Shown piece after piece: positions 1 through 64,000 of a stretch of 64,000 nucleotides of DNA (within the stretch, counting starts at the first letter, position 1; each line of letters opens with the position of its first letter). The notes under the pieces were generated by a model. It saw only the letters and a program-made list of their open reading frames with translations. It was not told where the DNA came from and ran no database searches. Both the position numbers and the translations under genes were made by a program. Source of the stretch: a virus (taxonomy: Duplodnaviria; Caudoviricetes); the IMG/VR virus record IMGVR_UViG_3300031992_000029, positions 1 to 64,000 of that record; one strand, given 5' to 3'.

Positions 1-221
1 CCTGGAGGCCAGGGAGGAGGCCAGGCCAGGGGAGAGGCCAGGAGGAGGCCAGGAGGCTCCTGGAGGCCAGGGAGGAGGCCAGGCCAGGGGAGAGGCCAGG
101 AGGAGGCCAGGAGGCTCCTGGAGACCAGGGAGGAGGCCAGGCCAGGGGAGAGGCCAGGAGGAGGCCAGGAGGCTCCTGGAGGCCAGGGAGGAGGCCAGGC
201 CAGGGGAGAGGCCAGGAGGCC
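1..221. repeat. 58-bp purine-rich tandem repeat, ~3.8 copies (may extend beyond window start)
   Basis: Unit CCTGGAGGCCAGGGAGGAGGCCAGGCCAGGGGAGAGGCCAGGAGGAGGCCAGGAGGCT at 1-58, 59-116, 117-174 (one G>A change), partial from 175. Confidence 0.95.
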
Positions 222-311
222 AACGATCCACCAGGCCGGGGAGCTCCTCTCCCCTGGAAGCTTGCCGGAGCTAGTGCGCAGCTTTCCAAATGCGCAGCAT
301 TTCGGAAGCGC

Positions 312-345
312 AAAAAAAGAGGAGGCCAGGAACGGCCTCCCCTCT
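312..345 (-). terminator. Intrinsic terminator after the minus-strand genes
   Basis: GGAGGCC/GGCCTCC stem with A7 on its left (U7 on minus strand), just past the stop of 364..579. Confidence 0.75.
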
Positions 346-363
346 CCGGGTCTCTATTCTGTT

Positions 364-579
364 TTAATCGCTGTATTCGCTATCTAATGGCTCCTCTAAA
401 TAGCTGTGGAAAGTAACTCCCTCCCGGGTAACATCCGCCAGGCAAGCTTCTCCAAATGCTTCCAGTGTAAAGTCTCTAAAAGCTCCTCCATCACTTAACT
501 TTTCAACCTCTCCAGGAGGGAGCTCCAGTCCATAAACTTTTGCTATCTCCAGGAACAAATCTCCGACCGAAAATATCAT
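364..579 (-). CDS. Small acidic hypothetical protein
   Basis: 71 aa ORF, strong RBS (GAGGAGGAG) on minus strand, follows the 694-aa gene. Confidence 0.7.
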   Translation of the reverse strand: MIFSVGDLFLEIAKVYGLELPPGEVEKLSDGGAFRDFTLEAFGEACLADVTREGVTFHSYLEEPLDSEYSD

Positions 580-597
580 TATTTTTCTCCTCCTCTC

Positions 598-2682
598 TTA
601 CTGAAAATGTCTCTCCAGGAGCCTATCCAACATAGCTCCTACTCCCTCCCAGGTCTCCAGGTGGTACTGTCTCCAGGTCTCTTCTACAACGGCCTCCGTT
701 ACGGCCTCCGTCTGTTCTTCTCCAAGGTTAAAATTTACTCTAGTGTAGAGGATTGCTTTCCAGGGGGCGAACCCGTCTCTGACCATGCTTACAGCGATAT
801 TTTGATATGTCTTATCGTAGGTCTCCAGGGAGTACTTTTTAAAGGGGCTCTTCCAAGTGTGAATATAGCCATACTCCTCCAGGTTTTCTTTCATGGTCTC
901 CAGGTCTCTCCTGGCCTCTTTCTCTTCTCTCCTCCGGGCCTCTTCTCTCCTCCTCTTAAAATTGAGTGCTACCTCCTCCCGGAGCTCTTTCTTAGTCTTA
1001 AACTCTCCTATCCTGGAAAGAGCCTCCTCCGAAAAGATACCACTTGCCAGGGCTTTCTTCTCCATCTGTTGAAAGCTCTTTTTTACGGAGTTTTTGCTTT
1101 TCAGTCCCTGGGCTGTTGTAATGGCCTCCAGGCCATATCCCCGGAGTGCATAATTCAATCTGACGGCCTGGGGCTTTGTAAGGTTGAGAGCTTCAATCAT
1201 GCTATCTATTTTCTCCAGGTCGTACGCACTAGCGGAGGCCGTAACGACTGTCTTGCCGTTACCGTGAACGTCTACCATGGAGGCCAACTGGCTATTCTTT
1301 TTCAGTCTCTTATATACTGTCTCCTCCTCTCCAGTCTCTTCATCCGTGACCATTTCGGAAATGTACATATATTTACACTCCGGGTCCACTTTCAGTGAAC
1401 GATTGTTACCAGTCTCATGCCTTACAGACCTATAAGCGATTGAAATAGGGGCTTTCTCCTCTTCTTTCCAAACTGGGTCATCCTGAATTAACACTCTCTT
1501 ATTAAGTCTCCTCCGGGTCTCCTCTCTCTCCAGGTCTACGGTGTTACCATTGTCTAGCTGTGATTTACTTTCTTCCAAAAGAGTGGTGAACGCTTCCATG
1601 ACTAAATCATATCCATCCCTTACCGTATCAGCATAGCCTATCCTATCATTAGGCTTTACGGCCTCCCCATCTTCATTGTAAATCATGGCCGTTTCTGTAA
1701 GCTGTCTATGTCTCTGTTCTGTCTGTTCTCTCAATTCTTTATCGATTGCTTTGTACATATTTACAATCTGAGGATTGCACCCGGAAGAGGTAACGGCTTT
1801 CTTGTAATCGGTGGCCTCCTGGGCTTTCTTCTCCGCCGTCTTTTTCTCCGGGTCCGCCATCTTTCTTAATACAGAACGTGCTACAGCAACCGCCAGGCTT
1901 TCCACTGTCTCCCTGGCCTCCTCCGTCTCCAGTTTCTCCAGGAACTCACTCCAGGAGAGAACTCCATGAAACAGAGTGTGGTATTTTTCCATAAGCTCCT
2001 GGAAAGTCCTTTTGTCTTTCTTATATGTCTCTTCCAGGGTCTTATAGCTCCGGGCCTCCTGGCCTCCCCATAATTCGATAGCTCTACCGGGTACAGTTAA
2101 GTGCAAACCCGTTTCCGTCATTTCCACCAGTGCCAGGGCCAGGAGCTGCTTTTCTCTCTCCTTGGCTTTCTCCTCCCTGGAAAGTCTATTCCATGCTTTC
2201 TGTTTCTCTTTCTCCTCCTGGGCTTTCTCCTCCTGGGCTTTCTTCTCCGGGCTCTTCTCCGGGGCTTTCTTCTCCAGGCTCTTCTCCTCCAGGCTCTTGG
2301 AGCTCTTGCCAACGGAGGGGAGGAGAGGGAGGACTAAAGAGCGGTATTCGATAGCAAACATTGACCAGTCAATATCTGAGAGGTGGTCAGCATTTGCGGA
2401 GTACAGCTCCAGGTATCTCTCTACCAGGTTCTTTCTCCCTCCGCAAAGCTCCAGGAGCTTTTTGGCTTTCTTCTCTCTCTCTGTCTCTGTTTTGGCCTGG
2501 GCCAGGTCTCCAACGGCCTGGAAAATGGACTTTACCAAGGAGCCATGCTCTGACAATCTCTTTTCAATGAAAGAGTTTTCTCCAGTGACCTCCAGGGCCG
2601 GAGCATTTCTCCTGGCCTCTCTGTTGAGAGCTTCAATCTCCATGTCCGTGTAAACGTGAGGTGTGTTGTTGATTGCTTTCAT
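598..2682 (-). CDS. Large sigma-70/ECF-like transcription factor (putative)
   Basis: 694 aa, RBS GAAAGGAG; region-2-like DGYDLVMEAFTTLLE and region-4-like HTH LTKPQAVRLNYALRGYGLEAITTAQGLKSKNSVKK; EEK/EKK pentapeptide repeats in N-terminal half. Confidence 0.55.
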   Translation of the reverse strand: MKAINNTPHVYTDMEIEALNREARRNAPALEVTGENSFIEKRLSEHGSLVKSIFQAVGDLAQAKTETEREKKAKKLLELCGGRKNLVERYLELYSANADHLSDIDWSMFAIEYRSLVLPLLPSVGKSSKSLEEKSLEKKAPEKSPEKKAQEEKAQEEKEKQKAWNRLSREEKAKEREKQLLALALVEMTETGLHLTVPGRAIELWGGQEARSYKTLEETYKKDKRTFQELMEKYHTLFHGVLSWSEFLEKLETEEARETVESLAVAVARSVLRKMADPEKKTAEKKAQEATDYKKAVTSSGCNPQIVNMYKAIDKELREQTEQRHRQLTETAMIYNEDGEAVKPNDRIGYADTVRDGYDLVMEAFTTLLEESKSQLDNGNTVDLEREETRRRLNKRVLIQDDPVWKEEEKAPISIAYRSVRHETGNNRSLKVDPECKYMYISEMVTDEETGEEETVYKRLKKNSQLASMVDVHGNGKTVVTASASAYDLEKIDSMIEALNLTKPQAVRLNYALRGYGLEAITTAQGLKSKNSVKKSFQQMEKKALASGIFSEEALSRIGEFKTKKELREEVALNFKRRREEARRREEKEARRDLETMKENLEEYGYIHTWKSPFKKYSLETYDKTYQNIAVSMVRDGFAPWKAILYTRVNFNLGEEQTEAVTEAVVEETWRQYHLETWEGVGAMLDRLLERHFQ

Positions 2683-2845
2683 TTTTGTTCTCCTTTCATG
2701 TTTGAACGTGTATGTAATTGTCCGACGGGGTTCACCGCCAAGTCAAATTTACCATACAATTAGAAACTTTACAAGGTCCAGGTAGTGATCCACCAGGAGG
2801 CCAAATTGAGAATCGCTTTCTCAAATTCAATGTCCGCTTTTCTCC

Positions 2846-2923
2846 CAAACGGACGTTCGACCCAAAAATCGAACGGGTGTTCCCCCTGGTTAGGGTATTC
2901 TAACCGGCCCGAACGCATGTTTG
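2846..2923. promoter_or_regulatory. Three Gram-positive LexA/DinR (Cheo) SOS boxes
   Basis: CAAACGGACGTTCG (2846-2859), CGAACGGGTGTTCC (2870-2883), CGAACGCATGTTTG (2910-2923); fit GAAC-N4-GTTY. Confidence 0.75.
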
Positions 2924-3109
2924 GATCCAAGGCACTTCCCATAACAACACAATCCACATTTTTCATCTCTCCAATCTCACTCCATTTTCCACCAGGAACC
3001 GCCCTGATCATTAAATCCCATAAGCACGGCATTTCCAATATACAACCTGATCCTCTCCTACTTTTGGAAAACTCGTCGCTCCGGTCGTAACCAACCCCTC
3101 ACAAATGAT

Positions 3110-3127
3110 ATGCAACACATGTTGCAT
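3110..3127. promoter_or_regulatory. Palindromic operator-like site
   Basis: ATGCAACA-CA-TGTTGCAT perfect 8-2-8 inverted repeat ~50 bp upstream of a consensus promoter. Confidence 0.5.
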
Positions 3128-3178
3128 TATGGCGTGTAATGTTTATAATTATTTTATAAATTTGGAAGACATTAAAAC

Positions 3179-3207
3179 TTGACATTAAATCTAAAATGTG
3201 GTATAAT
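3179..3207 (+). promoter_or_regulatory. Consensus sigmaA promoter with extended -10
   Basis: TTGACA-17bp-TATAAT with TG at the extended -10 position and AT-rich upstream tract. Confidence 0.85.
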
Positions 3208-3442
3208 ACGTATATACTGAAGAGGAGGCTCTGGCCTCTTCAAATTTACCTTTTGGAATATAAAATTATACTTTACATGAGGTTCTCAACATGCAAGATT
3301 TGACTACTTTTTATGTAACAAAGAAAGCGTACGGACAACGATACTGGTAGCTTTACAGACGGAGTTCGGGTTTCCCTCTCCTCTCTGATAGTCTTTTAAG
3401 GACGATGCCAGTTTTTGGCTTAAATACGCCATTCTTTTTTTG

Positions 3443-3485
3443 ATTTAGAACCTGGTAGGTTCTAAATGGTTCTAAGAGGTTCTAA
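3443..3485. repeat. Inverted plus 10-bp-phased direct repeats upstream of the recombinase
   Basis: ATTTAGAACCT-GGT-AGGTTCTAAAT; GGTTCTAA at 3458, 3468, 3478. Confidence 0.8.
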
Positions 3486-3532
3486 AACGGGTTTTTCAGC
3501 CCCCAAATTTTAACGAATGAAAGGATGTAAAA

Positions 3533-4330
3533 ATGACCACATTTGACTTCTCTACCAGAAAGCAGGTAATTGATATGCACGTTCTTCGCGAGTCTTCCAG
3601 AAAGCTGGCTCAGGGTCTCATCTCTCCGGCTACTGAACAGACAACCTGCGAACTTGCACCGGAACATGCAGCCGAACCTATTAAGAGCATGGACGATATT
3701 CTTCGTATCTCTTCTTATCTTAAGGAAGAGGAACGCTACAGAGATAACATGCTTTTCATAGTCGGAATCAATTTCGGACTTAGGGCAAGCGACCTGAGGA
3801 TGCTTCGGTTTTCTAATTTAATAAATGATAACTGCACTTTCAGAGATAGCTTCCCGGTCTTTGAGAAGAAGACACGTAATACCAGAAAGAGAAAGACCAA
3901 CCGGTTTATTACTATTAATAATGCAGTAGTAGATGCAGTCACTCTTTATCTGGAAAATACCCCCGGTACGTGTCTGAGTGACTATATGTTCAGGAGCGAG
4001 TCTAATAATGGAAGTAACAAGAATGAACCTCTGTCTGTTAAATCCATTGACCGTCTCCTGAAAGGTATAGCCGCTGATCTTGATCTGAATGTAAAGATGA
4101 GTACTCATACCCTCAGAAAGACATTCGGATATTGGACAATGGTGCAGGGCGGGAACGACCATCGTCGTCTTCTCCTGCTCCAGAAGATCTTTAACCATTC
4201 TTCTCCGATGCAGACTCTCACTTATATCGGTGTAACTTCTGACGAAATCGAATCCGTATATAAGAATCTGAATCTCGGCATTAGCATGGTTGACAGCAAG
4301 ATCGTAGAATATGTTTCTACGGCGAGTTAA
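3533..4330 (+). CDS. Tyrosine recombinase/integrase-family protein (catalytic domain only)
   Basis: GLRASDL (R), THTLRKT (HxxR), NHSS (H), TLTYIG (Y); RBS GAAAGGA. Confidence 0.9.
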   Translation: MTTFDFSTRKQVIDMHVLRESSRKLAQGLISPATEQTTCELAPEHAAEPIKSMDDILRISSYLKEEERYRDNMLFIVGINFGLRASDLRMLRFSNLINDNCTFRDSFPVFEKKTRNTRKRKTNRFITINNAVVDAVTLYLENTPGTCLSDYMFRSESNNGSNKNEPLSVKSIDRLLKGIAADLDLNVKMSTHTLRKTFGYWTMVQGGNDHRRLLLLQKIFNHSSPMQTLTYIGVTSDEIESVYKNLNLGISMVDSKIVEYVSTAS

Positions 4331-4422
4331 GAAATGATTAAAACGAAAGGAATTCTTTAAAGAATCAATCAATAATAAAAAGGTTTTGATTATTTCTTTA
4401 TTGGAATTAATGGTAATTAATA

Positions 4423-5685
4423 TTGATTTATGTTTGTGATGCCATAATGGGGAATGGCAAGTCGCAATCTGCCATCTCATATATGAATGAGCACAGCGAC
4501 CAGAAGTTCATTTACATCACGCCATACCTTGACGAGGCCGCTCGTATCAAGGCCAGTTGTCCGGCCCTCAATTTCGTCGAGCCACAGCAGACGCGCAGGT
4601 ATGGGTTCAGCAAGCTGACTCACACACATGCGCTCATTGAACGCGGCGAGAACATTACTACCACTCACCAGGCATTTAAGAATTATAGCGAAGCTACACT
4701 TAATGCTATACGTGAGCATCAGTATACTCTGATTATTGATGAGAATGTCGATGTGCTGGAAGTGTGTGATATTCATGAAGATGATATAAGGATTGCTGTT
4801 GAAGCCGGGTATGTAAAATTTGAAGACAGCAGATATGAGCTTATACGTGATGACTATAACGGGAATGCGTTTCGTGAAATGTTCTGGTTTATGCGTTCCA
4901 GACAGATTATGCGCATTGATACAGAAGAGGGCGGGCAGAAATGCAGTCTATACTATTGGGCTCTTCCGCCCGACCTCATCACATCATTTAAAGATGTAAT
5001 CATACTGACATATCTGTTTGAAGGTCAGAGTCTCCACAGCTTCTTGAAGATGTATGACCTGCCTTATGAAAATATAGGGATTAAGAGAATGCCAGGGGGT
5101 GGTTACAGTTTCTCAAAAGATGAGCTGTATACACCTGACTACGTACAGCATATACGGGACATGGTAAAAATAGTCGATCAGCCAAGGCTTAACTCTATTG
5201 GAGATGACTACACTGCTCTGTCAAAGAATTGGTTTGGAGCACACGCAGATGAAGCTGTGCCGCAACTGAAAAAGAATATCGACAATTTGTTTAAGAATAT
5301 CTGGAAAGATTCCGAAGCCGAAGAAAGAATGTGGGCGACGTATAAGACGCAAAAGGATTCTTTAAAGGGCAAAGGGTATACGAATGGATTTGTCGTACTG
5401 AATTTAAAAGCATCAAATAATTATAGGAATAAGAGATATCTTGTTTACGCTTGCAACTTATTCATGAACGTAAACGAGAAAATGTTTTACACAAAGAACG
5501 GTATAACCGTTGACGAGGATAAATATGCACTATCAATAATGGTTCAATGGATTTGGCGTAGCGCAATCAGAGATGGAGAAGAGATTTATATATATTTGCC
5601 TAGTAGCAGGATGCGTAAAATCCTAAACGATTGGATGGATAGTCTGACGGAAGGAGGGAGCGCTGATGGAGTACAGGCGTTGTGA
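4423..5685 (+). CDS. SF2 helicase-like/P-loop ATPase
   Basis: Walker A DAIMGNGKS, Walker B LIIDE, TTTHQ, motif VI-like QWIWRSAIR. Confidence 0.7.
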   Translation: MIYVCDAIMGNGKSQSAISYMNEHSDQKFIYITPYLDEAARIKASCPALNFVEPQQTRRYGFSKLTHTHALIERGENITTTHQAFKNYSEATLNAIREHQYTLIIDENVDVLEVCDIHEDDIRIAVEAGYVKFEDSRYELIRDDYNGNAFREMFWFMRSRQIMRIDTEEGGQKCSLYYWALPPDLITSFKDVIILTYLFEGQSLHSFLKMYDLPYENIGIKRMPGGGYSFSKDELYTPDYVQHIRDMVKIVDQPRLNSIGDDYTALSKNWFGAHADEAVPQLKKNIDNLFKNIWKDSEAEERMWATYKTQKDSLKGKGYTNGFVVLNLKASNNYRNKRYLVYACNLFMNVNEKMFYTKNGITVDEDKYALSIMVQWIWRSAIRDGEEIYIYLPSSRMRKILNDWMDSLTEGGSADGVQAL

Positions 5686-5854
5686 GAATTGCATCTTCTT
5701 CGATATCTGTAAAGAAACAGAGGTATGCGAAGATTTCGCTCCGTGTGGTGACGAAGTAGTCGATACATATATACAGGAAGAGATCATTGATGCTGGACGG
5801 TTGCAGTTCTATTCAGAATGGAACGCATACGTCTCACAGTATAATGATTTTTAA
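5666..5854 (+). CDS. Small Cys-rich hypothetical protein
   Basis: 62 aa, CxxC-x4-C-x5-C, RBS GGAGGG. Confidence 0.65.
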   Translation: MEYRRCENCIFFDICKETEVCEDFAPCGDEVVDTYIQEEIIDAGRLQFYSEWNAYVSQYNDF

Positions 5855-5899
5855 TTTGCATATCATTATAATTTTAAACATTACATAAGGAGTTTTTTA

Positions 5900-6547
5900 T
5901 TGAAGGTATTAGAACTGTTTGCAGGAACTCGTTCCATTGGAAGGGCTTTTGAGGAGGCTGGTCATGAGGTTTTCTCGGTAGACTGGGACAGACATTTCGA
6001 CGGAATAGATTTGTACACAGACATAGGAACGCTTGAGGCTTCCACAATCCTTGAGCTGTTTGGTCAGCCAGATGTTATATGGGCAAGCCCTGATTGCACC
6101 AGCTTTTCTGTTGCTGCTATAAGCAGGCATAGAGTCAAGAATAAAGAGACGGGAAATCTTGATCCAGTAAGCGACTATGCAAAGTTCTGTGATTTAGTAG
6201 ACCAGCACATGATTCAACTAATCAAAGAACTTTCGCCGAAATTCTTTTTCATAGAGAACCCACGGGGGGGGCTGAGGAAGATGACGTTTATGCAGGGCAT
6301 TCCAAGATATACGGTAACGTATTGCAAATACGGAGACATAAGGATGAAACCGACAGACATTTGGACAAATCATCCAGACCCGAAATTCATACCACCATGC
6401 AAGAACGGCGACCCGTGTCACATAAGAGCGCCAAGAGGAGCCAAGACAGGAACTCAGGGGTTAAAGAACGCAATAGAAAAGGGAGTTATACCTCCTCTTC
6501 TATGCAAGCATATCGTAGAGATATGTGAAGAATATATAGATTGGTAA
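5900..6547 (+). CDS. Short C5-cytosine DNA methyltransferase-like protein
   Basis: Motif I LELFAG, motif IV ASPDC, motif VI IENP; RBS AAGGAG, TTG start. Confidence 0.8.
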   Translation: MKVLELFAGTRSIGRAFEEAGHEVFSVDWDRHFDGIDLYTDIGTLEASTILELFGQPDVIWASPDCTSFSVAAISRHRVKNKETGNLDPVSDYAKFCDLVDQHMIQLIKELSPKFFFIENPRGGLRKMTFMQGIPRYTVTYCKYGDIRMKPTDIWTNHPDPKFIPPCKNGDPCHIRAPRGAKTGTQGLKNAIEKGVIPPLLCKHIVEICEEYIDW

Positions 6548-6559
6548 CATCAATGTGAG

Positions 6560-9334
6560 GTGATTATAATAAGCAAACAACTTGCTTGTCAGACATACAT
6601 ATATAAGATACACAGCAGTCGACTACGGAAGGCAAAGTGGAATCTTACGCTTCCGATAGAAGAAGCAAGGAGAAACGATGAAGTGATTGCTCTCGCCTCA
6701 TCGCAGATGCTTAGATGGATAGATGAATTAAATGGTGTCTATGACGCAGACGATAAGGCAAGATACATAAAGCACAGGATACGAAAGATAAGAAGGGAAC
6801 CGTATAGCGTCCAAAATAGAAAGCTAATCAAGGATCTATATCATGAGCTAGACATATTGCAATTTAAACCAGATTATATGTGTCTGATTATAGATAAAGA
6901 AAAAGACTACTACAGAGCGTGCCGCGGTTTCAGTATAAATGGCGTAGAATACCACAGGCTACTTGGTACGAATGGCGGTATCAAGAACTCAACAATAGTA
7001 TTCGTAAGCGAAAGGCTATACGGCGAGTTATCTAGAAGAGTTGAAAATGGACGTGATCAGGATAAGAAACTGGTAACAGCGAAACTTGAAGCATATAAGG
7101 CGTTAACATGTAGCGCATCAAACCCTGTGTCTCTTCCAAATGGAATTATAGTCGTCGACGATGTCGAAACAGAATTCTTATCAGACATTATATATATGAC
7201 CGATGAGGACTCTGTAGAACCGACAATGGAATTCAGAAAAGACGAACCTATAAAGATGGACGCGTCTGACGGGTTTGGAATCATGCTCCCGTCTCTTGCG
7301 GAGAGGTGGAGCTATGAACTAGGTCTTGACTACATAGTTAGTGGATTAAACACGAGGTTCTCATTTGAAAAGGGGATGGTATTCACATTCGACTTTTTGG
7401 ATTTTGCAGAGAATGTAGCTGGCAAATATGAGATAAAAGATGCGTGGGGCAATACTGTTGACGTTCGAGACGCCGAGCTTATACTTACAACATCAATGGT
7501 AAAACTATGGGACAGCTATAAAGACTGTGACGATTACGTCAATACATCTGTTGAAAACGGATATACTTTCGGAATCGCAAAGACATGCCCAAAAGAACTG
7601 GAATCAGAGCGTAACCTAAATTATCAATTCATACAAAGTTACGAACTTAACGATGATGATATTGACGAATTGATTGCTCCAACCATGAATGAGATAAAAG
7701 ATGTTCTAAATGCAGACTGGAAGAAAACTCTCCTATTCCTAAAAGGATCAGGTATAACAGGAGAAAATGTCGAAAGGTCAGCTAATGATTTTATAAAAGC
7801 GATTATGATAGACCACCGTATTATCGACGACCCTTTTGTTCAGTCTAATATATATCGCCTGATAAAGAACAGGATCAATGAGGCAAAGGTCGGTGTGATA
7901 AAAGTACACGGTAATTTTTCAATCATATCAGGCGATCCGTACCTGCTATGTCAGAACATGTTTGGGCTGGAAAAGACCGGGCTGCTAAAGGCCGGTGAAA
8001 TATATAACCGATACTGGGCAGATACCGATGCTGATAAACTTGCATGTTTTAGAGCGCCTATGACATGTCATAATAATATAAGGATTGTTCGTCCTGTGAG
8101 AAAGCCGGAATCAGATTATTGGTATCAGTATATGAACGCGTGCACCATATTTAACGGATGGGATACAGCGGCACAATCTTTAAATGGTGCGGATTTTGAC
8201 GGCGATCTTTGTATGCTAACAGACAATCATGTACTGTGTTCAAAACATAAAGCGCTTCCAACATTGATGTGTGCGCAACGTAAGGCAGAGAAACGTATAT
8301 CTACCGAGGAGGATTTTATAAAGTCAAACATAGAGAGTTTCGGCAATGATATTGGAAAGACTACAAACTGGATTACAAGCATGTTTGATGTCCAGGCTGG
8401 GTTTAGACCGAACTCAAAAGAATATGACACTCTCTCGTACAGGATAATGTCAGGCCAGTTATTTCAACAAAACGCTATAGACAAAGCAAAGGGTATCATA
8501 TGTAAGCCTATGCCGAGGTCGTGGCATGATAAACATGCGGTGTTTAAGATGGAGGCAGATGATGATACGGTAGAGTTATATCGCAATATAGTTGCTACTA
8601 AGAAGCCTTACTTCATGAGATATATCTACCCTGCGCTCATGAAAGAGTACAATACTTATATCGGAAATACGAACAGGAATGCTCTCAGGGAGTTTAGGCT
8701 AAGTGTCGACGAACTGAATTCAATGCCGAACAAAGATCTGACGCAAAGGCAAAGGGAGTTTCTTCAATTCTATTATAAGCGTATGCCAGTTGGTATTGGC
8801 AACTGCGTTATGAATAGAATATGCAGGAAGTTTGAAAACGAGTTTGATGGGTATATCGGTAAGCATAATTCTTCGACAGAATTTGACTATACAATTATGA
8901 AGAGTGATGTGCCGTATACACAAAAGCAATATTCGGAAATAAAACGCCTGTATGATGATTATAACAAGAGACTTGCAAGTTATGCTGTATTCTCAGATTA
9001 TGAGCGCGTCGACGAGACAGACTCGTTTAATGAACTGTCTTCAATGAATGAAGAGTTTAGGAAGGAGTGCGATAAGATATGTCCAAATAAGTTGGCACTA
9101 TGCAACATAGTCTTGGACATATGCTATAAAAAGAGTTCAACAAAAAGATTCGCATGGAATATGTGTGGCGATGAAATAATAGAAAATCTTCTTATCAATA
9201 ATAACCGAATAATCTCCTACCCTACACTTGATCCAGACGGCGATATTAGATATTGCGGTGAAAGTTTCAGATTGGAAAGTAAGAGATTGGAGGTACAGGA
9301 AGATGATTATTCTGAACGAACGGAAGTGGGCTGA
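6560..9334 (+). CDS. yonO: YonO-like single-subunit two-barrel RNA polymerase
   Basis: 924 aa with catalytic NGADFDGD, SDGFG, FRAP, QNAIDKAKG motifs of the RdRP-like/YonO family. Confidence 0.88.
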   Translation: MIIISKQLACQTYIYKIHSSRLRKAKWNLTLPIEEARRNDEVIALASSQMLRWIDELNGVYDADDKARYIKHRIRKIRREPYSVQNRKLIKDLYHELDILQFKPDYMCLIIDKEKDYYRACRGFSINGVEYHRLLGTNGGIKNSTIVFVSERLYGELSRRVENGRDQDKKLVTAKLEAYKALTCSASNPVSLPNGIIVVDDVETEFLSDIIYMTDEDSVEPTMEFRKDEPIKMDASDGFGIMLPSLAERWSYELGLDYIVSGLNTRFSFEKGMVFTFDFLDFAENVAGKYEIKDAWGNTVDVRDAELILTTSMVKLWDSYKDCDDYVNTSVENGYTFGIAKTCPKELESERNLNYQFIQSYELNDDDIDELIAPTMNEIKDVLNADWKKTLLFLKGSGITGENVERSANDFIKAIMIDHRIIDDPFVQSNIYRLIKNRINEAKVGVIKVHGNFSIISGDPYLLCQNMFGLEKTGLLKAGEIYNRYWADTDADKLACFRAPMTCHNNIRIVRPVRKPESDYWYQYMNACTIFNGWDTAAQSLNGADFDGDLCMLTDNHVLCSKHKALPTLMCAQRKAEKRISTEEDFIKSNIESFGNDIGKTTNWITSMFDVQAGFRPNSKEYDTLSYRIMSGQLFQQNAIDKAKGIICKPMPRSWHDKHAVFKMEADDDTVELYRNIVATKKPYFMRYIYPALMKEYNTYIGNTNRNALREFRLSVDELNSMPNKDLTQRQREFLQFYYKRMPVGIGNCVMNRICRKFENEFDGYIGKHNSSTEFDYTIMKSDVPYTQKQYSEIKRLYDDYNKRLASYAVFSDYERVDETDSFNELSSMNEEFRKECDKICPNKLALCNIVLDICYKKSSTKRFAWNMCGDEIIENLLINNNRIISYPTLDPDGDIRYCGESFRLESKRLEVQEDDYSERTEVG

Positions 9335-10085
9335 AGAAATAATTGCTACGCATGAATTAGGTAAAGAGAAGTATAGAGCGTTATGTGCTGTAGCAAGATA
9401 TTACATGGAACAAGGGTATACAAAAAAGGAAGCGAGGGAAGCATTAGAAAAGTTTTTGCTTGAATGTGATCCGACAATATCTATACCAAAATGGTCGAAG
9501 ACGATTGATTATGCCGTTGTGGCTGGGACAAGATACAAGTCTATACAGATAGATAGTATCAAGGTTACAAAGGAAGAGTTAGATGTAATTAGCAAAATAG
9601 AGAGTATGCCAGTACAGCGACTTGCTTTTACTCTGCTGTGTCTCGCTAAGTATTGGGTGGCTGTTAACCCAGAGACAGATTATTGGGTGAATAACAAAGA
9701 CTCTGAGATAATGAGAATAGCAAATATTAATACATCGATTAAGAGGCAGAGTTTTATGTATAACGAACTTGGAGAGATGGGACTAATTCAATTCTCTAAG
9801 AAAGTTGACAACACCAATGTCAGGGTTACTTTTGCTACAGAGGGCGAGACTGTTATAGATATTACGGATTTCGACAACCTTGGATATCAGTATATGAAGT
9901 ATAAAGGTCTGCCGTATTTTACATGCGAGATTTGCGGAAAAACGCTGAGGAGGCGCAATCCTAAAAAAGGAAGAAAACAAAAATACTGTGATGAATGCGC
10001 AATGAAGCGAAAATTACAACAAAATGTTGAATCTGTTATGCGAAAGAAACAGCGTGAAGCCGATAACGAACATAAAGATGAATGA
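9303..10085 (+). CDS. Hypothetical protein with C-terminal Zn ribbon, overlapping the RNAP gene
   Basis: RBS GGAGGT then ATG 9303 (in frame with track ORF 9228); CEICG...YCDEC. Confidence 0.8.
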   Translation: MIILNERKWAEEIIATHELGKEKYRALCAVARYYMEQGYTKKEAREALEKFLLECDPTISIPKWSKTIDYAVVAGTRYKSIQIDSIKVTKEELDVISKIESMPVQRLAFTLLCLAKYWVAVNPETDYWVNNKDSEIMRIANINTSIKRQSFMYNELGEMGLIQFSKKVDNTNVRVTFATEGETVIDITDFDNLGYQYMKYKGLPYFTCEICGKTLRRRNPKKGRKQKYCDECAMKRKLQQNVESVMRKKQREADNEHKDE

Positions 10086-10172
10086 AAAAATAACATGCGA
10101 AAAACGTTGTATTTTCAACAAAAACTCGACTTTTGATGAGTTACTATTATGAAAGTAATAAAATAAAAATTT

Positions 10173-10186
10173 AGAACATATGTTCG
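10173..10186. promoter_or_regulatory. LexA/DinR SOS box upstream of the late region
   Basis: AGAACATATGTTCG in AT-rich intergenic DNA. Confidence 0.6.
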
Positions 10187-10246
10187 TTTATTTATAATTA
10201 TTAAATATTTATAATAATATCGAGTATTGAAAGAATTTTTCTTAAA

Positions 10247-10290
10247 GGGGATATGCAACAAGCGTTGCCGATATCCCCGATTTCTTTTTT
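10247..10290 (+). terminator. Hairpin plus U-tract (terminator/attenuator)
   Basis: GGGGATAT-GCAAC..GTTGC-CG-ATATCCCC followed by TTTCTTTTTT. Confidence 0.7.
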
Positions 10291-10322
10291 ATTACATATT
10301 GACGAAGGAAAGGAGACTCGCC

Positions 10323-10364
10323 GTGTGGCGGGGTGGGTTTTATACCCTCTGTATTAACAAATGA
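10323..10364 (+). CDS. Putative 13-aa leader peptide MWRGGFYTLCINK
   Basis: AGGAG 7 nt before GTG; its TGA overlaps the next ATG (ATGA). Confidence 0.4.
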   Translation: MWRGGFYTLCINK

Positions 10365-11569
10365 ATTTAGAACAACTACACGGTGAGTCAGACTTAGACT
10401 ATCAGAGACGTCTGATTTACGGAAAGTTAGTAGACAAGACACTAGCCGATATAGATTTCTCAGAGTTAGCCAATCTTGTGTATGGTCAGGATTATTCAAG
10501 TGATGTGGCGAGGCGCATGATGTATGGGTCACGTAAAACACTTGAGCTTGTTGATAAAGAAATGGAGCGGATGAGTGTTGCTACACAGTCATCTGAAAGT
10601 GATGTCAAGATCAGGGAGCTAAAGGCTGAGCGCCAGAAGATGTTCGACCAGAGGCGCGAGCTTAATAAAATAGAAAGAGATATTGCCAGGCAGGAATATA
10701 TAGATTCAAAACTTATCGAGGCGGCTGAGTCGCTGAATGAAACCATCGGCCCGCTTTTCGGAGAAGCTATGTATGCTGACAACGAGATTGAAAATAGCGA
10801 AGCTGTACTTGTATTTAGCGACTGGCATTATGGGATGGTCGTAGATAATGTATTCAACAAATACGATACAGATATTTGTAAAAATAGAGTACAGGCTGTT
10901 GTAAATAACGCGATTAATAGAATCAAAGTACATAAATGTAATGCTCTTCATCTGATATTACTTGGAGATGCTTTCCACGGAGCAATACATACATCTGTCC
11001 GTGTTGCATCTGAGGAACTTGTGGTTGATCAAATTATGCAAGTATCAGAGATTATTGCTCAGGCTATTAACGCATTATCAATGTTTGTTCCGGGTGTATA
11101 TGTATATACGACATATGGAAATCACGGGCGTGTTGTATCAAATAAGAAGGATAGCATCCATAAGGATAATCTTGAACGTATCGTCGGGTGGTGGCTCAAA
11201 CAGAGACTTAAAGATAATGAAAGAGTAACCATGATGCCAGACAGTGGAACGGAATTTGTTTTCGTCAACGCGTGTGGTCATGATATATGCGCAGTGCATG
11301 GCGATCTTGATTCTGTTAGAACATCGCCAAGACTTCTTACTACACTGTTTTTCAAAGAGTATCAGAAAAATATAGAGTGTATTATTTTAGGTGATAAGCA
11401 TCATAGAGAAAGTTTTGAGGAGCTAGGCGTTGTGTCTATGATATGCGGCGCTCTTTGCGGATCTGACGATTATGCAAACGAGAAAAGGCTATTCTCAAAA
11501 CCCAATCAGTTACTTCTTATCTTTGACGAGAATGGGCTAGATGCTGAATATAGAATTAGATGTGATTGA
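10361..11569 (+). CDS. Calcineurin-like metallophosphoesterase with N-terminal coiled coil
   Basis: SDWHYG, LGDAFHG, GNHGR, VHGD, GDKHH motifs. Confidence 0.85.
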   Translation: MNLEQLHGESDLDYQRRLIYGKLVDKTLADIDFSELANLVYGQDYSSDVARRMMYGSRKTLELVDKEMERMSVATQSSESDVKIRELKAERQKMFDQRRELNKIERDIARQEYIDSKLIEAAESLNETIGPLFGEAMYADNEIENSEAVLVFSDWHYGMVVDNVFNKYDTDICKNRVQAVVNNAINRIKVHKCNALHLILLGDAFHGAIHTSVRVASEELVVDQIMQVSEIIAQAINALSMFVPGVYVYTTYGNHGRVVSNKKDSIHKDNLERIVGWWLKQRLKDNERVTMMPDSGTEFVFVNACGHDICAVHGDLDSVRTSPRLLTTLFFKEYQKNIECIILGDKHHRESFEELGVVSMICGALCGSDDYANEKRLFSKPNQLLLIFDENGLDAEYRIRCD

Positions 11570-11593
11570 GTCAGTTAACGCTGGCTCTTTTTT
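11568..11593 (+). terminator. Intrinsic terminator
   Basis: GAGTCAG-TTAACG-CTGGCTC-TTTTTT. Confidence 0.7.
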
Positions 11594-11608
11594 AATGAAT
11601 GAAAGGAA

Positions 11609-12640
11609 GTGTTTGCGCTGGGTAGAAAGACAAAGAAAAATAATATAACTTCGCCGGAATTACTGGCGCAGGTCAATCCAGAGAATACTCAACTGCTTAA
11701 AGAGTTTCTCGACTATCTTAGGTCTGTTGATAGAAGTGAGACTACAATCGATGCTTATAAGAGTGATATCGAGATAGCGTTTGTATGGTGTTTGCAGAAT
11801 AACGGCAACAAGTTCTTCGTTGATTGGACAAAAAGAAACATTATTGCATATCAGAACTGGTTGCTATATGAAAACGAAAACAGTCCAGCAAGGGTAAGGA
11901 GATTAAGGTCGTCTTTATCTTCTCTTTCAAACTTTATCGAGAACATCCTTGATGAGGACTATCCAAACTTTAGGAATATTATCGGAAAGATCGAGGCTCC
12001 TATTAATACACCTGTTAGAGAAAAAACTGTGTTATCAGATGAAGATGTGACAGGAATGCTTGATAGGCTCGTCGAAATGAAGCGTTACGACGTCGCATGT
12101 CTTACCGCATTAGCCGCGTATGGCGGGAGGCGAAAGGCAGAGCTATGTAGGTTTAAGGTAGACGATTTCTCAGACGAAAGGCTCGTGTGCGGAGGCAGTC
12201 TTTGGAAGAGCTCTCCTATGAGATCAAAGGGCAGAGGCAGACAGGGTAAGGTGATTTGCTGTTATACGCTCGCTCATAAGTTCAGGCCATATTTTGATAT
12301 GTGGATGAAAGATAGAAGTGAAAAGGGGATTAAGAGCGAGTGGCTCTTTCCAAATGCATCTGGCAGTGATCACATAGGAATACCTACAGTTAATAGCTGG
12401 ATGAATATTTTAAGTAGGATATCTGGCCTTGATATATATGCACATAGTTTTAGACATTACTTCACAACAATGCTTTCTAATGAAGGGCTCCCTGATAATG
12501 TAATTAAAGAGGTCGTTCAGTGGAATGATATCAGCATGGTTGGAGTGTATGTCGATAGGAATACCGAAGATACATTAGATATGTACTTTGGTTCCGACGG
12601 AATAATAAGGAAAGAGACAAAGACTTTATCTGATTTATAG
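11609..12640 (+). CDS. XerC/D-like tyrosine recombinase
   Basis: N-terminal core-binding-like region (SETTIDAY), GGRRKAEL, AHSFRH, QWNDISMVGVY. Confidence 0.85.
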   Translation: MFALGRKTKKNNITSPELLAQVNPENTQLLKEFLDYLRSVDRSETTIDAYKSDIEIAFVWCLQNNGNKFFVDWTKRNIIAYQNWLLYENENSPARVRRLRSSLSSLSNFIENILDEDYPNFRNIIGKIEAPINTPVREKTVLSDEDVTGMLDRLVEMKRYDVACLTALAAYGGRRKAELCRFKVDDFSDERLVCGGSLWKSSPMRSKGRGRQGKVICCYTLAHKFRPYFDMWMKDRSEKGIKSEWLFPNASGSDHIGIPTVNSWMNILSRISGLDIYAHSFRHYFTTMLSNEGLPDNVIKEVVQWNDISMVGVYVDRNTEDTLDMYFGSDGIIRKETKTLSDL

Positions 12641-12660
12641 TCTTTGCATGAGGAAAAGGA

Positions 12661-13209
12661 ATGATACGGTTAAACGAGTTTATAAGTCGTGTAGCGGCTT
12701 CAATTAAAAGCGATGGTACAAAGAAGCATGTAAATCTTCCTAGAAAGGCGTTATATGTTTCTGATGATGACGGTAATACGAGAGTATTTTATATAAAAAG
12801 TACTAACAAGGATGTTCAGTATACTATTGATGACGTTAAGGTAATTCTTGCTGCTGCAATGAGAACGATGTATGAACTCATACAGTCAGGTGAAAAGGTT
12901 CAGTTTAGAGACTTTGGTACATTTGAAGCTAAGTATAGACTCCCTCGAAGATCGAAGCATCCTTGCACTGGCGAGCAAATTGTTATCCCCGGCAGATATA
13001 TTGTTAAGTATATACCTGGAAACAGAATGAAGGTCGCTGCGAGGATATATGAGAAACTGCAGGAGGGTATTCAGGAGCCTCAAGAGGACTTGTTTGACGA
13101 GAGCATATACTTACCAGACGACGAGGACCAGGATGAACATGATGAGCCTGATGGCTTTGAATTGGAGATAGGTGAGGTTGATGACGATGGCGTTGGAAGT
13201 GAAGACTGA
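12661..13209 (+). CDS. HU/IHF-like DNA-binding protein with acidic tail
   Basis: VQFRDFGTFE...R.SKHPCTGEQIVIP HU arm signature. Confidence 0.8.
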   Translation: MIRLNEFISRVAASIKSDGTKKHVNLPRKALYVSDDDGNTRVFYIKSTNKDVQYTIDDVKVILAAAMRTMYELIQSGEKVQFRDFGTFEAKYRLPRRSKHPCTGEQIVIPGRYIVKYIPGNRMKVAARIYEKLQEGIQEPQEDLFDESIYLPDDEDQDEHDEPDGFELEIGEVDDDGVGSED

Positions 13210-14203
13210 GAAAGCATACTGCAACAAATGTGGTATGGCATACAGTAAGAGAAGGGGAAACTTTCCAATATGCTACGCTGACACATATAAGGGACTTGGT
13301 ACACTTCCTATTTGTAAGACATGCTTCGATCAGATGTATTCTAAATATCTGAATGATTGTGGTGAAGCAAAGCCAGCGGTAAGGCAGATGTGCAGAAAAC
13401 TAGATTTGTATTGGAGCGATTCTATATTTGATACAGTTATGTTAACTGCTACCGCCGCAACTGCAATGACGAAGTATCTAGCAAGAATAAATAGAAGTAG
13501 CTATACGGGCAAGAGCTACGACGATACGTTAATCGGAGAGGGCACGATGTGGAACTTTAATGTAAGTCCGACGGTACAAGTGCCAGAATCTCTTGTCGAT
13601 GTATCATTTGAAATACAAAGTGACGAACAAGACGACGAAGATCCAGTATCAGAAGATATAATCGATTTCTGGGGCGAGGGTTATACTCCGTCAATGTACC
13701 GTAAACTTGAGAAACGTAGACAATATTGGATGTCAAAATTTCAAGATGGCACAGAACTTGATATGGGCACGGAGGCTTTAATCAGGCAAATTTGTGCGCT
13801 TGAATTAGATATAAATAGAGATAGGGCTGAAGGTAAGTCTGTTGATAAGAATATAAATACACTCAATAACTTACTTGGCAGCGCTAACTTAAAACCAACG
13901 CAGATTAAGAGCGATTCTACTGCGTTGAACGATATACCGTTTGGCGTTGGCATTGGATGGTGTGAACAATTCCGTCCGATACCAGAACCGTCTGACGAGT
14001 TTAAAGACGTCGACGGTATAAGGAAATATGTGAGCGTTTGGCTGTTTGGGCATTTAGCCAAAATGCTTGGTAAGAAAAATCTTTATTCGAGGTTATATGA
14101 GGAAGAAGTTGCAAAGATGAGGGTAGAACGTCCAGAGTTCGTCAGTGAAGACGACGAAGAGTTTGTTGAGGACGTGCTGTCGTCGCATGACAGTGATGAA
14201 TAA
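13172..14203 (+). CDS. Zn-finger protein, putative terminase small subunit/packaging factor
   Basis: CNKC...ICKTC; immediately upstream of TerL; true start probably ATG 13181 or 13187. Confidence 0.55.
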   Translation: MRLMTMALEVKTEKAYCNKCGMAYSKRRGNFPICYADTYKGLGTLPICKTCFDQMYSKYLNDCGEAKPAVRQMCRKLDLYWSDSIFDTVMLTATAATAMTKYLARINRSSYTGKSYDDTLIGEGTMWNFNVSPTVQVPESLVDVSFEIQSDEQDDEDPVSEDIIDFWGEGYTPSMYRKLEKRRQYWMSKFQDGTELDMGTEALIRQICALELDINRDRAEGKSVDKNINTLNNLLGSANLKPTQIKSDSTALNDIPFGVGIGWCEQFRPIPEPSDEFKDVDGIRKYVSVWLFGHLAKMLGKKNLYSRLYEEEVAKMRVERPEFVSEDDEEFVEDVLSSHDSDE

Positions 14204-14206
14204 TAT

Positions 14207-16006
14207 ATGGGTTATAACTTTGACTCAATAGATCCGTCGTATCGTAGAGAGATAGCACGATGCGCCGCTTATTATAGGGCTAACCCACACAGATTTGCAA
14301 AGGACATATTAAATCTCGATCTAAGAATATTCCAGCAGATTCTTCTTGTGATGATGAACTGGAGTGTCTCGTTTGTTTTTATAGCATCAAGAGGTTTGGG
14401 TAAAACATATCTCTCTGCTATCTTCTGTGTGATAAGGGCAATCTTATATCCAGGGTCAAAGATTGTTGTTGCGTCTGGCACAAGAGGTCAGGCTGTAAAT
14501 ATACTTCAGAAAATATTATTAGAATTGAAGCCGAAGTCTCCAGCTTTGGCTTTTGAAATAGACGAGAAGCAAACTAAATTGAACGGCATGGATGCCCAGA
14601 TTGTTTTTAAGAACGGGTCGTTCATAAAGGTTGTAACATCTGGAGACAGCGCTCGTGGTAACAGAGCAAATATACTACTAATCGACGAGTTCAGATTAGT
14701 TCCAAAGGATACCGTAGATACAATTCTAAGCAAGTTCCTTACTAACAACAGAATGCCAGAATACTCTGAGCTAACTCGTGCTGAGAAACGCATAGAGTAC
14801 CAGAAGGAACCGAATAAGACATTGTACCTAAGTAGTGCATACTTCTCTGACTCTTGGGCATATGCAAAGTGCGAGAGCACATTTAATATGATGCTCGACG
14901 AAAACAGACATAGTTTTGTATGCGGGTTCCCATATCAGCTCGCTATTAAAGAAGGACTGCTAATGGCGGAGGCCGTAGCAGATCAAATGGCTGAGTCTGA
15001 CTTTAGCGAAGTAAAGTGGTCTATGGAGATGGGCGCTGAATGGTTCGGCGCCGCAGAAGATGCGTGGTTTGATTTTGATTCTATATCAAAGACAAGACGT
15101 ATTAAGTATCCAATGCTGCCGGGCAGATTGGCAATTAAACTAAAGGATCATCCTTATATAAGAATAGAACCGAAAGCGCACAATGAAATACGAATACTTT
15201 CAGCCGATATTGCCTTGATGTCCAGTAGGAAGCATAACAACGACGCTACATCTATCTTTATAAATCAGATGATGCCTACGAAAGCTGGAAGATACATAAG
15301 TAACTTTATATATGGAGATACAATTGAAGGAATGCATACCGAAGACCAAGCACTAATGATAAGGAAATTATTTGATGAATACGAGTGCGACTACCTTGTA
15401 CTTGATGCGCAGGGTGTTGGTAGCGGCGTGTACGATTGTCTTGTAAGGGATATCAATGATCCAGAAACAGGAGAAATATATCCTGCTATATCTTGCTATA
15501 ACAATCCTGATATGGCTGCACGGTGTACTGTTCCAGGTGCAAAGAAAGTTATATGGGCAATTAAGGCTAGTGCTCAATTCAATTCGGATTGTGCATATAG
15601 ACTGAGGGAAGGTTTTAGGAGCGGTCGAATCAGACTACCTGTTACTGAGTATGATGGCGAAGAATACTTACGTGAAATTAAAGGATATGATAATCTGAGC
15701 CCGTCCGACAAACTTAAATTGCAGTATCCGTATATAAACACAACATTATTAATAAATGAGTTGGTCAAGTTACAGTATGAGGAGACCAACGGAAGAGTAT
15801 CGTTACATGAACGTAGCGGTATGAGAAAAGATAGATACTCTTCTATTTCGTATAATTATTATGTCGCTACATTAATTGAAAATAAATTGAGTAGACAAAA
15901 TAATATGAATTCAAGCGTATCAAACATGTTTGTTATTAAACCCCCATCTTATAGCGGAAAGGCGGTGAAAACGTTTGGAAGTAATAACAGACACGGGTGG
16001 TTCTAA
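14207..16006 (+). CDS. terL: Terminase large subunit
   Basis: ASRGLGKT Walker A, LLIDEF Walker B, LSADIA and KDRYS nuclease motifs. Confidence 0.92.
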   Translation: MGYNFDSIDPSYRREIARCAAYYRANPHRFAKDILNLDLRIFQQILLVMMNWSVSFVFIASRGLGKTYLSAIFCVIRAILYPGSKIVVASGTRGQAVNILQKILLELKPKSPALAFEIDEKQTKLNGMDAQIVFKNGSFIKVVTSGDSARGNRANILLIDEFRLVPKDTVDTILSKFLTNNRMPEYSELTRAEKRIEYQKEPNKTLYLSSAYFSDSWAYAKCESTFNMMLDENRHSFVCGFPYQLAIKEGLLMAEAVADQMAESDFSEVKWSMEMGAEWFGAAEDAWFDFDSISKTRRIKYPMLPGRLAIKLKDHPYIRIEPKAHNEIRILSADIALMSSRKHNNDATSIFINQMMPTKAGRYISNFIYGDTIEGMHTEDQALMIRKLFDEYECDYLVLDAQGVGSGVYDCLVRDINDPETGEIYPAISCYNNPDMAARCTVPGAKKVIWAIKASAQFNSDCAYRLREGFRSGRIRLPVTEYDGEEYLREIKGYDNLSPSDKLKLQYPYINTTLLINELVKLQYEETNGRVSLHERSGMRKDRYSSISYNYYVATLIENKLSRQNNMNSSVSNMFVIKPPSYSGKAVKTFGSNNRHGWF

Positions 16007-17474
16007 GCGCGGAAAAACAGATTTCGATAAGTTAGTACGGTTAACCAGTAAATTCTCTTCGATGACCAGACTTATCGCAAGAGATCTTAATAACTATAGA
16101 AATGCACCTACATTTTCACTGTACTCCAAAGATGACATTATCAAATATCTAAGCGATCCATATAGATATGAGAGACAGCTTAGAAGAGCTGTTATATACA
16201 TTTACGGAGCCAGTCCTCACTTCAGGAGGATTGTTCAGTATTTTGTCGGGTTAAGCGACTTAGCTTATATCGTAGAACCATATCGTATTGATCCGAGGAA
16301 GGCGAATGTAAGAACGTTAGGTAACAACTACCGCAAGACACTTAACATGCTTTCTTCTATGAATATAAAGACACAGATTCCGAAGGTACTAACGGTATGT
16401 TTTAGAGAAGACGTATTCTATGGATACTTTTGGATGTCAAATGATAGTATAACTATCCAGCAGCTACCTAGCGATTATTGCGCAATCTCATCCATTGAGG
16501 GTAATGTACCCAACGTCACATTTAATTTCTCATATTTCGATTCGTACCCAGGTCTTTTGGAATACTATCCACAAGAATTCACAACTAAATATAGGATGTA
16601 TCAAAAGGATCGCGCAACGAGATGGATCGAGTTAGATTCTCCGTATGCGTTTGCTATTAAATGCAATGCTGATATTTTGGATTACGCCATACCGCCATTC
16701 GCAGGACTTTTAAGAGAAGTGTATGATCTTGAAGATTATAGAAATATGAAGCTCACGAAGACTGCGCTTGAGAACTATGCGATGATTGGTATGAAATTGC
16801 CTATGGATGACGATGGTAACTTCTTGATTGACTTTAAGAAGGCGAAAGAGTTTTGGTATAACCTTGACAGTGTACTCCCAGAGGAAATAGGTTCTGTGCT
16901 TACGCCAATGGAAATGACGAAGTTTAGTTTTGAGAAGTCTAACACCGGCGATACAGACACTATTGCAGAAGCGGAGAACAATCTGTTTACTGCGGCTGGT
17001 GTATCTTCTCTCCTATTTAATAACCCAAAGGCGAGTGCGAATGCTTTACTGCTATCCATTAAGTCAGATCAGAATATGACGTTTGGAGTTGTGAAGAGTG
17101 TTGGCGATGCAATCAACAGACTTATTCAATCTCAAGGGTATGGTAAGAATTTCAAAATAGAGTTTCTTGATGTAAGTACATACAACAGAAAGGAAATTGG
17201 TGACGCATATCTTAAGGCTGCGTCGTATGGCCTACCTACGATCAGCGCATATGCGGCGTCGCAGGGAATAGGACAGGCAGAACTTGATTCGATGAGTTTC
17301 TTAGAGGGTACTGTGCTTGGATTACAGGATATGTTTAGACCGATAGTTAGTTCGAACCAAACATCTAACTTGCCGGTCGAATCAAATGGGGCCACTGATG
17401 AAGGTGGAGCTCCGCAAAAAGATATTGGAGAACTCACCGATGACGGAGAACAAACCAGAGAGGGTGAGTATTAA
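15975..17474 (+). CDS. Portal protein
   Basis: 499 aa directly after TerL, acidic/Gly C-terminal tail typical of portals. Confidence 0.8.
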   Translation: MEVITDTGGSKRGKTDFDKLVRLTSKFSSMTRLIARDLNNYRNAPTFSLYSKDDIIKYLSDPYRYERQLRRAVIYIYGASPHFRRIVQYFVGLSDLAYIVEPYRIDPRKANVRTLGNNYRKTLNMLSSMNIKTQIPKVLTVCFREDVFYGYFWMSNDSITIQQLPSDYCAISSIEGNVPNVTFNFSYFDSYPGLLEYYPQEFTTKYRMYQKDRATRWIELDSPYAFAIKCNADILDYAIPPFAGLLREVYDLEDYRNMKLTKTALENYAMIGMKLPMDDDGNFLIDFKKAKEFWYNLDSVLPEEIGSVLTPMEMTKFSFEKSNTGDTDTIAEAENNLFTAAGVSSLLFNNPKASANALLLSIKSDQNMTFGVVKSVGDAINRLIQSQGYGKNFKIEFLDVSTYNRKEIGDAYLKAASYGLPTISAYAASQGIGQAELDSMSFLEGTVLGLQDMFRPIVSSNQTSNLPVESNGATDEGGAPQKDIGELTDDGEQTREGEY

Positions 17475-17656
17475 TGGATAAGTTTATTTATGTCTTCAAC
17501 AATACAGATAAGGAGTCATTGCTGGCTCATGGATATCTGTTATTAAAAGAAGATTATAATAATAATATTTTTATATTTGACGCAAATAGTTCTGATAAAC
17601 AGTTTGCGCTGTCGGATGTGGATAGTTATATAGCATCCGATACTCTTACATTTTAA
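17474..17656 (+). CDS. Small hypothetical protein
   Basis: 60 aa, TAATG overlap with the portal stop. Confidence 0.7.
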   Translation: MDKFIYVFNNTDKESLLAHGYLLLKEDYNNNIFIFDANSSDKQFALSDVDSYIASDTLTF

Positions 17657-17668
17657 TTGATTTAATGA

Positions 17669-17693
17669 CCCTGCTTATTGCAGGGCTTTTTTT
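17669..17693 (+). terminator. Intrinsic terminator
   Basis: CCCTGC-TTATT-GCAGGG-C-T7. Confidence 0.75.
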
Positions 17694-17708
17694 AATTGGA
17701 GGGTTAGG

Positions 17709-19259
17709 ATGGCTAATAAGGTTTTAAATCTTACGTTCGCATCATCTCTAACCAATCTGTGCGAAGTGAATTCGTCATTTGATTCCGGCGTATTACAAAT
17801 AGCATATGTCGGAAAAAATAGAAATCAATCTTCTATCTCCAGGGCTGTATTTGAAAGGGCTATCCCGTCTATGAGTAATGTCCCTGTCGTAGCCAACTAT
17901 AGTGTTGCCGAAAATACTATAGGCGGTCATGACATGGGAATTGTAAAGAACGACAGCGGGGATATTCGTCTCGTCAATTTTACTGAGCCACTTGGTGTAG
18001 TACCCGAAAGCCATAGGGTTTGGTTTGACGATGTAGAAGAAGATGACGGAACCGTTCACACTTATATGTTTACAGATGTTCTGCTTTGGAAGAGACAGCC
18101 TGCGTACTTCAAGATTAAGAGTGATGGGCTGACCAAGCATTCTATGGAGATCACTGTTAAAGATGGTCATAAAGAGGATGACGTATACGTTATCGACGAT
18201 ATGGAGTTTACAGCATTTTGTCTACTCGGTGACGACGTAGAGCCATGCTTTGAGTCGTCTTCGTTAGAAGTATTCTCCAACAATTTTAAGAAGCAGATGT
18301 CTGAGATGATGCAGGATTTAAAGGATTCATTTTCAATCGATACGTCTAATGACGTTGAAGATAAACACCCACAAAAATATTCGATGGAAGGAGGAGAAAA
18401 GGTATTGGACAAGAACGAACTGATTGCTGAATACGGTATTGATGTAGAGTCTCTTGATTTTTCTATCGATGACCTTACATACGAAGAGCTAAGGGAAAAG
18501 TTTGAAGCAATGAAGGTTGAACAGGCCGCTGCTGGTGATGAGAATGGTACTGGTGGAGAACCTGAGGCCGAAGAGACTTTCGCTCTGACAGGTCAGCATA
18601 TTGAAGAGATTCGTAGACAGCTTACGACTGAGACAATCGAGATGTCATGGGGAACCGAGCCTAGGTATTGGTATATCGACTGCGATATTGCCGCAGGCGA
18701 AGTGTATGCATGGGATCAGAAGGATTGGCTTATGTATGGATTTACGTATAGCGTAGACGGCGACGCCGTTTCTATTGATTTTGATTCTAAGAAGCGTAAG
18801 AAATATGCAATCGTTGATTTCGAAGGTGAGCAGGACTCTCCTATCGCTGGCATCTTTGCCCGCGCAGAACAAGCTATCAAAGACAATGCCGAGTGGGAAG
18901 CAAAATACAATACTGCCTCCTGCACTATCGCGTCTATGGAGACTGAGCTCGAAGCGCTTAGGAGCTATAAACTCGATATTGAAAAAGGCAAAGCAGATGA
19001 AGCAAGAGCAGCTCTGTTTGCCAATTTTGTAGACCTCGAAGGAATCGAGGCATTTGATGAACTTAAAGGAAACTGCTCTGATATGGAACTTGATGTTCTT
19101 GAAGAGAAATGCTATGCGCTACGTGGAAGATATGGAACGCAAGCTAAGTTCTCTGCTGAGACACAAAAGTCTCCAAAGCAAAAAGTAGTTAAGACTACTG
19201 ATTTTTCTAAAGACCCTTATGGCGGAGTCGTTGAAGAGTATCTTGGAAAAAGACAATAA
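17709..19259 (+). CDS. Prohead protease-scaffold fusion
   Basis: GGH..., HSMEI, FCLLG..VEPCFE protease-type motifs; acidic coiled-coil C-terminal half. Confidence 0.8.
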   Translation: MANKVLNLTFASSLTNLCEVNSSFDSGVLQIAYVGKNRNQSSISRAVFERAIPSMSNVPVVANYSVAENTIGGHDMGIVKNDSGDIRLVNFTEPLGVVPESHRVWFDDVEEDDGTVHTYMFTDVLLWKRQPAYFKIKSDGLTKHSMEITVKDGHKEDDVYVIDDMEFTAFCLLGDDVEPCFESSSLEVFSNNFKKQMSEMMQDLKDSFSIDTSNDVEDKHPQKYSMEGGEKVLDKNELIAEYGIDVESLDFSIDDLTYEELREKFEAMKVEQAAAGDENGTGGEPEAEETFALTGQHIEEIRRQLTTETIEMSWGTEPRYWYIDCDIAAGEVYAWDQKDWLMYGFTYSVDGDAVSIDFDSKKRKKYAIVDFEGEQDSPIAGIFARAEQAIKDNAEWEAKYNTASCTIASMETELEALRSYKLDIEKGKADEARAALFANFVDLEGIEAFDELKGNCSDMELDVLEEKCYALRGRYGTQAKFSAETQKSPKQKVVKTTDFSKDPYGGVVEEYLGKRQ

Positions 19260-19319
19260 TTACAACTATTTCTTCGGGTTGATGCCCGGATTTTGTAATG
19301 ATTCAAGGAGGAAATAATT

Positions 19320-19844
19320 ATGGCAAATAAACATGCCGTTGTCAGAACTGACAGACTTACTGGCACAGACGATCGTGCTCGTCTTATCTCTGTACGCTAT
19401 CAGCCTTCTGGCACAATGACTGCTATTGAAAATGGTAACGTTGTCCTTGTAGGTGAACTTGAGGCAGGTGCTAATGTTATCAATCGTGAAATCTTTAAAG
19501 GTGGCACCCCTACTGCATCTTCTGCACTGCGTGACATTGTACTGATCGCTACACCAGAAGTTATGTATGACGAGAGGCTTAGAAATCTTGACGAGTTTAT
19601 TAACGAAGCTGGCAGGATTTCCAGGGGTTATCGTCTGCACACTCATGATGTATTCTCTGTAACTGCTGAAGCTCTTGAGGCTGCTAACGCAAATCTGCTT
19701 GCAAAGGGTAGCGTTGTCGAGCTTATGGGTGGAACAAAGATGAAAGTTGTTCAAACTGCTACTAGTGGTTCTACTACAATCGGCAAGATTATCGATGTCA
19801 ATGTCGTTGGTCGTTACACCTACTATGCGATCGAAGTACAGTAA
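19320..19844 (+). CDS. Capsid decoration/head structural protein
   Basis: 174 aa between scaffold and capsid genes, strong RBS, high-expression codon bias. Confidence 0.65.
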   Translation: MANKHAVVRTDRLTGTDDRARLISVRYQPSGTMTAIENGNVVLVGELEAGANVINREIFKGGTPTASSALRDIVLIATPEVMYDERLRNLDEFINEAGRISRGYRLHTHDVFSVTAEALEAANANLLAKGSVVELMGGTKMKVVQTATSGSTTIGKIIDVNVVGRYTYYAIEVQ

Positions 19845-19868
19845 TAATAGGAAAGGTGGTAAAGAATA

Positions 19869-20879
19869 ATGGCAAATATTAATGATATTGTAAAACTCGC
19901 CGTTGATGCATACAAGGGCAATCTTGAGAAGTACTCTCTGAGAGATTCTCAGGAGACAATTAAACAGGCTCTGATCGAGGCTAATAATGGTAGCACCGTT
20001 CTCGACTATAGAGCAATTCGTGATGGTAAGTGCTCTGGCCTTTTCACCATCATTGAGGAAATCCTGTCCAGAACCGTAGTCGAGGGTCTGCAGGAGAATG
20101 ACTTCTTCAACGCTTTCGTAGATTTTAGAAACGTTGCTGAAGGCGATATGAATGAGTTCGTTGTTGAAGATAGCGTTCTGTTCGTTGTTGACGAAGTTGC
20201 AGATGGCACTCAGGCTCTGCGTAGGCAGAGACTTGGCGGAGAAAGTTCTGTTGCTATCCCTACATCCATGAAGATGGTTCGTATTTATGAGGAACTGAAT
20301 CGCGTTCTGTCTGGTAGGGTTGACTTCAATCATATGATTAACCTTGTTGCAGAATCCTTCAATGCTAGAATTCTGAATGACATTTATACTGTTTGGGCTG
20401 GTGCTACTGCTCAGGATATGGGTGGTGTTACTTACTTCCCTACCGCTGGTACCTATAATGAAGACGCTCTGCTTGATCTTATTGCTCATGTAGAAGCTGC
20501 CGCTGGTGGCAAGACTGCTACTATCCTTGGTACAAAGAAGGCTCTTAGGGCTCTTAAGGAGTCCATCCAGTCTGATGGCGCTAAGGACGAACTTCACAAC
20601 TTTGGTTACTATGGTAAGTTCTACGGAACACCTTGTGTCGCTATCCCTCAGAGACATAAGGTTGGAAGTACTCAGTTCCTGTATGCCGATGACATCCTGA
20701 CCATTGTTGCTGGCGACGACAAACCTATTAAGTTTGTTTACGAAGGCAATCCCATTGTCCTTATGGGCGATCCTATGACAAATATGGACTTCACTCAGGA
20801 GTATCTGTATGGAGTTAAATACGGCCTTGGCATCGTTCTTGCTGGTGGCAACGCAGGTATTGGACGTTACGAATTTTAA
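19869..20879 (+). CDS. Major capsid protein
   Basis: 336 aa, position, high-expression codon bias, followed by hairpin terminator. Confidence 0.8.
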   Translation: MANINDIVKLAVDAYKGNLEKYSLRDSQETIKQALIEANNGSTVLDYRAIRDGKCSGLFTIIEEILSRTVVEGLQENDFFNAFVDFRNVAEGDMNEFVVEDSVLFVVDEVADGTQALRRQRLGGESSVAIPTSMKMVRIYEELNRVLSGRVDFNHMINLVAESFNARILNDIYTVWAGATAQDMGGVTYFPTAGTYNEDALLDLIAHVEAAAGGKTATILGTKKALRALKESIQSDGAKDELHNFGYYGKFYGTPCVAIPQRHKVGSTQFLYADDILTIVAGDDKPIKFVYEGNPIVLMGDPMTNMDFTQEYLYGVKYGLGIVLAGGNAGIGRYEF

Positions 20880-20893
20880 AACTAATATAATTA

Positions 20894-20922
20894 ATGCGGG
20901 GTCAGCAACGGCCCCGCGTTTT
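20894..20922 (+). terminator. Intrinsic terminator after capsid gene
   Basis: GCGGGGTC-AGCAAC-GGCCCCGC-GTTTT. Confidence 0.7.
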
Positions 20923-20938
20923 GAATGAAAGGAGAAAT

Positions 20939-21463
20939 ATGGCAAGAAGAAAAGCAGTTGACGAAACAGCTGATATTACAAGTGTAGAGGCTGAATCCAA
21001 ACCAATCATTCCAAAAGATATTGACCCTAATACAATGGTATTGGTTAAAAACGGCTTTCATGGTCCGCTGATTTATGTTAGCTCTAGGACTAATGAAAGA
21101 GTTGTATGGAATGAGTTTGGTGACGAGCAAGAGATGGAACTTAAAGAGCTTCGCAACGCGAAAAGTTCTGCGAAGAAGTTCTTCGAAAATAATTGGTTTA
21201 TGTTTAGCGACGAATATAAATGGGTAGTCTCCTATCTTGGGCTTAATAAATATTATAAGTATGCTGTCAAGTTGGAAGACTTTGACGAGATATTTGAAAA
21301 GAAGCCAGAAGAGATAGCCGATATTGTTTCTAAGATGACAAATGGGCAGAAACATTCGCTATCGTACAGAGCTAGACAGCTTGTTATGAACGGAGAAATT
21401 GATTCAAGAAAGATGATTGCGGCTCTTGAGGAAGCTCTCGACACTGAATTTATTGAGAAGTAA
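20939..21463 (+). CDS. Head-associated hypothetical protein
   Basis: RBS GAAAGGAG before ATG 20939 (in frame with track ORF 20894). Confidence 0.75.
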   Translation: MARRKAVDETADITSVEAESKPIIPKDIDPNTMVLVKNGFHGPLIYVSSRTNERVVWNEFGDEQEMELKELRNAKSSAKKFFENNWFMFSDEYKWVVSYLGLNKYYKYAVKLEDFDEIFEKKPEEIADIVSKMTNGQKHSLSYRARQLVMNGEIDSRKMIAALEEALDTEFIEK

Positions 21464-21474
21464 GGAGGGCTATT

Positions 21475-21942
21475 ATGACCATTCCTTATGATACTTTTAA
21501 AGGTGCGTTCTTATCAAAAATTACAGAGTATGAATTATACAACATGTACGATTCTGGAGATGACGATGTAGCAGACGCTATTGTTGATGGCTGTATGAAA
21601 AGAACTGTGTCTAATTCTATGTTTAAAAAGGTATTTGGCATAGACTTCCTTGGTAATGCTGATGATGATAGTAGAGCGTTTAATGTAGATATTAAAGAAG
21701 ACGCACTAGACGAAATTGTCGATATTGTTTCTGAAGGTATGGTAGAGCATTGGCTCAAACCATATTTATATAATCAGGAGAATTTACAAAATATTCTCAA
21801 CACAAGAGACTATACTATGTACTCTCCTGCAGAGCTTATTCTGCGTATCGGGAACGCACACAAACAGGCTCATGCTAACTATGTGCACCTCATCCGTGAA
21901 CATAGTTATAATGTCGGAGATTTAACGAGTCTTCATTTATGA
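21475..21942 (+). CDS. Putative head-tail adaptor
   Basis: 155 aa, RBS AAGGAGG, position. Confidence 0.55.
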   Translation: MTIPYDTFKGAFLSKITEYELYNMYDSGDDDVADAIVDGCMKRTVSNSMFKKVFGIDFLGNADDDSRAFNVDIKEDALDEIVDIVSEGMVEHWLKPYLYNQENLQNILNTRDYTMYSPAELILRIGNAHKQAHANYVHLIREHSYNVGDLTSLHL

Positions 21943-22295
21943 TGGTGAAAATTAGAACCGGTGACGAAATAGACTCCGCGTTTCTTTGTAACTATTTCAA
22001 TACTCTCGTGAATCAGTTTTTTAAGATTCTCCCGATGCGAGAGGACAATGAGGAGTCGCTATTCACTTATATAGAAGAGTTGCAGGAGGAGCTAGTCGGT
22101 TTCTCTAAACTGTTTGGTGGCTTATTCGAGTACGACCAATCGTTTATATCTCTGATTAGCATTCTTCAGTACATGATTGACCACCCAGAATGTCAAGTGA
22201 TCACTACCAGGCGAAAAGTTTTTAGAGCCATTTCGATTTGTAACAAACTCAAAGCGAAATACGGAGAGGTTGGTGGTAACGATGAACAGCGTTGA
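21939..22295 (+). CDS. Hypothetical protein in head-tail module
   Basis: 118 aa helical, overlapping neighbours. Confidence 0.6.
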   Translation: MMVKIRTGDEIDSAFLCNYFNTLVNQFFKILPMREDNEESLFTYIEELQEELVGFSKLFGGLFEYDQSFISLISILQYMIDHPECQVITTRRKVFRAISICNKLKAKYGEVGGNDEQR

Positions 22296-23049
22296 TGTTT
22301 ATACCAGACGAATTGAACAAAGAGGTGGAAGTCGTAGAGGCTCTTTTAAAAATCATGCAATTCATTCTATAAATACATTCTTGCCAGATAATCTATCGTA
22401 CACGACAGTGCCGATAGATGGCATAGAGCAAACGGTAGCAATAATTAACTCTGATAACCTGGACGAAAAAACAATTTTATCTATGCCTGGTGAAACTCTT
22501 AGGCATGGTGGTCTTGTAGACTGGATGGATAACTATTGGATTATATACGAACTCGACGCAAACACTACGCTATATCAACGAGGCATACTGTGGCAATGCA
22601 ACTATCTTCTGAAGTGGGTGTCGGAAGACGGTGAAATTCATGAGCAGTGGTGTGTCGTTGAAGACGGCACAAAGTACCTTACTGGTGAAATGGAGGATAG
22701 AAACTTCATTGTAACAAGAGGCGACGCTCGTATAGCAATCACAATGCCGAAGAATGAACAAACAGTAAAACTCAATAGAGAGAATAGATTTATTGTAGAT
22801 GATCCAGAGTCAGAAAAGATGCTATGTTTTATTCTTTCCAAACCGCTTAAGGTTGGACATCAATATGGAAAGAATAATACAACAGACGGGGTATTCAAAT
22901 ACGTCCTGCAGGAAGTCACTGCTACCGGAGACGATAACTTTGAATTAAGAGTTGCGGATTATTATAAGTACTATCCGAAAGAAAACAACGCTGACGACAC
23001 AACAACACCGTCAGATAATCCTACTACAGAAGGGAGCTATTGGCTATAA
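22282..23049 (+). CDS. Putative head closure/neck protein
   Basis: Beta-rich, position; ATG 22282 in frame with track ORF 22270. Confidence 0.55.
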   Translation: MNSVDVYTRRIEQRGGSRRGSFKNHAIHSINTFLPDNLSYTTVPIDGIEQTVAIINSDNLDEKTILSMPGETLRHGGLVDWMDNYWIIYELDANTTLYQRGILWQCNYLLKWVSEDGEIHEQWCVVEDGTKYLTGEMEDRNFIVTRGDARIAITMPKNEQTVKLNRENRFIVDDPESEKMLCFILSKPLKVGHQYGKNNTTDGVFKYVLQEVTATGDDNFELRVADYYKYYPKENNADDTTTPSDNPTTEGSYWL

Positions 23050-23570
23050 TGCAACTTGAGGATTTTTACGATTATAAAAATAAATTCATGGAGCATATTC
23101 TGACAAACGAAAAAATAGTTTCTCTCCTATCTGAGAAGGATGAGGACGGCAATGACATATATACATTAGAAAACTCTAAGGATTTGATGTACAAGCAGGT
23201 GTTCCCGTTCTTATATGTGCCAGAAACGGTTCATGACGGATGTACATATATATGTTGCGATGTTGATGTTCAGGAAGCTCAAGATAAAACTTATTACGAA
23301 GCAGTCATTTATGTGTGGGTGTTCGCCCATAGGAGCAGGCTGCGGTTGCCTAATGGTGAGGGCGTGAGAACCGACAAGCTATGTTCTGAGATTGCTAAAA
23401 CAATAAATGGAAGTAGGGAGTATGGGCTGGGAGAACTTGATTTCTTTATGACGAAGAGGTTTGCACCTGTGTCAGATTATGATGGTAAGCAAATGTACTT
23501 CTACGCAACAGAATTCAACAGACAATACAATCCAAATAAATTTACTCCCTCAAACAGAAAGGGCAGATAA
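23040..23570 (+). CDS. Putative tail terminator/completion protein
   Basis: 176 aa before tail genes; likely start ATG 23049. Confidence 0.5.
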   Translation: MAIMQLEDFYDYKNKFMEHILTNEKIVSLLSEKDEDGNDIYTLENSKDLMYKQVFPFLYVPETVHDGCTYICCDVDVQEAQDKTYYEAVIYVWVFAHRSRLRLPNGEGVRTDKLCSEIAKTINGSREYGLGELDFFMTKRFAPVSDYDGKQMYFYATEFNRQYNPNKFTPSNRKGR

Positions 23571-24286
23571 TGCCTACACTAAATATGCTTTACAGGCATG
23601 AGTACGCCATAAACGATAAAATAACAATTAGAGTACCATACGTCGGAGAGGTTCTCGAAGATGAGGATGAGTACTATAACATTGTTACTCTTCTCACGGC
23701 TACGCCATACGATTTAATGGTAGAGCTAGACGATATGGGTTTAGATTTTACATCAATGAGTGATTATGATTTGTTCCTAATAGTGTTTATGTCGATAAGG
23801 GGACTCGATACAAGATATATTTTTGGCAATTTAGACTTGACGAAATTCAATCTTGAATTAAATCCACAGAACAATAAGCCGATATTGGTCGATCATGAAA
23901 ACGATATTGTTATAGATAGAGCTATACAAGGACAAATAGCTGCCACTCTAAGAAAGATTCACCACTTAGAGAGGAATAAGCGTAAGCCTGCAAACGAAGA
24001 AGCTAGGAAGTATCTCCTAGAAAGAGCAAGGGCGAAGAAGAAACGAAGTAAAAATCGACTTCAAGATTCTGAGCTCGAATCGCTAATAATTGCTATGGTT
24101 AATACCGAGCAATATAAATATAACTACGAAGAAACTTTGTCTCTTACTATATATCAGTTTAACGAAAGTGTTAAACAGATAATCAAGAAAGTTGATTATG
24201 AGCATGTAATGAACGGAGTTTACTTCGGTACAGTAGATTACAAAGGGCTAAGTCAAGACGAAAAGAATTGGCTTATCCATAAATAA
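23570..24286 (+). CDS. Tail-module hypothetical protein
   Basis: 238 aa, overlaps upstream stop, precedes tail tube. Confidence 0.55.
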   Translation: MPTLNMLYRHEYAINDKITIRVPYVGEVLEDEDEYYNIVTLLTATPYDLMVELDDMGLDFTSMSDYDLFLIVFMSIRGLDTRYIFGNLDLTKFNLELNPQNNKPILVDHENDIVIDRAIQGQIAATLRKIHHLERNKRKPANEEARKYLLERARAKKKRSKNRLQDSELESLIIAMVNTEQYKYNYEETLSLTIYQFNESVKQIIKKVDYEHVMNGVYFGTVDYKGLSQDEKNWLIHK

Positions 24287-24306
24287 TAATTAGGAGGAAT
24301 TGATAT

Positions 24307-25101
24307 ATGAATATCGGTGATCTTACAATTACCAGCCTTGAGACCATCACAGCGTTCAATGTTACTACTGGCGCTTACAAGTTCACCCTTGATGAGCTTC
24401 AGAATGCGACAATTCAGAACAGCCAGGAGACTCAGGAAATTACTGGTAAGGGTGGTCGTAGACTTTCCACTCTTAAGAGAAATAAATCCGTTACCGTTTC
24501 CGGCACCAATGGTATGATTTCCGGTGGTCTGCTGGAAGTTCAGACTGGTGGTACTTTTGAAAACAAGACCACTCAGGTACTTTGGACTGATTATCTGACT
24601 GTTAAATCCAATGCGGCTACAACCAACTATAAGGCAGTCGGTACAGCCGGTGCTGAAATCGAAGAGCTGTATATTAAGAATAATGACGGTACACTTGGTA
24701 CAGAGCTTGAGCAGGCCGCTTCTGCAGCCGAAGGCAAGTTTGCGTATGATCCTTCTACGAAGGCTCTTACATTCTCTGGCGTAGCAGACAACACTGAGAT
24801 TGTTGTTTATTACAAGAGGAACATTACTGCTGATGTCCTGTCCAACGAGTCCGACAAGTATTCTGAGAAGGCTACACTGTATATTGACGCTCTTGCAGAA
24901 GACAAGTGCGCTAATGTATATCGCGTTCAGTTCTTCATTCCGAAGGCTGACTTCTCTGGCGAGTTCCAGATTGAGATGGGCGATAACCAGGCAACTCATG
25001 ACTTTGAAGCAGAATCTCTGGCAGGTGCCTGCATTAGCGGTAGCTCCAGTCTGCTTTGGACATACACTGTATTTGGTGTAAATACTGAGGACGCTGCTTA
25101 A
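24307..25101 (+). CDS. Major tail tube protein
   Basis: 264 aa T/G/A-rich, strong RBS, high-expression codon bias, FFIPKADFSGEFQIEM. Confidence 0.75.
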   Translation: MNIGDLTITSLETITAFNVTTGAYKFTLDELQNATIQNSQETQEITGKGGRRLSTLKRNKSVTVSGTNGMISGGLLEVQTGGTFENKTTQVLWTDYLTVKSNAATTNYKAVGTAGAEIEELYIKNNDGTLGTELEQAASAAEGKFAYDPSTKALTFSGVADNTEIVVYYKRNITADVLSNESDKYSEKATLYIDALAEDKCANVYRVQFFIPKADFSGEFQIEMGDNQATHDFEAESLAGACISGSSSLLWTYTVFGVNTEDAA

Positions 25102-25185
25102 TTAAAAATATTTTACAGTATGATCTGTAATACAAAATGGGGCGCTTAGAAAACTAAGCGCCTCAGAATTTAAGGAGGAATCGAA

Positions 25186-25431
25186 ATGGCGGGTGGAAAA
25201 AGAATCTGCAAAGTATGCGGTAAGGAGTACGATTATTGCAAGACTTGGCTTAGTGAAAATAAGTTTAGATGGCAAGATGTTGCTTGTTCCGTAGAATGCG
25301 GAGCTAAGTATTTTGCCGACATCGAGGCTTCTCGTAATAAAAGTGCTGAGACTGAGGAGGCCCAAATAGCTCCTAAGAAAACTTCTCGCAGAAAAAAGAA
25401 GGCTACAGAGATAGTTACAGAAGTCGAGTAA
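25186..25431 (+). CDS. Small Zn-binding protein
   Basis: CKVC..YC..ACSVEC, RBS AAGGAGG. Confidence 0.7.
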   Translation: MAGGKRICKVCGKEYDYCKTWLSENKFRWQDVACSVECGAKYFADIEASRNKSAETEEAQIAPKKTSRRKKKATEIVTEVE

Positions 25432-25471
25432 GTTATATCAGCCAGATAAATTTCGGTCACATCTATTAGGT

Positions 25472-25975
25472 GTGGCCTATTTTATTGGGGTGATTGGAAT
25501 AGATAAAGAGATACAACTTATAATTGATAATAATGCTATTGATAGATATGCAGAGTATTATTTCAGTTTACATAAAAAGGCGCATAAAAACCCAATACCA
25601 TATCCATACCATGAAAGTATAAATACATGGATGATTATGAGAAGACCTATGATGAACGCTTTAAAACAAAGGTGGAAAGATTTCGTTCAGTGGCTTATAT
25701 CTGAACAAGGTTACGATAACCTACGTATTGATAGATGCGAGATACACCAAAAAGTTTTCTATCCTACCAAGCGGAGAAGAGATATTGATAACTCTGTCCC
25801 AAAGTTCATATTAGACGGACTGGTAGAAAGCGGAATGATTATAGACGATAGCTATAATCATATTGTCAAACTTGTATTGGAGTGCGGATTTGATAAGGAT
25901 AATCCGAGAACTGAAATTATAATATCGGTGTTAGATGAAGATACATCTACTATCAATAAAAATATAGATGAATGA
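25472..25975 (+). CDS. rusA: RusA-like Holliday junction resolvase
   Basis: RRDIDN..K..LDGL..G.I.DD..I and PRTEI motifs. Confidence 0.85.
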   Translation: MAYFIGVIGIDKEIQLIIDNNAIDRYAEYYFSLHKKAHKNPIPYPYHESINTWMIMRRPMMNALKQRWKDFVQWLISEQGYDNLRIDRCEIHQKVFYPTKRRRDIDNSVPKFILDGLVESGMIIDDSYNHIVKLVLECGFDKDNPRTEIIISVLDEDTSTINKNIDE

Positions 25976-25989
25976 AAGGAATATTTGAA

Positions 25990-26556
25990 ATGGAGAAAAT
26001 TAGTGCTGACGCATTTGTCGCAAATTATGCGACAACTGATGAATATAAAGAGATTGAGTTCTGTGACACATCGTTTATGTTAAGAGAGCACGTAGATATT
26101 GAGTCAATGATGAAAATCGTTAACACAGTTGTAAAGGCTTGTTTTATTGACGACGGAGAGTTCAGACCTGAACTTAAAGACTTTGTATTTAGGTGGCAAG
26201 TTATTGAGGAATATACAAATATTAAATTACCAGAGGAGACACGCGATCAGTATAGGTTTGTATATGAATCCGGTGTTTTCGGTACGGTGATGAACGCTAT
26301 TGACAACGAACAGATTAATGCGATCGTTAGAAGTATCGACGAGAAAATTCGTTATATCGCCGATTCTAATATAAATGAATTAGAGAGCAAGCTCAATGAA
26401 TTGTATAATAGTGCTAAAGTGCTTGTTGATAGAATTGAGGATTCTATGAGCGGTGTAGACAGTGATACAATTACTAAAATCGCATCCGCGTTTTCTGGTG
26501 ACGGTGCAATCAACACAGAGGAACTTGCAAAGGCGCTTATCGCTGCAAGAAATTGA
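25990..26556 (+). CDS. Putative tail assembly chaperone, paralog 1
   Basis: RBS AAAGGA before ATG 25990 (in frame with track ORF 25972); upstream of TMP. Confidence 0.55.
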   Translation: MEKISADAFVANYATTDEYKEIEFCDTSFMLREHVDIESMMKIVNTVVKACFIDDGEFRPELKDFVFRWQVIEEYTNIKLPEETRDQYRFVYESGVFGTVMNAIDNEQINAIVRSIDEKIRYIADSNINELESKLNELYNSAKVLVDRIEDSMSGVDSDTITKIASAFSGDGAINTEELAKALIAARN

Positions 26557-26594
26557 CTGCATTAGCAATAAATAAATATTGACAACGATAATCT

Positions 26595-26624
26595 AAGGAT
26601 TGGCTTTCGCCAATCCTTTTTTTT
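26595..26624 (+). terminator. Intrinsic terminator
   Basis: AAGGATTGGC-TTTC-GCCAATCCTT plus T run. Confidence 0.8.
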
Positions 26625-26638
26625 AATAGAGGGACGAA

Positions 26639-27025
26639 ATGAAGATATTGGGCGACGATGAATTATTAGGTGTTGTAAGAGATGTTACAAGTGATGTCGT
26701 CACTATAAGATGGCGCAACAAAAGTATACAAGTAAGAAAATTACTTTCATATGCCGAAGAAACAGAGCTCGTTAAGAGAATATTGATGTGTTGTAGTCAT
26801 ATCGATGGGGACGACGTGTCGTTTATACCTGAATTATTTGACATCTCATTTAGGGCAAACATTGTTTCTGCGTATTCAATGATAAAGTTACCAGATGATT
26901 TAGAGAAGCAACATTTAATTTTATATGGCACTGATTTATACAATTGCATTCTGTCTGTAGCAAATAGCTCACAGGTAGAAACGATAAAAAACATTGTTGA
27001 ATATTATTTAGATTATAGAGGTTGA
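26639..27025 (+). CDS. Putative tail assembly chaperone, paralog 2
   Basis: Shares F.PEL.D..FR.....Y..IKLP motif with the upstream gene. Confidence 0.55.
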   Translation: MKILGDDELLGVVRDVTSDVVTIRWRNKSIQVRKLLSYAEETELVKRILMCCSHIDGDDVSFIPELFDISFRANIVSAYSMIKLPDDLEKQHLILYGTDLYNCILSVANSSQVETIKNIVEYYLDYRG

Positions 27026-27026
27026 T

Positions 27027-27629
27027 ATGGCCTATGATTATGAAGCTGCCTACTCAGATTTTATTGAAAAGATAAAACGAAGAGTAGAGGAAGCGCTAGA
27101 TAAGGCGTTTAAAGACGCATATGCGGAGTTTTTCAAACTAATTGACGCAAAAATAAAAGAGATATATACAGCAGCCGCAGATGATTTTTATAACGCATAT
27201 GACCCAATATTTTATAAAGAAGAAAGACGTGGCAGCTTAAGAGAGATGTTAGTAACAGAAGTCACATACGACTCGTTTTCTGGTGAATTTAAGGACGACG
27301 GGATAACCAACAGAAGAGGCGGGTCTTTGTACAATCAGGTTTTTAAGGAGGGGTGGCACGGTGGTGCGTCGACTGGACCGCGTCATCCAAATGAAGGTGT
27401 ACCGTGGTACAGAACACCACATCCGAGCAGGGCCAAGAAGTCAAAAATACATCCAAATAAAAAGCAAAGACCATGGGTCAGATGGAGCAGGTTTAGTGCA
27501 AAACAAACTAAGTCCACATACGAGATTTTTATGGAAAAGAAAACTGAATATGAAAATAGCCCAGAATATGATGCAGCTTTTCAACAAATATTAGCAAAAA
27601 AACGTAACGAATATTTAAAACAGATATAA
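27027..27629 (+). CDS. Hypothetical tail-associated protein
   Basis: 200 aa directly before TMP; YDP..Y...RRGSL motif. Confidence 0.5.
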   Translation: MAYDYEAAYSDFIEKIKRRVEEALDKAFKDAYAEFFKLIDAKIKEIYTAAADDFYNAYDPIFYKEERRGSLREMLVTEVTYDSFSGEFKDDGITNRRGGSLYNQVFKEGWHGGASTGPRHPNEGVPWYRTPHPSRAKKSKIHPNKKQRPWVRWSRFSAKQTKSTYEIFMEKKTEYENSPEYDAAFQQILAKKRNEYLKQI

Positions 27630-27647
27630 AGGTGGTGAGATACAAAA

Positions 27648-30600
27648 ATGGGAGATAAATTTACAATGAAGACCCCCAGTAGTGGCGGTACAACATTTGA
27701 GCCTGCGCGTCAACAGGTTGTTGTCCAAATCATAGGGGAAGATAAATTAAAGAGCTTTGCAAGGACATTAAATAACATAGCACACGGAATAGACCTTAAT
27801 AAATACTGGAAGGGCCAACAGGATCTCATTAATGATGTATCTAGGGCTTACGCTAATTATATGGACAATGTGTCCGAGGCGTCTAGCGCCGACCTTATTA
27901 AGAACTTTAATGCGCTAAAAGCTACGGGTGCGGATATCTCTAAAATTTTTTCAAACTATGAAGACATATCTAGCGCCTATACAAACGCAAGTAGATCTTA
28001 TGGAATGATAGCAAGTTCGTTCTCTGAGGCAAATTTTAGAGACGCATTTGACTCCATGGAATTTATGAAAGGCATGGGTGTAGACCTAAACCGCGTATTC
28101 GAGCAACTTGGAAATGCGTCATTTGTAGAAAATATTACGAAACAGCTGGAAGAGTCGTCTGTTAAATTCGATAAGGTAAAGTCAGATCTTGAGTCAACAA
28201 GACAAAAATTAGAAGAAACACAGGCTCAGCTCGAACGTATGAAGACCGGCGACATATTTGTTGGATATGAAGACGAGATACTAACATTAAGAGAGAAGGT
28301 TGCAACCCTAAGGTCAGAGAACGCAAGATTATCTACCGATTTTGAGCTTGCTAAGGAGAAGGCTGAATCTGAATTCAAATCGTTTTTAAGGGTAAACGAA
28401 ATACCTTTTGAGGATATAGATGGATACGAAAGATTTAGTGACATATTTGACAATATAAGAGAAGGCGCACTCTCTGGCAAAGAAGCCATAGCCGCGTTCA
28501 AACAGGAATACCGTACAGAGTGGGAAGGAGTAATTGGTCGTGGCGGTGATATAACCGGTGGTATTAACGCTGAAGACATGCAGGCTATTCTATCGAGTAT
28601 AGATAATGTGAAGTCTGGACTCGGATCAATGCTTAAAACATTAAGCGATTCTATGGGTACGACAAGTACGGTATCTCTTAACCTAAACGAATTATTATCA
28701 CAGCTAAAAGAAATCGCCAATGAGTATGGGACTTCTAGTACGATAGATGATATCACCACGTCTTTGCGTATGCTTATAGATTCTATGTCTGAGCTTGGAA
28801 ATGTAGCGCCTGAAAGCATTAATGGCATGGCTGCTGCATTTAAAAACATCAGGTCGATTAATGGTATAGAGGTCGATCCAAAGGCGATTGACACTATTGT
28901 AGAAGGATTAAGAAGTCTATCAACTATAGACGACGTCGGCAAGCTGTCTGTAATATCAAATATCGATTTTAGTAAGTACGCAAATCTAAAAGTTACCAAA
29001 AGTTCACTAAACAATCTATATACATATCTATCTTCTATTGCAGATATCAATGCAGATAAATTAATGGCAATATCTCAAATAGATTTAAGTGGCCTAGCAG
29101 GATTAAAGTTTACAGCCGGAAACGCCGATAGCTTTTTATCCCTGACTGAGACTATAAAAAATCTAGGTGATTCCACGAATACATTCGGCGGTTTTGGAAA
29201 TCTTATAACAGAACTTAATAAGCTAGAAGGAATAAAGCTAACAAAGGCTACATCTGAAAACCTTACTAATTTATTGAATGCAATAAATAATCTTCACATT
29301 GATGCAAATATCAATCAATTGCAGTCATTAGATTTTTCAAATTTTGCGAATATTAAGATAAATAAAGGGTCGCTGAAAAATCTTGCCGAGTTTCTTCCGG
29401 CGATAGCTAATAGTTTGTCTGCTATAAATGGGGTTAATTTAGAAAATGTAGATGCGCTTTCAAAAATAGATTGGGGAAACTGGACTAGTTTTGATGTTAA
29501 GCATGAAAGCATTGAGCAGTTTGAAAGATTAATAGAGAAAATAAGTGGTGCTCAGGTTGCAGTATTTAATACGGGGGATCAGCAATATTCTTCTAAGAAA
29601 TTAGAAGAGGGCACTGCTAGATATGCAAGGGCGTTATCTGCTGTCGACAAAGCGCTTGTCTCGGCAAGAGAGAATGCAAGGAAATGGACAGCTGCTCAAA
29701 ACGGTAAGTCATCAGGTGCATATACTAAATTACAAGGCTCAATAACAGCATTAACTACATTAAAAGAAAATATAGAAAATTATTCTGGCTCAAAATTTAG
29801 AGAAGAGCTTGATAAGATAAATGCTGATATAAACGAAGCAATCAACACAATGTCTGAAAATAATGAGCGTTTTAATGCAGACGTAATGAAAAAGGGCAGT
29901 GTTGATTATTCAAACGCTCTTGCACAAATTAGCAATGCGATTAAAGGAGTAGAGTCTCAGTCAGATAGATTTAAGAACATTTTCGCCGGGACCGAGGTTG
30001 GTGCTGATAAACTTGCATCGCTCGATGCTATTGTAGGGAAGCTAAAAGAGCTAAATACAGCAATTACCACAGGCAGTGGTATCTCAAAAGATTCCTATAA
30101 AGAAAGACTTGCGAAAATTAAAGAAGAGGCTGCAAGTCTTAACGAAGAGCTATCGAAATTAGCCAGAGAACAAAAGGGTACTCTGGTCGAAGGTACTAAG
30201 GGATATAATGATGCGCTTACTAAACTGAACTCGATGCTAATTCAAGTAACAGAGAACAGTGAGAAGTGGGATGCATCAAAGAATGGTAGAACATCTGCAA
30301 ACTACGAAGAGTATATAGCTCAGGGCGAAGCAATTCGTCAGTTAATGAGTGATATACAAGCTGGCAATGTGACACAGAAAGAATTCCAAGAGAGGTCTGC
30401 TGAAATTGCCAGAACAATGAAGGAAAACGAGGCGGCAATAAGAGCCGAGGGTGAGGCTGTTAAGTCACTCGGCAGTTCATTCCAGGGCGTACTCGGCGTA
30501 TTGCTTAAATATTTCTCTCTTACTAGAATAATGTTTGCGGCTATTAACAAGGCGAAGGAAATGGTCAACACTTCGATGGACATCGAAAGTGCTATGACGA

Positions 30601-33600
30601 GAATTCAAATTGTTACAGGCTCGACAGACGCACAGATGGAGCACTTCTTCGAGGCGACAGCGGCTCAAGCTAAATCGCTTGGTAAGAATCTTACTGATGT
30701 AGCAGGTTCTATTGAGACATTCAGTAGACTTGGATATTCTATAAGTGATGCATCAGAGCTGTCGAAGTACGCTACTATCATGTCTAACGTCGCTGATGTT
30801 GATGTTGATGCGGCTACGACCGGTATAACTTCTATTATTAAAGGCTTTGACATGAAAGCCAGCGATGCTGAGCATGTTAGTGACGTTCTGGTACAGGTCG
30901 GTCAGAAATACGCTATTTCTGCCGAGGAACTTATGGAAGCGTTTGAGCGTGGCGGTGCAGCATTAAATGCTTCCGGAACTTCGTTCGAAAAATCTGCCGC
31001 TCTATTTGCGGCTACAAACGCATCGTTACAGAACGCTGCGACAACCGGTACGCTGTGGAAGACAGTATCTGCCCGTATCAGAGGTGCAACTACAGAGCTT
31101 GCTGAAATGGGCGAAGAGACTGACGATGTAGCATACGGTCTTTCTAAATATAGAGACGAAATCAAGGCGTTAACTGGTGGAGTCGACATCATGGTCGATG
31201 ACGAACATTATAAAGATATGTACGATATCTTTGTTGAGTTAGCGTCCGTTTGGGATACAATCGAAAGTGACACAAATAGATCTCGTATCGCAGAAATATT
31301 AGGCGGTACTAGAAACCTATCGGGTATATCTTCTACTATCCAAAATATTGCCGACGCAATTAATGCATATGACGACGCAATGAATGCGAGCAAGGTATCT
31401 GAAGAAGCAAATGCGTTATATATGGATACTGCTCGTGCTCATGCAGAACAGCTCAAGGCTACGTTCCAGGAGTTATCGGCTGATTTAGTCAATACTGATT
31501 TAATAAAGAGCGCTATAGACGCACTTAAAACTGTTCTTGAGCTCATAGATTCTATTATAAAGAAGTTCGGCGGGTTTACTGCGCTACCGATCGCTGGGCT
31601 GGTAGCCACTATCATGGAGATACATGATCTAGGTGGATTTAAAAGTTTCAGTGATTTTACAACTGCAATTGGGCTTATGGCGGAAAACGCTGTAGCTGCT
31701 GTTAGTTCAATTGGTTTATTACAGGCTGCATTAACATCTCTTGGTGTGGTTATTGCTGGTATAGGAATAATTGCACTTATCTCATACTTCGATAATCTAA
31801 ACCATGCTGTCGACAACGCAAGAAAGAACATGGAAGATACTGCGTCTGAGTATGAAAACGCTAGGAGCAAAACCGAAGGGCTAAAGCGTGAATTAGACGA
31901 AGCGAGAACAGCGTATGAAAATCTTGAGACTGCATCTCATATTGAATATGTCGATGAAACAGAACTTGAGAAGTTAAGAGAAGCAACGGAACTTCTTCAA
32001 CTTCAGTATGATATTGCAAAAAGAGAAGAAGAATCGAAGGCTATAGAGGCCGCCGACGCGGCTGTTAATGCGTATCGTACAGAGTTTAAAACTCCTGCAA
32101 GTGAAGATAAGTATAGGGAATATTATACTGGTAATAGAGACTATGGGACTGTAGCTTTACCTAATTTGACAGCAGACCATGGCAATATATCCGCTATGAT
32201 TGCCGCAGTTGATGTGTTCAGAGACTTACGCGACGAACAGGAAGAGGGTTCTGATGAGTGGCTTGAGTACGGAGAGGCTGCGAAAGAGACAGAAGACATT
32301 ATATGGGATCAGGTATCAACGCTTCTTGAGTATAAGAAAGCGATAGAGAGTATACCAGAAGAACTTCGTACAGACAGGCAAAAATCTACACTTGATGAAA
32401 TAGCGGCATCTATAGACTACATACAGTCGAAACTTGGTAGTCCATTAGACGACGTAATTAGTGGCACATCTGCAACGTATGACAAGGCTATAGAGAAGCT
32501 ACGCGGATATGTCGACGAAATGGTAGACGCCAATGTCGAAGAAGGTAACAAGAGATATAAAGAAGCGCTTGACGATCTAGCTAACTATGGCGTTGATGCG
32601 TCGAAGACTGTGTTCGGTAATATAGACCTAGGGAACAGACAGGTGTTGACATGGACAGAAGACATGCTGTCTAAGTATAAAGATGAGCTAGAGTCTTGGG
32701 GGCAATCTGTAGAAGAATTAAAAGGAGGCGTTTCGACTGTACTCGGTTCGTCTAGTGATTTTGGCGGATTGGAAATAGCGTTCTCTCCTATTCTCCAGAC
32801 TGAAGACGGCCCTGTTTTACTAGGTAAAGAAACAGTAAATACTTATATAAAAGATCTCATAGCCGAACTTAGCAAAGACGGCGGAGAATGGACCAGCGAA
32901 GACCTGCTTAAATTAGATGCTAAAGGTGCGACTGTCAATGGTAGAAAGATAAAAAATATCATTGCAGACATCGGAGATACTGCTAAGGATACTGGCGAGG
33001 TAATGCATTATCTCGGAGAAGACGGCGAGATTGCAGACGCGCTCAGACAGATTGACGATGCAAATAAGTTAGCTGCTATGTCTGCAGAGGACTTTGTAAA
33101 TGCATACGGATCTAATAATACTATAAATGATATTGTCGAAGAAGCAATCGCACTTGGAATTGCAGCAGATGATTCAGATTCAGAATTAAGTGAGCTGGCG
33201 ACGAAACTATTTGATGTTGGGATAATAGGAAGCGATACCGCTGGTGAGCTTGGAAATACAGTTCTTACGCTTGAAGAGTTAAGCGGAAAAATAAAAGAGT
33301 TTTCTGAATTCCAGGATAAGCTGACAAGTGCCATGGACGCATCCAAGAGCGCTGTTGGTCTTAACACTGAGCAAATTAACGATCTTAAGGACGCATACGG
33401 AAACCTCGAAGGCTTTGATGCCGCAAGACTATTTGAGACAACGTACAATGGTGTACATCTTAATGAGGAGGAACTTAAGAGGCTTAACGAAGAAGCAGCC
33501 AATAATAAGCTAGCTGATTTGTATACGACTCTAGCGTCAAAACTTGATGAGTATCACAGGGTTCAAGCCGAGGGTGGTGATACGTCTCGGATCGAGGACG

Positions 33601-36600
33601 AGATATACGACACGGAGCTTCTCATTTCACAATACGAAGGTCTTACGTCGGCATATAATACATACCTATCTGCTAAATCTGGAAAGAAAGAAAGAGATAG
33701 TTACGAAGGGATAGGCGACGACTATGAAGAGATGAAAAAGATTCTCGACATGGGCTGGTACGGTGATGATTCTCTTAACTCCTATCTTGATCTTATCCTC
33801 TCGAAGGCTGCTAGAACTGGTGACGCTGTTAAAGATTTCGAGCGTCTTAACAAGACAATAGAAGGAACATCTCACAGTATACTTGACTACTGGCAATACG
33901 ATGAAGATTCTAAAGAACTTGCTAGCGACGGATTGTTTAATTTCTTAAAAGACGTCAACAAGAAATTTGGTGATACGTACGCAAGTGTCGAAGACGGCAA
34001 TTATGTATTCGATCTCACTGGTAATAAGTTAAACGAGGTTGCAGATGCGTTCGGAATGTCTGCTGAAATGATACAGATATTTGAACGCGCTCTAATTGAC
34101 ACCGGATCTGTTGTCGTATTAGATAATGACAGAATCGAAGAGATAACTGGTAGTCTGAAAGATCTTCAGAACGCTGGCGAAATTAGTCCAGACATAGATC
34201 TCAATTTTGACTTAGCCGAGATGAGCTTAGAAGATATACAAAGTAAAATCAAAGAGCTTAACGAAGCAAAAGCAAAAATAAATGTAGAAACTGACGAAGA
34301 TGGAACTAGAAAGCTACAGCTTCTTGATGCCGCTGTGTCGGCGTTACAAAATAAAGCTGTCAACCTAAAGATAAACACTGCGATAGAGAATGGCGCTACC
34401 GTTGAAGAACTGATGAATATGGACGACGAGACACTTAAGTCTACGCTTAACATAGAAGTGAACGGAGATACAGAGCTTCAACAGGCGAGGGACATGTTAC
34501 AAACGTTGTCTAGCGGCACAAGTGTTCCAATAACAGTTAAGATTGATGAATCTCAGTTTAGTGCATTAACTAACTCTGGTAGCGAAGCTACGATAGTTTA
34601 TCACGTTAACAGAGCAGAAGTCGACGCATTTATGGAAGAAAGCCATGATGATGATGCTACTGTTACATATGGTGTCGATAGAAGTCTTGTTGATGCATTT
34701 AGGCAATCAAATATAAATAGAACTGCTACGGTCACTTATACGGCTGACACTAGTAAACTTCCAACGACATTTACTAGACTGAAGCGATATATCGATTATG
34801 TTCATGTCGGTGAAGCTAGCGGTACCATGAGGTCAGTTAAGACTGCTCGTGCTAATGGTAGTATGTATAACGCTCCGTTGAACTATAAGAGGGCGTTCGC
34901 GAATGGTAGTGTTGCTTTAGATGAAGATGAGCTTGCGTTGGTGAACGAGCTCGGTACCGAATCAATCATAAGAGACGGCATTTGGAGCTTAATTCCAGGC
35001 GGAATTCATCAAGAACATTTAAAGAAAGGCGACATTATTCTATCGGCAGAGCAGACTAAAGCTCTTATCAATACAGGTAAGGCTGCAGGTCATGCAAGAG
35101 CGTATGCAATGGGTACTCTTCTATCTAATGCTTACGACTCTGGTTCTGGCGCAATGCCTAGAAAGACGACCAGTAAGACAATATCGCTTGCTAAAAAGGC
35201 ATCGTCTAGCACAAAGAAATCTTCAAGTAAGAAATCTTCAAGCAAGAAATCTTCAAGCAAGAAATCGTCTTCGAGCAAAAAATCGAGCAAGTCTAGCAAT
35301 AGCAAAGATGACAGCGACGATTTTGACTGGATAGAAGTTCTTCTCGATAGATGGGAACGCGCTATTGATAATCTTAGCACACTAGCCGAAAGTATTTACA
35401 GGAAGTTAGGTGACAGAATTAGTGCCACTGATAAGGAAATTGAGGCTGTAACCAATCAGATAAGATTAGAGTATGCGGCATATGACAAATATATAGCTAA
35501 AGCAAATTCTATAAAGTTATCTGATGAATTAAAGGGTCAAGTCCGTAAGGGTGCTATTGATATATCAAAGTATAACAAGAATACACAAGACCTTATAAAT
35601 CAATATAAGGAGTGGTACGACAAAGCACTTGACGCAGCAGATGCGATAGACGACCTGCATGAGTCTTTAGCTGAACTATATTCTTCTCGGTTTGATACCA
35701 TCCAAACGCATTTCGAAAATAGACTCGCGCTTGTTGAGCATAAGATTCAATCGTACAATAACGATTTGGATAAAATCGTAGAACGCGGTTATATTGAGAG
35801 TACTAAGTATTATGAGGCAATTCGTGAATCCGAGGCACATAATCTTGAAACATTACATGATGAACTTTCTAAGCTGGTTGTGGCTATGTCAGAGGGGATG
35901 AACTCTGGAGAAATAGAGCACGGTAGCGAAGCATGGTTCGACATGCAACAAAAGATTAATGATGTTAAGGAAACAATACAAGAAACAGAACTTAGCATTA
36001 TAGAGACTGGCAATACGATTCGTCAACTCAAATGGGATAACTTTGAGTATCTGCAAGGTCTAATATCGAACGTTACAGAAGAGGCTGACTTCCTAATTGA
36101 ACTAATGTCTTCGTCCGATTTGTTTGAAAAGAACGGAGCTGTAACTGATAAAGGTATGGCTACGTTTGGTATGCACGCACAAAATTATAACGTGTATATG
36201 AATCAGGCTGATAGATATGCCGAACAGATTATGGAGATTAGCGAGGAACTTGCGAATAATCCATATGATACAAAACTGATAGAACAAAGACAGGAGCTGA
36301 TTAAGTTACAAAGAGAGTCTATTCTTAGTGCCGAGGATGAAAAACAGGCTATTGTCGATCTAACCGAAGAAGGCATTAAGAATGAGCTAGAATATCTCAA
36401 TGAACTTATAGATGCGTATAAAGACAGTCTTGACGATGCAAAAGATTTGTATGATTACCAGAAGAAGGTAAAAGATCAGGCGTCTGAGATTACAAAGCTA
36501 CAGAAGCAACTAGCGGCGTACGCTGGTGATACTTCTGAAGAAAATAGATCGAGAGTGCAGAAACTACAAGTCGAACTTGACGAAGCTATAGAGTCTATGC

Positions 36601-37718
36601 AAGAGACACAATACGATAGGTCGATAAGCGCACAGAAAGAACTTCTAGATAATTTCTATGATGACTACGAGGAACTTTTGAACGGCAGGCTTGATAACGT
36701 CGATCTATTAGTATCTGAGACGATTGATGCCGTTAATGGTAACGCAACCAGCATCAGCGAGACAATAGCAGATCAAGCTGACGTTGTAGGATACACAATT
36801 TCTGATGCGGTGACATCTATTTGGAGCGATGGTGGAGAAGCGTCTAACATCGTTACTAAATACGGAGAGACGTTTGCTAGAGAAATCACGAGCGTAAACG
36901 ACACATTAAATAGTATAGCTGCGTACGTTCATGCTATGGCTGAAAATAGCGACAGGATTGCTGACGCCGATATAGCTGGTAGTACTGGATATACAGCGAA
37001 GGTATCAACTAATACAGAGAATACATCAAAAGTGTCTAGTTCTATGGGTGCGGCTATAAATACTCCTGCTATGGCACATACAATCCAGCCAAAGAAGTAT
37101 ACGAACGCCACATCTACAGGAATTGCTAAAGGCGACACCATAAATGCTTCTGGAGCAAAGATATATAACTATGTTGGAGGTACTGCGTCTAATCAGGAGT
37201 ATGCTGACGATCCAATCTATACGGTAACAAGAGTATCTAGTGGATGGGTACAAGTAAGACATCACAGCATGTCTAATGGCGTTACCGGATGGTTTAAAAC
37301 TGGTAATGTAAAGAAATACAAACTAGGTGGTCTGGTAGATTATACCGGTCTAGCACAGGTAGATGGCACGCCAGACAAACCAGAATCGTTCCTTAACGCC
37401 GACGATACTCGTAATCTACTTGCGCTTATTGATACATTAAGAAGGATCAAGAATGGCACCGCGTCGATATTCGGTAGTCATACTGGTAATATCATAGAGA
37501 ATCTTGGAAGAGTTGCTGAACATCGAAGCGCTAATCGAGGAACAACCATTGGCGATATAAGTTACGAGATTAACATCCCTATTGACCACGTTGAAGACTA
37601 TGCTGACTTCATGAACAAGATGAGGTCCGACAGACAGTTTGAAACAATGGTTCAGGACATGACGATAGGACAGGTCGTAGGTAAGGGCAAGTTAAGCAAA
37701 AACAAATATTCATGGTGA
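27648..37718 (+). CDS. Tape measure protein (3356 aa)
   Basis: Long helical protein; TP901-type TMP core (~30.5-31.5 kb), hydrophobic TM-like segment, C-terminal SH3-like region and GGLVDYTG..VDGT..KPE motif. Confidence 0.92.
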   Translation: MGDKFTMKTPSSGGTTFEPARQQVVVQIIGEDKLKSFARTLNNIAHGIDLNKYWKGQQDLINDVSRAYANYMDNVSEASSADLIKNFNALKATGADISKIFSNYEDISSAYTNASRSYGMIASSFSEANFRDAFDSMEFMKGMGVDLNRVFEQLGNASFVENITKQLEESSVKFDKVKSDLESTRQKLEETQAQLERMKTGDIFVGYEDEILTLREKVATLRSENARLSTDFELAKEKAESEFKSFLRVNEIPFEDIDGYERFSDIFDNIREGALSGKEAIAAFKQEYRTEWEGVIGRGGDITGGINAEDMQAILSSIDNVKSGLGSMLKTLSDSMGTTSTVSLNLNELLSQLKEIANEYGTSSTIDDITTSLRMLIDSMSELGNVAPESINGMAAAFKNIRSINGIEVDPKAIDTIVEGLRSLSTIDDVGKLSVISNIDFSKYANLKVTKSSLNNLYTYLSSIADINADKLMAISQIDLSGLAGLKFTAGNADSFLSLTETIKNLGDSTNTFGGFGNLITELNKLEGIKLTKATSENLTNLLNAINNLHIDANINQLQSLDFSNFANIKINKGSLKNLAEFLPAIANSLSAINGVNLENVDALSKIDWGNWTSFDVKHESIEQFERLIEKISGAQVAVFNTGDQQYSSKKLEEGTARYARALSAVDKALVSARENARKWTAAQNGKSSGAYTKLQGSITALTTLKENIENYSGSKFREELDKINADINEAINTMSENNERFNADVMKKGSVDYSNALAQISNAIKGVESQSDRFKNIFAGTEVGADKLASLDAIVGKLKELNTAITTGSGISKDSYKERLAKIKEEAASLNEELSKLAREQKGTLVEGTKGYNDALTKLNSMLIQVTENSEKWDASKNGRTSANYEEYIAQGEAIRQLMSDIQAGNVTQKEFQERSAEIARTMKENEAAIRAEGEAVKSLGSSFQGVLGVLLKYFSLTRIMFAAINKAKEMVNTSMDIESAMTRIQIVTGSTDAQMEHFFEATAAQAKSLGKNLTDVAGSIETFSRLGYSISDASELSKYATIMSNVADVDVDAATTGITSIIKGFDMKASDAEHVSDVLVQVGQKYAISAEELMEAFERGGAALNASGTSFEKSAALFAATNASLQNAATTGTLWKTVSARIRGATTELAEMGEETDDVAYGLSKYRDEIKALTGGVDIMVDDEHYKDMYDIFVELASVWDTIESDTNRSRIAEILGGTRNLSGISSTIQNIADAINAYDDAMNASKVSEEANALYMDTARAHAEQLKATFQELSADLVNTDLIKSAIDALKTVLELIDSIIKKFGGFTALPIAGLVATIMEIHDLGGFKSFSDFTTAIGLMAENAVAAVSSIGLLQAALTSLGVVIAGIGIIALISYFDNLNHAVDNARKNMEDTASEYENARSKTEGLKRELDEARTAYENLETASHIEYVDETELEKLREATELLQLQYDIAKREEESKAIEAADAAVNAYRTEFKTPASEDKYREYYTGNRDYGTVALPNLTADHGNISAMIAAVDVFRDLRDEQEEGSDEWLEYGEAAKETEDIIWDQVSTLLEYKKAIESIPEELRTDRQKSTLDEIAASIDYIQSKLGSPLDDVISGTSATYDKAIEKLRGYVDEMVDANVEEGNKRYKEALDDLANYGVDASKTVFGNIDLGNRQVLTWTEDMLSKYKDELESWGQSVEELKGGVSTVLGSSSDFGGLEIAFSPILQTEDGPVLLGKETVNTYIKDLIAELSKDGGEWTSEDLLKLDAKGATVNGRKIKNIIADIGDTAKDTGEVMHYLGEDGEIADALRQIDDANKLAAMSAEDFVNAYGSNNTINDIVEEAIALGIAADDSDSELSELATKLFDVGIIGSDTAGELGNTVLTLEELSGKIKEFSEFQDKLTSAMDASKSAVGLNTEQINDLKDAYGNLEGFDAARLFETTYNGVHLNEEELKRLNEEAANNKLADLYTTLASKLDEYHRVQAEGGDTSRIEDEIYDTELLISQYEGLTSAYNTYLSAKSGKKERDSYEGIGDDYEEMKKILDMGWYGDDSLNSYLDLILSKAARTGDAVKDFERLNKTIEGTSHSILDYWQYDEDSKELASDGLFNFLKDVNKKFGDTYASVEDGNYVFDLTGNKLNEVADAFGMSAEMIQIFERALIDTGSVVVLDNDRIEEITGSLKDLQNAGEISPDIDLNFDLAEMSLEDIQSKIKELNEAKAKINVETDEDGTRKLQLLDAAVSALQNKAVNLKINTAIENGATVEELMNMDDETLKSTLNIEVNGDTELQQARDMLQTLSSGTSVPITVKIDESQFSALTNSGSEATIVYHVNRAEVDAFMEESHDDDATVTYGVDRSLVDAFRQSNINRTATVTYTADTSKLPTTFTRLKRYIDYVHVGEASGTMRSVKTARANGSMYNAPLNYKRAFANGSVALDEDELALVNELGTESIIRDGIWSLIPGGIHQEHLKKGDIILSAEQTKALINTGKAAGHARAYAMGTLLSNAYDSGSGAMPRKTTSKTISLAKKASSSTKKSSSKKSSSKKSSSKKSSSSKKSSKSSNSKDDSDDFDWIEVLLDRWERAIDNLSTLAESIYRKLGDRISATDKEIEAVTNQIRLEYAAYDKYIAKANSIKLSDELKGQVRKGAIDISKYNKNTQDLINQYKEWYDKALDAADAIDDLHESLAELYSSRFDTIQTHFENRLALVEHKIQSYNNDLDKIVERGYIESTKYYEAIRESEAHNLETLHDELSKLVVAMSEGMNSGEIEHGSEAWFDMQQKINDVKETIQETELSIIETGNTIRQLKWDNFEYLQGLISNVTEEADFLIELMSSSDLFEKNGAVTDKGMATFGMHAQNYNVYMNQADRYAEQIMEISEELANNPYDTKLIEQRQELIKLQRESILSAEDEKQAIVDLTEEGIKNELEYLNELIDAYKDSLDDAKDLYDYQKKVKDQASEITKLQKQLAAYAGDTSEENRSRVQKLQVELDEAIESMQETQYDRSISAQKELLDNFYDDYEELLNGRLDNVDLLVSETIDAVNGNATSISETIADQADVVGYTISDAVTSIWSDGGEASNIVTKYGETFAREITSVNDTLNSIAAYVHAMAENSDRIADADIAGSTGYTAKVSTNTENTSKVSSSMGAAINTPAMAHTIQPKKYTNATSTGIAKGDTINASGAKIYNYVGGTASNQEYADDPIYTVTRVSSGWVQVRHHSMSNGVTGWFKTGNVKKYKLGGLVDYTGLAQVDGTPDKPESFLNADDTRNLLALIDTLRRIKNGTASIFGSHTGNIIENLGRVAEHRSANRGTTIGDISYEINIPIDHVEDYADFMNKMRSDRQFETMVQDMTIGQVVGKGKLSKNKYSW
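35214..35290 (+). repeat. 15-bp tandem repeat encoding KKSSS linker
   Basis: AAGAAATCTTCAAGY x3 plus degenerate copies. Confidence 0.85.
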
Positions 37719-37769
37719 TAATCATGGAGGGGATTTACACTCCCCTCCTGTTTATTTGGAGGAAAGGGT

Positions 37770-38051
37770 TTGAAAAAGGATAATGTAGAAAATCTTAAGC
37801 GGCATATTGAAACGCTTGAAGCTACAGTAGCGAGGCTACAAAAAGAGAACGAAAGGCTTGACTATGAGAATAAGGTGCTCAAGGGTAGAGAGGATTTTGT
37901 TCAGGAAATGTATGCCGATTATAGGAAACTTCTAGATGAAACAGCGGAAATAAAAGAAAAGTATCTGTCTGCTATTTCCGAATTTAGTGATATACGCAAA
38001 GAGTATACAGACAGATTTAAGGATTTATTAAAGCAAATTAAAAAAAAATAA
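37770..38051 (+). CDS. Small coiled-coil protein
   Basis: 93 aa heptad pattern, RBS GGAGG, TTG start. Confidence 0.7.
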   Translation: MKKDNVENLKRHIETLEATVARLQKENERLDYENKVLKGREDFVQEMYADYRKLLDETAEIKEKYLSAISEFSDIRKEYTDRFKDLLKQIKKK

Positions 38052-38067
38052 AGGAGGCTCGCATCTT

Positions 38068-38895
38068 ATGTACGCAAGTAATTTTGAGTACGACGGTCAT
38101 TACCTCAGCGATTTTGGCTTTGTCGTATGTAGTTTCGACGGGGCCTCTTCATATGATGTAATAAGTGCCGGGTCTAACATAACGTTTAATAAGGTTTCTG
38201 TTGATAGAGGTAGAAGGTATGGCCTCAACGGAACTACATACGAAGAATGTATTACAGCCACATTCGATATATGCAAAGACCCATGCTATGGAAGTGACGG
38301 AATCATTACTAGCGATGAATATAGAGATATAATGAGATGGCTAAACAGAAGTAGATTTTTAAAGTTTAGGATGCTTCACGAACTTGATGGTTCCACGGAT
38401 GAATTTGATAGAGAAACTTGCTATTTTTATGCAAGTTTTAACATAGAGAAAATAAAAATGTACGAAAAACTATACGGTCTTAGATTGACAATGGAAACAA
38501 ACGCGCCGTATGGTTATGCACTGCCACTCACATATACGTTTGAATTTAACGGACCGAATGATAAGCAGTTGCTATTTGATATGTCTGATGAGATTGGCGT
38601 CACGTACCCAGATATGAAAATTAAGATTTTGGAAAGTGGCGACATAACAATACATAACGACATGACAGACTGCGATTTTATTATTACAGACTGCGTGGCT
38701 GATGAGGTAATAACTATAACTGGTAACACAATGATTATAGAAACTTCGTCAGATTCGCACGAAATAGGTTCGTGTTTCAACTTCGAATTTTTAAGTATAG
38801 GCAATACTATTGATAGTAGAGAGAATCATTTAACAGCGTCTCTACCATGCGAGGTCGAAATAACATACTCTCCTACTATCAAGGAGACACCATAG
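38068..38895 (+). CDS. Distal tail (Dit) protein
   Basis: N-terminal FEYDG..LSDFG, position after TMP. Confidence 0.75.
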   Translation: MYASNFEYDGHYLSDFGFVVCSFDGASSYDVISAGSNITFNKVSVDRGRRYGLNGTTYEECITATFDICKDPCYGSDGIITSDEYRDIMRWLNRSRFLKFRMLHELDGSTDEFDRETCYFYASFNIEKIKMYEKLYGLRLTMETNAPYGYALPLTYTFEFNGPNDKQLLFDMSDEIGVTYPDMKIKILESGDITIHNDMTDCDFIITDCVADEVITITGNTMIIETSSDSHEIGSCFNFEFLSIGNTIDSRENHLTASLPCEVEITYSPTIKETP

Positions 38896-38905
38896 GAGGA
38901 GTTGT

Positions 38906-41900
38906 ATGGCTATAAATATTAAATTTGATTCTGAGCACAATGTAATACAGCCAAAAGTAACTCTTGCTAGAAGAAGTGGTAGCAGGATAGCTAATCTGCC
39001 AGCGTGTGATATAAATCTTACAAAGTCATTTAACTCATATGCAGAGATTAGTTTTGACGTACATAAGTATGATAACGGAATAGAATATAGATATTGGGAC
39101 GACATTAAAGACCTGAGGTTAGTGTGGGTAAAAGACTGGAATGTGTTTTTTGAAATTCAAGTTCAGATCGACGAAGCGGATGAAACAGTAAAGCATATAA
39201 CCGGGAAGTCTTTAGGCGAATGTGAACTTTCTCAAATCAATCTATATGATATAGAAATTAATACAGAGAGCGATATAGAAAGGGATGACTACGTGCCTAC
39301 CGTTTTGTATAACGGCGAAGACGCGAACGCATCGTTGATGAATAGAATCATGGCGAAGGCACCGCACTATTCTATCGGACACGTAGATAATAGTATCGCT
39401 AGTATGCAAAGGACATTTTCATTTAACGACAAGTCGATTTACGACTCTCTGAATGAAATTTCAGAAGAGATGAATTGTATCTTTGTAATAGATTCAAGTA
39501 TGCGTAATAACAGGCCAGCGAGGATTGTAAGCGCATACGACCTTGAGCCGCACTGTCTTTCGTGTGGTGCAAGAGGGCCGTTCTATACTGTTAACGCAGA
39601 TGGTGTTGTAACAGGTGAAATATCGTCTCCTGTCAATAACAGAAATATTAAATGTAAAAAATGCGGAGGCAGCTCTATAAGTTTAGGCTTTGGATATAAC
39701 ACGCCGATATATGTATCGGTAGAGAATCTCGCTGATGAAGTTCAGTACGAAACAGATGTAGATTCGGTTAAGAACTGCTTTAAACTTGAGGCCGGTGACG
39801 ACCTGATGACAGCAACGGTAAGAAGCATAAACCCCAACGGCTCATCGTATATATGGTATGTTTCAGACGAGCTTAAAGATGATATGTCTGATGCTTTAGT
39901 GTCAAAGCTGAATGAGTACGATGAGGTGTACGATCACTATATTAACGACTATGTACCTAGTATAGATGCTTCTCTATTGGAGGATTATAATGATCTTGTT
40001 GATAAGTACAGTCCGTATAATCCAGATTTGAAAAAATATGATTCTACTAAGACAGGGTTCTCTAATTTAGTCCAGGCATTTTATGACAATATAGACTTCG
40101 AGGCTTACCTTGAAGATGTTTTTATGCCAGCGCCGGATATGCCTGGTATTGGAGCTGGTGTACAGGCAGCCAAACTTACTAGTAAATCAATAGATACTGT
40201 GGCTGTATCTAATCTGAAAACGTGCTCTACATATACTGCCACATCATCTGTGGTTTCAGTTGCGAAAACGATTATAGATCCGGGCTATACTGTTAAGGCT
40301 GAGACGGGTCAATATGCAGATGGTAAATGGACTGGAATACTTTTAGTAACCAATAACTCGTTAGCAGATGATACTGCGTCTACCGGAATGATTACTGTAA
40401 ATGTAACTGACGACTATCAGGCTTATATAAAACAAAGCATAGAAAAACAGCTTGATAATAAGTCCAGCGAATATGCAGACATGATAACAGTATTTTCTTA
40501 TGGCAATGAGGTGTTCGCGTTAGAACTGCAAAAGTATTGCGTTAAGGAGCTAGAGGTATTTCACGATAGCTGCCAGGCAGTACTTGACATATTGATAAAG
40601 CAGGGGGCTTCTAGCGTAGGAACATTCTATGACAACTATTATACGAAGCTGGGAATTATTGATGCTGAGATAATAGTAAGAAACTCAGAGATAGAAACAA
40701 TCACTAAGATGCAAGACATTATCAGGAGTGAATTCGAACTTATTAGAGGCTCGTTAGACTTCGAGACATATCTTGGCGAGGATTTGTGGCATGAATTCAT
40801 TGCGTTCAGGCGTGAGGACACGTATTCAAATAGCAATTTTATTTCTGACGGATTAGACAATGCTGGCGTTGTTAAGAGGGCTCTTGAGTTTATGGAAGTG
40901 GCTAAGAAGGATATTTACAAGTCTGCTACTCTCCAGCACTCTATTACAGCAAAAGTAAACAACCTGCTAACTATGGACGAGTTCTCTCCTATCGTGGATT
41001 ATTTTGAAGACGGCAACTGGATTCATATAAAAGTTGACGATAATGTATATAGGCTGAGGCTTGTTGAGTACGATGTGTCGTTTGAAAATAACGATATAGA
41101 GGTAAAGTTTTCGGATGTGTCTAGTGTAGGAAGCTCTGTGTCTGACTTAGAATCTGTAGTAAGTCAGATGAGTTCTATCTCCTCTTCCTATGATGCGGTT
41201 GCAAGACAGGCGAGCGTTGGAAGTAAGAGCAGCGAAATTGTATCGAGCTGGATTGATTCTGGACTTGATACTACAGCTGCAAGAATTGTCAACTCCGCTG
41301 ATAATCAGTCTCAGACGTGGGACTCTCACGGTATGCTGTTCAAGCAGAACGACCCGATAACCGGTGTTGACACTGGTGAACAGTTAAGAATTGTTAACTC
41401 TACGATTGCAATTACAGACGATAATTGGAACTCTGTAAAAACGGCTATCGGAAAGTTTTATTACACAGACCCAGAGACTAATGAATATGTACAGGCTTAT
41501 GGAATAAACGGCGAGGTACTTGTAGGTAAACTTATTCTTGGCCAGGAGCTTGGCATATACAGTGATTCACAGACAATGAAATTTAACGAGGACGGCCTTG
41601 AGATTACTAACGGCACAAATACGTTTAGGGTCAACCCAAATGACCTGGCGAATATGTTCGTACTGCTCAATGGTGATGATGAAGTTCTTTATACTGATGC
41701 ATCAGGCAATACTACATATAAAGGCAAGGTTGTTGTCGACGGAGATACAGTTTCTGTGGTAATCGACCCAACAGCCGAAGAGGTGTTTGCTATTAAGACT
41801 GCAGACAGTAATATCATTTCTGTTGACAGTTCTGGTAATGCCACATTTAAAGGCGCGATAAATTCTGACAGCGCAAAGATTGGTAATGATACACAATACA

Positions 41901-43324
41901 TAAGTTACGAAGACGGTCAGTTAACTATTAAAGCAGATAAGGTTTCTATCGGAGGCGATGATGTTACATTCTCCATAGCAAATGCAAAGAGAGACGGGTC
42001 AAGATATGCGACTAACTACCTATATTATAGTCCCGAGAAAGGTCTTGTCGTATCAGGTTATGCTCCGTCTTCTGATGCGGAAGTAGAGACACTTGATAGT
42101 TATAACAGTAGAGTTACAAGTGAGGGTTTCGACGTATACGAAACCGGTGTGGATAGGGTCGCTCACTTCGGGCAAGTAACTGTACTTGGAAAGGAAGGGC
42201 AGTCAAGGCAAATTGTTGACGGCGAATCTTTGTCGTTTACTACGAAGGAAGGCACGACTGTATTTACGGTTGAAAATAGTATAGCTGGAAGTGGATATTC
42301 TACTGATGAAGATGTACAGCTGTCATCTATAGGCACTTACTTAAACTCGGATAATACTCTTAACAATGAGGCTGTTGCGGATATTATAGCTAGTGTTGCT
42401 AACGGAAAAGTAATGACATCTTCACAGTACGACTTTGTGTCGTCTGCGTATAATACGTCGTTAGAAGCAGAGTTGTTTGGATACGCATTTGTTGAGGTGG
42501 AATATCAAAGCGGAGAATCTGCTGACGATGATTCTCAGACTGAAACAGGAGACGAAGATATCACTTCGGGAATTGAACAAACCCAACAATTCTCTTCCAT
42601 ACTATATTTAGATCATACTATTGAGTATAACGACGGAACAATGACGGCAACGGCAGGTGAAGTGCTAGGTCCGAACCTTGATAGCTTTGTAGACGCATTT
42701 GCCAATATGTTCCCAACAGGATCAAAAAATCACGAACTATTTCTGAGATTTACGCTTAGATACGAGATGGCCGATGTACAAATGACGGTCGGGTCTAGAA
42801 AGGATGACGGACTCACAGGTTCGCGTTCGGTCTCCATAGGGAGCGACAATGTATCTTCTGGGGTAGGGTCTGTTGCGATTGGAAAAGATATAACCGTAAC
42901 AGATAACTATTCTGTAATTGTAGGCGAAAAGAATATTCCGATAAAATATTTGAACACAGATACAGTAATACCAACAGCTTTTGCGGTAGGCACTAACGGC
43001 AAAACGCCATTTGCGGTATTAAAGAATGGTACTGTAACCATGTCGAGTGTGAACGGTGGTGAGGTGGCACAGCGTACATACAAAGCGTACTCTCTAACTA
43101 ATATAAGAGTTGATTTTGAGGTAGAGTATCCAACACCACCATTCATATTCTTAACTCTTAACGAGGATAATGTTCCTAATAATAAGACAGATATAATAGG
43201 ATACGGAAGCATACAGGTATATAAAAAGACGGTTGATACAACAGGATTTACGGCGACAGTTGTAAATGGTTCATCGAAATCACATACATTTAGTTTTAGC
43301 TGGTTTGCAATCAGCGTAATGTAA
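38906..43324 (+). CDS. Tal/baseplate hub-tail spike protein
   Basis: 1472 aa after Dit; tail-spike-type N-terminus, coiled coil, beta-rich spike, C-terminal H-type-lectin-like region (F...Y..PP...F.WFAI). Confidence 0.75.
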
Positions 43325-43336
43325 TAGGCTTACGAA

Positions 43337-43362
43337 AAGGGCTGGCATATGCTAGCCCTTTT
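43337..43362 (+). terminator. Hairpin terminator
   Basis: AAAGGGCTGGC-ATAT-GCTAGCCCTTTT. Confidence 0.7.
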
Positions 43363-43365
43363 AGA

Positions 43366-46300
43366 ATGGACGGATTTATGGATATTCAAGTAAATGTAGT
43401 AGGTCAGAAATTAAAACTGGCTAAGAATTATAAATCTTTGATAGACGGGTCGCAAAAGTTTATACGATTCGTATTTAATCTAGACGGCAGTTGGACTAAT
43501 CTTGTCACATATGCACAGTTTACGCAGGATGGTAAATCTTATAATTGTTATTTAGATAGCGATTCGTCTGTGTATATGCCGCCTGAGATAACGGTTGGTG
43601 AGTGTACAATAACTTTAAGCGGCACACTTAATGGCATAATAGCTACAACCGATTATGTTACAATAGAAATTTTAGATAATATATTAACTACCGGAGAAGA
43701 GAGCACAGAGATAACTGAGTCTCTATACGAGCAGTTAATAGATAGAATTAATGAAGTTGAATCGGGGCAGTCTGGATTTAGCAGGCTTGTTGCCGAAGAG
43801 GAGAGTCAAAGGACATCTGAGGATGCGGCTATACGTAAGTTGATTGACGACTTGTCCGCTTCTCAAAACACATTAAGTCAGAAAATAACTGGTGAGGGCA
43901 CTGCTAGATCTGAAGCAGACGATAACCTTAAAGCCCTAATAAATACAGTTGCTAGAAATATTAGTAGCGAAGAATCAGAGAGAAAGGATGCCGATTCTAA
44001 TATCTCTAATAATATTTCAAGTATGCAATCGAAACTTGAACTTGAATCAGTAGAAAGGTCACAGCAGGACGCCGCTTTAAATAGTAGAATTGACCAGATA
44101 CTTGCTATACAGGAAGGGAGTACTACTGGAGATGCTGAGCTACAAGACATTCGAATCGGTTATGACGGAGTTGAATACCAGTCTGCAGGCACTGCGGTAA
44201 GAACTCAAATAACAAAAACTAATAGTAGAGTCGACGAAAATGCTGTATCTATAGGAGAAGTGTCTTCTACTGTTGACGAACTGTCTGGAGCTATGAATTA
44301 TAAGGTTGACGGTGCATTCGTTGAGGACGGCGTAGCATACTTTACAAGCGATAATAATGTCCTCTTTTCTATCACTGGTATCGGCGGTGGAGGAGGAGGT
44401 GGTGGAGGAGGCGACTCGTCCTCTTCTACACTTGTATTACAGAATTTAACAGGATGGATTTCTAAAACAATATCTGCGAACAGTACATGCACACTACATC
44501 TAAATTGGTCCTCTCTTATGGACGGAATGGAGACTGGTAGCGGAACAATGTCTGTTCAAGCAAGAGGAGCTAATGTTCTTAATAGATCAATCGCTCAAGG
44601 AGAATTTGCTGTAGATGTCACCAAGTATTTACAGTCAGGTTCTAATAGGATTAGGGTTACAGTTACAGATTCATACGGTACAACTAAATCAATCATATTT
44701 ACTATAAATGTAGTTTCGCTAAATATAACTTCTACGTTTGATCAAGGTATTGCGAGAACTGGCTCGTTTGATGTTATTTATACAGTAACAGGTTCTGGCG
44801 ATAAAGTAGTACATTTTATAATAGACGGCACAGAGGTTGCAACTGATGTAGTACAAACGTCTGGAAGACAAATAAACCATAATTTTGAGGCGTTACCTCA
44901 CGGTAGTCACATTATTGAGATATATGCTACTTCGACTGTAGACGGTGAGGATGTCGAGTCGAACCATATATATTTATCGGTAATTTCAGTACAATCCGGG
45001 AATAACACTCCTATTATATCATCTTCTTATAGAGTGACTGAGGTAAGGCAGTTTGAGACTATTGTTATACCTTATTATGTTTATAACCCAGCAAGTTATA
45101 CTGCAAACGTTGGTATTTATATTAACGGAGAACTTTGGTCGTCACAAACAGTAGAACGTACACAGCAGCTTATTTCGTACAGGGCTAGGACATCTGGAGA
45201 TTTAGCAATTCAGATTAGATGTGGTTCTGAATCAAAAACTTTTGTAATAAATGTAGGTAAGGCAGACTCGTCTCTCGAACCTATTACAACAAAGCTATCA
45301 TTATATCTGCCTGCAGAAGGTAGGTCTAATAATGAAGCTAATCCTGGAACATGGACTTACGGTACTACATCTTCCGAGTTCAATAATTTTAACTTTGTTT
45401 CAGATGGATGGCTGCACGATGAAGCAGGAAACACGATGCTAAGGGTCACAGGTAACGCTCGATTAACTATAGATAATCTTCTGTTCCAAGACAATTTTAC
45501 TACAGACGGTAAGACGATAGAATTTGAGTTTAAAACATCGAATGTTTTAGACTATGATTCAGATATTATTACATGTTGGAGTAACAACCGTGGCATAAAA
45601 TTCACTGCTCAAAAAGCAACTATTGCCTCCGAGGGTGCTTCTATTAGTACTCAATTTAAAGAAGATGAACACGTAAGACTGAGCTTCGTTGTAAGCCCTG
45701 CTGATACAAGATTATTATATATTTACATAAACGGAATTATTTCTGGTGTAGTACAGTATCCAGAACGAGACGACTTCTCTCAATCGAATCCAGTTCCTAT
45801 ATCTATCGGGTCGTCAGACTGTACAATAGATATATATAATATCAGAATATACGACTATGCGTTGAGCTCTAACAATATAGTTACTAACTGGATAGCAGAT
45901 ACTCAAGACATAAACGACATGCTTGAACGCCATGAGAGAAACGATATTATTGAAGGCGGGGAAATTTCTATTGATAAATTGCCTGCGAATCTGCCATATT
46001 TCCTGATCGAGGGAGAGGCGCTACCTCAGGCTAAGAAAGATGCAAAGATAATATCTGGTCGTTATGTAGACCCTGTTAATCCTGATAGGTCTTTTACTTA
46101 CTATGATGCGTCGTGCGATGTGCAGGGTACTTCTTCACAGAACTATCCTAGAAAGAATTATAAAATAAAGTTCAAAAACTTTACGAATAATAATGGCGAG
46201 ACATCGTCTACGTATTGCCTAAGGGGATCAGACAAGTCAATCCCGAGTAAGGTGTTTTGCTTTAAGGCGGACTATGCGTCGTCTGAAAGTGCAAATAACG

Positions 46301-49300
46301 TTGAGCTTGTTAGGTTATACGAAGATTCGTGTCCTGTTAAGACTGAGGCACAGCAAGAAGATGAAACAGGGCTTGTGCGTCAGGGAATAGACGGCGTGCC
46401 TATCGTTATATTCTGGTACAAGCCGTCTACTGGCGTTACGACATTTATGGGCAAATACAACTTTAACTTCGATAAGTCTTCACCGATTTTCGGATTTGAG
46501 GACGGGGATGAATCGTGGGAAACAATAGACAACTCGAACGAATGGGCTATGTTTAAAAGAGCCGATTATGACGGCGATGGATGGCTGAAAGGATTCGAGG
46601 CAAGATACCCAGATCTGGACAATCCGTATACAGACGCAACTAATCTGTCAGCTATGGCTCAATGGGTTAACTCGACTGACACGGATGGAACGAGATTTGA
46701 CATAAGACTACCGGATAATATTGTGCTTCACGGCGGAGGAAGAAATGGCGATGGCGTATTTAATAAAGCGCTGGATACGTCATTTTGGAAATATTTAAGC
46801 ATTGTTAGAACTCCTACATATAAGTGGGATTTAACAGAGCTAAAAGCAAGTAGCGCTTATGACTCAGAAAATCAATGCATGAAATTATCGAACTCGTTAT
46901 TTGTAATTACATTTGGTAATGCTGGGTCGACATTGTATGACGGTAGCGAACTTTCAAAGGACGGAACCACACGGTATAACGCCGTGCATAGGTTTGATGC
47001 GGCGACAGGAGAATCTCTTGGATATAATACAGCTATCTCCGCATATCTTCAGTATACGGATAGTGGGTCATTTAATACTGGTAGCCGTGCAAATTATCAG
47101 CAGGAGTTTTACGCTGCTTATTCAAATGGTATTTATTTTGAAGTACCAGTTTATGAACAGGACTCAGATTATTTCTATGCGTATTGGTCTAAAACACTAC
47201 CTAACGGATTTGTGCTTCCAATAGGAGTTGAGCCTGGCGATGTAATTTACGCTGGTAAAAACACACCGTATTACGGACTTAAAAACATAGATGATACGCT
47301 TGTAGAATTCGAGACACCAGTTGTGTACAGAGAGGAATACGGCGACGGAGAATATAAAGAACTCCGATTCGATTTCGACTCTGTGCAGTATAGGATAGCT
47401 AAGTTCAAATTCGAACTTGATAATTGGTTTAATAAAGACGACGTGCTATTTTATTATTTATTTACAGAGCTTTTCCTTATGATTGACTCGCGAGTTAAAA
47501 ACTCGTTCCCTACATTATATGCGTCAAATCAGGGGGCTAAGTGGGTATGGTTGCCATACGATATGGATACTGCTATCGGTATCAATAACGAGGGTAAGCT
47601 GGTGTTTGATTATTCGCTAGAAGATATTGATATGTTATCAAGAACCGCTGGCGTTTACAATGGATACAAGACTGTAATGTGGAACAATGTAAGAGATGCG
47701 TTTCAAAGCGAACTTGCTTCGATGTATCAAAGACTACGTGCTGATGGTGTGCTATCATATGACGTTGTTGAGAAGAGATTTGAAGACCATCAGAGCGTAT
47801 GGCCAGAAACTGTATTTAATGAAGACGCATATTATAAATACATACAGCCATTTATAGACAGCGGTGATGACAATTTATACATGTGTTTAGGGTCAAAAGC
47901 CGAACAACGTAAATGGTGGCTATATAATAGATTCAGATATATAGATTCTAAATATAACGCAGGATATGCTAGAACAAGTTTTATCTATGCGCGTGTTTAT
48001 CAAAAGTCTGATCTAGTAATTACGCCATACGCTAGTATATATGCAAGCGCAGAATACGACAGTAACCTGGTTAAAACGAGAGCAATAAGAAATATCAGTA
48101 CAGTTGTTCCATCTCCTGAAACATGGGATCCAGGCGGAGCCGACGCTGTACTAAGAATTTATTCAGCAGACCAGCTAGCTAGCGTTGGTGATTTAAGCCC
48201 ATTCTATGTTGGTGAGATATCATTTGCGGCTGCGGTTAAACTGAAAGAAATTAAAATTGGCGACAGTAGCCCGTCATATAGTAATGAGAACTTACAAAAT
48301 CTTATCTTAGGAAATAACTCACTGCTTAAGTCCCTTGACGTTCGTAACTGTCCAAATCTTAATAAATCTATTGATATTAGCGGATGTACTAATATAGAAG
48401 AGATATATTTCGATGGCACATCTATTACTGGCTTGAATCTTCCAAATGGTGGCATTATCAAAACTCTGCATTTACCCGGAACGATATCGAACCTCACAGT
48501 ACTCAATCAGCAAAATATAACAGATTTTGTTTTAGATAGCTATTCGAATATTTCAACGCTTAATATTGAGAACTCATCAATTGACGAACTACCGATTTTA
48601 ATTGGTATGTCAAACGGAGGCAGAGTACGTTTGATAAACGTCGACTGGACTACATATAACATAGACGAAGCCGAAGAACTCATAGGAAAATTATATAGCA
48701 GCCGTGGTATAGATGCGTCAGGCAATAATACAGATGCGGCTGTAGTGACTGGAAGGTACCATGCCGCTGTAATAAGCGACTGGCAACTGGATAGACTGTC
48801 TAAGTTCCCTGAGCTGATAGTTACATACGATGATCTCACTATATACAAATGGAAACTATATTCGTATTTCGACAAGACGCTTACTAGATATGACGATCCT
48901 GTTATAACAAAGATATCGAGCTACGCATTTAGAGGTAGGTGGCCCGACGGGTTCGTAATAAACACGCCGAATGTTTCCGAGATAAAACCGTTTGCGTTTT
49001 ATGCATGTGTGCCCGAGAGTATTGAGCTAGGTGAAATGCCGCTTGTAACAGAACTACCAGCAAGATGGTGTAATATGTCGCTTATTAAAAGCATGTCGTT
49101 TCCAAATTGCAGGACGCAACATATATCTGGTGATTCTATACTTGGTACGAGTGGAGTTCACAATGGATGCCCGTCATTCAAAGAATCGTTCCCAAACCTC
49201 ACGACTTTATGGAATGATTCTACAACTGTAAGTGGGACGCTTATGAGGAATGCATATTTTAGAGATTTCGATGCGCCTAATTTGGTTAATAATAATGTTA

Positions 49301-49800
49301 TGCCTACTAGCATGTTTAATTCATGCTCATCATTTATATACATATATATGCCAAAATTTACTGGCACGGTTACGGGATATCTTTATACGTCTTCTGAGAA
49401 CGGACTTCTTGAATACATTGTTGCACCAGGTATTACGATGTCTAATGGAACTATAACTCTGCCTACGAAATGTAAGTATATTGAAATTTTCCACGATAAT
49501 ATAGTTGGAAAGCAGAATTCAAGGACTGGTAATAACGTAGAACATTTGGTTTTAAGGGACGCATCAAATATTTCGACAGCGGCTGGATCAGACGGAGTCT
49601 TTTACGGTAACACTAATTGCGTTAATGTGTATGTAGCAAGAGATTTAATATCTGAGTATCAAGCTGCAACTAATTGGTCGTTAATGGAGGCTAATAATTT
49701 ATGTACATTTAAAGCGTTAGAGGATTATACAGTCGATGGGACATTGACGGGGGAGTTTAACTACTCGCTGATCAATATGGAGGTATATCATGAATCGTGA
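43366..49800 (+). CDS. Giant baseplate/receptor-binding protein (BppU-like N-term, Ig-like, LamG-like, CotH-kinase-like, LRR)
   Basis: 2144 aa; [35 protein letters not shown] (CotH-like); DIYNIRIYD (LamG-like); [10 protein letters not shown] and ..F.. repeats (LRR). Confidence 0.75.
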
Positions 49801-50599
49801 AGACACAGTATATAAGTATAGAGACGACGAGATGGGCTTGGTAAGACTCTTTGTGTCCGGTGAATTTGATGAGGATCTAATAGCGCATAATATGTTATAT
49901 CAGCCTATATTTGGCCAAAGTAATAATATGGAAGGTTCTCCGATGTTTTATATCTCACCAGACAGCCCATCAGGCGATAAAGTAAATGTAGATATGGAAA
50001 TATATGATAATAATTTTTCTGGTACATGGAGCTTTCTTAGAGATGTTGGTAATGTAAAATCCGCAAGACTTAAAATTAATATACCAGAGACTGCTGCTAG
50101 CAATGCAAGAACTTCTGGTAATATTCTCGGCGGAGCCTTGCAGGGTATAGAATATGGCGAAATAATTTTTAATGACAAAAGAAACTCGTCGTCTAGAAGC
50201 ATTGGGTTAATGACAAGAAATGACCATATTATACAGGCTGCAGAATTAAGAACCTTGGTTCTTAGATATCGGAACCCGAATAATATTGCAGGTTCTATAT
50301 TCACAGATAACTGGTTATCTGGCTCTAAGCCGCAGTTATCTACTATAGTTTTAGACAACTGTAAAGATGGTGATACGTACATTTGTATTGTGCCGATGAA
50401 CTCTAATGCACTTAATACATCGGAGTATTTTAAATCGGGTGGTACCGGTGGTACAATTTATATTCCACGTGTGTTATATAATCATTTAGGCGACGGAAGT
50501 GAATATGACTACAAGTCTGCTACGAATTGGAGCAGATTTGATTCGTATGGCACAATCACATGGGCTCAAATAGAAGGGAGTGAATACGAAGCTGAATGA
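49790..50599 (+). CDS. LRR/BspA-like receptor-binding accessory protein
   Basis: LRTLVLR, LSTIVLD and TIYIP...YKSATNWS cap motif. Confidence 0.55.
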
Positions 50600-50853
50600 T
50601 CCATACAGAGATATATAATATAAACGGTCGTTCTTTTACGTTAACATGGGCAGACTCAGGTTTTATAGAACGTGATGGTATTGTCTACGAAGAAGCAAAC
50701 GATCCGACTGAATTAAACAGGGTTTATAAAGAAGTTGACGGTCCTGATATCGACACTAGCGACGAGATAGATATCGACGGCGATGATACAGCTCCGTCCT
50801 CTTCTATTATTGAAAGAAGAATTAGACTAGCAGCGAGGTATGCATCAGTATGA
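50596..50853 (+). CDS. Small fibre-associated hypothetical protein
   Basis: 85 aa, ATGA overlap, YEEA.DP....Y.E motif. Confidence 0.65.
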   Translation: MIHTEIYNINGRSFTLTWADSGFIERDGIVYEEANDPTELNRVYKEVDGPDIDTSDEIDIDGDDTAPSSSIIERRIRLAARYASV

Positions 50854-51302
50854 AAGAATTTATTAAATCTATTATTAAATCTGGTGATTACGTGCTAAGT
50901 GAACTAGAGGTGAAGATTAAGAAACTATATGTACTTGGCGATTTAACCTCTGAAGACATGGATGAGCTGCTTAAATTTGCAGCTGATAATGTTGACGATT
51001 CTGCGCAAGTGGATTTATTTGAAAAAGTGGTTGATATCGAACACAGGCTTGTCGCTCTTGAGAGCGCTGGCTATGCAGTATGGAAGCCAGGGTATGTTAC
51101 TAAGAAGGGCGAAATCGTCAAGGTTGACCTAGATAGCGACGGCGAATATGATTTTGCTATGTATGATGGTGGCAGAAGTTCTACGGCGTTGTCAATTGGT
51201 AAGATCGATGGCTGGTATAAGGTTACATCAACTGGTACGAAGACGCATATTATTACTAGAAATAGTGACGGCACGTTATCTCTTACCGAAATCACAGCAT
51301 GA
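50850..51302 (+). CDS. Hypothetical protein, possible small carbohydrate-binding module
   Basis: 150 aa; W.PG...KGEIV motif. Confidence 0.6.
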   Translation: MKEFIKSIIKSGDYVLSELEVKIKKLYVLGDLTSEDMDELLKFAADNVDDSAQVDLFEKVVDIEHRLVALESAGYAVWKPGYVTKKGEIVKVDLDSDGEYDFAMYDGGRSSTALSIGKIDGWYKVTSTGTKTHIITRNSDGTLSLTEITA

Positions 51303-51356
51303 TAAATAATATGAAATGGCTGGCCTTGTGCCAGTCATTTTTAGAATGGAGAAAAA

Positions 51357-53750
51357 ATGGATGTTAGGATAAATGTGGTTGGTCAAAAACTAGTTGTTTC
51401 ATCTAACTACATTAAAATTATCGGCGGGTCAAATAAATTTATAAAGTTTATTTTCTCGCTCGATGGTGGATGGAGCGGGCTTATGCCATATGCTCAATTT
51501 ACGCAAGACGGTACATCATATAACGTGTACTTGGATGAGAATAATTCAGTGTTTTTGCCACCAGAAATAAAAGAAGGGGCTTGCACTTTAACACTTGGCG
51601 GCACTGGTAATGGGGTGTTTGCCACTACAGACTATGTGAAGTTTAACATCACAAAAGGTATACTCACTGAGGGTCAAGAAAGTACGGATATAACAGAGTC
51701 TATGTATGAGCAGTTAGTGGACAGAGTTATATCTGTTAAAGACGCTCAAACAGAGTTCAATGATATGGTTATAGCTGAGAGCGATGCAAGGAGTAGCGCA
51801 GATGATGCAATAAGGAAACTTATTACGGATGAAACTACACAGCGAGAATCTACTGACAACACATTGCAATTAGCAATAGATGCATTAGGAAATTCTAATA
51901 CTGCTCTTAGTCAGAGGATATCTTCTGAGACAAATGCCAGAACGACAGCAGACACAGCTATGCAAACACAAATAGATTCGTATAAGACGCATGTAACCGA
52001 CACTATTAACGGATATAAATCTGATACAGAGAATGCAATAGCAAATATAAGAACCGCTGTAAATAATGATCTAGGCGGAGTGAGAAAAGATATCGAAGAC
52101 GCTGTTGCTGTACTTAACTCAAGAATGGATTTAGCGCTTCAACAGCTTAATAAACACGAAGTCCAAACTGTTATTTTTGATAATGCGACAGAACCGCTAG
52201 CATATATTGGAGACACGGCTATGCTTTCGGCAGACCCTACCACGTTTGATTACATCGACTTTTACTACAAGACACATGTGAATTCTTCTGGTATGGGTAA
52301 CTGGGATAAGGTATTTAGATTTGAGCCAAACTCTTCACAGCCTACTATTGTTAGTGTTCAGCCAACAGACCTAAGCGCTACTAACAAAACGCTTTACGTT
52401 CATGAACTATCATTTAATATATCAGGAACAGAGATTACGGTTAATAGGTCGAGAAGATGGTATTGGAATGGGGCGTCAAATACGTCTGCAGACCTACAAC
52501 AGTCAGAAAGGAATCAGGGTAGCGCTCCTGATAATATGTATGGTGGCAGAGTATATAAGATTGTCGGCGTAAATATATCGGATATTGATGAGCTTACAGA
52601 TTTGAGAATTGGTGCAGATGGTACTGTCTATCAGTCTGCTGGCACTGCAATTAGAACACAATTATCTGAGTTACAGAACAAATCTGCCTCTACGGTTTCT
52701 TATAGTGGAGGTAATTCTGGTCTTGTGGCTACTAATACACAGCAAGCCATTGATGAAACGTGCGAGAATGTTAACGAATTAAATGGACGTTTAGAGCATT
52801 ACCAAAAGTCCCTCGTTACCTCTGTTACAAATGGTAAATATATTGTATCAAGTACAGGTGGTGAAGGCAGTAATGCTAATTGCGCAGTATCCGGGCATAT
52901 TCCAGTATGGCATTTACGTGGTAATGGGATCGTTATTTCTTCCTATCTGTGGCAAGCGGCAGGGTACGCTTTTTATGACAGATCGGGAGTGTATATCACA
53001 GGTGAAAGTGCAAACAGTCTGTCGCTTACTGTTTCTGCTGGACAAGTCACAGCACATAAAACTACTGTTCCGCCATCTGCTTATACACTTAGGGTCACTT
53101 TGCATGCTTCTACGTATGTCAATAATGCTTCAAAATACTTTTATACTCTGTCTGAATCAGATGCAAAAAAATGGGTCATCATAGGTGACAGCTATGCGAC
53201 AGGGTATACACCTGACGGAAGTACTACTGGATGGGTGCCGACGACCATGGCATCTATCGGCCTTACATCGTCTGACTATGAATTAATTTGTGAGGGCGGT
53301 GCTGGATTTCTCAATGGTGGTAATCAAAGCGCTTTAACATTTGAAGGACTTCTTGATACTGCAACTTTGGGAAAATCCGAAGTTGGACATATTCTTGTGT
53401 GCGGTGGATATAATGACTACTCGCGGACATATGCTCAAATGCAGACAGCTTTTAATTCTTTTTATTCTGCGGCAAGGGCAAAATATCCGTTCGCTAAAAT
53501 TCAACTTGGAATGGTGTCATATAGCACAAACAGTGACATAGAATCCGCATTGCTCAATGCTACCCGTCTTGCCTTTTTAGGGATGAACTCTAATGCCGGT
53601 GTCGAGTATCTATCCGGGGTCGAATTTTCTCTGTCGGACGATGATATGTCAACAGATGGCGTTCATCCAAAACAGATTGGTGCAACAAAGGTTGGTATGT
53701 CGGTAGCAAATGCAATACTGACAGGGGCCAGCCCTGCTTTGCGTATATAG
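51357..53750 (+). CDS. BppU-like fibre with C-terminal SGNH/GDSL esterase
   Basis: N-terminus paralogous to 43366 gene; IIGDSY, GGAGF, GGYND, DGVHP blocks. Confidence 0.8.
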   Translation: MDVRINVVGQKLVVSSNYIKIIGGSNKFIKFIFSLDGGWSGLMPYAQFTQDGTSYNVYLDENNSVFLPPEIKEGACTLTLGGTGNGVFATTDYVKFNITKGILTEGQESTDITESMYEQLVDRVISVKDAQTEFNDMVIAESDARSSADDAIRKLITDETTQRESTDNTLQLAIDALGNSNTALSQRISSETNARTTADTAMQTQIDSYKTHVTDTINGYKSDTENAIANIRTAVNNDLGGVRKDIEDAVAVLNSRMDLALQQLNKHEVQTVIFDNATEPLAYIGDTAMLSADPTTFDYIDFYYKTHVNSSGMGNWDKVFRFEPNSSQPTIVSVQPTDLSATNKTLYVHELSFNISGTEITVNRSRRWYWNGASNTSADLQQSERNQGSAPDNMYGGRVYKIVGVNISDIDELTDLRIGADGTVYQSAGTAIRTQLSELQNKSASTVSYSGGNSGLVATNTQQAIDETCENVNELNGRLEHYQKSLVTSVTNGKYIVSSTGGEGSNANCAVSGHIPVWHLRGNGIVISSYLWQAAGYAFYDRSGVYITGESANSLSLTVSAGQVTAHKTTVPPSAYTLRVTLHASTYVNNASKYFYTLSESDAKKWVIIGDSYATGYTPDGSTTGWVPTTMASIGLTSSDYELICEGGAGFLNGGNQSALTFEGLLDTATLGKSEVGHILVCGGYNDYSRTYAQMQTAFNSFYSAARAKYPFAKIQLGMVSYSTNSDIESALLNATRLAFLGMNSNAGVEYLSGVEFSLSDDDMSTDGVHPKQIGATKVGMSVANAILTGASPALRI

Positions 53751-53833
53751 CCGATTTAGTTAATCAGCGTATAAGCAAATTCGCTAACAATATAATAACT
53801 GAACAATAAACACAATGGAAAAGAGGTTGGCGT

Positions 53834-54172
53834 ATGTTAAATATTGAAAACAATACGATTACCATGGTAAGAGGTGATACGGCTAAAATTACCCTATCAA
53901 TATTTCTTAAAGATGGCACTGAGTATGAAGTAAAGAGTGGCGATATTATTAGATTTGCTGCCAAAAAACGATATACCGACGTAAATCCTGTTATTGAAAA
54001 GATAGTAGATAACGAAACGCTATTACTTCAGCTCGATCCGGAGGATACGAAGCCTCTTGGCATGGGAGAAAACAAAGGTAAATATGTTTATGATATACAA
54101 ATCACACAGGAGGATGGGAGTGTAGATACATTTATACGCGGTACTCTACTTCTTTTAGAGGAGGTAGAATGA
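53834..54172 (+). CDS. BppU-like baseplate adaptor
   Basis: I.MVRGDT...L.PEDT..L....YVYDIQ pattern. Confidence 0.65.
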   Translation: MLNIENNTITMVRGDTAKITLSIFLKDGTEYEVKSGDIIRFAAKKRYTDVNPVIEKIVDNETLLLQLDPEDTKPLGMGENKGKYVYDIQITQEDGSVDTFIRGTLLLLEEVE

Positions 54173-54173
54173 T

Positions 54174-54503
54174 ATGCCAGGTAATCAAGGTACGTCTATA
54201 GAATATTTATCTAAATTCGGTGATATTGTAATTAATAATAACCTGTCAGGCACCTTGTCGGCTGGAAGTATTTTGTATGGAGATTTAAAAGCCGGCGGTA
54301 CACTACATGGTGTTTTAAGTATGTTTAAAGGTGACTATGAGCCTTATACCGGGCCTTATGATATTTCACCTAATTTCGAAGGTATAACAATAGCTACCGC
54401 AAATCGATATTTGTCTAATAATATCACGATATTACCAATTCAGGTTGATAGCGTTTCTAATACAAGTGGCGGTAGAACAGTATTCATAGGAGGAATAATT
54501 TAA
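54174..54503 (+). CDS. Small fibre/adaptor protein
   Basis: Y.GPY.I.P...SN.SGG.TV.IG. Confidence 0.6.
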   Translation: MPGNQGTSIEYLSKFGDIVINNNLSGTLSAGSILYGDLKAGGTLHGVLSMFKGDYEPYTGPYDISPNFEGITIATANRYLSNNITILPIQVDSVSNTSGGRTVFIGGII

Positions 54504-54504
54504 A

Positions 54505-55104
54505 ATGGCTAATGAATATGTATCAAAAGTAGTTCTTAGTAACGGGACAGTTCTTATTGATTTAACAGCGGACACAATTACAGCTGCAGATCTTTTAGCT
54601 GGTGTTACAGCGCATGATAAAAGCGGTGCTTTAATTGAAGGAACATGTACGTATGACTCTGACACATCTAATGACACAGCTGCGGCTTCTGAAATCCTTG
54701 CAACAAAGACCGCGCACGCCAGAGGTACGCAGCTTACAGGCACAATGAGGAACAACGGTGCTGTAGCCGGAAAGATTACTACTATCAGCGGTACTGGGTC
54801 GACATATACAGTGCCTCAGGGTTATCACGATGGCTCTGGTAGTGTTACATTAGATAGCTCTTTCTCGCTGTTAATACCAGCAAACATTAGAGAAAATATT
54901 ACTATCGGTGGAGTAACTGGTACAATGTCTGGTTCTGAAGATGTGTCGGCACAGGCTGTAACTGTGACACCTACGTTCGCGCAGCAGGTAATTACACCAG
55001 ACGCACAGCAGGGATATAACTCTATTTCTCAAGTTACAGTTAGCGGGATCAGCGTTGTGTATAGCGATAATTCTGCTGGTGGTCAAACTGTAACGATTGG
55101 CTAA
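54505..55104 (+). CDS. Tail fibre-like structural protein
   Basis: LIDLTADT..., VPQGYHDGSG, N.AGGQTVTIG; strong RBS. Confidence 0.65.
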   Translation: MANEYVSKVVLSNGTVLIDLTADTITAADLLAGVTAHDKSGALIEGTCTYDSDTSNDTAAASEILATKTAHARGTQLTGTMRNNGAVAGKITTISGTGSTYTVPQGYHDGSGSVTLDSSFSLLIPANIRENITIGGVTGTMSGSEDVSAQAVTVTPTFAQQVITPDAQQGYNSISQVTVSGISVVYSDNSAGGQTVTIG

Positions 55105-55129
55105 AAATACGAATGGAAGGAAATAGCTT

Positions 55130-56983
55130 ATGGCTAATAATAAAGTTGAGTTATCAGACGGAAGTGTGCTGATAGACCTATCGCAAGATACCGTAACATC
55201 GTCTGACCATATTATGTCAGGGTATGTGGGGCATCTTGCGAGTGGCCTACAAGTCACAGGAACAGGAAATAATTATGTTATGTCGGATTGGAATGCTGAA
55301 GAAGTAACAGACTCTGAATCTGGAGAAATAACTGGATACGAAGATGGGTATATATTAAATAAACCCGCTATAAAAGCAGGCGAAGGTGAAAATAGTATCG
55401 TTGAAGGAATGATTGAAGATGATAATGATTCTAGAGTTTATACTATATATTTAACTGGCGAAGCGGGTGCTACTACTTTTACCTACACAACAGAAGATGA
55501 AACAACTAGAAACGAAATAGCGAAAAAAGCAAACGCAATACCATCAATAGGAATTGTTTATAGCCCTACTGGGTCAAATTCTCTTTATAGGACATCAAGA
55601 ATTAGTAAGATTGATTCAGAAAATTCAACTATTACTTTAAAAAATATAATAAATACGAAAACTAAAGCAGTAGAAAATCAACAAGCATTTATTTATTATC
55701 ATAGTAAAAATATTGCAATAAGCCCTTATTGTCATGCAGAAGGTAAAATTACTTTTGCATATCTGGGGGCGGCACATGCTGAAGGTATGTATACTGCGGC
55801 GGCGGGGTCTTATACACATGCTGAAGGATATGGTACTACAGCTATGTCACAATACAGCCATGCAGAAGGTAATAAAACTAGAGCTTCTGGCCCAGGAGCA
55901 CACGCAGAGGGTTCGTTAACAATAGCCGATAGCGGATATGCACATGCAGAAGGATATTATACTAAAGCACTTGACCAATCTTGTCATTCTGAAGGACATC
56001 ATACAAATGCTTCTAAAGCGGCTTCACATGCAGAAGGAAGAAATACAATAGCTTCTGGGTCATGCTCTCATGCGGAAGGAAACTTTGCGCTAGCTTCTGG
56101 TTTCGGTTCTCATGCTGAAGGTAATGTAGGATATATATTTATGAAATTAACAGGTGAGCCTAATGCAACAACATATAATTTTACTGAAAGTTATGCTTCT
56201 AATACTATTTTATTATTAAAAATGGCTCATACAAAAATCATAAGCGATACTGCTCATAATAATTTTAATCTTAATACTAGTTCTTATTCAACAATCACTA
56301 ATATTGATTTTAATAATTCGACCATAACTGTAGATACAACGTTATCTGACACAGCAATTTCTGATGTACAATACTATATATATTTAAGAACAGAAGCTAG
56401 TGGAATAGCATCTCATGCCGAAGGATTAAGTTCTTTAGCTTCTGGAGAGGGTTCTCATGCCGAAGGACGTCAAACACTTGCTAACGGAATTTATTCTCAT
56501 GCAAATGGGTATCTTACAACAGCTTCTGGAAATTATTCACATGCCGAAGGAACTCTTACAACAGCCTCTGGCAATAATTCTCATGCATCTGGTGAATTAA
56601 CAACCGCCGCCACAAAAGCGCAAACTGTAATCGGAACATATAATATCCCAGATGATACCACCACAAATCTTCATCCTAGTCAATATTCTGGATTTGGTAA
56701 ATATGCTTTTGTGGTTGGCAATGGATATGATACAGGAGGTGCATCTAACGCACATACTCTTGATTGGCAAGGTAATGGGTGGTATGCAGGTAAATTAACT
56801 GTAGGTAGTAATCCTACAGGAAATATGGATGTAGCAACAAAACAGTATGTAGATAATCATGTTCCAGATTTATCTGGTTATGTTGCAACTTCAAATTTAG
56901 CAACTTTAGTTAATCCTCTTATTCAAGCCGCATTAGCTGAATATGGAGATGGAGATACTGCTACTTATGGGACAACATCATAA
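55130..56983 (+). CDS. Tail fibre/adhesin with YadA-head-like (SHAEG) repeats
   Basis: Two arrays of ~14-aa A.G..SHAEG..T repeats; C-terminal DVATKQYVD. Confidence 0.8.
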   Translation: MANNKVELSDGSVLIDLSQDTVTSSDHIMSGYVGHLASGLQVTGTGNNYVMSDWNAEEVTDSESGEITGYEDGYILNKPAIKAGEGENSIVEGMIEDDNDSRVYTIYLTGEAGATTFTYTTEDETTRNEIAKKANAIPSIGIVYSPTGSNSLYRTSRISKIDSENSTITLKNIINTKTKAVENQQAFIYYHSKNIAISPYCHAEGKITFAYLGAAHAEGMYTAAAGSYTHAEGYGTTAMSQYSHAEGNKTRASGPGAHAEGSLTIADSGYAHAEGYYTKALDQSCHSEGHHTNASKAASHAEGRNTIASGSCSHAEGNFALASGFGSHAEGNVGYIFMKLTGEPNATTYNFTESYASNTILLLKMAHTKIISDTAHNNFNLNTSSYSTITNIDFNNSTITVDTTLSDTAISDVQYYIYLRTEASGIASHAEGLSSLASGEGSHAEGRQTLANGIYSHANGYLTTASGNYSHAEGTLTTASGNNSHASGELTTAATKAQTVIGTYNIPDDTTTNLHPSQYSGFGKYAFVVGNGYDTGGASNAHTLDWQGNGWYAGKLTVGSNPTGNMDVATKQYVDNHVPDLSGYVATSNLATLVNPLIQAALAEYGDGDTATYGTTS

Positions 56984-57000
56984 AGAGGGGGTGATTTTAA

Positions 57001-57924
57001 TTGGCAAACGAAAATAAGGTTATAGTTACAAAAAATAAATTAGATATATTAGCAAATAGTATTTCAGCCAAATCTGGAGAATCACTTCCTATGACCATTG
57101 TGGGAATGATTGATGCAGTAAATGGAATGAGTTCTGCCACATTAATATCAAAAACAATTACCACTAATGGGACATATACCGCTTCAAACGATAACGCAGA
57201 TGGTTATTCTAGTGTTACAGTTAATGTTCCACCTACTACTCCTACCCTTCAATCTAAAACAATAACTCCAACAGAATCAGTACAAACAATAACTGCTGAT
57301 TCAAATTATGATGGCCTTGATTCTGTAGAAGTTGGAGCAATTAGTTCGACTTATATTGGTAGTGGAGTAGCTAGAAAAAGTTCAACTGATTTAACTGTTT
57401 CTGGTGCGACAGTAACAGTTCCAAGTGGATATTATGAAGAATCAGCTTCTAAATCAATTAGTTCTGGCTCTGCTACTACTCCTGCAACAACCATTACTGC
57501 TAATCCCAGTATTAGTATTAGTTCATCTGGCTTAATTACTGCAACAGCATCAGCTTCGCAGAGCATTACACCTACGGTATCCGCAGGTTATGTATCTACA
57601 GGAACTTCTGGTACCATAACAGTAAATGGTTCTAATACCCAACAATTAACAATATTAGGGGCTACTACTTATAATACTTCTACTACAGATCAAACCATAA
57701 CTTCTGGAAAATATTTAACTGGGACTCAAACTATTAAAGCTGTAACTGTTAGTGGATTAGATGCAAGTAAAATATTGAGTGGGACTACTGTAATGGTTGG
57801 TGACGCAAATGATGCAGACAGAATTGCTAGTGTGACTGGTACTGTAACATTTTCAACAATTACGACATCATCATCAAATCCATCAGGCGGATCTGATGGT
57901 GATATTTGGATTAAGACAAGTTAA
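57001..57924 (+). CDS. Ser/Thr-rich tail fibre protein
   Basis: ITTNGTY...DGYSSVTVNV, LQSKTITP; ends PSGGSDGDIWIK. Confidence 0.7.
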   Translation: MANENKVIVTKNKLDILANSISAKSGESLPMTIVGMIDAVNGMSSATLISKTITTNGTYTASNDNADGYSSVTVNVPPTTPTLQSKTITPTESVQTITADSNYDGLDSVEVGAISSTYIGSGVARKSSTDLTVSGATVTVPSGYYEESASKSISSGSATTPATTITANPSISISSSGLITATASASQSITPTVSAGYVSTGTSGTITVNGSNTQQLTILGATTYNTSTTDQTITSGKYLTGTQTIKAVTVSGLDASKILSGTTVMVGDANDADRIASVTGTVTFSTITTSSSNPSGGSDGDIWIKTS

Positions 57925-57938
57925 GGAGGGATTAATAT

Positions 57939-59333
57939 ATGGCAACAATTAGATTAATCCCTTCTAATTACGGACGAAGTAATACTAACTATGTGACTGT
58001 AACGAATCCAGAAAATATGTATAATAATACTGACCATACAGCAAATTATTGTACATTAAGAGGTAGAGCTGGTAGAAGTAGTAATAGTACATACTACGCT
58101 TTTGTTAACGGATTTAATTTTGATGATGTTCCAAGTAATGCAGATGTAACTGATTTTAAAGTTAAAATTAGAGCCTATAGAAGTTCTTATATGGCTACTG
58201 GTAATACTAATTATCGTATTTCTTTAGCAAGTCAGGCATCAAACAGCTATAAAATAGGTAATACAACCTTATCTTCGGATATTACCACAACTGCTGGCGG
58301 AACAGTGTATGAAATTCCTACCGGAAGTTTAACTTGGGATACTATTAAAGGTTATGGTTCAAATTTTTCTATTGATATACCTTTAAGAAATAGTTCAACT
58401 TCAAGTAGTAACTATCCATATGTATATGTATATGGTGCTGAAATAGAAGTTACCTATACAATGCCTAATCCTAGAACGGTTACTACTACACTAACTGGTA
58501 ATGGTATAATAGATCCGAGCGGGACAGAAACTTACTATGATGATGATGAATATAATTTAGTAGTAACTCCTACTAATGCCTCTGATACTGTAACTGCGAC
58601 TAAAAATGGAACAACGATCACTTTAACTCAACACAGTGGCGGAGAATCAACTGAGTCAAATGTATTGGGAGAATATAGTTTAATAAGTGGCGGTTTAAAT
58701 GGTTCAGGTGCGACATATTTTCAAGGCATAGTTGGTCGCGGATATGATACTAGTACTACAACAACATCGAACTATTATTCTAGTGGCTCTGGTACTAATG
58801 CGGTATTTCAATATGACGTAGGTTTTACTGATATACCTGATAATGCTACGATTAAAAATTTATATATGATGGCAAATGGACACGCAGAATCAACATCTAA
58901 TTCTAGTGAATATATGTGTGTGCAACTTAAAAGTGGAAATACAGAACTATCAGAACGGTATAATTTTAAAAGTGCGGGTACTTCTAATTCAACTCAAACT
59001 ATTAATGCTACTACTTTACCAACTGCTGCGCAATTAGAAAATTTAGTAGTAGAATGTACTCTTGGTTATTATGGCGGCGCAATTAATGGAGTAACTGTGT
59101 TTTTAACTTATGAGGTTAGTGGCGTTTATTATACTTACAGCACGACAATTAATGGTGATATGACTGTTGTGGTTACTATTGGAAGTGTGACTCAAAATAA
59201 GATGTATATAAAAATAAATGGCTCTTGGGTTGAAGTATCGAAAGTATATAAAAAAGTTAATGGCTCTTGGGTCGAACAGACTAATTTAACTAGTGTGTTT
59301 GATTCAAATGTTAATTATAAATTTGTGAATTAA
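57939..59333 (+). CDS. Receptor-binding/fibre tip protein with two related beta domains
   Basis: F.DVPSNA.V / F.DIPDNA.I duplicate; C-terminal K.NGSWVE repeats. Confidence 0.65.
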   Translation: MATIRLIPSNYGRSNTNYVTVTNPENMYNNTDHTANYCTLRGRAGRSSNSTYYAFVNGFNFDDVPSNADVTDFKVKIRAYRSSYMATGNTNYRISLASQASNSYKIGNTTLSSDITTTAGGTVYEIPTGSLTWDTIKGYGSNFSIDIPLRNSSTSSSNYPYVYVYGAEIEVTYTMPNPRTVTTTLTGNGIIDPSGTETYYDDDEYNLVVTPTNASDTVTATKNGTTITLTQHSGGESTESNVLGEYSLISGGLNGSGATYFQGIVGRGYDTSTTTTSNYYSSGSGTNAVFQYDVGFTDIPDNATIKNLYMMANGHAESTSNSSEYMCVQLKSGNTELSERYNFKSAGTSNSTQTINATTLPTAAQLENLVVECTLGYYGGAINGVTVFLTYEVSGVYYTYSTTINGDMTVVVTIGSVTQNKMYIKINGSWVEVSKVYKKVNGSWVEQTNLTSVFDSNVNYKFVN

Positions 59334-59493
59334 ATATAGCTGATATTTATATAAGTGATGCAAAGATGGTTCGATTTTATACTATTTGGGATGGTAGTCA
59401 TATACGGCATAGAGGATGTATTATTGATGGTAGTCTTATGGCTGAAAACGTAGAATACGAATCAGTACAGTACCAAAAGAGTATTTAAACGAA

Positions 59494-59868
59494 ATGAGTT
59501 TTATATTTTATAATCCAAACCCAGACGGTAAGTATGTGGGAGACTGTGTTATTAGGGCGGTTTCAAGGTTGCTTCATCAGGATTGGGATACAACATATTA
59601 TGATATCTGTGAGCTCGGCGGTCATATACACAACATGCCGAGCGCAGACGATGTATGGGGCGAGTATCTATATCGAAATGGTTTTAGAAAACATACGATA
59701 CCAGATACATGCCCCTTTTGTTATACAGTAAAAGATTTCTGTCTGGATCATCCTATAGGCAGTTTTCTATTAAAAACATCCGGTCACGTAATAGCGGTTG
59801 TAAACGGGAACTACTATGACACGTCTGATTCGGGTAACGAAGTACCAATTTATTATTGGGGAAAGTGA
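59494..59868 (+). CDS. Putative papain-like (C39-related) Cys peptidase
   Basis: NPNP...GDCVIRA (Cys), GHVIAV (His), YDTSDS (Asp). Confidence 0.5.
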   Translation: MSFIFYNPNPDGKYVGDCVIRAVSRLLHQDWDTTYYDICELGGHIHNMPSADDVWGEYLYRNGFRKHTIPDTCPFCYTVKDFCLDHPIGSFLLKTSGHVIAVVNGNYYDTSDSGNEVPIYYWGK

Positions 59869-59875
59869 GAAATAA

Positions 59876-60214
59876 ATGAACAATTCAAATCCAAATATGA
59901 ATGTCCAAGGACAAAACGTGCAAGGCGTTTATAACACCCCTCAAAGTTTTCAAGTCCTAGTACTAGACGACATATCACAGGCAGGCAATTATCAAGTCAG
60001 CCCAGGATGCTCGACAATCTTTATGAATTTTGCAATGACAGAAATGAGGATGAGAACAAGAGACATGAGCGGGTTCCCCTTACCAGACAGAACGTGGTCT
60101 ATAAAAGAGACCACACCTCAACCGCAGATCGCTAACTCTGGAAATTTTGCAACCAAGGAAGAAGTGTCTGCGATTAACGACAAGCTAGACAAGCTAATTG
60201 AGATGATGAAGTAA
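59876..60214 (+). CDS. Hypothetical protein (cassette gene 2)
   Basis: 112 aa, N/Q-rich N-terminus, C-terminal FATKEEV coiled coil. Confidence 0.75.
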   Translation: MNNSNPNMNVQGQNVQGVYNTPQSFQVLVLDDISQAGNYQVSPGCSTIFMNFAMTEMRMRTRDMSGFPLPDRTWSIKETTPQPQIANSGNFATKEEVSAINDKLDKLIEMMK

Positions 60215-60227
60215 GGAGGATTTGAAA

Positions 60228-60428
60228 ATGGAACAGAATTTCGCACAACAGCTGCAGTCCTTTATCGCTGCGGCACAGCAGAGGTTCGGTAAGAACCTCG
60301 ACCCTTCCGCGATAGCTAGAAGCGTGATTGGTAATGGATGCTCTTCACCTCGACAAGCGCTAGAGGTAATGTTAAGATCCGGCCGGATAACGCAAGAGCA
60401 ATTTAACATGTACTCAAGAATGCTTTGA
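60228..60428 (+). CDS. Small helical hypothetical protein (cassette gene 3)
   Basis: RBS AAGGAGG; SGRITQEQFN motif. Confidence 0.75.
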   Translation: MEQNFAQQLQSFIAAAQQRFGKNLDPSAIARSVIGNGCSSPRQALEVMLRSGRITQEQFNMYSRML

Positions 60429-60482
60429 ACTATAAAGTAACTTTTTAAAATTTTTTATTACTCTAATAGGAGGAGAAAAATT

Positions 60483-61337
60483 ATGAGCTTAAGTGAAAGC
60501 GGCCTTAGTGCAAGTGATGTACTGGCACTGACAAACGGTAACAATGACGGTTTTGGAAACGGCTTCGGCGGTGGCTGGTGGCTGATTCTCTTTATCCTGC
60601 TTCTCAGTGGCGGATTCGGACGCGGTTGGGGATACGGCGGCGGCAACGGCGATTCCGGTAACGGTATGGCTAGCATGGCTATCCCTTATATGATGGGTAA
60701 CTCTTACAACGCCGACGTACAGAGAGGGTTTGACCAGTCCGCAGTTATTACTGCACTTGGAAATCTTTCCACGGCTGTTTCTGCCGGTTTTGCAAATCAG
60801 TCCGTAGACGCTTGTAACAAGGCAATGACGATGATGCAGGGCATGAATGGCATCCAGGCTCAGATGGCATCTGATCGTTTCAACACAATCACTACTTTGA
60901 ATGGTGGTCATAACGCAATTCTTCAGCAGATGGGTGCATATGAGATGGCTCGTCAGCAGTGCTGCTGTGACAACAAGGCTGCTATCGCAGACCTCAAGTA
61001 CACTGTTGCTACAGAAAATTGCGCAGACAGAACCGCTCTTGATAACGCTGTTTGGCAGATTGGTCAGAAGATCGACGCAGGATTTGCTAACATGACGGAG
61101 CAGAGATATCAGGATAAGATTGATTCCAAGAACGAGCAGATTGCTAACCTTCAGAGACAGCTTACCGCTCAGGAACTTGCCGCATCTCAGGCTAATCAGA
61201 CTCAACAGCTCTATGCAAACAATCAGGCTCAGACCGATAGGATTATGGACTTCATCAATCCTGGATACGCAAGACCTTTCTATGGAAACGGTTTTGGTAA
61301 CTGGGGTGGCTGCGGTTGCCAGGCTTGTGCTTCCTAA
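60483..61337 (+). CDS. Gly-rich membrane-anchored coiled-coil protein with CCC motif (cassette gene 4)
   Basis: GFGGGWWLILFILLLSGGFG, QQCCCDNK, heptads, C-terminal GCGCQAC; strong RBS. Confidence 0.85.
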   Translation: MSLSESGLSASDVLALTNGNNDGFGNGFGGGWWLILFILLLSGGFGRGWGYGGGNGDSGNGMASMAIPYMMGNSYNADVQRGFDQSAVITALGNLSTAVSAGFANQSVDACNKAMTMMQGMNGIQAQMASDRFNTITTLNGGHNAILQQMGAYEMARQQCCCDNKAAIADLKYTVATENCADRTALDNAVWQIGQKIDAGFANMTEQRYQDKIDSKNEQIANLQRQLTAQELAASQANQTQQLYANNQAQTDRIMDFINPGYARPFYGNGFGNWGGCGCQACAS

Positions 61338-61351
61338 GAAAGGAGGTACTT

Positions 61352-61777
61352 ATGGCTGAATATACAAATAACGTTGATCAGGTTGTTCAGCCTGGTGGCG
61401 TGGTTATATTTAACGTAGTCGTAGAAGGATGCCGCAAGGGTTTTATCAGGCACCGTAACGGCACTGGTTCTTTCCTTCTGTCTGGAGCAAATTGTTGCAG
61501 ATGTAACCCGAAGTATAGTGTTAAGTTCGGCGCGAACATCGGTGTGCCTACAGGTGAAACTGTCGGCCCTGTTTCTCTCGCACTTGCGATTGATGGCTCT
61601 GCCGATAACTCAACTATTATGACGGTTACGCCAGCCGCCGCGGAGGAACTCTTTAACGTTAGCAGATGTTCCGATATTGATATCTGGAGCGGATGTTGTG
61701 AAACCATCGCAGTCCAGAACGTTGGTACAATTCCTGTAACTGTCAATGCTCCTACAATTTCTATCAAGAGGGGATAA
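61352..61777 (+). CDS. Cys-rich beta-sandwich protein, BclA-CTD/C1q-like (cassette gene 5)
   Basis: RBS AGGAGGT before ATG 61352; alternating beta pattern, CCRC and GCC. Confidence 0.7.
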   Translation: MAEYTNNVDQVVQPGGVVIFNVVVEGCRKGFIRHRNGTGSFLLSGANCCRCNPKYSVKFGANIGVPTGETVGPVSLALAIDGSADNSTIMTVTPAAAEELFNVSRCSDIDIWSGCCETIAVQNVGTIPVTVNAPTISIKRG

Positions 61778-61779
61778 TT

Positions 61780-62229
61780 ATGGAAATTAGAGTTTACATG
61801 GATGCCCTGGAAGTGATTGAAAAAGAGATTAAGGGCATTGTTAAGAAAGATTCTATCACACCAGCTGAGCTGGCAAATTTAAAAGAAGCTCTGTGCGCTG
61901 CAGAGAAAATCATTGACATTATTGGCGACCTCCCTAATGATGCAAATGATTACAGCAATGGTACTGGGTACGCTCAGTCCTATGCTATTAGACCTGGATT
62001 CAGGCATGAATATGAAGCGCCATATTCGTACAGGCGCGGAAGGTCTATGACAACTGGTCGCTATATCAGTCGTGGTGAGGCCGGAAGAAACTATGGAGAT
62101 GTCTATAGTGGACATAGCATTCACGACAGAATGGTAGCCAAGATTGAAGAAATGTACGATGAAGCAAAAACTGACCATGAGCGTCAGGTAATCGATAATG
62201 CTATTCGCATGATCGAACAACACTCTTAA
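61780..62229 (+). CDS. Hypothetical protein with Y/R/G/S-rich linker (cassette gene 6)
   Basis: Helical ends flanking YSYRRGRS..GRYISR..YSGH. Confidence 0.8.
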   Translation: MEIRVYMDALEVIEKEIKGIVKKDSITPAELANLKEALCAAEKIIDIIGDLPNDANDYSNGTGYAQSYAIRPGFRHEYEAPYSYRRGRSMTTGRYISRGEAGRNYGDVYSGHSIHDRMVAKIEEMYDEAKTDHERQVIDNAIRMIEQHS

Positions 62230-62240
62230 GTGTTGTCAAA

Positions 62241-62312
62241 TGGCGGCGGGCTTTATGCCTGTCGCCTATACTAAAACAATGAACAACTAGGCCGTCGTAT
62301 GGCGGCCTTTTT
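62241..62312 (+). terminator. Two hairpins, the second with U-tract
   Basis: GGCGGCGGGC..GCCTGTCGCC and AGGCCGTC-GTAT-GGCGGCCT-TTTT. Confidence 0.7.
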
Positions 62313-62339
62313 ATATTGAAAAGAATTAAAGGAGATGTC

Positions 62340-64000
62340 ATGTCGAAATTAGTAATGGACATATCTCAGTTTAACAATATAACTGATTGGTCTAAGGTTA
62401 AGAATGAGGTCGATGCTGTCATAGTGAGAATAGGATATAGAGGTTCTCATACAGGCATAATCACATATGATCCAAAGTTTGCAGATAATATTAAAAATCT
62501 GCAAAAATATAACATTCCTTATTCTGGATATTATTTTCCATGTTCAATTAACGACAACGAGGCTGATGAAGAAGGCGACTTCATCATCAAGACAATCAAA
62601 AACTATAATATGGAACTATCTCTCCCATTCTATCTTGATTCGGAACTTGTACATAGAGATAAGTCAGGAAGATCTGACAAATTATCTAAGGCTGATAGAA
62701 CACGATTCTTGAATAGAATCTTTGCGAAACTTAAATCGGCTAACATAAGGTATGGTGTCTACGCATCAACGTATTGGTATTCTGACCATTTAAATGATGA
62801 CGATCTTATGGAAGGTGTATCAAGGTGGGTGGCGCAGTATGCATCTGTAAATGAATATTCAAGACATAGTTGTGACATGTGGCAGTATACATCTAAGGGT
62901 AGTATCGACGGTGTGTCTGGCGTCGTAGACCTTAGTAACTGCTATATTGAGATCACAAAAAATCATGTTGATACTAAACAAACTGATAACAAAATGAAAA
63001 CGGTTGATGAATACATCGACGATGTTATTAGCACAGCTAAAAATGAGGTCGGTTATTTAGAGAAAAGGTCAAATTCTAACTTAGACAACAAGACGGCTAA
63101 TGCCGGATATAACAACTATACAAAATATTGGAGAGACATCAAAAGTTGGGGTCTTGGTAATTATCAAGCACAGTACTGGTGCGCAGCCTTCATCTTTTGG
63201 TGCTTTGTAAAAACATTTGGTGTACAGACAGCAAAACAACTTTTACTACACGCGCCATATATTAATTGTCAGACGATAGCAAATCTATTTAGGTCGAGAG
63301 GAAAATTATTTAGCGATCCGAAGGTAGGTGATGTAGTTGTATTCTACACCAGAAAGTCAGGACTGTTTGGTCATACTGGTCTAGTCTATAGGGTCGACTC
63401 TTCTAACTTTTATACGATTGAGGGAAACACGTCTGCGGCTGGTGGCGTTGTAGCAAATGGTGGCGCTGTTGAATACAAACGATACTCTATTAAAGATTCA
63501 AAGAGTGCTGGTCATAAGTTCTGTAGACCTGATTATACAATCATCAAAGGAGAAAGTCATGTTCCTGTAAAGGAAAACAAAGACTATTTATCCAAGGGTG
63601 ATAGCGGTAGCAATGTCAAGGAAATGCAAAAGATGCTCATAGCTATAGGATATACATGTGGATTAGGTGGAGCAGACGGCAACTTCGGATCGATTACAGA
63701 AAGCGCTGTTAAATCTTTTCAGAAAGACCACGGTCTTACTGTTGACGGTGTGTGCGGTAAGAAAACAATGCCCGTTCTTAAGGCAGAATATGCTGCAAGA
63801 AATTATCTGTCAAACACCGATACTGGTAGTGCTGTAACAGAGATGCAGAAAATGTTGGTTGCACTTGGTTATAACGTAGGTACAAAAGGTGCCGATGGCA
63901 TTTTCGGGACAACGACAGATAAGGCTGTGCGAAAGTTTCAAGCAGAGCATGAACTTGCCATCGACGGACGGTACGGGCCAAAGACTAAAGCCGAATTAGA
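62340..64000 (+). CDS. Endolysin: GH25 muramidase + CHAP + two PG-binding domains (truncated at window end; absent from ORF track)
   Basis: RBS AAAGGAG; translated by hand: MSKLVMDISQFN, YLDSE, WQYTSKG (GH25); YWCAAF, GHTG, IEGNT (CHAP); DG.FG..T..AV..FQ..H.L..DG..G x2. Confidence 0.92.
   Translation, partial: MSKLVMDISQFNNITDWSKVKNEVDAVIVRIGYRGSHTGIITYDPKFADNIKNLQKYNIPYSGYYFPCSINDNEADEEGDFIIKTIKNYNMELSLPFYLDSELVHRDKSGRSDKLSKADRTRFLNRIFAKLKSANIRYGVYASTYWYSDHLNDDDLMEGVSRWVAQYASVNEYSRHSCDMWQYTSKGSIDGVSGVVDLSNCYIEITKNHVDTKQTDNKMKTVDEYIDDVISTAKNEVGYLEKRSNSNLDNKTANAGYNNYTKYWRDIKSWGLGNYQAQYWCAAFIFWCFVKTFGVQTAKQLLLHAPYINCQTIANLFRSRGKLFSDPKVGDVVVFYTRKSGLFGHTGLVYRVDSSNFYTIEGNTSAAGGVVANGGAVEYKRYSIKDSKSAGHKFCRPDYTIIKGESHVPVKENKDYLSKGDSGSNVKEMQKMLIAIGYTCGLGGADGNFGSITESAVKSFQKDHGLTVDGVCGKKTMPVLKAEYAARNYLSNTDTGSAVTEMQKMLVALGYNVGTKGADGIFGTTTDKAVRKFQAEHELAIDGRYGPKTKAEL

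Follow-up and report, generated by a model that had tools for sequence, protein, structure and literature searches.

The ori iterons of phage lambda lie in gene O, oriL of SPP1 lies in gene 38 and the hexamers of P1 pac, which are methylation-controlled repeats, lie inside pacA; these sets comprise 4–7 copies of 6–19-bp sites in less than 200 bp and serve replication or packaging proteins. The datA locus of Escherichia coli is a titration locus for DnaA, and the known decoys of transcription factors are non-coding and not strand-specific. At the level of RNA, STAB-SD sequences are mRNA stabilizers of Bacillota that bind the 30S subunit via the anti-Shine–Dalgarno (anti-SD) sequence, proteins of the CsrA/Rsm type have the consensus CANGGANG, which resembles CCNGGAGR, and RegB of phage T4 is a GGAG-specific RNase. 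Shine–Dalgarno-like words inside genes are usually selected against, and we know of no sponge RNA for a Firmicute CsrA. M.SPRI, a multispecific C5 methyltransferase of SPbeta-group phages, targets GGCC, CCGG and CCWGG; multispecific enzymes of this class are multi-TRD proteins of ~440–500 amino acids. SigN of plasmid pBS32 is a LexA-controlled sigma factor (PMC6751061, PMC10601692).

The locus described here lies at the left end of the window, a 64,000-nt stretch of a 137-kb rumen contig whose YonO-type RNA polymerase, YonV_C and terminase synteny identify an SPbeta-like phage. As in lambda O, SPP1 38 and P1 pacA, words are repeated in coding sequence beside a regulatory region, and the encoded protein segment accepts the residues that the DNA imposes; the differences are that ~75 words of 7–9 nt extend over 2.3 kb, that the gene is sigma-like and that conservation is confined to one strand. 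As with decoy arrays and datA, many non-promoter copies of a site near a regulator would buffer that regulator and create a threshold, whereas the putative sites found here are largely coding and strand-specific. SigN, an extra-chromosomal sigma factor linked to DNA damage, directs a lethal or lytic programme and would be a plausible functional analogue, although word saturation is not known for it and the present protein, at 694 amino acids, has double the length of its relatives (~350 amino acids).

Word density and the unit under selection

CCWGG, GGCC and CTCC/GGAG were found to be 10–80 times denser in positions 1–2700 than in the remaining 134 kb of the genome. CCWGG occurs 24 times in positions 1–240 (~5.8 per 58 bp), 44 times in 241–2700 (17.9/kb) and 45 times in 2701–64,000 (0.73/kb), the corresponding counts being 20, 23 and 53 for GGCC and 1, 15 and 66 for CCGG, whereas GATC has a single copy, at 225, and none in 241–2700. 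Longer words are still more restricted, with CTCCAGG, GGCCTCC and CTCCGGG found 18, 9 and 8 times in the block and 1, 0 and 0 times in the rest, respectively, and a scan of the whole 137-kb genome placed this vocabulary in the first 3 kb only. The first-pass annotation had described a block saturated with CCWGG, GGCC and CCGG, with six CCWGG and five GGCC per 58-bp repeat, one GATC near 225 and a vocabulary that is sparse beyond ~2.8 kb, all of which agrees with these counts. CCNGG reaches 24/kb in the 694-aa gene, compared with 1–2.5/kb elsewhere, and CCSGG accounts for 14 of the 15 CCGG sites. Words of the CCNGGAG type are not enriched in the rest of the genome (24 copies, ~26 expected) and therefore do not represent a general promoter element.

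The contribution of composition was assessed with 2000 synonymous permutations that left the protein sequence and the codon usage of the gene unchanged, a control that the annotation had itself proposed. Enrichment survived for CCWGG (39 observed, 12.8 expected, z 9.4) and CCNGGAG (31, 5.3, z 12.9), and also for GGAG (71, 41.9, z 7.6) and CCGG (12, 5.2, z 3.9), with GATC missing from the gene (0, 8.1). Values were lower for GGCC (21, 14.0, z 2.7) and AGCT (15, 12.6, z 1.0). AGAAAG is co-enriched with the GGAG words (17, 5.2). Codons in the gene are host-like and G/C-ending, and those read by the phage's own nine tRNAs are avoided; such codon use is by itself enough to raise GGCC and AGCT and contributes to the rise in CCWGG. 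GGCC and AGCT are thus essentially accounted for by amino acids and codon use, the other words partly so, and CCWGG and CCNGGAG are not accounted for by host-like codon use. The annotation's view of the 694-aa gene as dense in CTCCAGG, GGCCTCC and CTCCGGG was upheld, while AGCT, which it had listed with them, is not special.

The unit that matters is a single asymmetric word, SSN-GGAG-R, borne by the sense strand of the 694-aa gene. In the flank profile of GGAG, S is found at −3 and −2, −1 is free and a purine follows at +4. Some 75 copies, mostly CCNGGAG, are present, or one per 29 nt over 2.3 kb, at irregular spacing (median 15 nt) and with no helical phasing, only weak peaks being seen at 15, 42 and 57 nt. 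Conservation was measured against L004, which is 87% identical and the sole close relative to compare. Third positions within CCNGGAG are identical in 84 of 86 cases (0.977), compared with 410 of 608 outside (Fisher p 3e-11); within GGAG identity is 0.973 and falls to ~0.6 at a distance of 4 nt or more, a contrast present in every 300-nt window. GGAG ranks second of 67 tetramers by this measure, whereas GGCC alone (0.61) and AGCT (0.58) are at background, and the palindrome CCNGG lacking AG is moderately conserved (0.84, background ~0.62). Conservation is limited to the sense strand, where GGAG stands at 0.97 and bare CTCC, although enriched (18, 6.2 expected), at just 0.65. A source in an overlapping antisense gene was rejected, as the 263-aa antisense open reading frame (ORF) is not kept in L004.

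The ~75 copies are hence under strong purifying selection at silent sites, while the middle N drifts freely, amino acid changes included: relative to L004 it varies from T to A once and from C to A twice, turning Leu or Pro into Gln. This freedom fits protein recognition of a split site better than base pairing, and the strand specificity fits RNA or single-stranded non-template DNA better than a factor that reads plain duplex. The earlier suggestion of nucleotide-level selection for a restricted vocabulary is thus retained, in the shuffled control as well as at synonymous sites; its three separate targets reduce to a single asymmetric word, CCNGGAG or GGAGGCC, in sense orientation within the gene.

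The transcription unit and its predicted product

The block may be read as one early transcription unit, comprising a sigma-like gene preceded by SOS boxes, a small ORF and a terminator, followed by a tandem-repeat region (Table 1). Seven LexA-type boxes were found in 137 kb, three of them within 80 bp upstream of the gene. A different repeated element, [AG]GGAATTT, is also present in the early region. The words occur throughout the transcription unit. In the 71-aa ORF, which is unrelated to the gene, the 10 copies of GGAG exceed the 5.2 expected under the sigma gene's codon use (at least 10 in 13 of 2000 resamples). The polarity of the words flips at the terminator.

Table 1. Positions of features in the window
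Feature	Position	Strand	Remarks
58-bp tandem array, lineage-specific	1..219	+	at least 3.8 copies, 98% matches (TRF); cut by contig end
Box copy CCGGCCTGGTGGATC	225..241	-	between terminator and array; read from sequence
Intrinsic terminator	305..345	-	GGAGGCC-N6-GGCCTCC, then T run; conserved in L004
71-aa acidic ORF	364..579	-	absent from L004; 10 GGAG in 216 nt, sense strand
Predicted sigma-70-like regulator gene, 694 aa	598..2682	-	71 sense GGAG, 31 as CCNGGAG
Candidate sigma-A-like promoter of gene	2717..2746	-	TTGACT, 18 nt, GACAAT; consensus scan only
Upstream box GGCCTCCTGGTGGATCA	2788..2806	-	holds word core CCAGGAGGCC in antisense orientation
Three Cheo-type (LexA) boxes	2846..2923	.	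CAAACGGACGTTCG, GAACGGGTGTTC, CGAACGCATGTTTG
C5-methyltransferase-like ORF, 215 aa, the only one in the genome	5900..6547	+	PF00145 positions 1–113 of 324, E 2.4e-7

No significant match to the 694-aa protein was obtained in sequence searches of Pfam, PHROGs, NCBIfam and the PDB, and TIGR02937 did not match it. A fold was taken from an AlphaFold model of a relative, P0011 (87 sequences, pLDDT 85). TIGR02937 covers regions 2 and 4 of P0011 at E 2.4e-8 (33.8 bits, below the cutoff of 42.9), and in the model residues 253–321 resemble region 4 of sigma-H, CnrH, SigL, SigW and SigK (Z 8.8–9.7, rmsd 2.2–3.0 Å), the best match having Z 9.7 and an rmsd of 3.0 Å over 67 residues; full-length structural alignments to SigB, WhiG and sigma-A gave high rmsd. 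This segment, which aligns to about residues 485–545 of the 694-aa protein, contains the helix-turn-helix expected of region 4, and on the strength of the model the product is a sigma-70-like regulator of enlarged size. Word density is highest in its lineage-specific extensions, at N-terminal residues 1–300 and C-terminal residues 551–694. More than 280 clusters of homologues share the core domain, and the ones inspected adjoin yonV/yonO in SPbeta-like contigs; a tblastn search of cultured phages with P0011 returned nothing.

Boxes, arrays and relatives

The plus strand of the left array is rich in GGAGGCC, CCAGG and AGGAGG, so that its polarity is opposite to that of the gene. Sequence is shared between these elements at several levels. 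The word core CCAGGAGGCC is common to the upstream box, the left array and an array at the right end of the genome, and a 14-mer of the upstream box recurs in the right-end array. The box copies co-vary, both the copy at 225..241 and the upstream copy being GGTGGTCATTA in L004. The gene also shares 6-mers with its own arrays (z 9.6), compared with values of ~0 for five neighbouring genes. As RNA, both strands of the left array fold into GGCC-stemmed mini-hairpins (z −2.9 and −3.4); in the plus-strand fold of two units in silico (z −2.9), the GGCC stems carry loops of AGGGAGGA or AGGAGGA. A search of both contig ends against Rfam gave no family at threshold.

The contig broke inside the tandem array that follows the gene. 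The L004 contig likewise ends inside the array, as 23 of 60 related contigs end at theirs, and the last gene of the present contig is 38% identical (E 5e-62) to the gene after the array in relatives. The gene map is circular, and the left end is therefore neither host DNA nor a demonstrated genome end or first-injected segment. Host DNA or an assembly chimera, which the annotation had named as an alternative that would overturn its reading, is excluded by synteny, with core homologues near yonV/yonO and the last gene corresponding to the array's neighbour in relatives. The left array lies at the turning point of two divergent gene arms and of the cumulative GC skew.

Across 60 IMG/VR relatives, a tandem array follows the homologous gene in 29 of the ~45 loci whose downstream sequence is long enough. 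These arrays start 50–100 bp past the stop codon and have a period of ~57–59 bp in most cases (49–92 overall). Two loci were read in detail: upstream of the gene, L006 carries a single copy of the box found in its array, and in L030 such a copy lies immediately before a −35 element of the sigma-A type. Sharing of 6-mers between gene and array is weaker than in the present phage, with a mean z of 4.8 for 29 genes compared with 0.9 for 110 neighbouring ORFs, and much of it maps to the CCGCCG low-complexity parts of the array unit, so family-wide word sharing is suggestive only. Saturation with GGAG is absent from the distant relatives, whose genes hold 0–3 copies. No further close relatives emerged when viral_contigs, metagenome_contigs and genome_contigs were scanned with protein and array-DNA queries.

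Candidate readers of the word

The GGAG words are a real cis-acting signal and are unlikely to be a set of methylase targets. The preferred, still tentative explanation is that they form a multi-copy recognition word that titrates or throttles the lytic master regulator of the phage. The gene words, the upstream box and both arrays would be sites for one sequence-specific factor, because the core CCAGGAGGCC is common to all of them; the likeliest factor would be the sigma-like protein or its RNA polymerase holoenzyme on the non-template strand, with a phage repressor as second choice. With numerous weak sites inside its own gene and next to it, this factor would be titrated or stalled, and the lytic master switch would thereby acquire a threshold and limit itself. 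The excess of CCNGGAG, selection at silent sites, the shared core, the co-varying boxes, the sigma-like protein and the LexA-type boxes support recognition of this kind. Against it stand the opposite polarity of the left array, the enriched but unconserved CTCC, which is not what a plain duplex-DNA reader predicts, the expected frequency of the word elsewhere in the genome with [AG]GGAATTT as an element that could be the true promoter of the sigma factor, and the CCGCCG basis of much of the sharing in relatives. Stated more broadly, the gene and its flanking arrays may be a strand-specific landing pad of ~100 sites for one reader that throttles the lysis–lysogeny switch, the candidates being its own sigma-like product on non-template DNA, the anti-SD of the 30S subunit and a CsrA-type protein; taken with these candidates, this proposal is a plausible one that falls short of being probable.

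Nearly as likely as titration is a reading at the RNA level, in which sense GGAG(R) in the mRNA would provide Shine–Dalgarno-like or GGA-type protein-binding sites. The reader could be the anti-SD of the 30S subunit, as for STAB-SD, a CsrA/Rsm-type protein or a GGAG-specific RNase like RegB, and the 58-bp array, transcribed as plus-strand RNA, would present these sites in hairpin loops and so act as a sponge. Sense-strand conservation, the invariant GGA core with a free base before it and a purine after it, words that run through the whole transcription unit and flip exactly at the terminator, and the co-enriched AGAAAG, which is complementary to the 16S 3′ tail, all argue for RNA. The array hairpins do so too: as in the CsrB/RsmZ sponges and STAB-SD, GGA or GGAG is repeated, the array copies lie in the loops of short GC-stemmed hairpins (in silico only) and the word core resembles both the Rsm consensus and the SD core. 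Unlike in those systems, most copies are in an ORF, and transcription of the array would oppose the local direction and need its own plus-strand promoter, of which none is visible. Genes for CsrA and RegB were searched for in the phage and not found. The CCN prefix has no complementarity to the anti-SD, CCNGG is moderately conserved even when AG is lacking, the non-coding box and arrays contain the core in both orientations, and SD-like words would be expected to be purged from genes. A polar DNA signal at a DNA end or origin, such as Chi-like sites that shield a pac-generated end from AddAB/RecBCD, a packaging region or in-gene origin iterons, is an unlikely source of the pattern. The gene words and the left-array words face each other around 230–300, the active Chi orientation for a break there, and both the turn of gene arms and GC skew at the array and the 23 contigs that end at it would suit such a signal, as would synteny with the neighbourhood of yonO and its late block, next to which the pac site of SPbeta has been mapped, between yonR and yonP (bioRxiv 10.1101/2021.11.22.469490). 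Contig ends at tandem repeats are, however, given by short-read assembly anyway, the relatives have arrays without such saturation, and a 4–7-nt word once per 29 nt is unlike any known set of Chi, pac or iteron sites. The protein is sigma-like, neither a terminase small subunit nor a known initiator, and this, with the 7–9-nt words and their irregular spacing, does not correspond to an iteron origin in an initiator gene, in which direct iterons of 17–22 bp would be expected.

That the block gathers targets of a C5 methylase or of restriction (CCNGG/CCWGG, GGCC and CCGG) as armour, decoy or epigenetic switch, which is close to what the first-pass annotation had proposed in linking the block to an SPR-type methylase, is less probable again. 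The resemblance to M.SPRI-type systems is that the phage is SPbeta-like and that all three sites are literally dense in the block. The density and partial conservation of CCNGG, a C5-methylase-like ORF 3 kb from the block, the lack of GATC in the gene and the precedent of P1 pac would all suit methylation. GGCC, CCGG and CCWGG are nevertheless not each independently enriched and maintained (GGCC z 2.7, 0.61): GGCC and AGCT follow codon use and are unconserved, CCGG is a by-product of CCSGG, and the strongest selection falls on non-palindromic GGAG on a single strand, so that the three sites represent a single word and selection is absent from two of them. The genome search for a multispecific methyltransferase, suggested along with the link, found with PF00145 only the 215-aa ORF and its partial match and no enzyme of the SPR type, and CCNGG is not avoided outside the block (ratio 0.90), so that nothing points to restriction at CCNGG as a threat. 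A decoy or switch region, more widely understood, is possible. The least credible reading, which is disfavoured, is that host-like codon use, a low-complexity protein rich in Glu, Leu and Lys and recent expansion of micro-repeats have left functionless words as a by-product. Codon use does depart from the bulk of the phage as expected for an early gene unable to use phage tRNAs, word density does peak in the repeat-like, lineage-specific extensions, and GGCC and AGCT are explained in this way; synonymous permutation, however, yields just 5.3 of the 31 CCNGGAG, orthologous words are kept at silent sites while flanks at least 4 nt away have diverged, and the N position changes amino acids while the word persists.

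The coding DNA of this gene thus carries a second dense message, one that selection maintains at silent positions and also where it entails amino acid changes. What looks like a dense cluster of restriction or methylation sites can reflect another, asymmetric motif. Should the word be read by the regulator itself or by the ribosome, a temperate phage would have here a novel means of setting the threshold for its lytic switch, with the device for titration or throttling built in and of a kind not known from any phage, and the words would offer a testable handle on a widespread SPbeta-like module of the gut and rumen, comprising the sigma-like gene, a ~58-bp array and RAGATH RNAs. A weaker form, with array words in the gene and an array after it, would extend across this large family of uncultivated gut and rumen phages.

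Word use at the start of the contig

The window comprises bases 1–64000 of a 137,481-bp IMG/VR virus record, and a near-identical contig of 137,443 bp is present in JGI sample 3300028833. The first-pass annotation had described the first 2700 bases as a block rich in CCWGG, GGCC and CCGG, and its counts were correct on recount. CCWGG occurs at 100 per kb in the 58-bp repeat, 17.9 per kb in 241–2700 and 0.73 per kb in the remaining window, GGCC at 83, 9.4 and 0.86 per kb, respectively, and the only GATC of the block is found at 225. When the whole genome was scanned, such word use was seen in the first 3 kb only, so its confinement to the start holds as well. AAGCTT is absent from 134 kb of genome (27 expected), yet two copies are found within the block, at 258 (not kept in the orthologous contig L004) and at 445 (within the 71-aa ORF, which L004 is without). 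GGATCC occurs once over the genome outside the block versus 12 expected.

Features of the window phage and its relatives (window positions unless a locus is named)
Feature	Position	Strand	Remarks
58-bp tandem unit, 3.8 copies	1–219		first 219 bases of window
Shorter copy of 14-mer box	225–241
Spacer, ~100 bp			between terminator and 58-bp repeat
Intrinsic terminator	~305–345		3' of 71-aa ORF in gene direction
71-aa acidic ORF	364–579	same direction as 694-aa gene	3' of 694-aa gene, between it and its terminator
694-aa ORF (sigma-like gene)	598–2682	minus
14-mer box	2788–2806		upstream of 694-aa gene
Three Cheo-type LexA boxes	2846–2923		within 80 bp upstream of sigma-like gene; 3 of 7 in genome
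265-aa tyrosine-recombinase-like protein	3533–4330		PF00589, phrog_216; adjoins switch region
215-aa ORF, PF00145 match	5900–6547
RdRP-family YonO	6560–9334
Perfect GAACATATGTTC	10174–10185		ahead of late region
Large terminase	14207–16006
RAGATH RNAs in relatives	L030:5464–5535, 5711–5841, 8122–8278; L005:9943–10015

Synonymous codons within the 694-aa gene were permuted 2000 times with the protein and its own codon use held constant. The excess survived for CCWGG (39 versus 12.8 expected, z 9.4), for CCGG (12 versus 5.2) and above all for CCNGGAG on the coding strand (31 versus 5.3, z 12.9), the largest excess unexplained by composition, whereas GGCC (21 versus 14.0) and AGCT (15 versus 12.6) were essentially accounted for. 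GATC is missing from the gene, with 8.1 copies expected. The background shift in word use has in part an ordinary cause, codon preference, and the word-level excess comes on top of it. Favoured codons are GAG, CTG, GCC, TCC and CAG, and CAA, CCA, CTA, ATA and TTA are shunned, precisely the A/T-ending codons for which the phage has tRNAs of its own. The early region across the contig junction (120–137 kb) is intermediate in codon usage and GC and similar to the 694-aa gene, which is therefore taken as an early gene with host-like codons; GGAG and CCNGGAG occur at 34 and 14.9 per kb in the gene versus 4.6 and 0.19 per kb in that region. Eight of the nine phage tRNAs (Leu-TAA, Lys-TTT, Ile-TAT, Asn-GTT, Thr-TGT, Pro-TGG, Leu-TAG, Gln-TTG and Leu-CAA; genome 92.8–97.4 kb and 126.6 kb) serve A/T-ending codons, and most codons read by these tRNAs are avoided in both the sigma-like gene and the early region, which suggests a more GC-rich host.

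The 694-aa gene carries a dense, selected and strand-specific word. Its orthologue on L004, a 2435-bp Logan contig (92% protein and 87% DNA identity, with synonymous differences at 182 codons of the alignment), has 29 of the 31 CCNGGAG and 66 of the 71 GGAG at the same position. Third-codon identity is 84/86 (0.977) within CCNGGAG versus 410/608 (0.674) outside (Fisher p 3e-11); it is 0.97 for GGAG without the CCN prefix, 0.84 for CCNGG without AG, 0.61 for GGCC outside other words and 0.58 for AGCT, with a background of ~0.63. GGAG ranks second among 67 tetramers in this measure, conservation drops to ~0.6 within 4–6 nt of the word, and the difference between inside and outside can be seen in every 300-nt window of the gene. 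Together with the excess over codon permutation, these silent sites bear out the earlier proposal of nucleotide-level selection on a restricted vocabulary. The per-position profile is S-S-N-GGAG-R with N least conserved, and at three sites N differs between the window phage and L004, exchanging Leu or Pro for Gln with the word retained. Nearly all CCGG in the block (14/15) is CCSGG, i.e. CCNGG. The reverse word CTCC is enriched on the coding strand (18 versus 6.2 expected), yet it is not conserved (third-position identity 0.65), so that selection is confined to one strand. As the cause of the silent-site conservation, an overlapping antisense gene was rejected because the long antisense ORF is not preserved in L004.

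The sigma-like gene, its boxes and its arrays

Residues ~255–550 of the 694-aa protein are 30–44% identical to a family of 300–400-aa proteins (285 cluster representatives), and its N- and C-terminal extensions are common only to the protein of L004. The family structure model (pLDDT 85) contains a sigma region 4 domain (Z 8.8–9.7 to SigH, CnrH, SigL and SigW); full-length matches of the model are weak and to sigma factors only, and the ECF sigma profile scored under its cutoff. In the relatives, the genes for YonV_C and a YonO-type RNA polymerase and the sigma-like gene are divergent, and the same neighbours are found in the window. The gene encodes a sigma-like early regulator, probably under SOS control. 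The nearby tyrosine-recombinase-like protein could, by analogy with SPbeta MrpR (PMC10516654), be a repressor instead of an integrase. Compared with the conserved core, the lineage-specific extensions have a 2–3 times higher word density, and the words extend into the 71-aa ORF, an insertion relative to L004 for which a family match was sought and none found.

A word core is common to conserved non-coding boxes and arrays around this regulator. The 14-mer TGGCCTCCTGGTGGA occurs once upstream of the gene and twice in the right-end array, and the two box copies flanking the gene vary together between the window and L004. Its core CCAGGAGGCC is CCNGGAG fused with GGAGGCC, the two leading words of the gene, from which the 58-bp array is also built. 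The gene and its arrays have 150 6-mers per kb in common versus 80 under synonymous shuffle (z 9.6), with z ~0 for five neighbouring genes. Sharing is milder in the relatives (mean z 4.8 for 29 genes versus 0.9 for 110 neighbouring ORFs), where the third positions of array-type words show the higher conservation in 74 of 77 pairs, which are not independent of one another. Because much of it lies in CCGCCG-type low-complexity parts of the array units, gene–array sharing across the family is suggestive.

The relatives' sigma-like genes (L011–L070, ~4001–5100) contain GGAG and CTCC at 0.2 of expectation versus 1.0 in neighbours, and encode Glu by GAA in 81% of cases versus 45% in neighbouring ORFs. 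As these genes too are restricted in words, odd word use is a family trait, and saturation with GGAG is particular to the lineage of the window phage. In the same genes GATC is at 0.05 of expectation, and CTTG, TTGC and GCCG are enriched.

Arrays in relatives and the contig end

Among 60 IMG/VR relatives fetched, a tandem array begins 50–100 bp past the stop codon in 29 loci (of ~45 with enough downstream DNA), with 2–6 copies and a period mostly of 57–59 bp (some units 49–92 bp). The contigs of 23 of the 60 end ≤350 bp after the sigma-like gene. Close reading of two relatives showed the array's box once upstream of the sigma-like gene (L006) or immediately before a sigma-A-type −35 (L030). 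The array of L030 is followed by RAGATH-16 and RAGATH-4 RNAs and then by a gene starting MTREE, with RAGATH-36 further on, and RAGATH-16 also follows the array in a third relative, L005. These three RNAs are Rfam candidates without assigned function. In SPbeta-like gut phages these loci put the RNAs within the early leader; in the window phage none of the families was found at threshold.

The last gene of the window phage's contig is 38% identical to the MTREE gene (E 5e-62). Ahead of this last gene are ~430 nt without coding sequence and a 52-bp array that forms the extreme end of the contig; the unit core of the array, CAGGGTGTACTCCCAACGGT, resembles the relatives' units by eye. By gene match and end array the map is circular, and it was in the repeats that the assembly was interrupted; the contig end is such a break and at most a putative physical genome end. 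Host DNA or an assembly chimera, which had been considered as a source of the block, is excluded by the circular map with the gene order of the relatives.

Possible readers of the word

The methyltransferase of phage SPR targets GGCC, CCGG and CCWGG, unlike the block, in which a single non-palindromic sense-strand word stands out. Of the three targets, two show no selection, and the strongest signal is confined to one strand, so the analogy put forward in the first-pass annotation fails on the tested points. The genome search for a multispecific methyltransferase gave one PF00145 match, the 215-aa ORF, which covers the first third of the model only. Over the rest of the genome CCNGG is not avoided (ratio 0.90), and GGCC (0.59), GATC (0.63), GGATCC (0.09) and AAGCTT (0 versus 27) are. 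Methylation or restriction, including putative CCNGG methylation, is considered very unlikely, and words that are a by-product without function, to be set beside the silent-site conservation, are scarcely credible.

Copies of the word, box and array are predicted to be sites of one common reader. Put first, tentatively, is a reading at the DNA level, in which the regulator, its holoenzyme or a repressor would be titrated or stalled by numerous weak sites within the regulator's gene and near it; it is favoured because the core occurs in untranslated boxes in both orientations, because N is free and because, in the two relatives examined closely, the box has a position like that of an operator or activator site. 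Almost as plausible, if equally tentative, are sites in the mRNA, either SD-like or CsrA-type, the array then possibly acting as a sponge, and these fit the strand-specific conservation better than does the DNA-level reading. Some of the probability is given to none of the readings considered. Chi, pac or ori sites, as polar signals in the DNA, are unlikely; the pac site of cultured SPbeta-like phages lies within the syntenic yonR–yonP region (bioRxiv 10.1101/2021.11.22.469490), and a packaging role therefore keeps some weight.

On the minus strand a further element, [AG]GGAATTT (often ATGCGGGAATTTC), occurs 24 times, versus 9 times on the plus strand. Fifteen are clustered at genome 133.7–136.1 kb, outside the window (L009:6200–8620), several of them just 5' of a ribosome-binding site, and the element may have a role as early promoter or operator.

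Follow-up and report, generated by a model that had tools for sequence, protein, structure and literature searches.

A conserved six-gene cassette in the late operons of gut and rumen phages

Background

Several described systems resemble parts of the locus we discuss here, and it is useful to lay them out before asking how far each comparison can be carried. BclA and F-BclA are exosporium proteins whose C-terminal domains have the TNF/C1q jelly-roll fold (PDB 1wck, 9h38), carried in BclA on a collagen-like GXY stalk behind an N-terminal exosporium leader. ExsFA/BxpB (ExsF) is a free-standing trimer of the same fold that docks the Pro-rich leader peptides of BclA and F-Anchor (PDB 7r1m, 8d02, 9h3d; PMC12357932). 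TNF/C1q-fold knobs are also common on phage fibres and spikes. C39 peptidases such as those of ComA and the PCAT transporters remove double-glycine leaders of the form LSxxELxxIxGG from substrates that leave the cell through an ABC exporter. Rz-type i-spanins and other lysis-cassette accessory proteins, such as XepA/XhlA of B. subtilis PBSX, place an N-terminal membrane anchor before long helices. Class I viral fusion proteins combine a hydrophobic peptide, heptad helices and a CX6CC-type Cys knot.

The locus considered here lies in a rumen phage (Duplodnaviria; Caudoviricetes; IMG/VR record IMGVR_UViG_3300031992_000029). We refer to positions 1 to 64,000 of that record, the whole 64,000-nucleotide stretch that was analysed, as the window. 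A sequence-only reading had singled out six tightly packed genes at 59494-62229, between the fibre block and the lysin and closed by two hairpins, and had offered two models: (a) a protease-matured, disulfide-linked, trimeric membrane-inserting machine laid out like a class I fusion protein, with a separate receptor subunit, or (b) a phage-encoded modifier of the spore surface or exosporium. We find that the observation itself is correct. The interpretation is only partly supported, since the anatomy fits model (a) while model (b) is not supported.

The six genes and their surroundings

All six open reading frames are present on the plus strand, co-oriented and tightly packed. Upstream lie fibre-like genes (55130-59333), followed by a spacer of 160 nucleotides (59334-59493). 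A promoter in this spacer is possible, but it holds only weak sigma-70-like matches, no more than are found in shuffled sequence. Two hairpins follow the last gene. The first, at 62242-62266, has a 10-bp stem and no U run in both the MFE and centroid folds. The second, at 62289-62308, has an 8-bp GC-rich stem followed by a U run (fold z = -5.4, 0 of 200 shuffles as stable) and is an intrinsic terminator just before the start of an endolysin with GH25, CHAP and PG_binding domains. None of the six proteins matches a Pfam or NCBIfam family, and the PHROG families they hit are all annotated as of unknown function. None hits a holin, spanin or virion family.

The sequence-only reading claimed that the fourth and fifth genes share a high-expression codon bias with the capsid genes, and this is the one weak part of the observation. 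GC3 of g2 to g4 (0.46-0.51) is above the usual range of the genome (0.30-0.42), while the likely capsid gene has 0.415. A foreign origin explains this at least as well, because the adjacent fibre genes have a GC3 of only 0.14-0.17 against 0.35-0.51 in the cassette.

The first gene, g1 (59494-59868, 124 aa), encodes a putative thiol peptidase. It matches phrog_3754 at 4e-24 and has 3623 cluster representatives at E<=0.001. The Cys-His-Asp pattern noted earlier is invariant in 31 relatives (C18, H98, D109), in the order and at the spacing expected of C39 peptidases, about 80 and 11-16 residues apart. Its neighbours in the Atlas are named 'Endopeptidase', and one nearby cluster is 15% Peptidase_C39. 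However, there is no Pfam hit, and hhalign of the g1 alignment against six C39 domains from host genomes gives a probability of 0.1. Longer relatives of g1 carry no fused Pfam domain; they proved to be g1-g2 fusions (P0299 and P0351 among the proteins examined) or tandem g1 domains.

The second gene, g2 (59876-60214, 112 aa), encodes a core protein with a Q/P/Y/N-rich N-terminus, a small conserved beta region and a C-terminal helix. It matches phrog_21718 at 6e-5, the Atlas returns only viral hypothetical proteins, and the family is found in 58 of 70 genome and phage loci and 72 of 80 viral loci. The third, g3 (60222-60428, 68 aa), is a helical Q-rich protein with a weak match to phrog_22984. 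Its family is found in 45 of the 70 loci, and the family consensus holds an SGxxxQxQF motif. The sixth, g6 (61780-62229, 149 aa), has an N-terminal helix, a low-complexity middle rich in Y/S/R/G and a C-terminal helix. It matches no family above noise, but the family we built from it is found in 51 of the 70 and 50 of the 80 loci.

The fourth gene, g4 (60483-61337, 284 aa), is a core protein that matches phrog_16490 at 5e-16 and has more than 6600 relatives at E<=0.001. It has a conserved leader, a Gly/Asn-rich region, a hydrophobic segment flanked by WW (about residues 31-44), two long helices (85-134 and 143-258), CCC at 160-162 and a Pro-rich and then Cys-rich tail. The sequence-only reading had described a Gly-rich leader, a hydrophobic stretch, heptads split by CCC and a Cys-rich tail; the Gly-rich leader, hydrophobic core, CCC and Cys-rich tail are real and conserved. 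CCC is found in 125 of 136 relatives. Across those 136 relatives the most hydrophobic 15-residue window has a median Kyte-Doolittle value of 2.0 and starts at a median of residue 31, and WW/W flanks are seen in 32 printed examples. The helices come from an AF2 monomer model that is poor (pLDDT 49), and the charges flanking the segment do not fix its orientation. It is the only hydrophobic segment in the six proteins, none of which has a signal peptide. If g5 acts outside the cell it must get there by lysis. A resemblance of the Gly-rich hydrophobic segment to YjcZ-type tiny sporulation proteins was considered, but the NCBIfam search gave it no support.

The fifth gene, g5, runs from an ATG at 61352 to 61777 (141 aa; a TTG at 61316 is the longest start). 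It matches phrog_20016 at 1e-36 and has 624 relatives. It had been described as a Cys-rich, jelly-roll-like protein, and the predicted structure bears this out with high confidence (AF2 pLDDT 93.2, pTM 0.86). The model is a compact ten-strand jelly roll of the TNF/C1q type, matched by Foldseek to the F-BclA C-terminal domain 9h38 (probability 1.00, E 2.4e-7) and also to BclA and ExsFA. For the BclA and F-BclA C-terminal domains the Foldseek E values are 2e-7 to 3e-6, and VIA gives Z 17.1 and 16.8 with an rmsd of 1.7-1.9 over 122-123 residues (Z 17.1 with 1.7 over 122), which covers the whole of g5. ExsF follows with Z 14.6. The homotrimer typical of the fold is inferred for g5 from the fold only.

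Sequence searches did not add to these identifications. No Pfam family, including BclA_C, matches g5 at E<=1, and searches of PDB sequences with g1, g4 and g5 and with profiles of g1, g2, g4 and g5 gave only noise or coiled-coil hits. A search with the cassette DNA against the phage collection found nothing; only protein-level searches work. Literature searches for BclA-like phage proteins and for DUF6782 found no description of the cassette, and we found no characterised system of this kind.

A fixed order at variable sites

The sequence-only reading also suggested that similar uncharacterised arrays exist in clostridial phages. They do, and far beyond chance. The order 1-2-3-4-5-6 is seen in 39 of 70 genome and phage loci and in 37 of 80 IMG/VR loci, and the rest show a five-gene core of g2, an ORF in the g3 slot, g4, g5 and an ORF in the g6 slot. 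At least 573 IMG/VR contigs encode a g5 relative, and the operon is found in hundreds to thousands of gut and rumen phages. Failure of the genes to co-occur, or a match to characterised holin or virion proteins, had been named beforehand as grounds for rejection, and neither was found. On plasmids there was one hit only, on a large Vescimonas replicon. A search through the lysin for close relatives of this phage found only two distant loci, though a sister phage has a g5 that is 87% identical.

A sister variant of the cassette lacks g1 and carries a small HExxH peptidase instead. Of the loci compared, 85 have g1 and none of them the HExxH gene, while 39 have the HExxH gene and none of them g1. 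This exclusivity may reflect only two lineages and not many independent swaps. In the HExxH variant the g3 slot is filled by a non-homologous ORF of 76-84 aa (110 aa in one locus). The mutual exclusion of the two peptidase genes and the natural g1-g2 fusions together suggest that the putative peptidase is integral to the cassette.

The cassette sits at different places in the late operons of unrelated phages. In the window it lies between fibre genes and lysin. In Ceridwen, Dulem virus 33 and a number of the genome loci it lies between lysin-holin and integrase or repressor, with 7 integrase, 4 ImmA/IrrE and 3 HTH hits among the two ORFs next downstream. In one locus (L036) it lies between a minor head protein and a scaffold, and in five loci directly upstream of ORFs of about 580 aa, one downstream neighbour hitting the terminase nuclease domain. 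In some loci an HNH endonuclease and a methyltransferase are inserted within it. With its own terminator, at least four kinds of insertion site and a composition unlike that of its neighbours, it behaves as an autonomous, moron-like phage cassette, although its promoter remains only a possibility.

These features might suggest a module for superinfection exclusion, defence, counter-defence or lysogenic conversion expressed from the prophage, since the cassette is terminator-insulated, often lies near att or the integrase, and contains a membrane protein. We consider this improbable. The cassette is also carried by phages seen only in the lytic cycle (Ceridwen, PMC7372960) and by phages with nrdD, dUTPase and RuvC arms, and in several loci it lies in the middle of head or packaging operons. 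Six conserved, structural-looking proteins are also more than known exclusion systems need.

The spore-surface model

The arguments for model (b) rest on the fold of g5, whose best structural matches are the exosporium proteins BclA, F-BclA and ExsFA/BxpB, and on its Cys-rich and Y/S/R-rich low-complexity partners, which recall coat proteins. Three Lachnospiraceae hosts do have SpoIVA and Spo0A, as does the B. subtilis control. However, complete six-gene cassettes lie in prophages of Butyrivibrio sp. INlla21 and Anaerovibrio lipolyticus DSM 3074, whose genomes give no SpoIVA_ATPase and no Spo0A_C match, although these assemblies may be incomplete. They also occur in Selenomonadaceae contigs, and the lytic Butyrivibrio fibrisolvens phage Ceridwen, which is cultured with its host DSM 3071, carries five of the genes in order plus a nearby g6 relative.

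The proteins themselves also differ from exosporium proteins. Identity between g5 and the BclA domains is 13-16%, and neither an exosporium-leader family nor collagen repeats were found. The first strand of g5 begins at residue 2, its relatives are 139-169 aa, and no longer or shaft-fused forms were found. It carries an invariant CC pair (115-116; 136 of 136 relatives) and a Cys-rich loop. The comparison with ExsF is closer in one respect, since both are stand-alone TNF-fold proteins of similar size, and g4 ends in a conserved Pro-rich motif (roughly P-[IV]-P-[AS]-[YF]-x-V-x-N-P in sampled relatives; NPGYARPF in the window's own protein) that could dock in a similar way. Such docking is hypothetical, there is no sequence similarity to ExsF, and several hosts have no exosporium. 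The likeness to BclA and ExsF is real, but it is a shared fold and not a shared role. We regard model (b) as very unlikely and already largely refuted.

Virion device, exported material or envelope assembly

Model (a) fits the anatomy: a dedicated putative peptidase, a single Trp-flanked hydrophobic segment followed by two long helices, conserved CCC and Cys-tail motifs, and a free-standing TNF-fold protein. Trimerisation, binding of g4 to g5, cleavage of g4 and any fusion activity remain inferences. A complex prediction with three copies of g5 and three of g4 residues 200-284 scored 0.02 without controls, which says nothing for or against binding. The Cys count of the g5 loop does not correlate with that of the g4 tail (Spearman -0.07), so covariation gives no evidence for g4-g5 pairing. 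The likeness to class I fusion proteins lies in the linear layout of g4 and the separate head subunit; there is no evidence for a trimer of hairpins, and no enveloped particle is involved.

The main rival to our reading is that model (a) describes a device on the virion, with g4 trimers and g5 heads forming an auxiliary fibre or membrane-penetrating spike matured by g1. The structural matches of g5 include the cyanophage A-1(L) short fibre, the phi812 central spike, TM4 gp23, PRD1 P5 and the Sf6 needle knob. In the window the cassette directly follows the fibre genes, all insertion sites lie within late structural operons, and every one of them is compatible with a virion protein gene. The hydrophobic peptide, long helices and Cys knot of g4 resemble a fusion-protein layout. 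Against this, the cassette is nearly identical in architecture in phages with unrelated structural modules and sizes, from a 40-kb siphovirus to contigs of 137 to 165 kb, and it has no conserved neighbouring virion gene to attach to. In many temperate phages it lies after the lysis genes, next to the integrase and behind a terminator. Receptor-binding heads are usually variable, whereas g5 is conserved at 70% mean column identity. The absence of a g5 fused to a shaft points the same way but is weak evidence, and low-complexity Q/P/Y and Y/S/R/G proteins are unusual in virions. A virion role seems unlikely to us, but it is not excluded.

A second rival, somewhat less likely still, is that the cassette makes material released at lysis or displayed on the cell, a bacteriocin-like, matrix or adhesin assembly. 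In this view g1 would remove a double-glycine-like leader from g4, and the Cys-, Tyr- and Gly-rich proteins would cross-link into a particle or coat acting on neighbouring cells or on the gut surface. Many g4 leaders read L-S-x-x-D-[IV]-x-x-[VL]-x-G-[NG], in register with LSxxELxxIxGG, although the second Gly is usually Asn. A dedicated peptidase of one type or the other is always present, the position next to lysis and integrase genes is where phage-borne exported factors often sit, and the cassette is found in gut and rumen samples. However, g1 shows no profile similarity to C39 peptidases, no ABC exporter is found in or near the cassette, and no toxin or immunity gene is recognisable. A second leader type, [FM]TMPV[AM]P, replaces the LSxxD type in many loci with either peptidase.

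The comparison with i-spanins and PBSX-type accessory proteins rests on the N-terminal anchor of g4 followed by long helices with conserved Cys, and on a position beside holin and endolysin genes in many phages. There is no family match and no lipoprotein partner, most hosts have a single membrane, and the unit has six genes and is often placed far from lysis genes. We also considered g4 as the holin and set this aside, because a holin-like ORF of 121 aa and a second membrane ORF follow the lysin in the window. It should be said that in four phages of the HExxH variant the cassette follows the tail genes and no Pfam lysin domain lies within 8 kb of it, so a direct lytic role there cannot be excluded.

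We believe the six genes are one self-contained, horizontally mobile operon that phages of gut and rumen Bacillota carry inside their late structure and lysis gene blocks. What it most likely builds, with a probability of about 0.4 in our opinion, is a peptidase-processed, Cys-rich multiprotein assembly. Its centre would be g4, a single-pass, Trp-flanked membrane anchor with a long helical stalk, and g5 would be the most likely head or docking hub. The low-complexity and helical proteins g2, g3 and g6 would be partners, and g1, or the HExxH enzyme in the sister variant, the processing enzyme. We place its action at the cytoplasmic membrane or envelope of the infected cell late in infection, around lysis, and not in the virion or on a spore. 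The mean column identities of g4 and g5 (61% and 70%) across phages of Lachnospiraceae, Oscillospiraceae and Selenomonadaceae argue for partners inside the cassette or a universal target and not for a strain-specific receptor. Our analysis establishes the gene set and its fixed order, the fold of g5 as predicted, the conserved putative catalytic residues, the peptidase swap, the g1-g2 fusions, the hydrophobic anchor, the terminator, the varying insertion sites and the presence in non-sporulating hosts. That the proteins form one complex, that it lies in the membrane, that it is made late, that g1 is catalytic and that the role is directed at the envelope are inferred from sequence and predicted structure alone.

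A more speculative reading, which we think unlikely although nothing here rules it out, is that the cassette encodes a previously undescribed kind of phage machine: a protease-matured, disulfide-knotted membrane spike made of a g4 helical stalk capped by a g5 TNF-fold trimer and assembled with three low-complexity helpers. Thousands of gut and rumen phages would deploy it at the host envelope late in infection, for example to rupture or remodel the envelope or to bind infected-cell remnants, with a thiol or a zinc peptidase as an interchangeable maturation enzyme.

Whichever reading is right, a fixed operon of five to six genes, made of proteins without a known function, is carried by a large share of gut and rumen Bacillota phages. 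Its proteins are strongly conserved across phages of different host families. That points to selection for a general step of the phage life cycle that current models of infection and lysis in Gram-positive anaerobes do not include.

Genomic context of the six genes

The cassette lies in a 137,481-bp IMG/VR phage record, of which the window is the first 64 kb. Between the fibre-like genes (55130-59333) and an endolysin with GH25, CHAP and PG_binding domains there are six co-oriented ORFs separated by gaps of only 2 to 54 nt. These are g1 at 59494-59868 (124 aa), g2 at 59876-60214 (112 aa), g3 at 60222-60428 (68 aa), g4 at 60483-61337 (284 aa), g5 at 61352-61777 (141 aa) and g6 at 61780-62229 (149 aa). 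A spacer of 160 nt precedes g1. Two hairpins follow g6, at 62242-62266 and 62289-62308, and the second has a U run and ends 8 nt before the first possible lysin start (fold z = -5.4). The sequence-only reading had described six packed genes closed by two hairpins, and that observation holds. Antisense ORFs of 238 aa (60489-61205, minus strand), 126 aa and 114 aa overlap g4, g5 and g6 respectively, but they are most likely by-products of the biased composition of these genes.

The GC3 of the cassette is 0.35-0.51, while it is 0.14-0.17 in the three fibre-like genes next to it and 0.30-0.42 over most of the genome, so this part of the genome is a mosaic. The low value in the fibre-like genes suggests a recently acquired host-recognition module. 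Just beyond the window the lysin is followed by a holin-like ORF of 121 aa with an N-terminal membrane segment (genome 64341-64706), a second membrane ORF of 169 aa (64743-65252) and a reverse-strand tyrosine-recombinase-like ORF, read as an integrase, of 400 aa (65794-66996); in the fetched locus that covers this region, L152, they lie at 442-807, 844-1353 and 1895-3097. This 137-kb phage may therefore be temperate. The structural region also holds a single ORF of 3356 aa at 27648-37718.

Sequence families and conservation of the cassette

Searches of Pfam and NCBIfam give nothing above noise for any of the six proteins. PHROGs places g1 to g5 in phrog_3754, 21718, 22984, 16490 and 20016, all of them annotated as unknown function, and sequence and profile searches of the PDB are empty. 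Relatives of g5 number 624 in the 90%-clustered protein collection, relatives of g4 exceed 6600, and g1 has 3623 representatives of 50% clusters. At least 573 IMG/VR contigs encode a g5 relative.

We built HMMs for the six genes from the window proteins and iterated them on ORFs of the retrieved loci. In 70 genome and phage loci the order g1-g2-g3-g4-g5-g6, all on one strand, occurs 39 times, and in the 80 best viral loci it occurs 37 times. Most of the remainder show g2-g4-g5. In the six such loci that were examined a non-homologous ORF of 76-84 aa (110 aa in one) fills the g3 slot and an ORF of about 200 aa (293 aa in one) fills the g6 slot, so the core is five genes. Phage Ceridwen of Butyrivibrio fibrisolvens, which has been observed only in the lytic cycle (PMC7372960), carries g1 to g5 in order plus a g6 relative nearby; its cassette genes are QHJ73765-QHJ73769 and QHJ73771, and with B. 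fibrisolvens DSM 3071 it forms a cultured host-phage pair.

Position of the cassette in other phages

The position of the cassette is not fixed. In this phage it lies between the fibre genes and the lysin, whereas in Ceridwen and Dulem virus 33 it comes after the lysin, small ORFs and a terminator and is followed by early or lysogeny genes. Across the genome loci the two ORFs next downstream include an integrase (7 hits), ImmA/IrrE (4) or HTH (3). In L036, a locus from a Lachnospiraceae prophage, the cassette lies between a minor head protein and the scaffold and capsid genes. In five loci it is directly upstream of ORFs of about 580 aa; separately, six upstream neighbours across the set carry Sigma70_r4, and one downstream neighbour hits the terminase nuclease domain. 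In four loci of a sister variant that carries an HExxH gene, the cassette lies between tail proteins and a reverse-strand arm with nrdD, dUTPase and RuvC. In four phages of this variant (loci L021, L038, L062 and L065) it directly follows the tail genes, and no Pfam lysin domain was found within 8 kb on either side.

Mobile genes interrupt the cassette in places without breaking its order. An HNH endonuclease lies between g3 and g4 in Dulem virus 33 (locus L002, 4410-4961), and a DNA methyltransferase lies between g4 and g5 in L036 (6825-7940). By a strict rule, a terminator-like hairpin with a T run follows g6 in 30 of 82 loci. The contig labels name Lachnospiraceae, Oscillospiraceae, Selenomonadaceae, Butyrivibrio, Anaerovibrio and others; a few Bacteroidales, Methanobrevibacter and Saccharibacteria bins may be mis-binned phage contigs.

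Since every insertion site is in a late operon, a fibre or penetration device borne on the virion is not excluded, although we consider this main rival unlikely. The moron-like character of the unit and its frequent proximity to an integrase could also be read as a module for exclusion, defence or conversion, but this seems to us more doubtful still.

Predicted features of the six proteins

The structure prediction for g5 has high confidence (pLDDT 93.2, pTM 0.86) and gives a TNF/C1q jelly roll. The best structural matches are the C-terminal domains of F-BclA and BclA (VIA Z 17.1 and 16.8, rmsd 1.7-1.9 over 122-123 residues), and ExsFA scores Z 14.6. EDA, C1q family members and several phage fibre or spike knobs follow. 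TNF-fold knobs are common on phage fibres, and this is the other reason that a virion-borne device remains possible. The protein has no stalk. It begins with a nearly invariant MAEY, and it keeps CC at 115-116 in 136 of 136 relatives and a Cys at loop position 51 in 93%.

The leader of g4 is conserved. In many loci it is in register with a double-glycine leader, while in others it is a Pro-rich type. After the leader comes a Gly/Asn-rich stretch, then a hydrophobic core of 12 to 14 residues flanked by WW and W, and then a further Gly/Trp stretch. Two long helices are predicted next, at residues 85-134 and 143-258, but these come from AF2 secondary structure and the monomer model itself is poor (pLDDT 49). 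The conserved Cys positions are CCC at 160-162 (125 of 136) and C180, and there is a Pro-rich motif and a tail with mostly four Cys. The charges that flank the hydrophobic core do not fix its orientation. The double-glycine-like leader, taken together with a dedicated putative peptidase, would fit a bacteriocin-like or matrix assembly released at lysis, but we regard that reading as improbable.

In all 31 aligned relatives g1 keeps C18, H98 and D109, along with N7, P10, D17, R21, W31 and W55. The g2 protein has a Q/P/Y-rich N-terminus, a small conserved beta region and a C-terminal helix, g3 is a short Q-rich helical protein, and g6 has helices at both ends and a Y/S/R/G-rich low-complexity middle. 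None of g1, g2, g3, g5 or g6 has a signal-peptide-like or membrane segment.

A putative peptidase belongs to the system

In the sister variant a 106-aa HExxH protein (Pfam DUF6782; PHROG 1233/87 metalloprotease) follows the g6 slot. Across the 150 loci with g5, 85 have g1 and lack the HExxH gene, 39 have the HExxH gene and lack g1, none has both, and 26, many of them truncated, have neither. Two proteins in the 50% cluster library, P0299 and P0351, are natural g1-g2 fusions. Three others from this library, P0317, P0365 and P0390, are tandem two-domain relatives of g1. P0317 and P0365 begin with an N-terminal hydrophobic segment, while P0390 starts inside the first domain, and in P0317 the second copy has Ser in place of the catalytic Cys, like a pseudo-enzyme partner. 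We read the distribution as the replacement of one processing enzyme by a non-homologous one, although the two variants may be just two lineages, and we read the fusions as a functional link between g1 and g2. The assignment of g1 as a peptidase is inferred from sequence, and it is not demonstrably a C39 peptidase: there is no Pfam hit, and hhalign against six C39 domains taken from host genomes gives a probability of 0.1.

The spore-surface hypothesis

The predicted fold of g5 and its Cys-rich and low-complexity partners invite a spore-surface reading, which was one of the two models offered from sequence alone. However, the genomes of Butyrivibrio sp. INlla21 (locus L005) and Anaerovibrio lipolyticus DSM 3074 (locus L013) each hold the full six-gene cassette and give no match to SpoIVA or Spo0A, while three Lachnospiraceae hosts and the B. 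subtilis control do give matches. The cassette is therefore not tied to sporulation. A spore-related role rests on fold likeness only and is very unlikely. The other model, a protease-matured, Cys-linked, membrane-inserting assembly with a separate head subunit, fits the anatomy of the cassette, and the interpretation made from sequence alone is partly supported.

Comparison with known systems

By its predicted structure g5 is a member of the TNF/C1q superfamily, but it does not belong to any sequence family, and none of the other five proteins can be placed in a known class. The module as a whole matches no described phage system in the libraries or in the papers that we could search. We class the cassette as categorically new in kind, with the plain caveat that its function is unknown. 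The ExsF precedent is a useful working analogy for g5 and the Pro-rich tail of g4, and it is no more than an analogy. In ExsF a free-standing TNF-fold trimer holds Pro-rich leader peptides in its inter-subunit clefts, and the BclA leader is proteolytically trimmed (PMC12357932).

What the cassette most likely does

The unit moves between phages as a block, it sits at several positions of late operons, it often has its own terminator, and it is conserved far more than receptor-binding proteins usually are. The gene order, the varying positions, the conserved residues and the mutual exclusion of the g1 and HExxH genes are results of this work, whereas processing by g1, the association of the proteins with one another, their place at the membrane and the timing of their action are inferred. 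With that distinction in mind, we believe these features point to an autonomous accessory operon whose proteins work with each other rather than with a particular virion. The most likely product in our judgement, which is tentative and to which we would give a probability of about 0.4, is a peptidase-processed, Cys-rich assembly built around the membrane-anchored g4 stalk, with g5 as head or docking hub, acting at the envelope of the infected cell around lysis.
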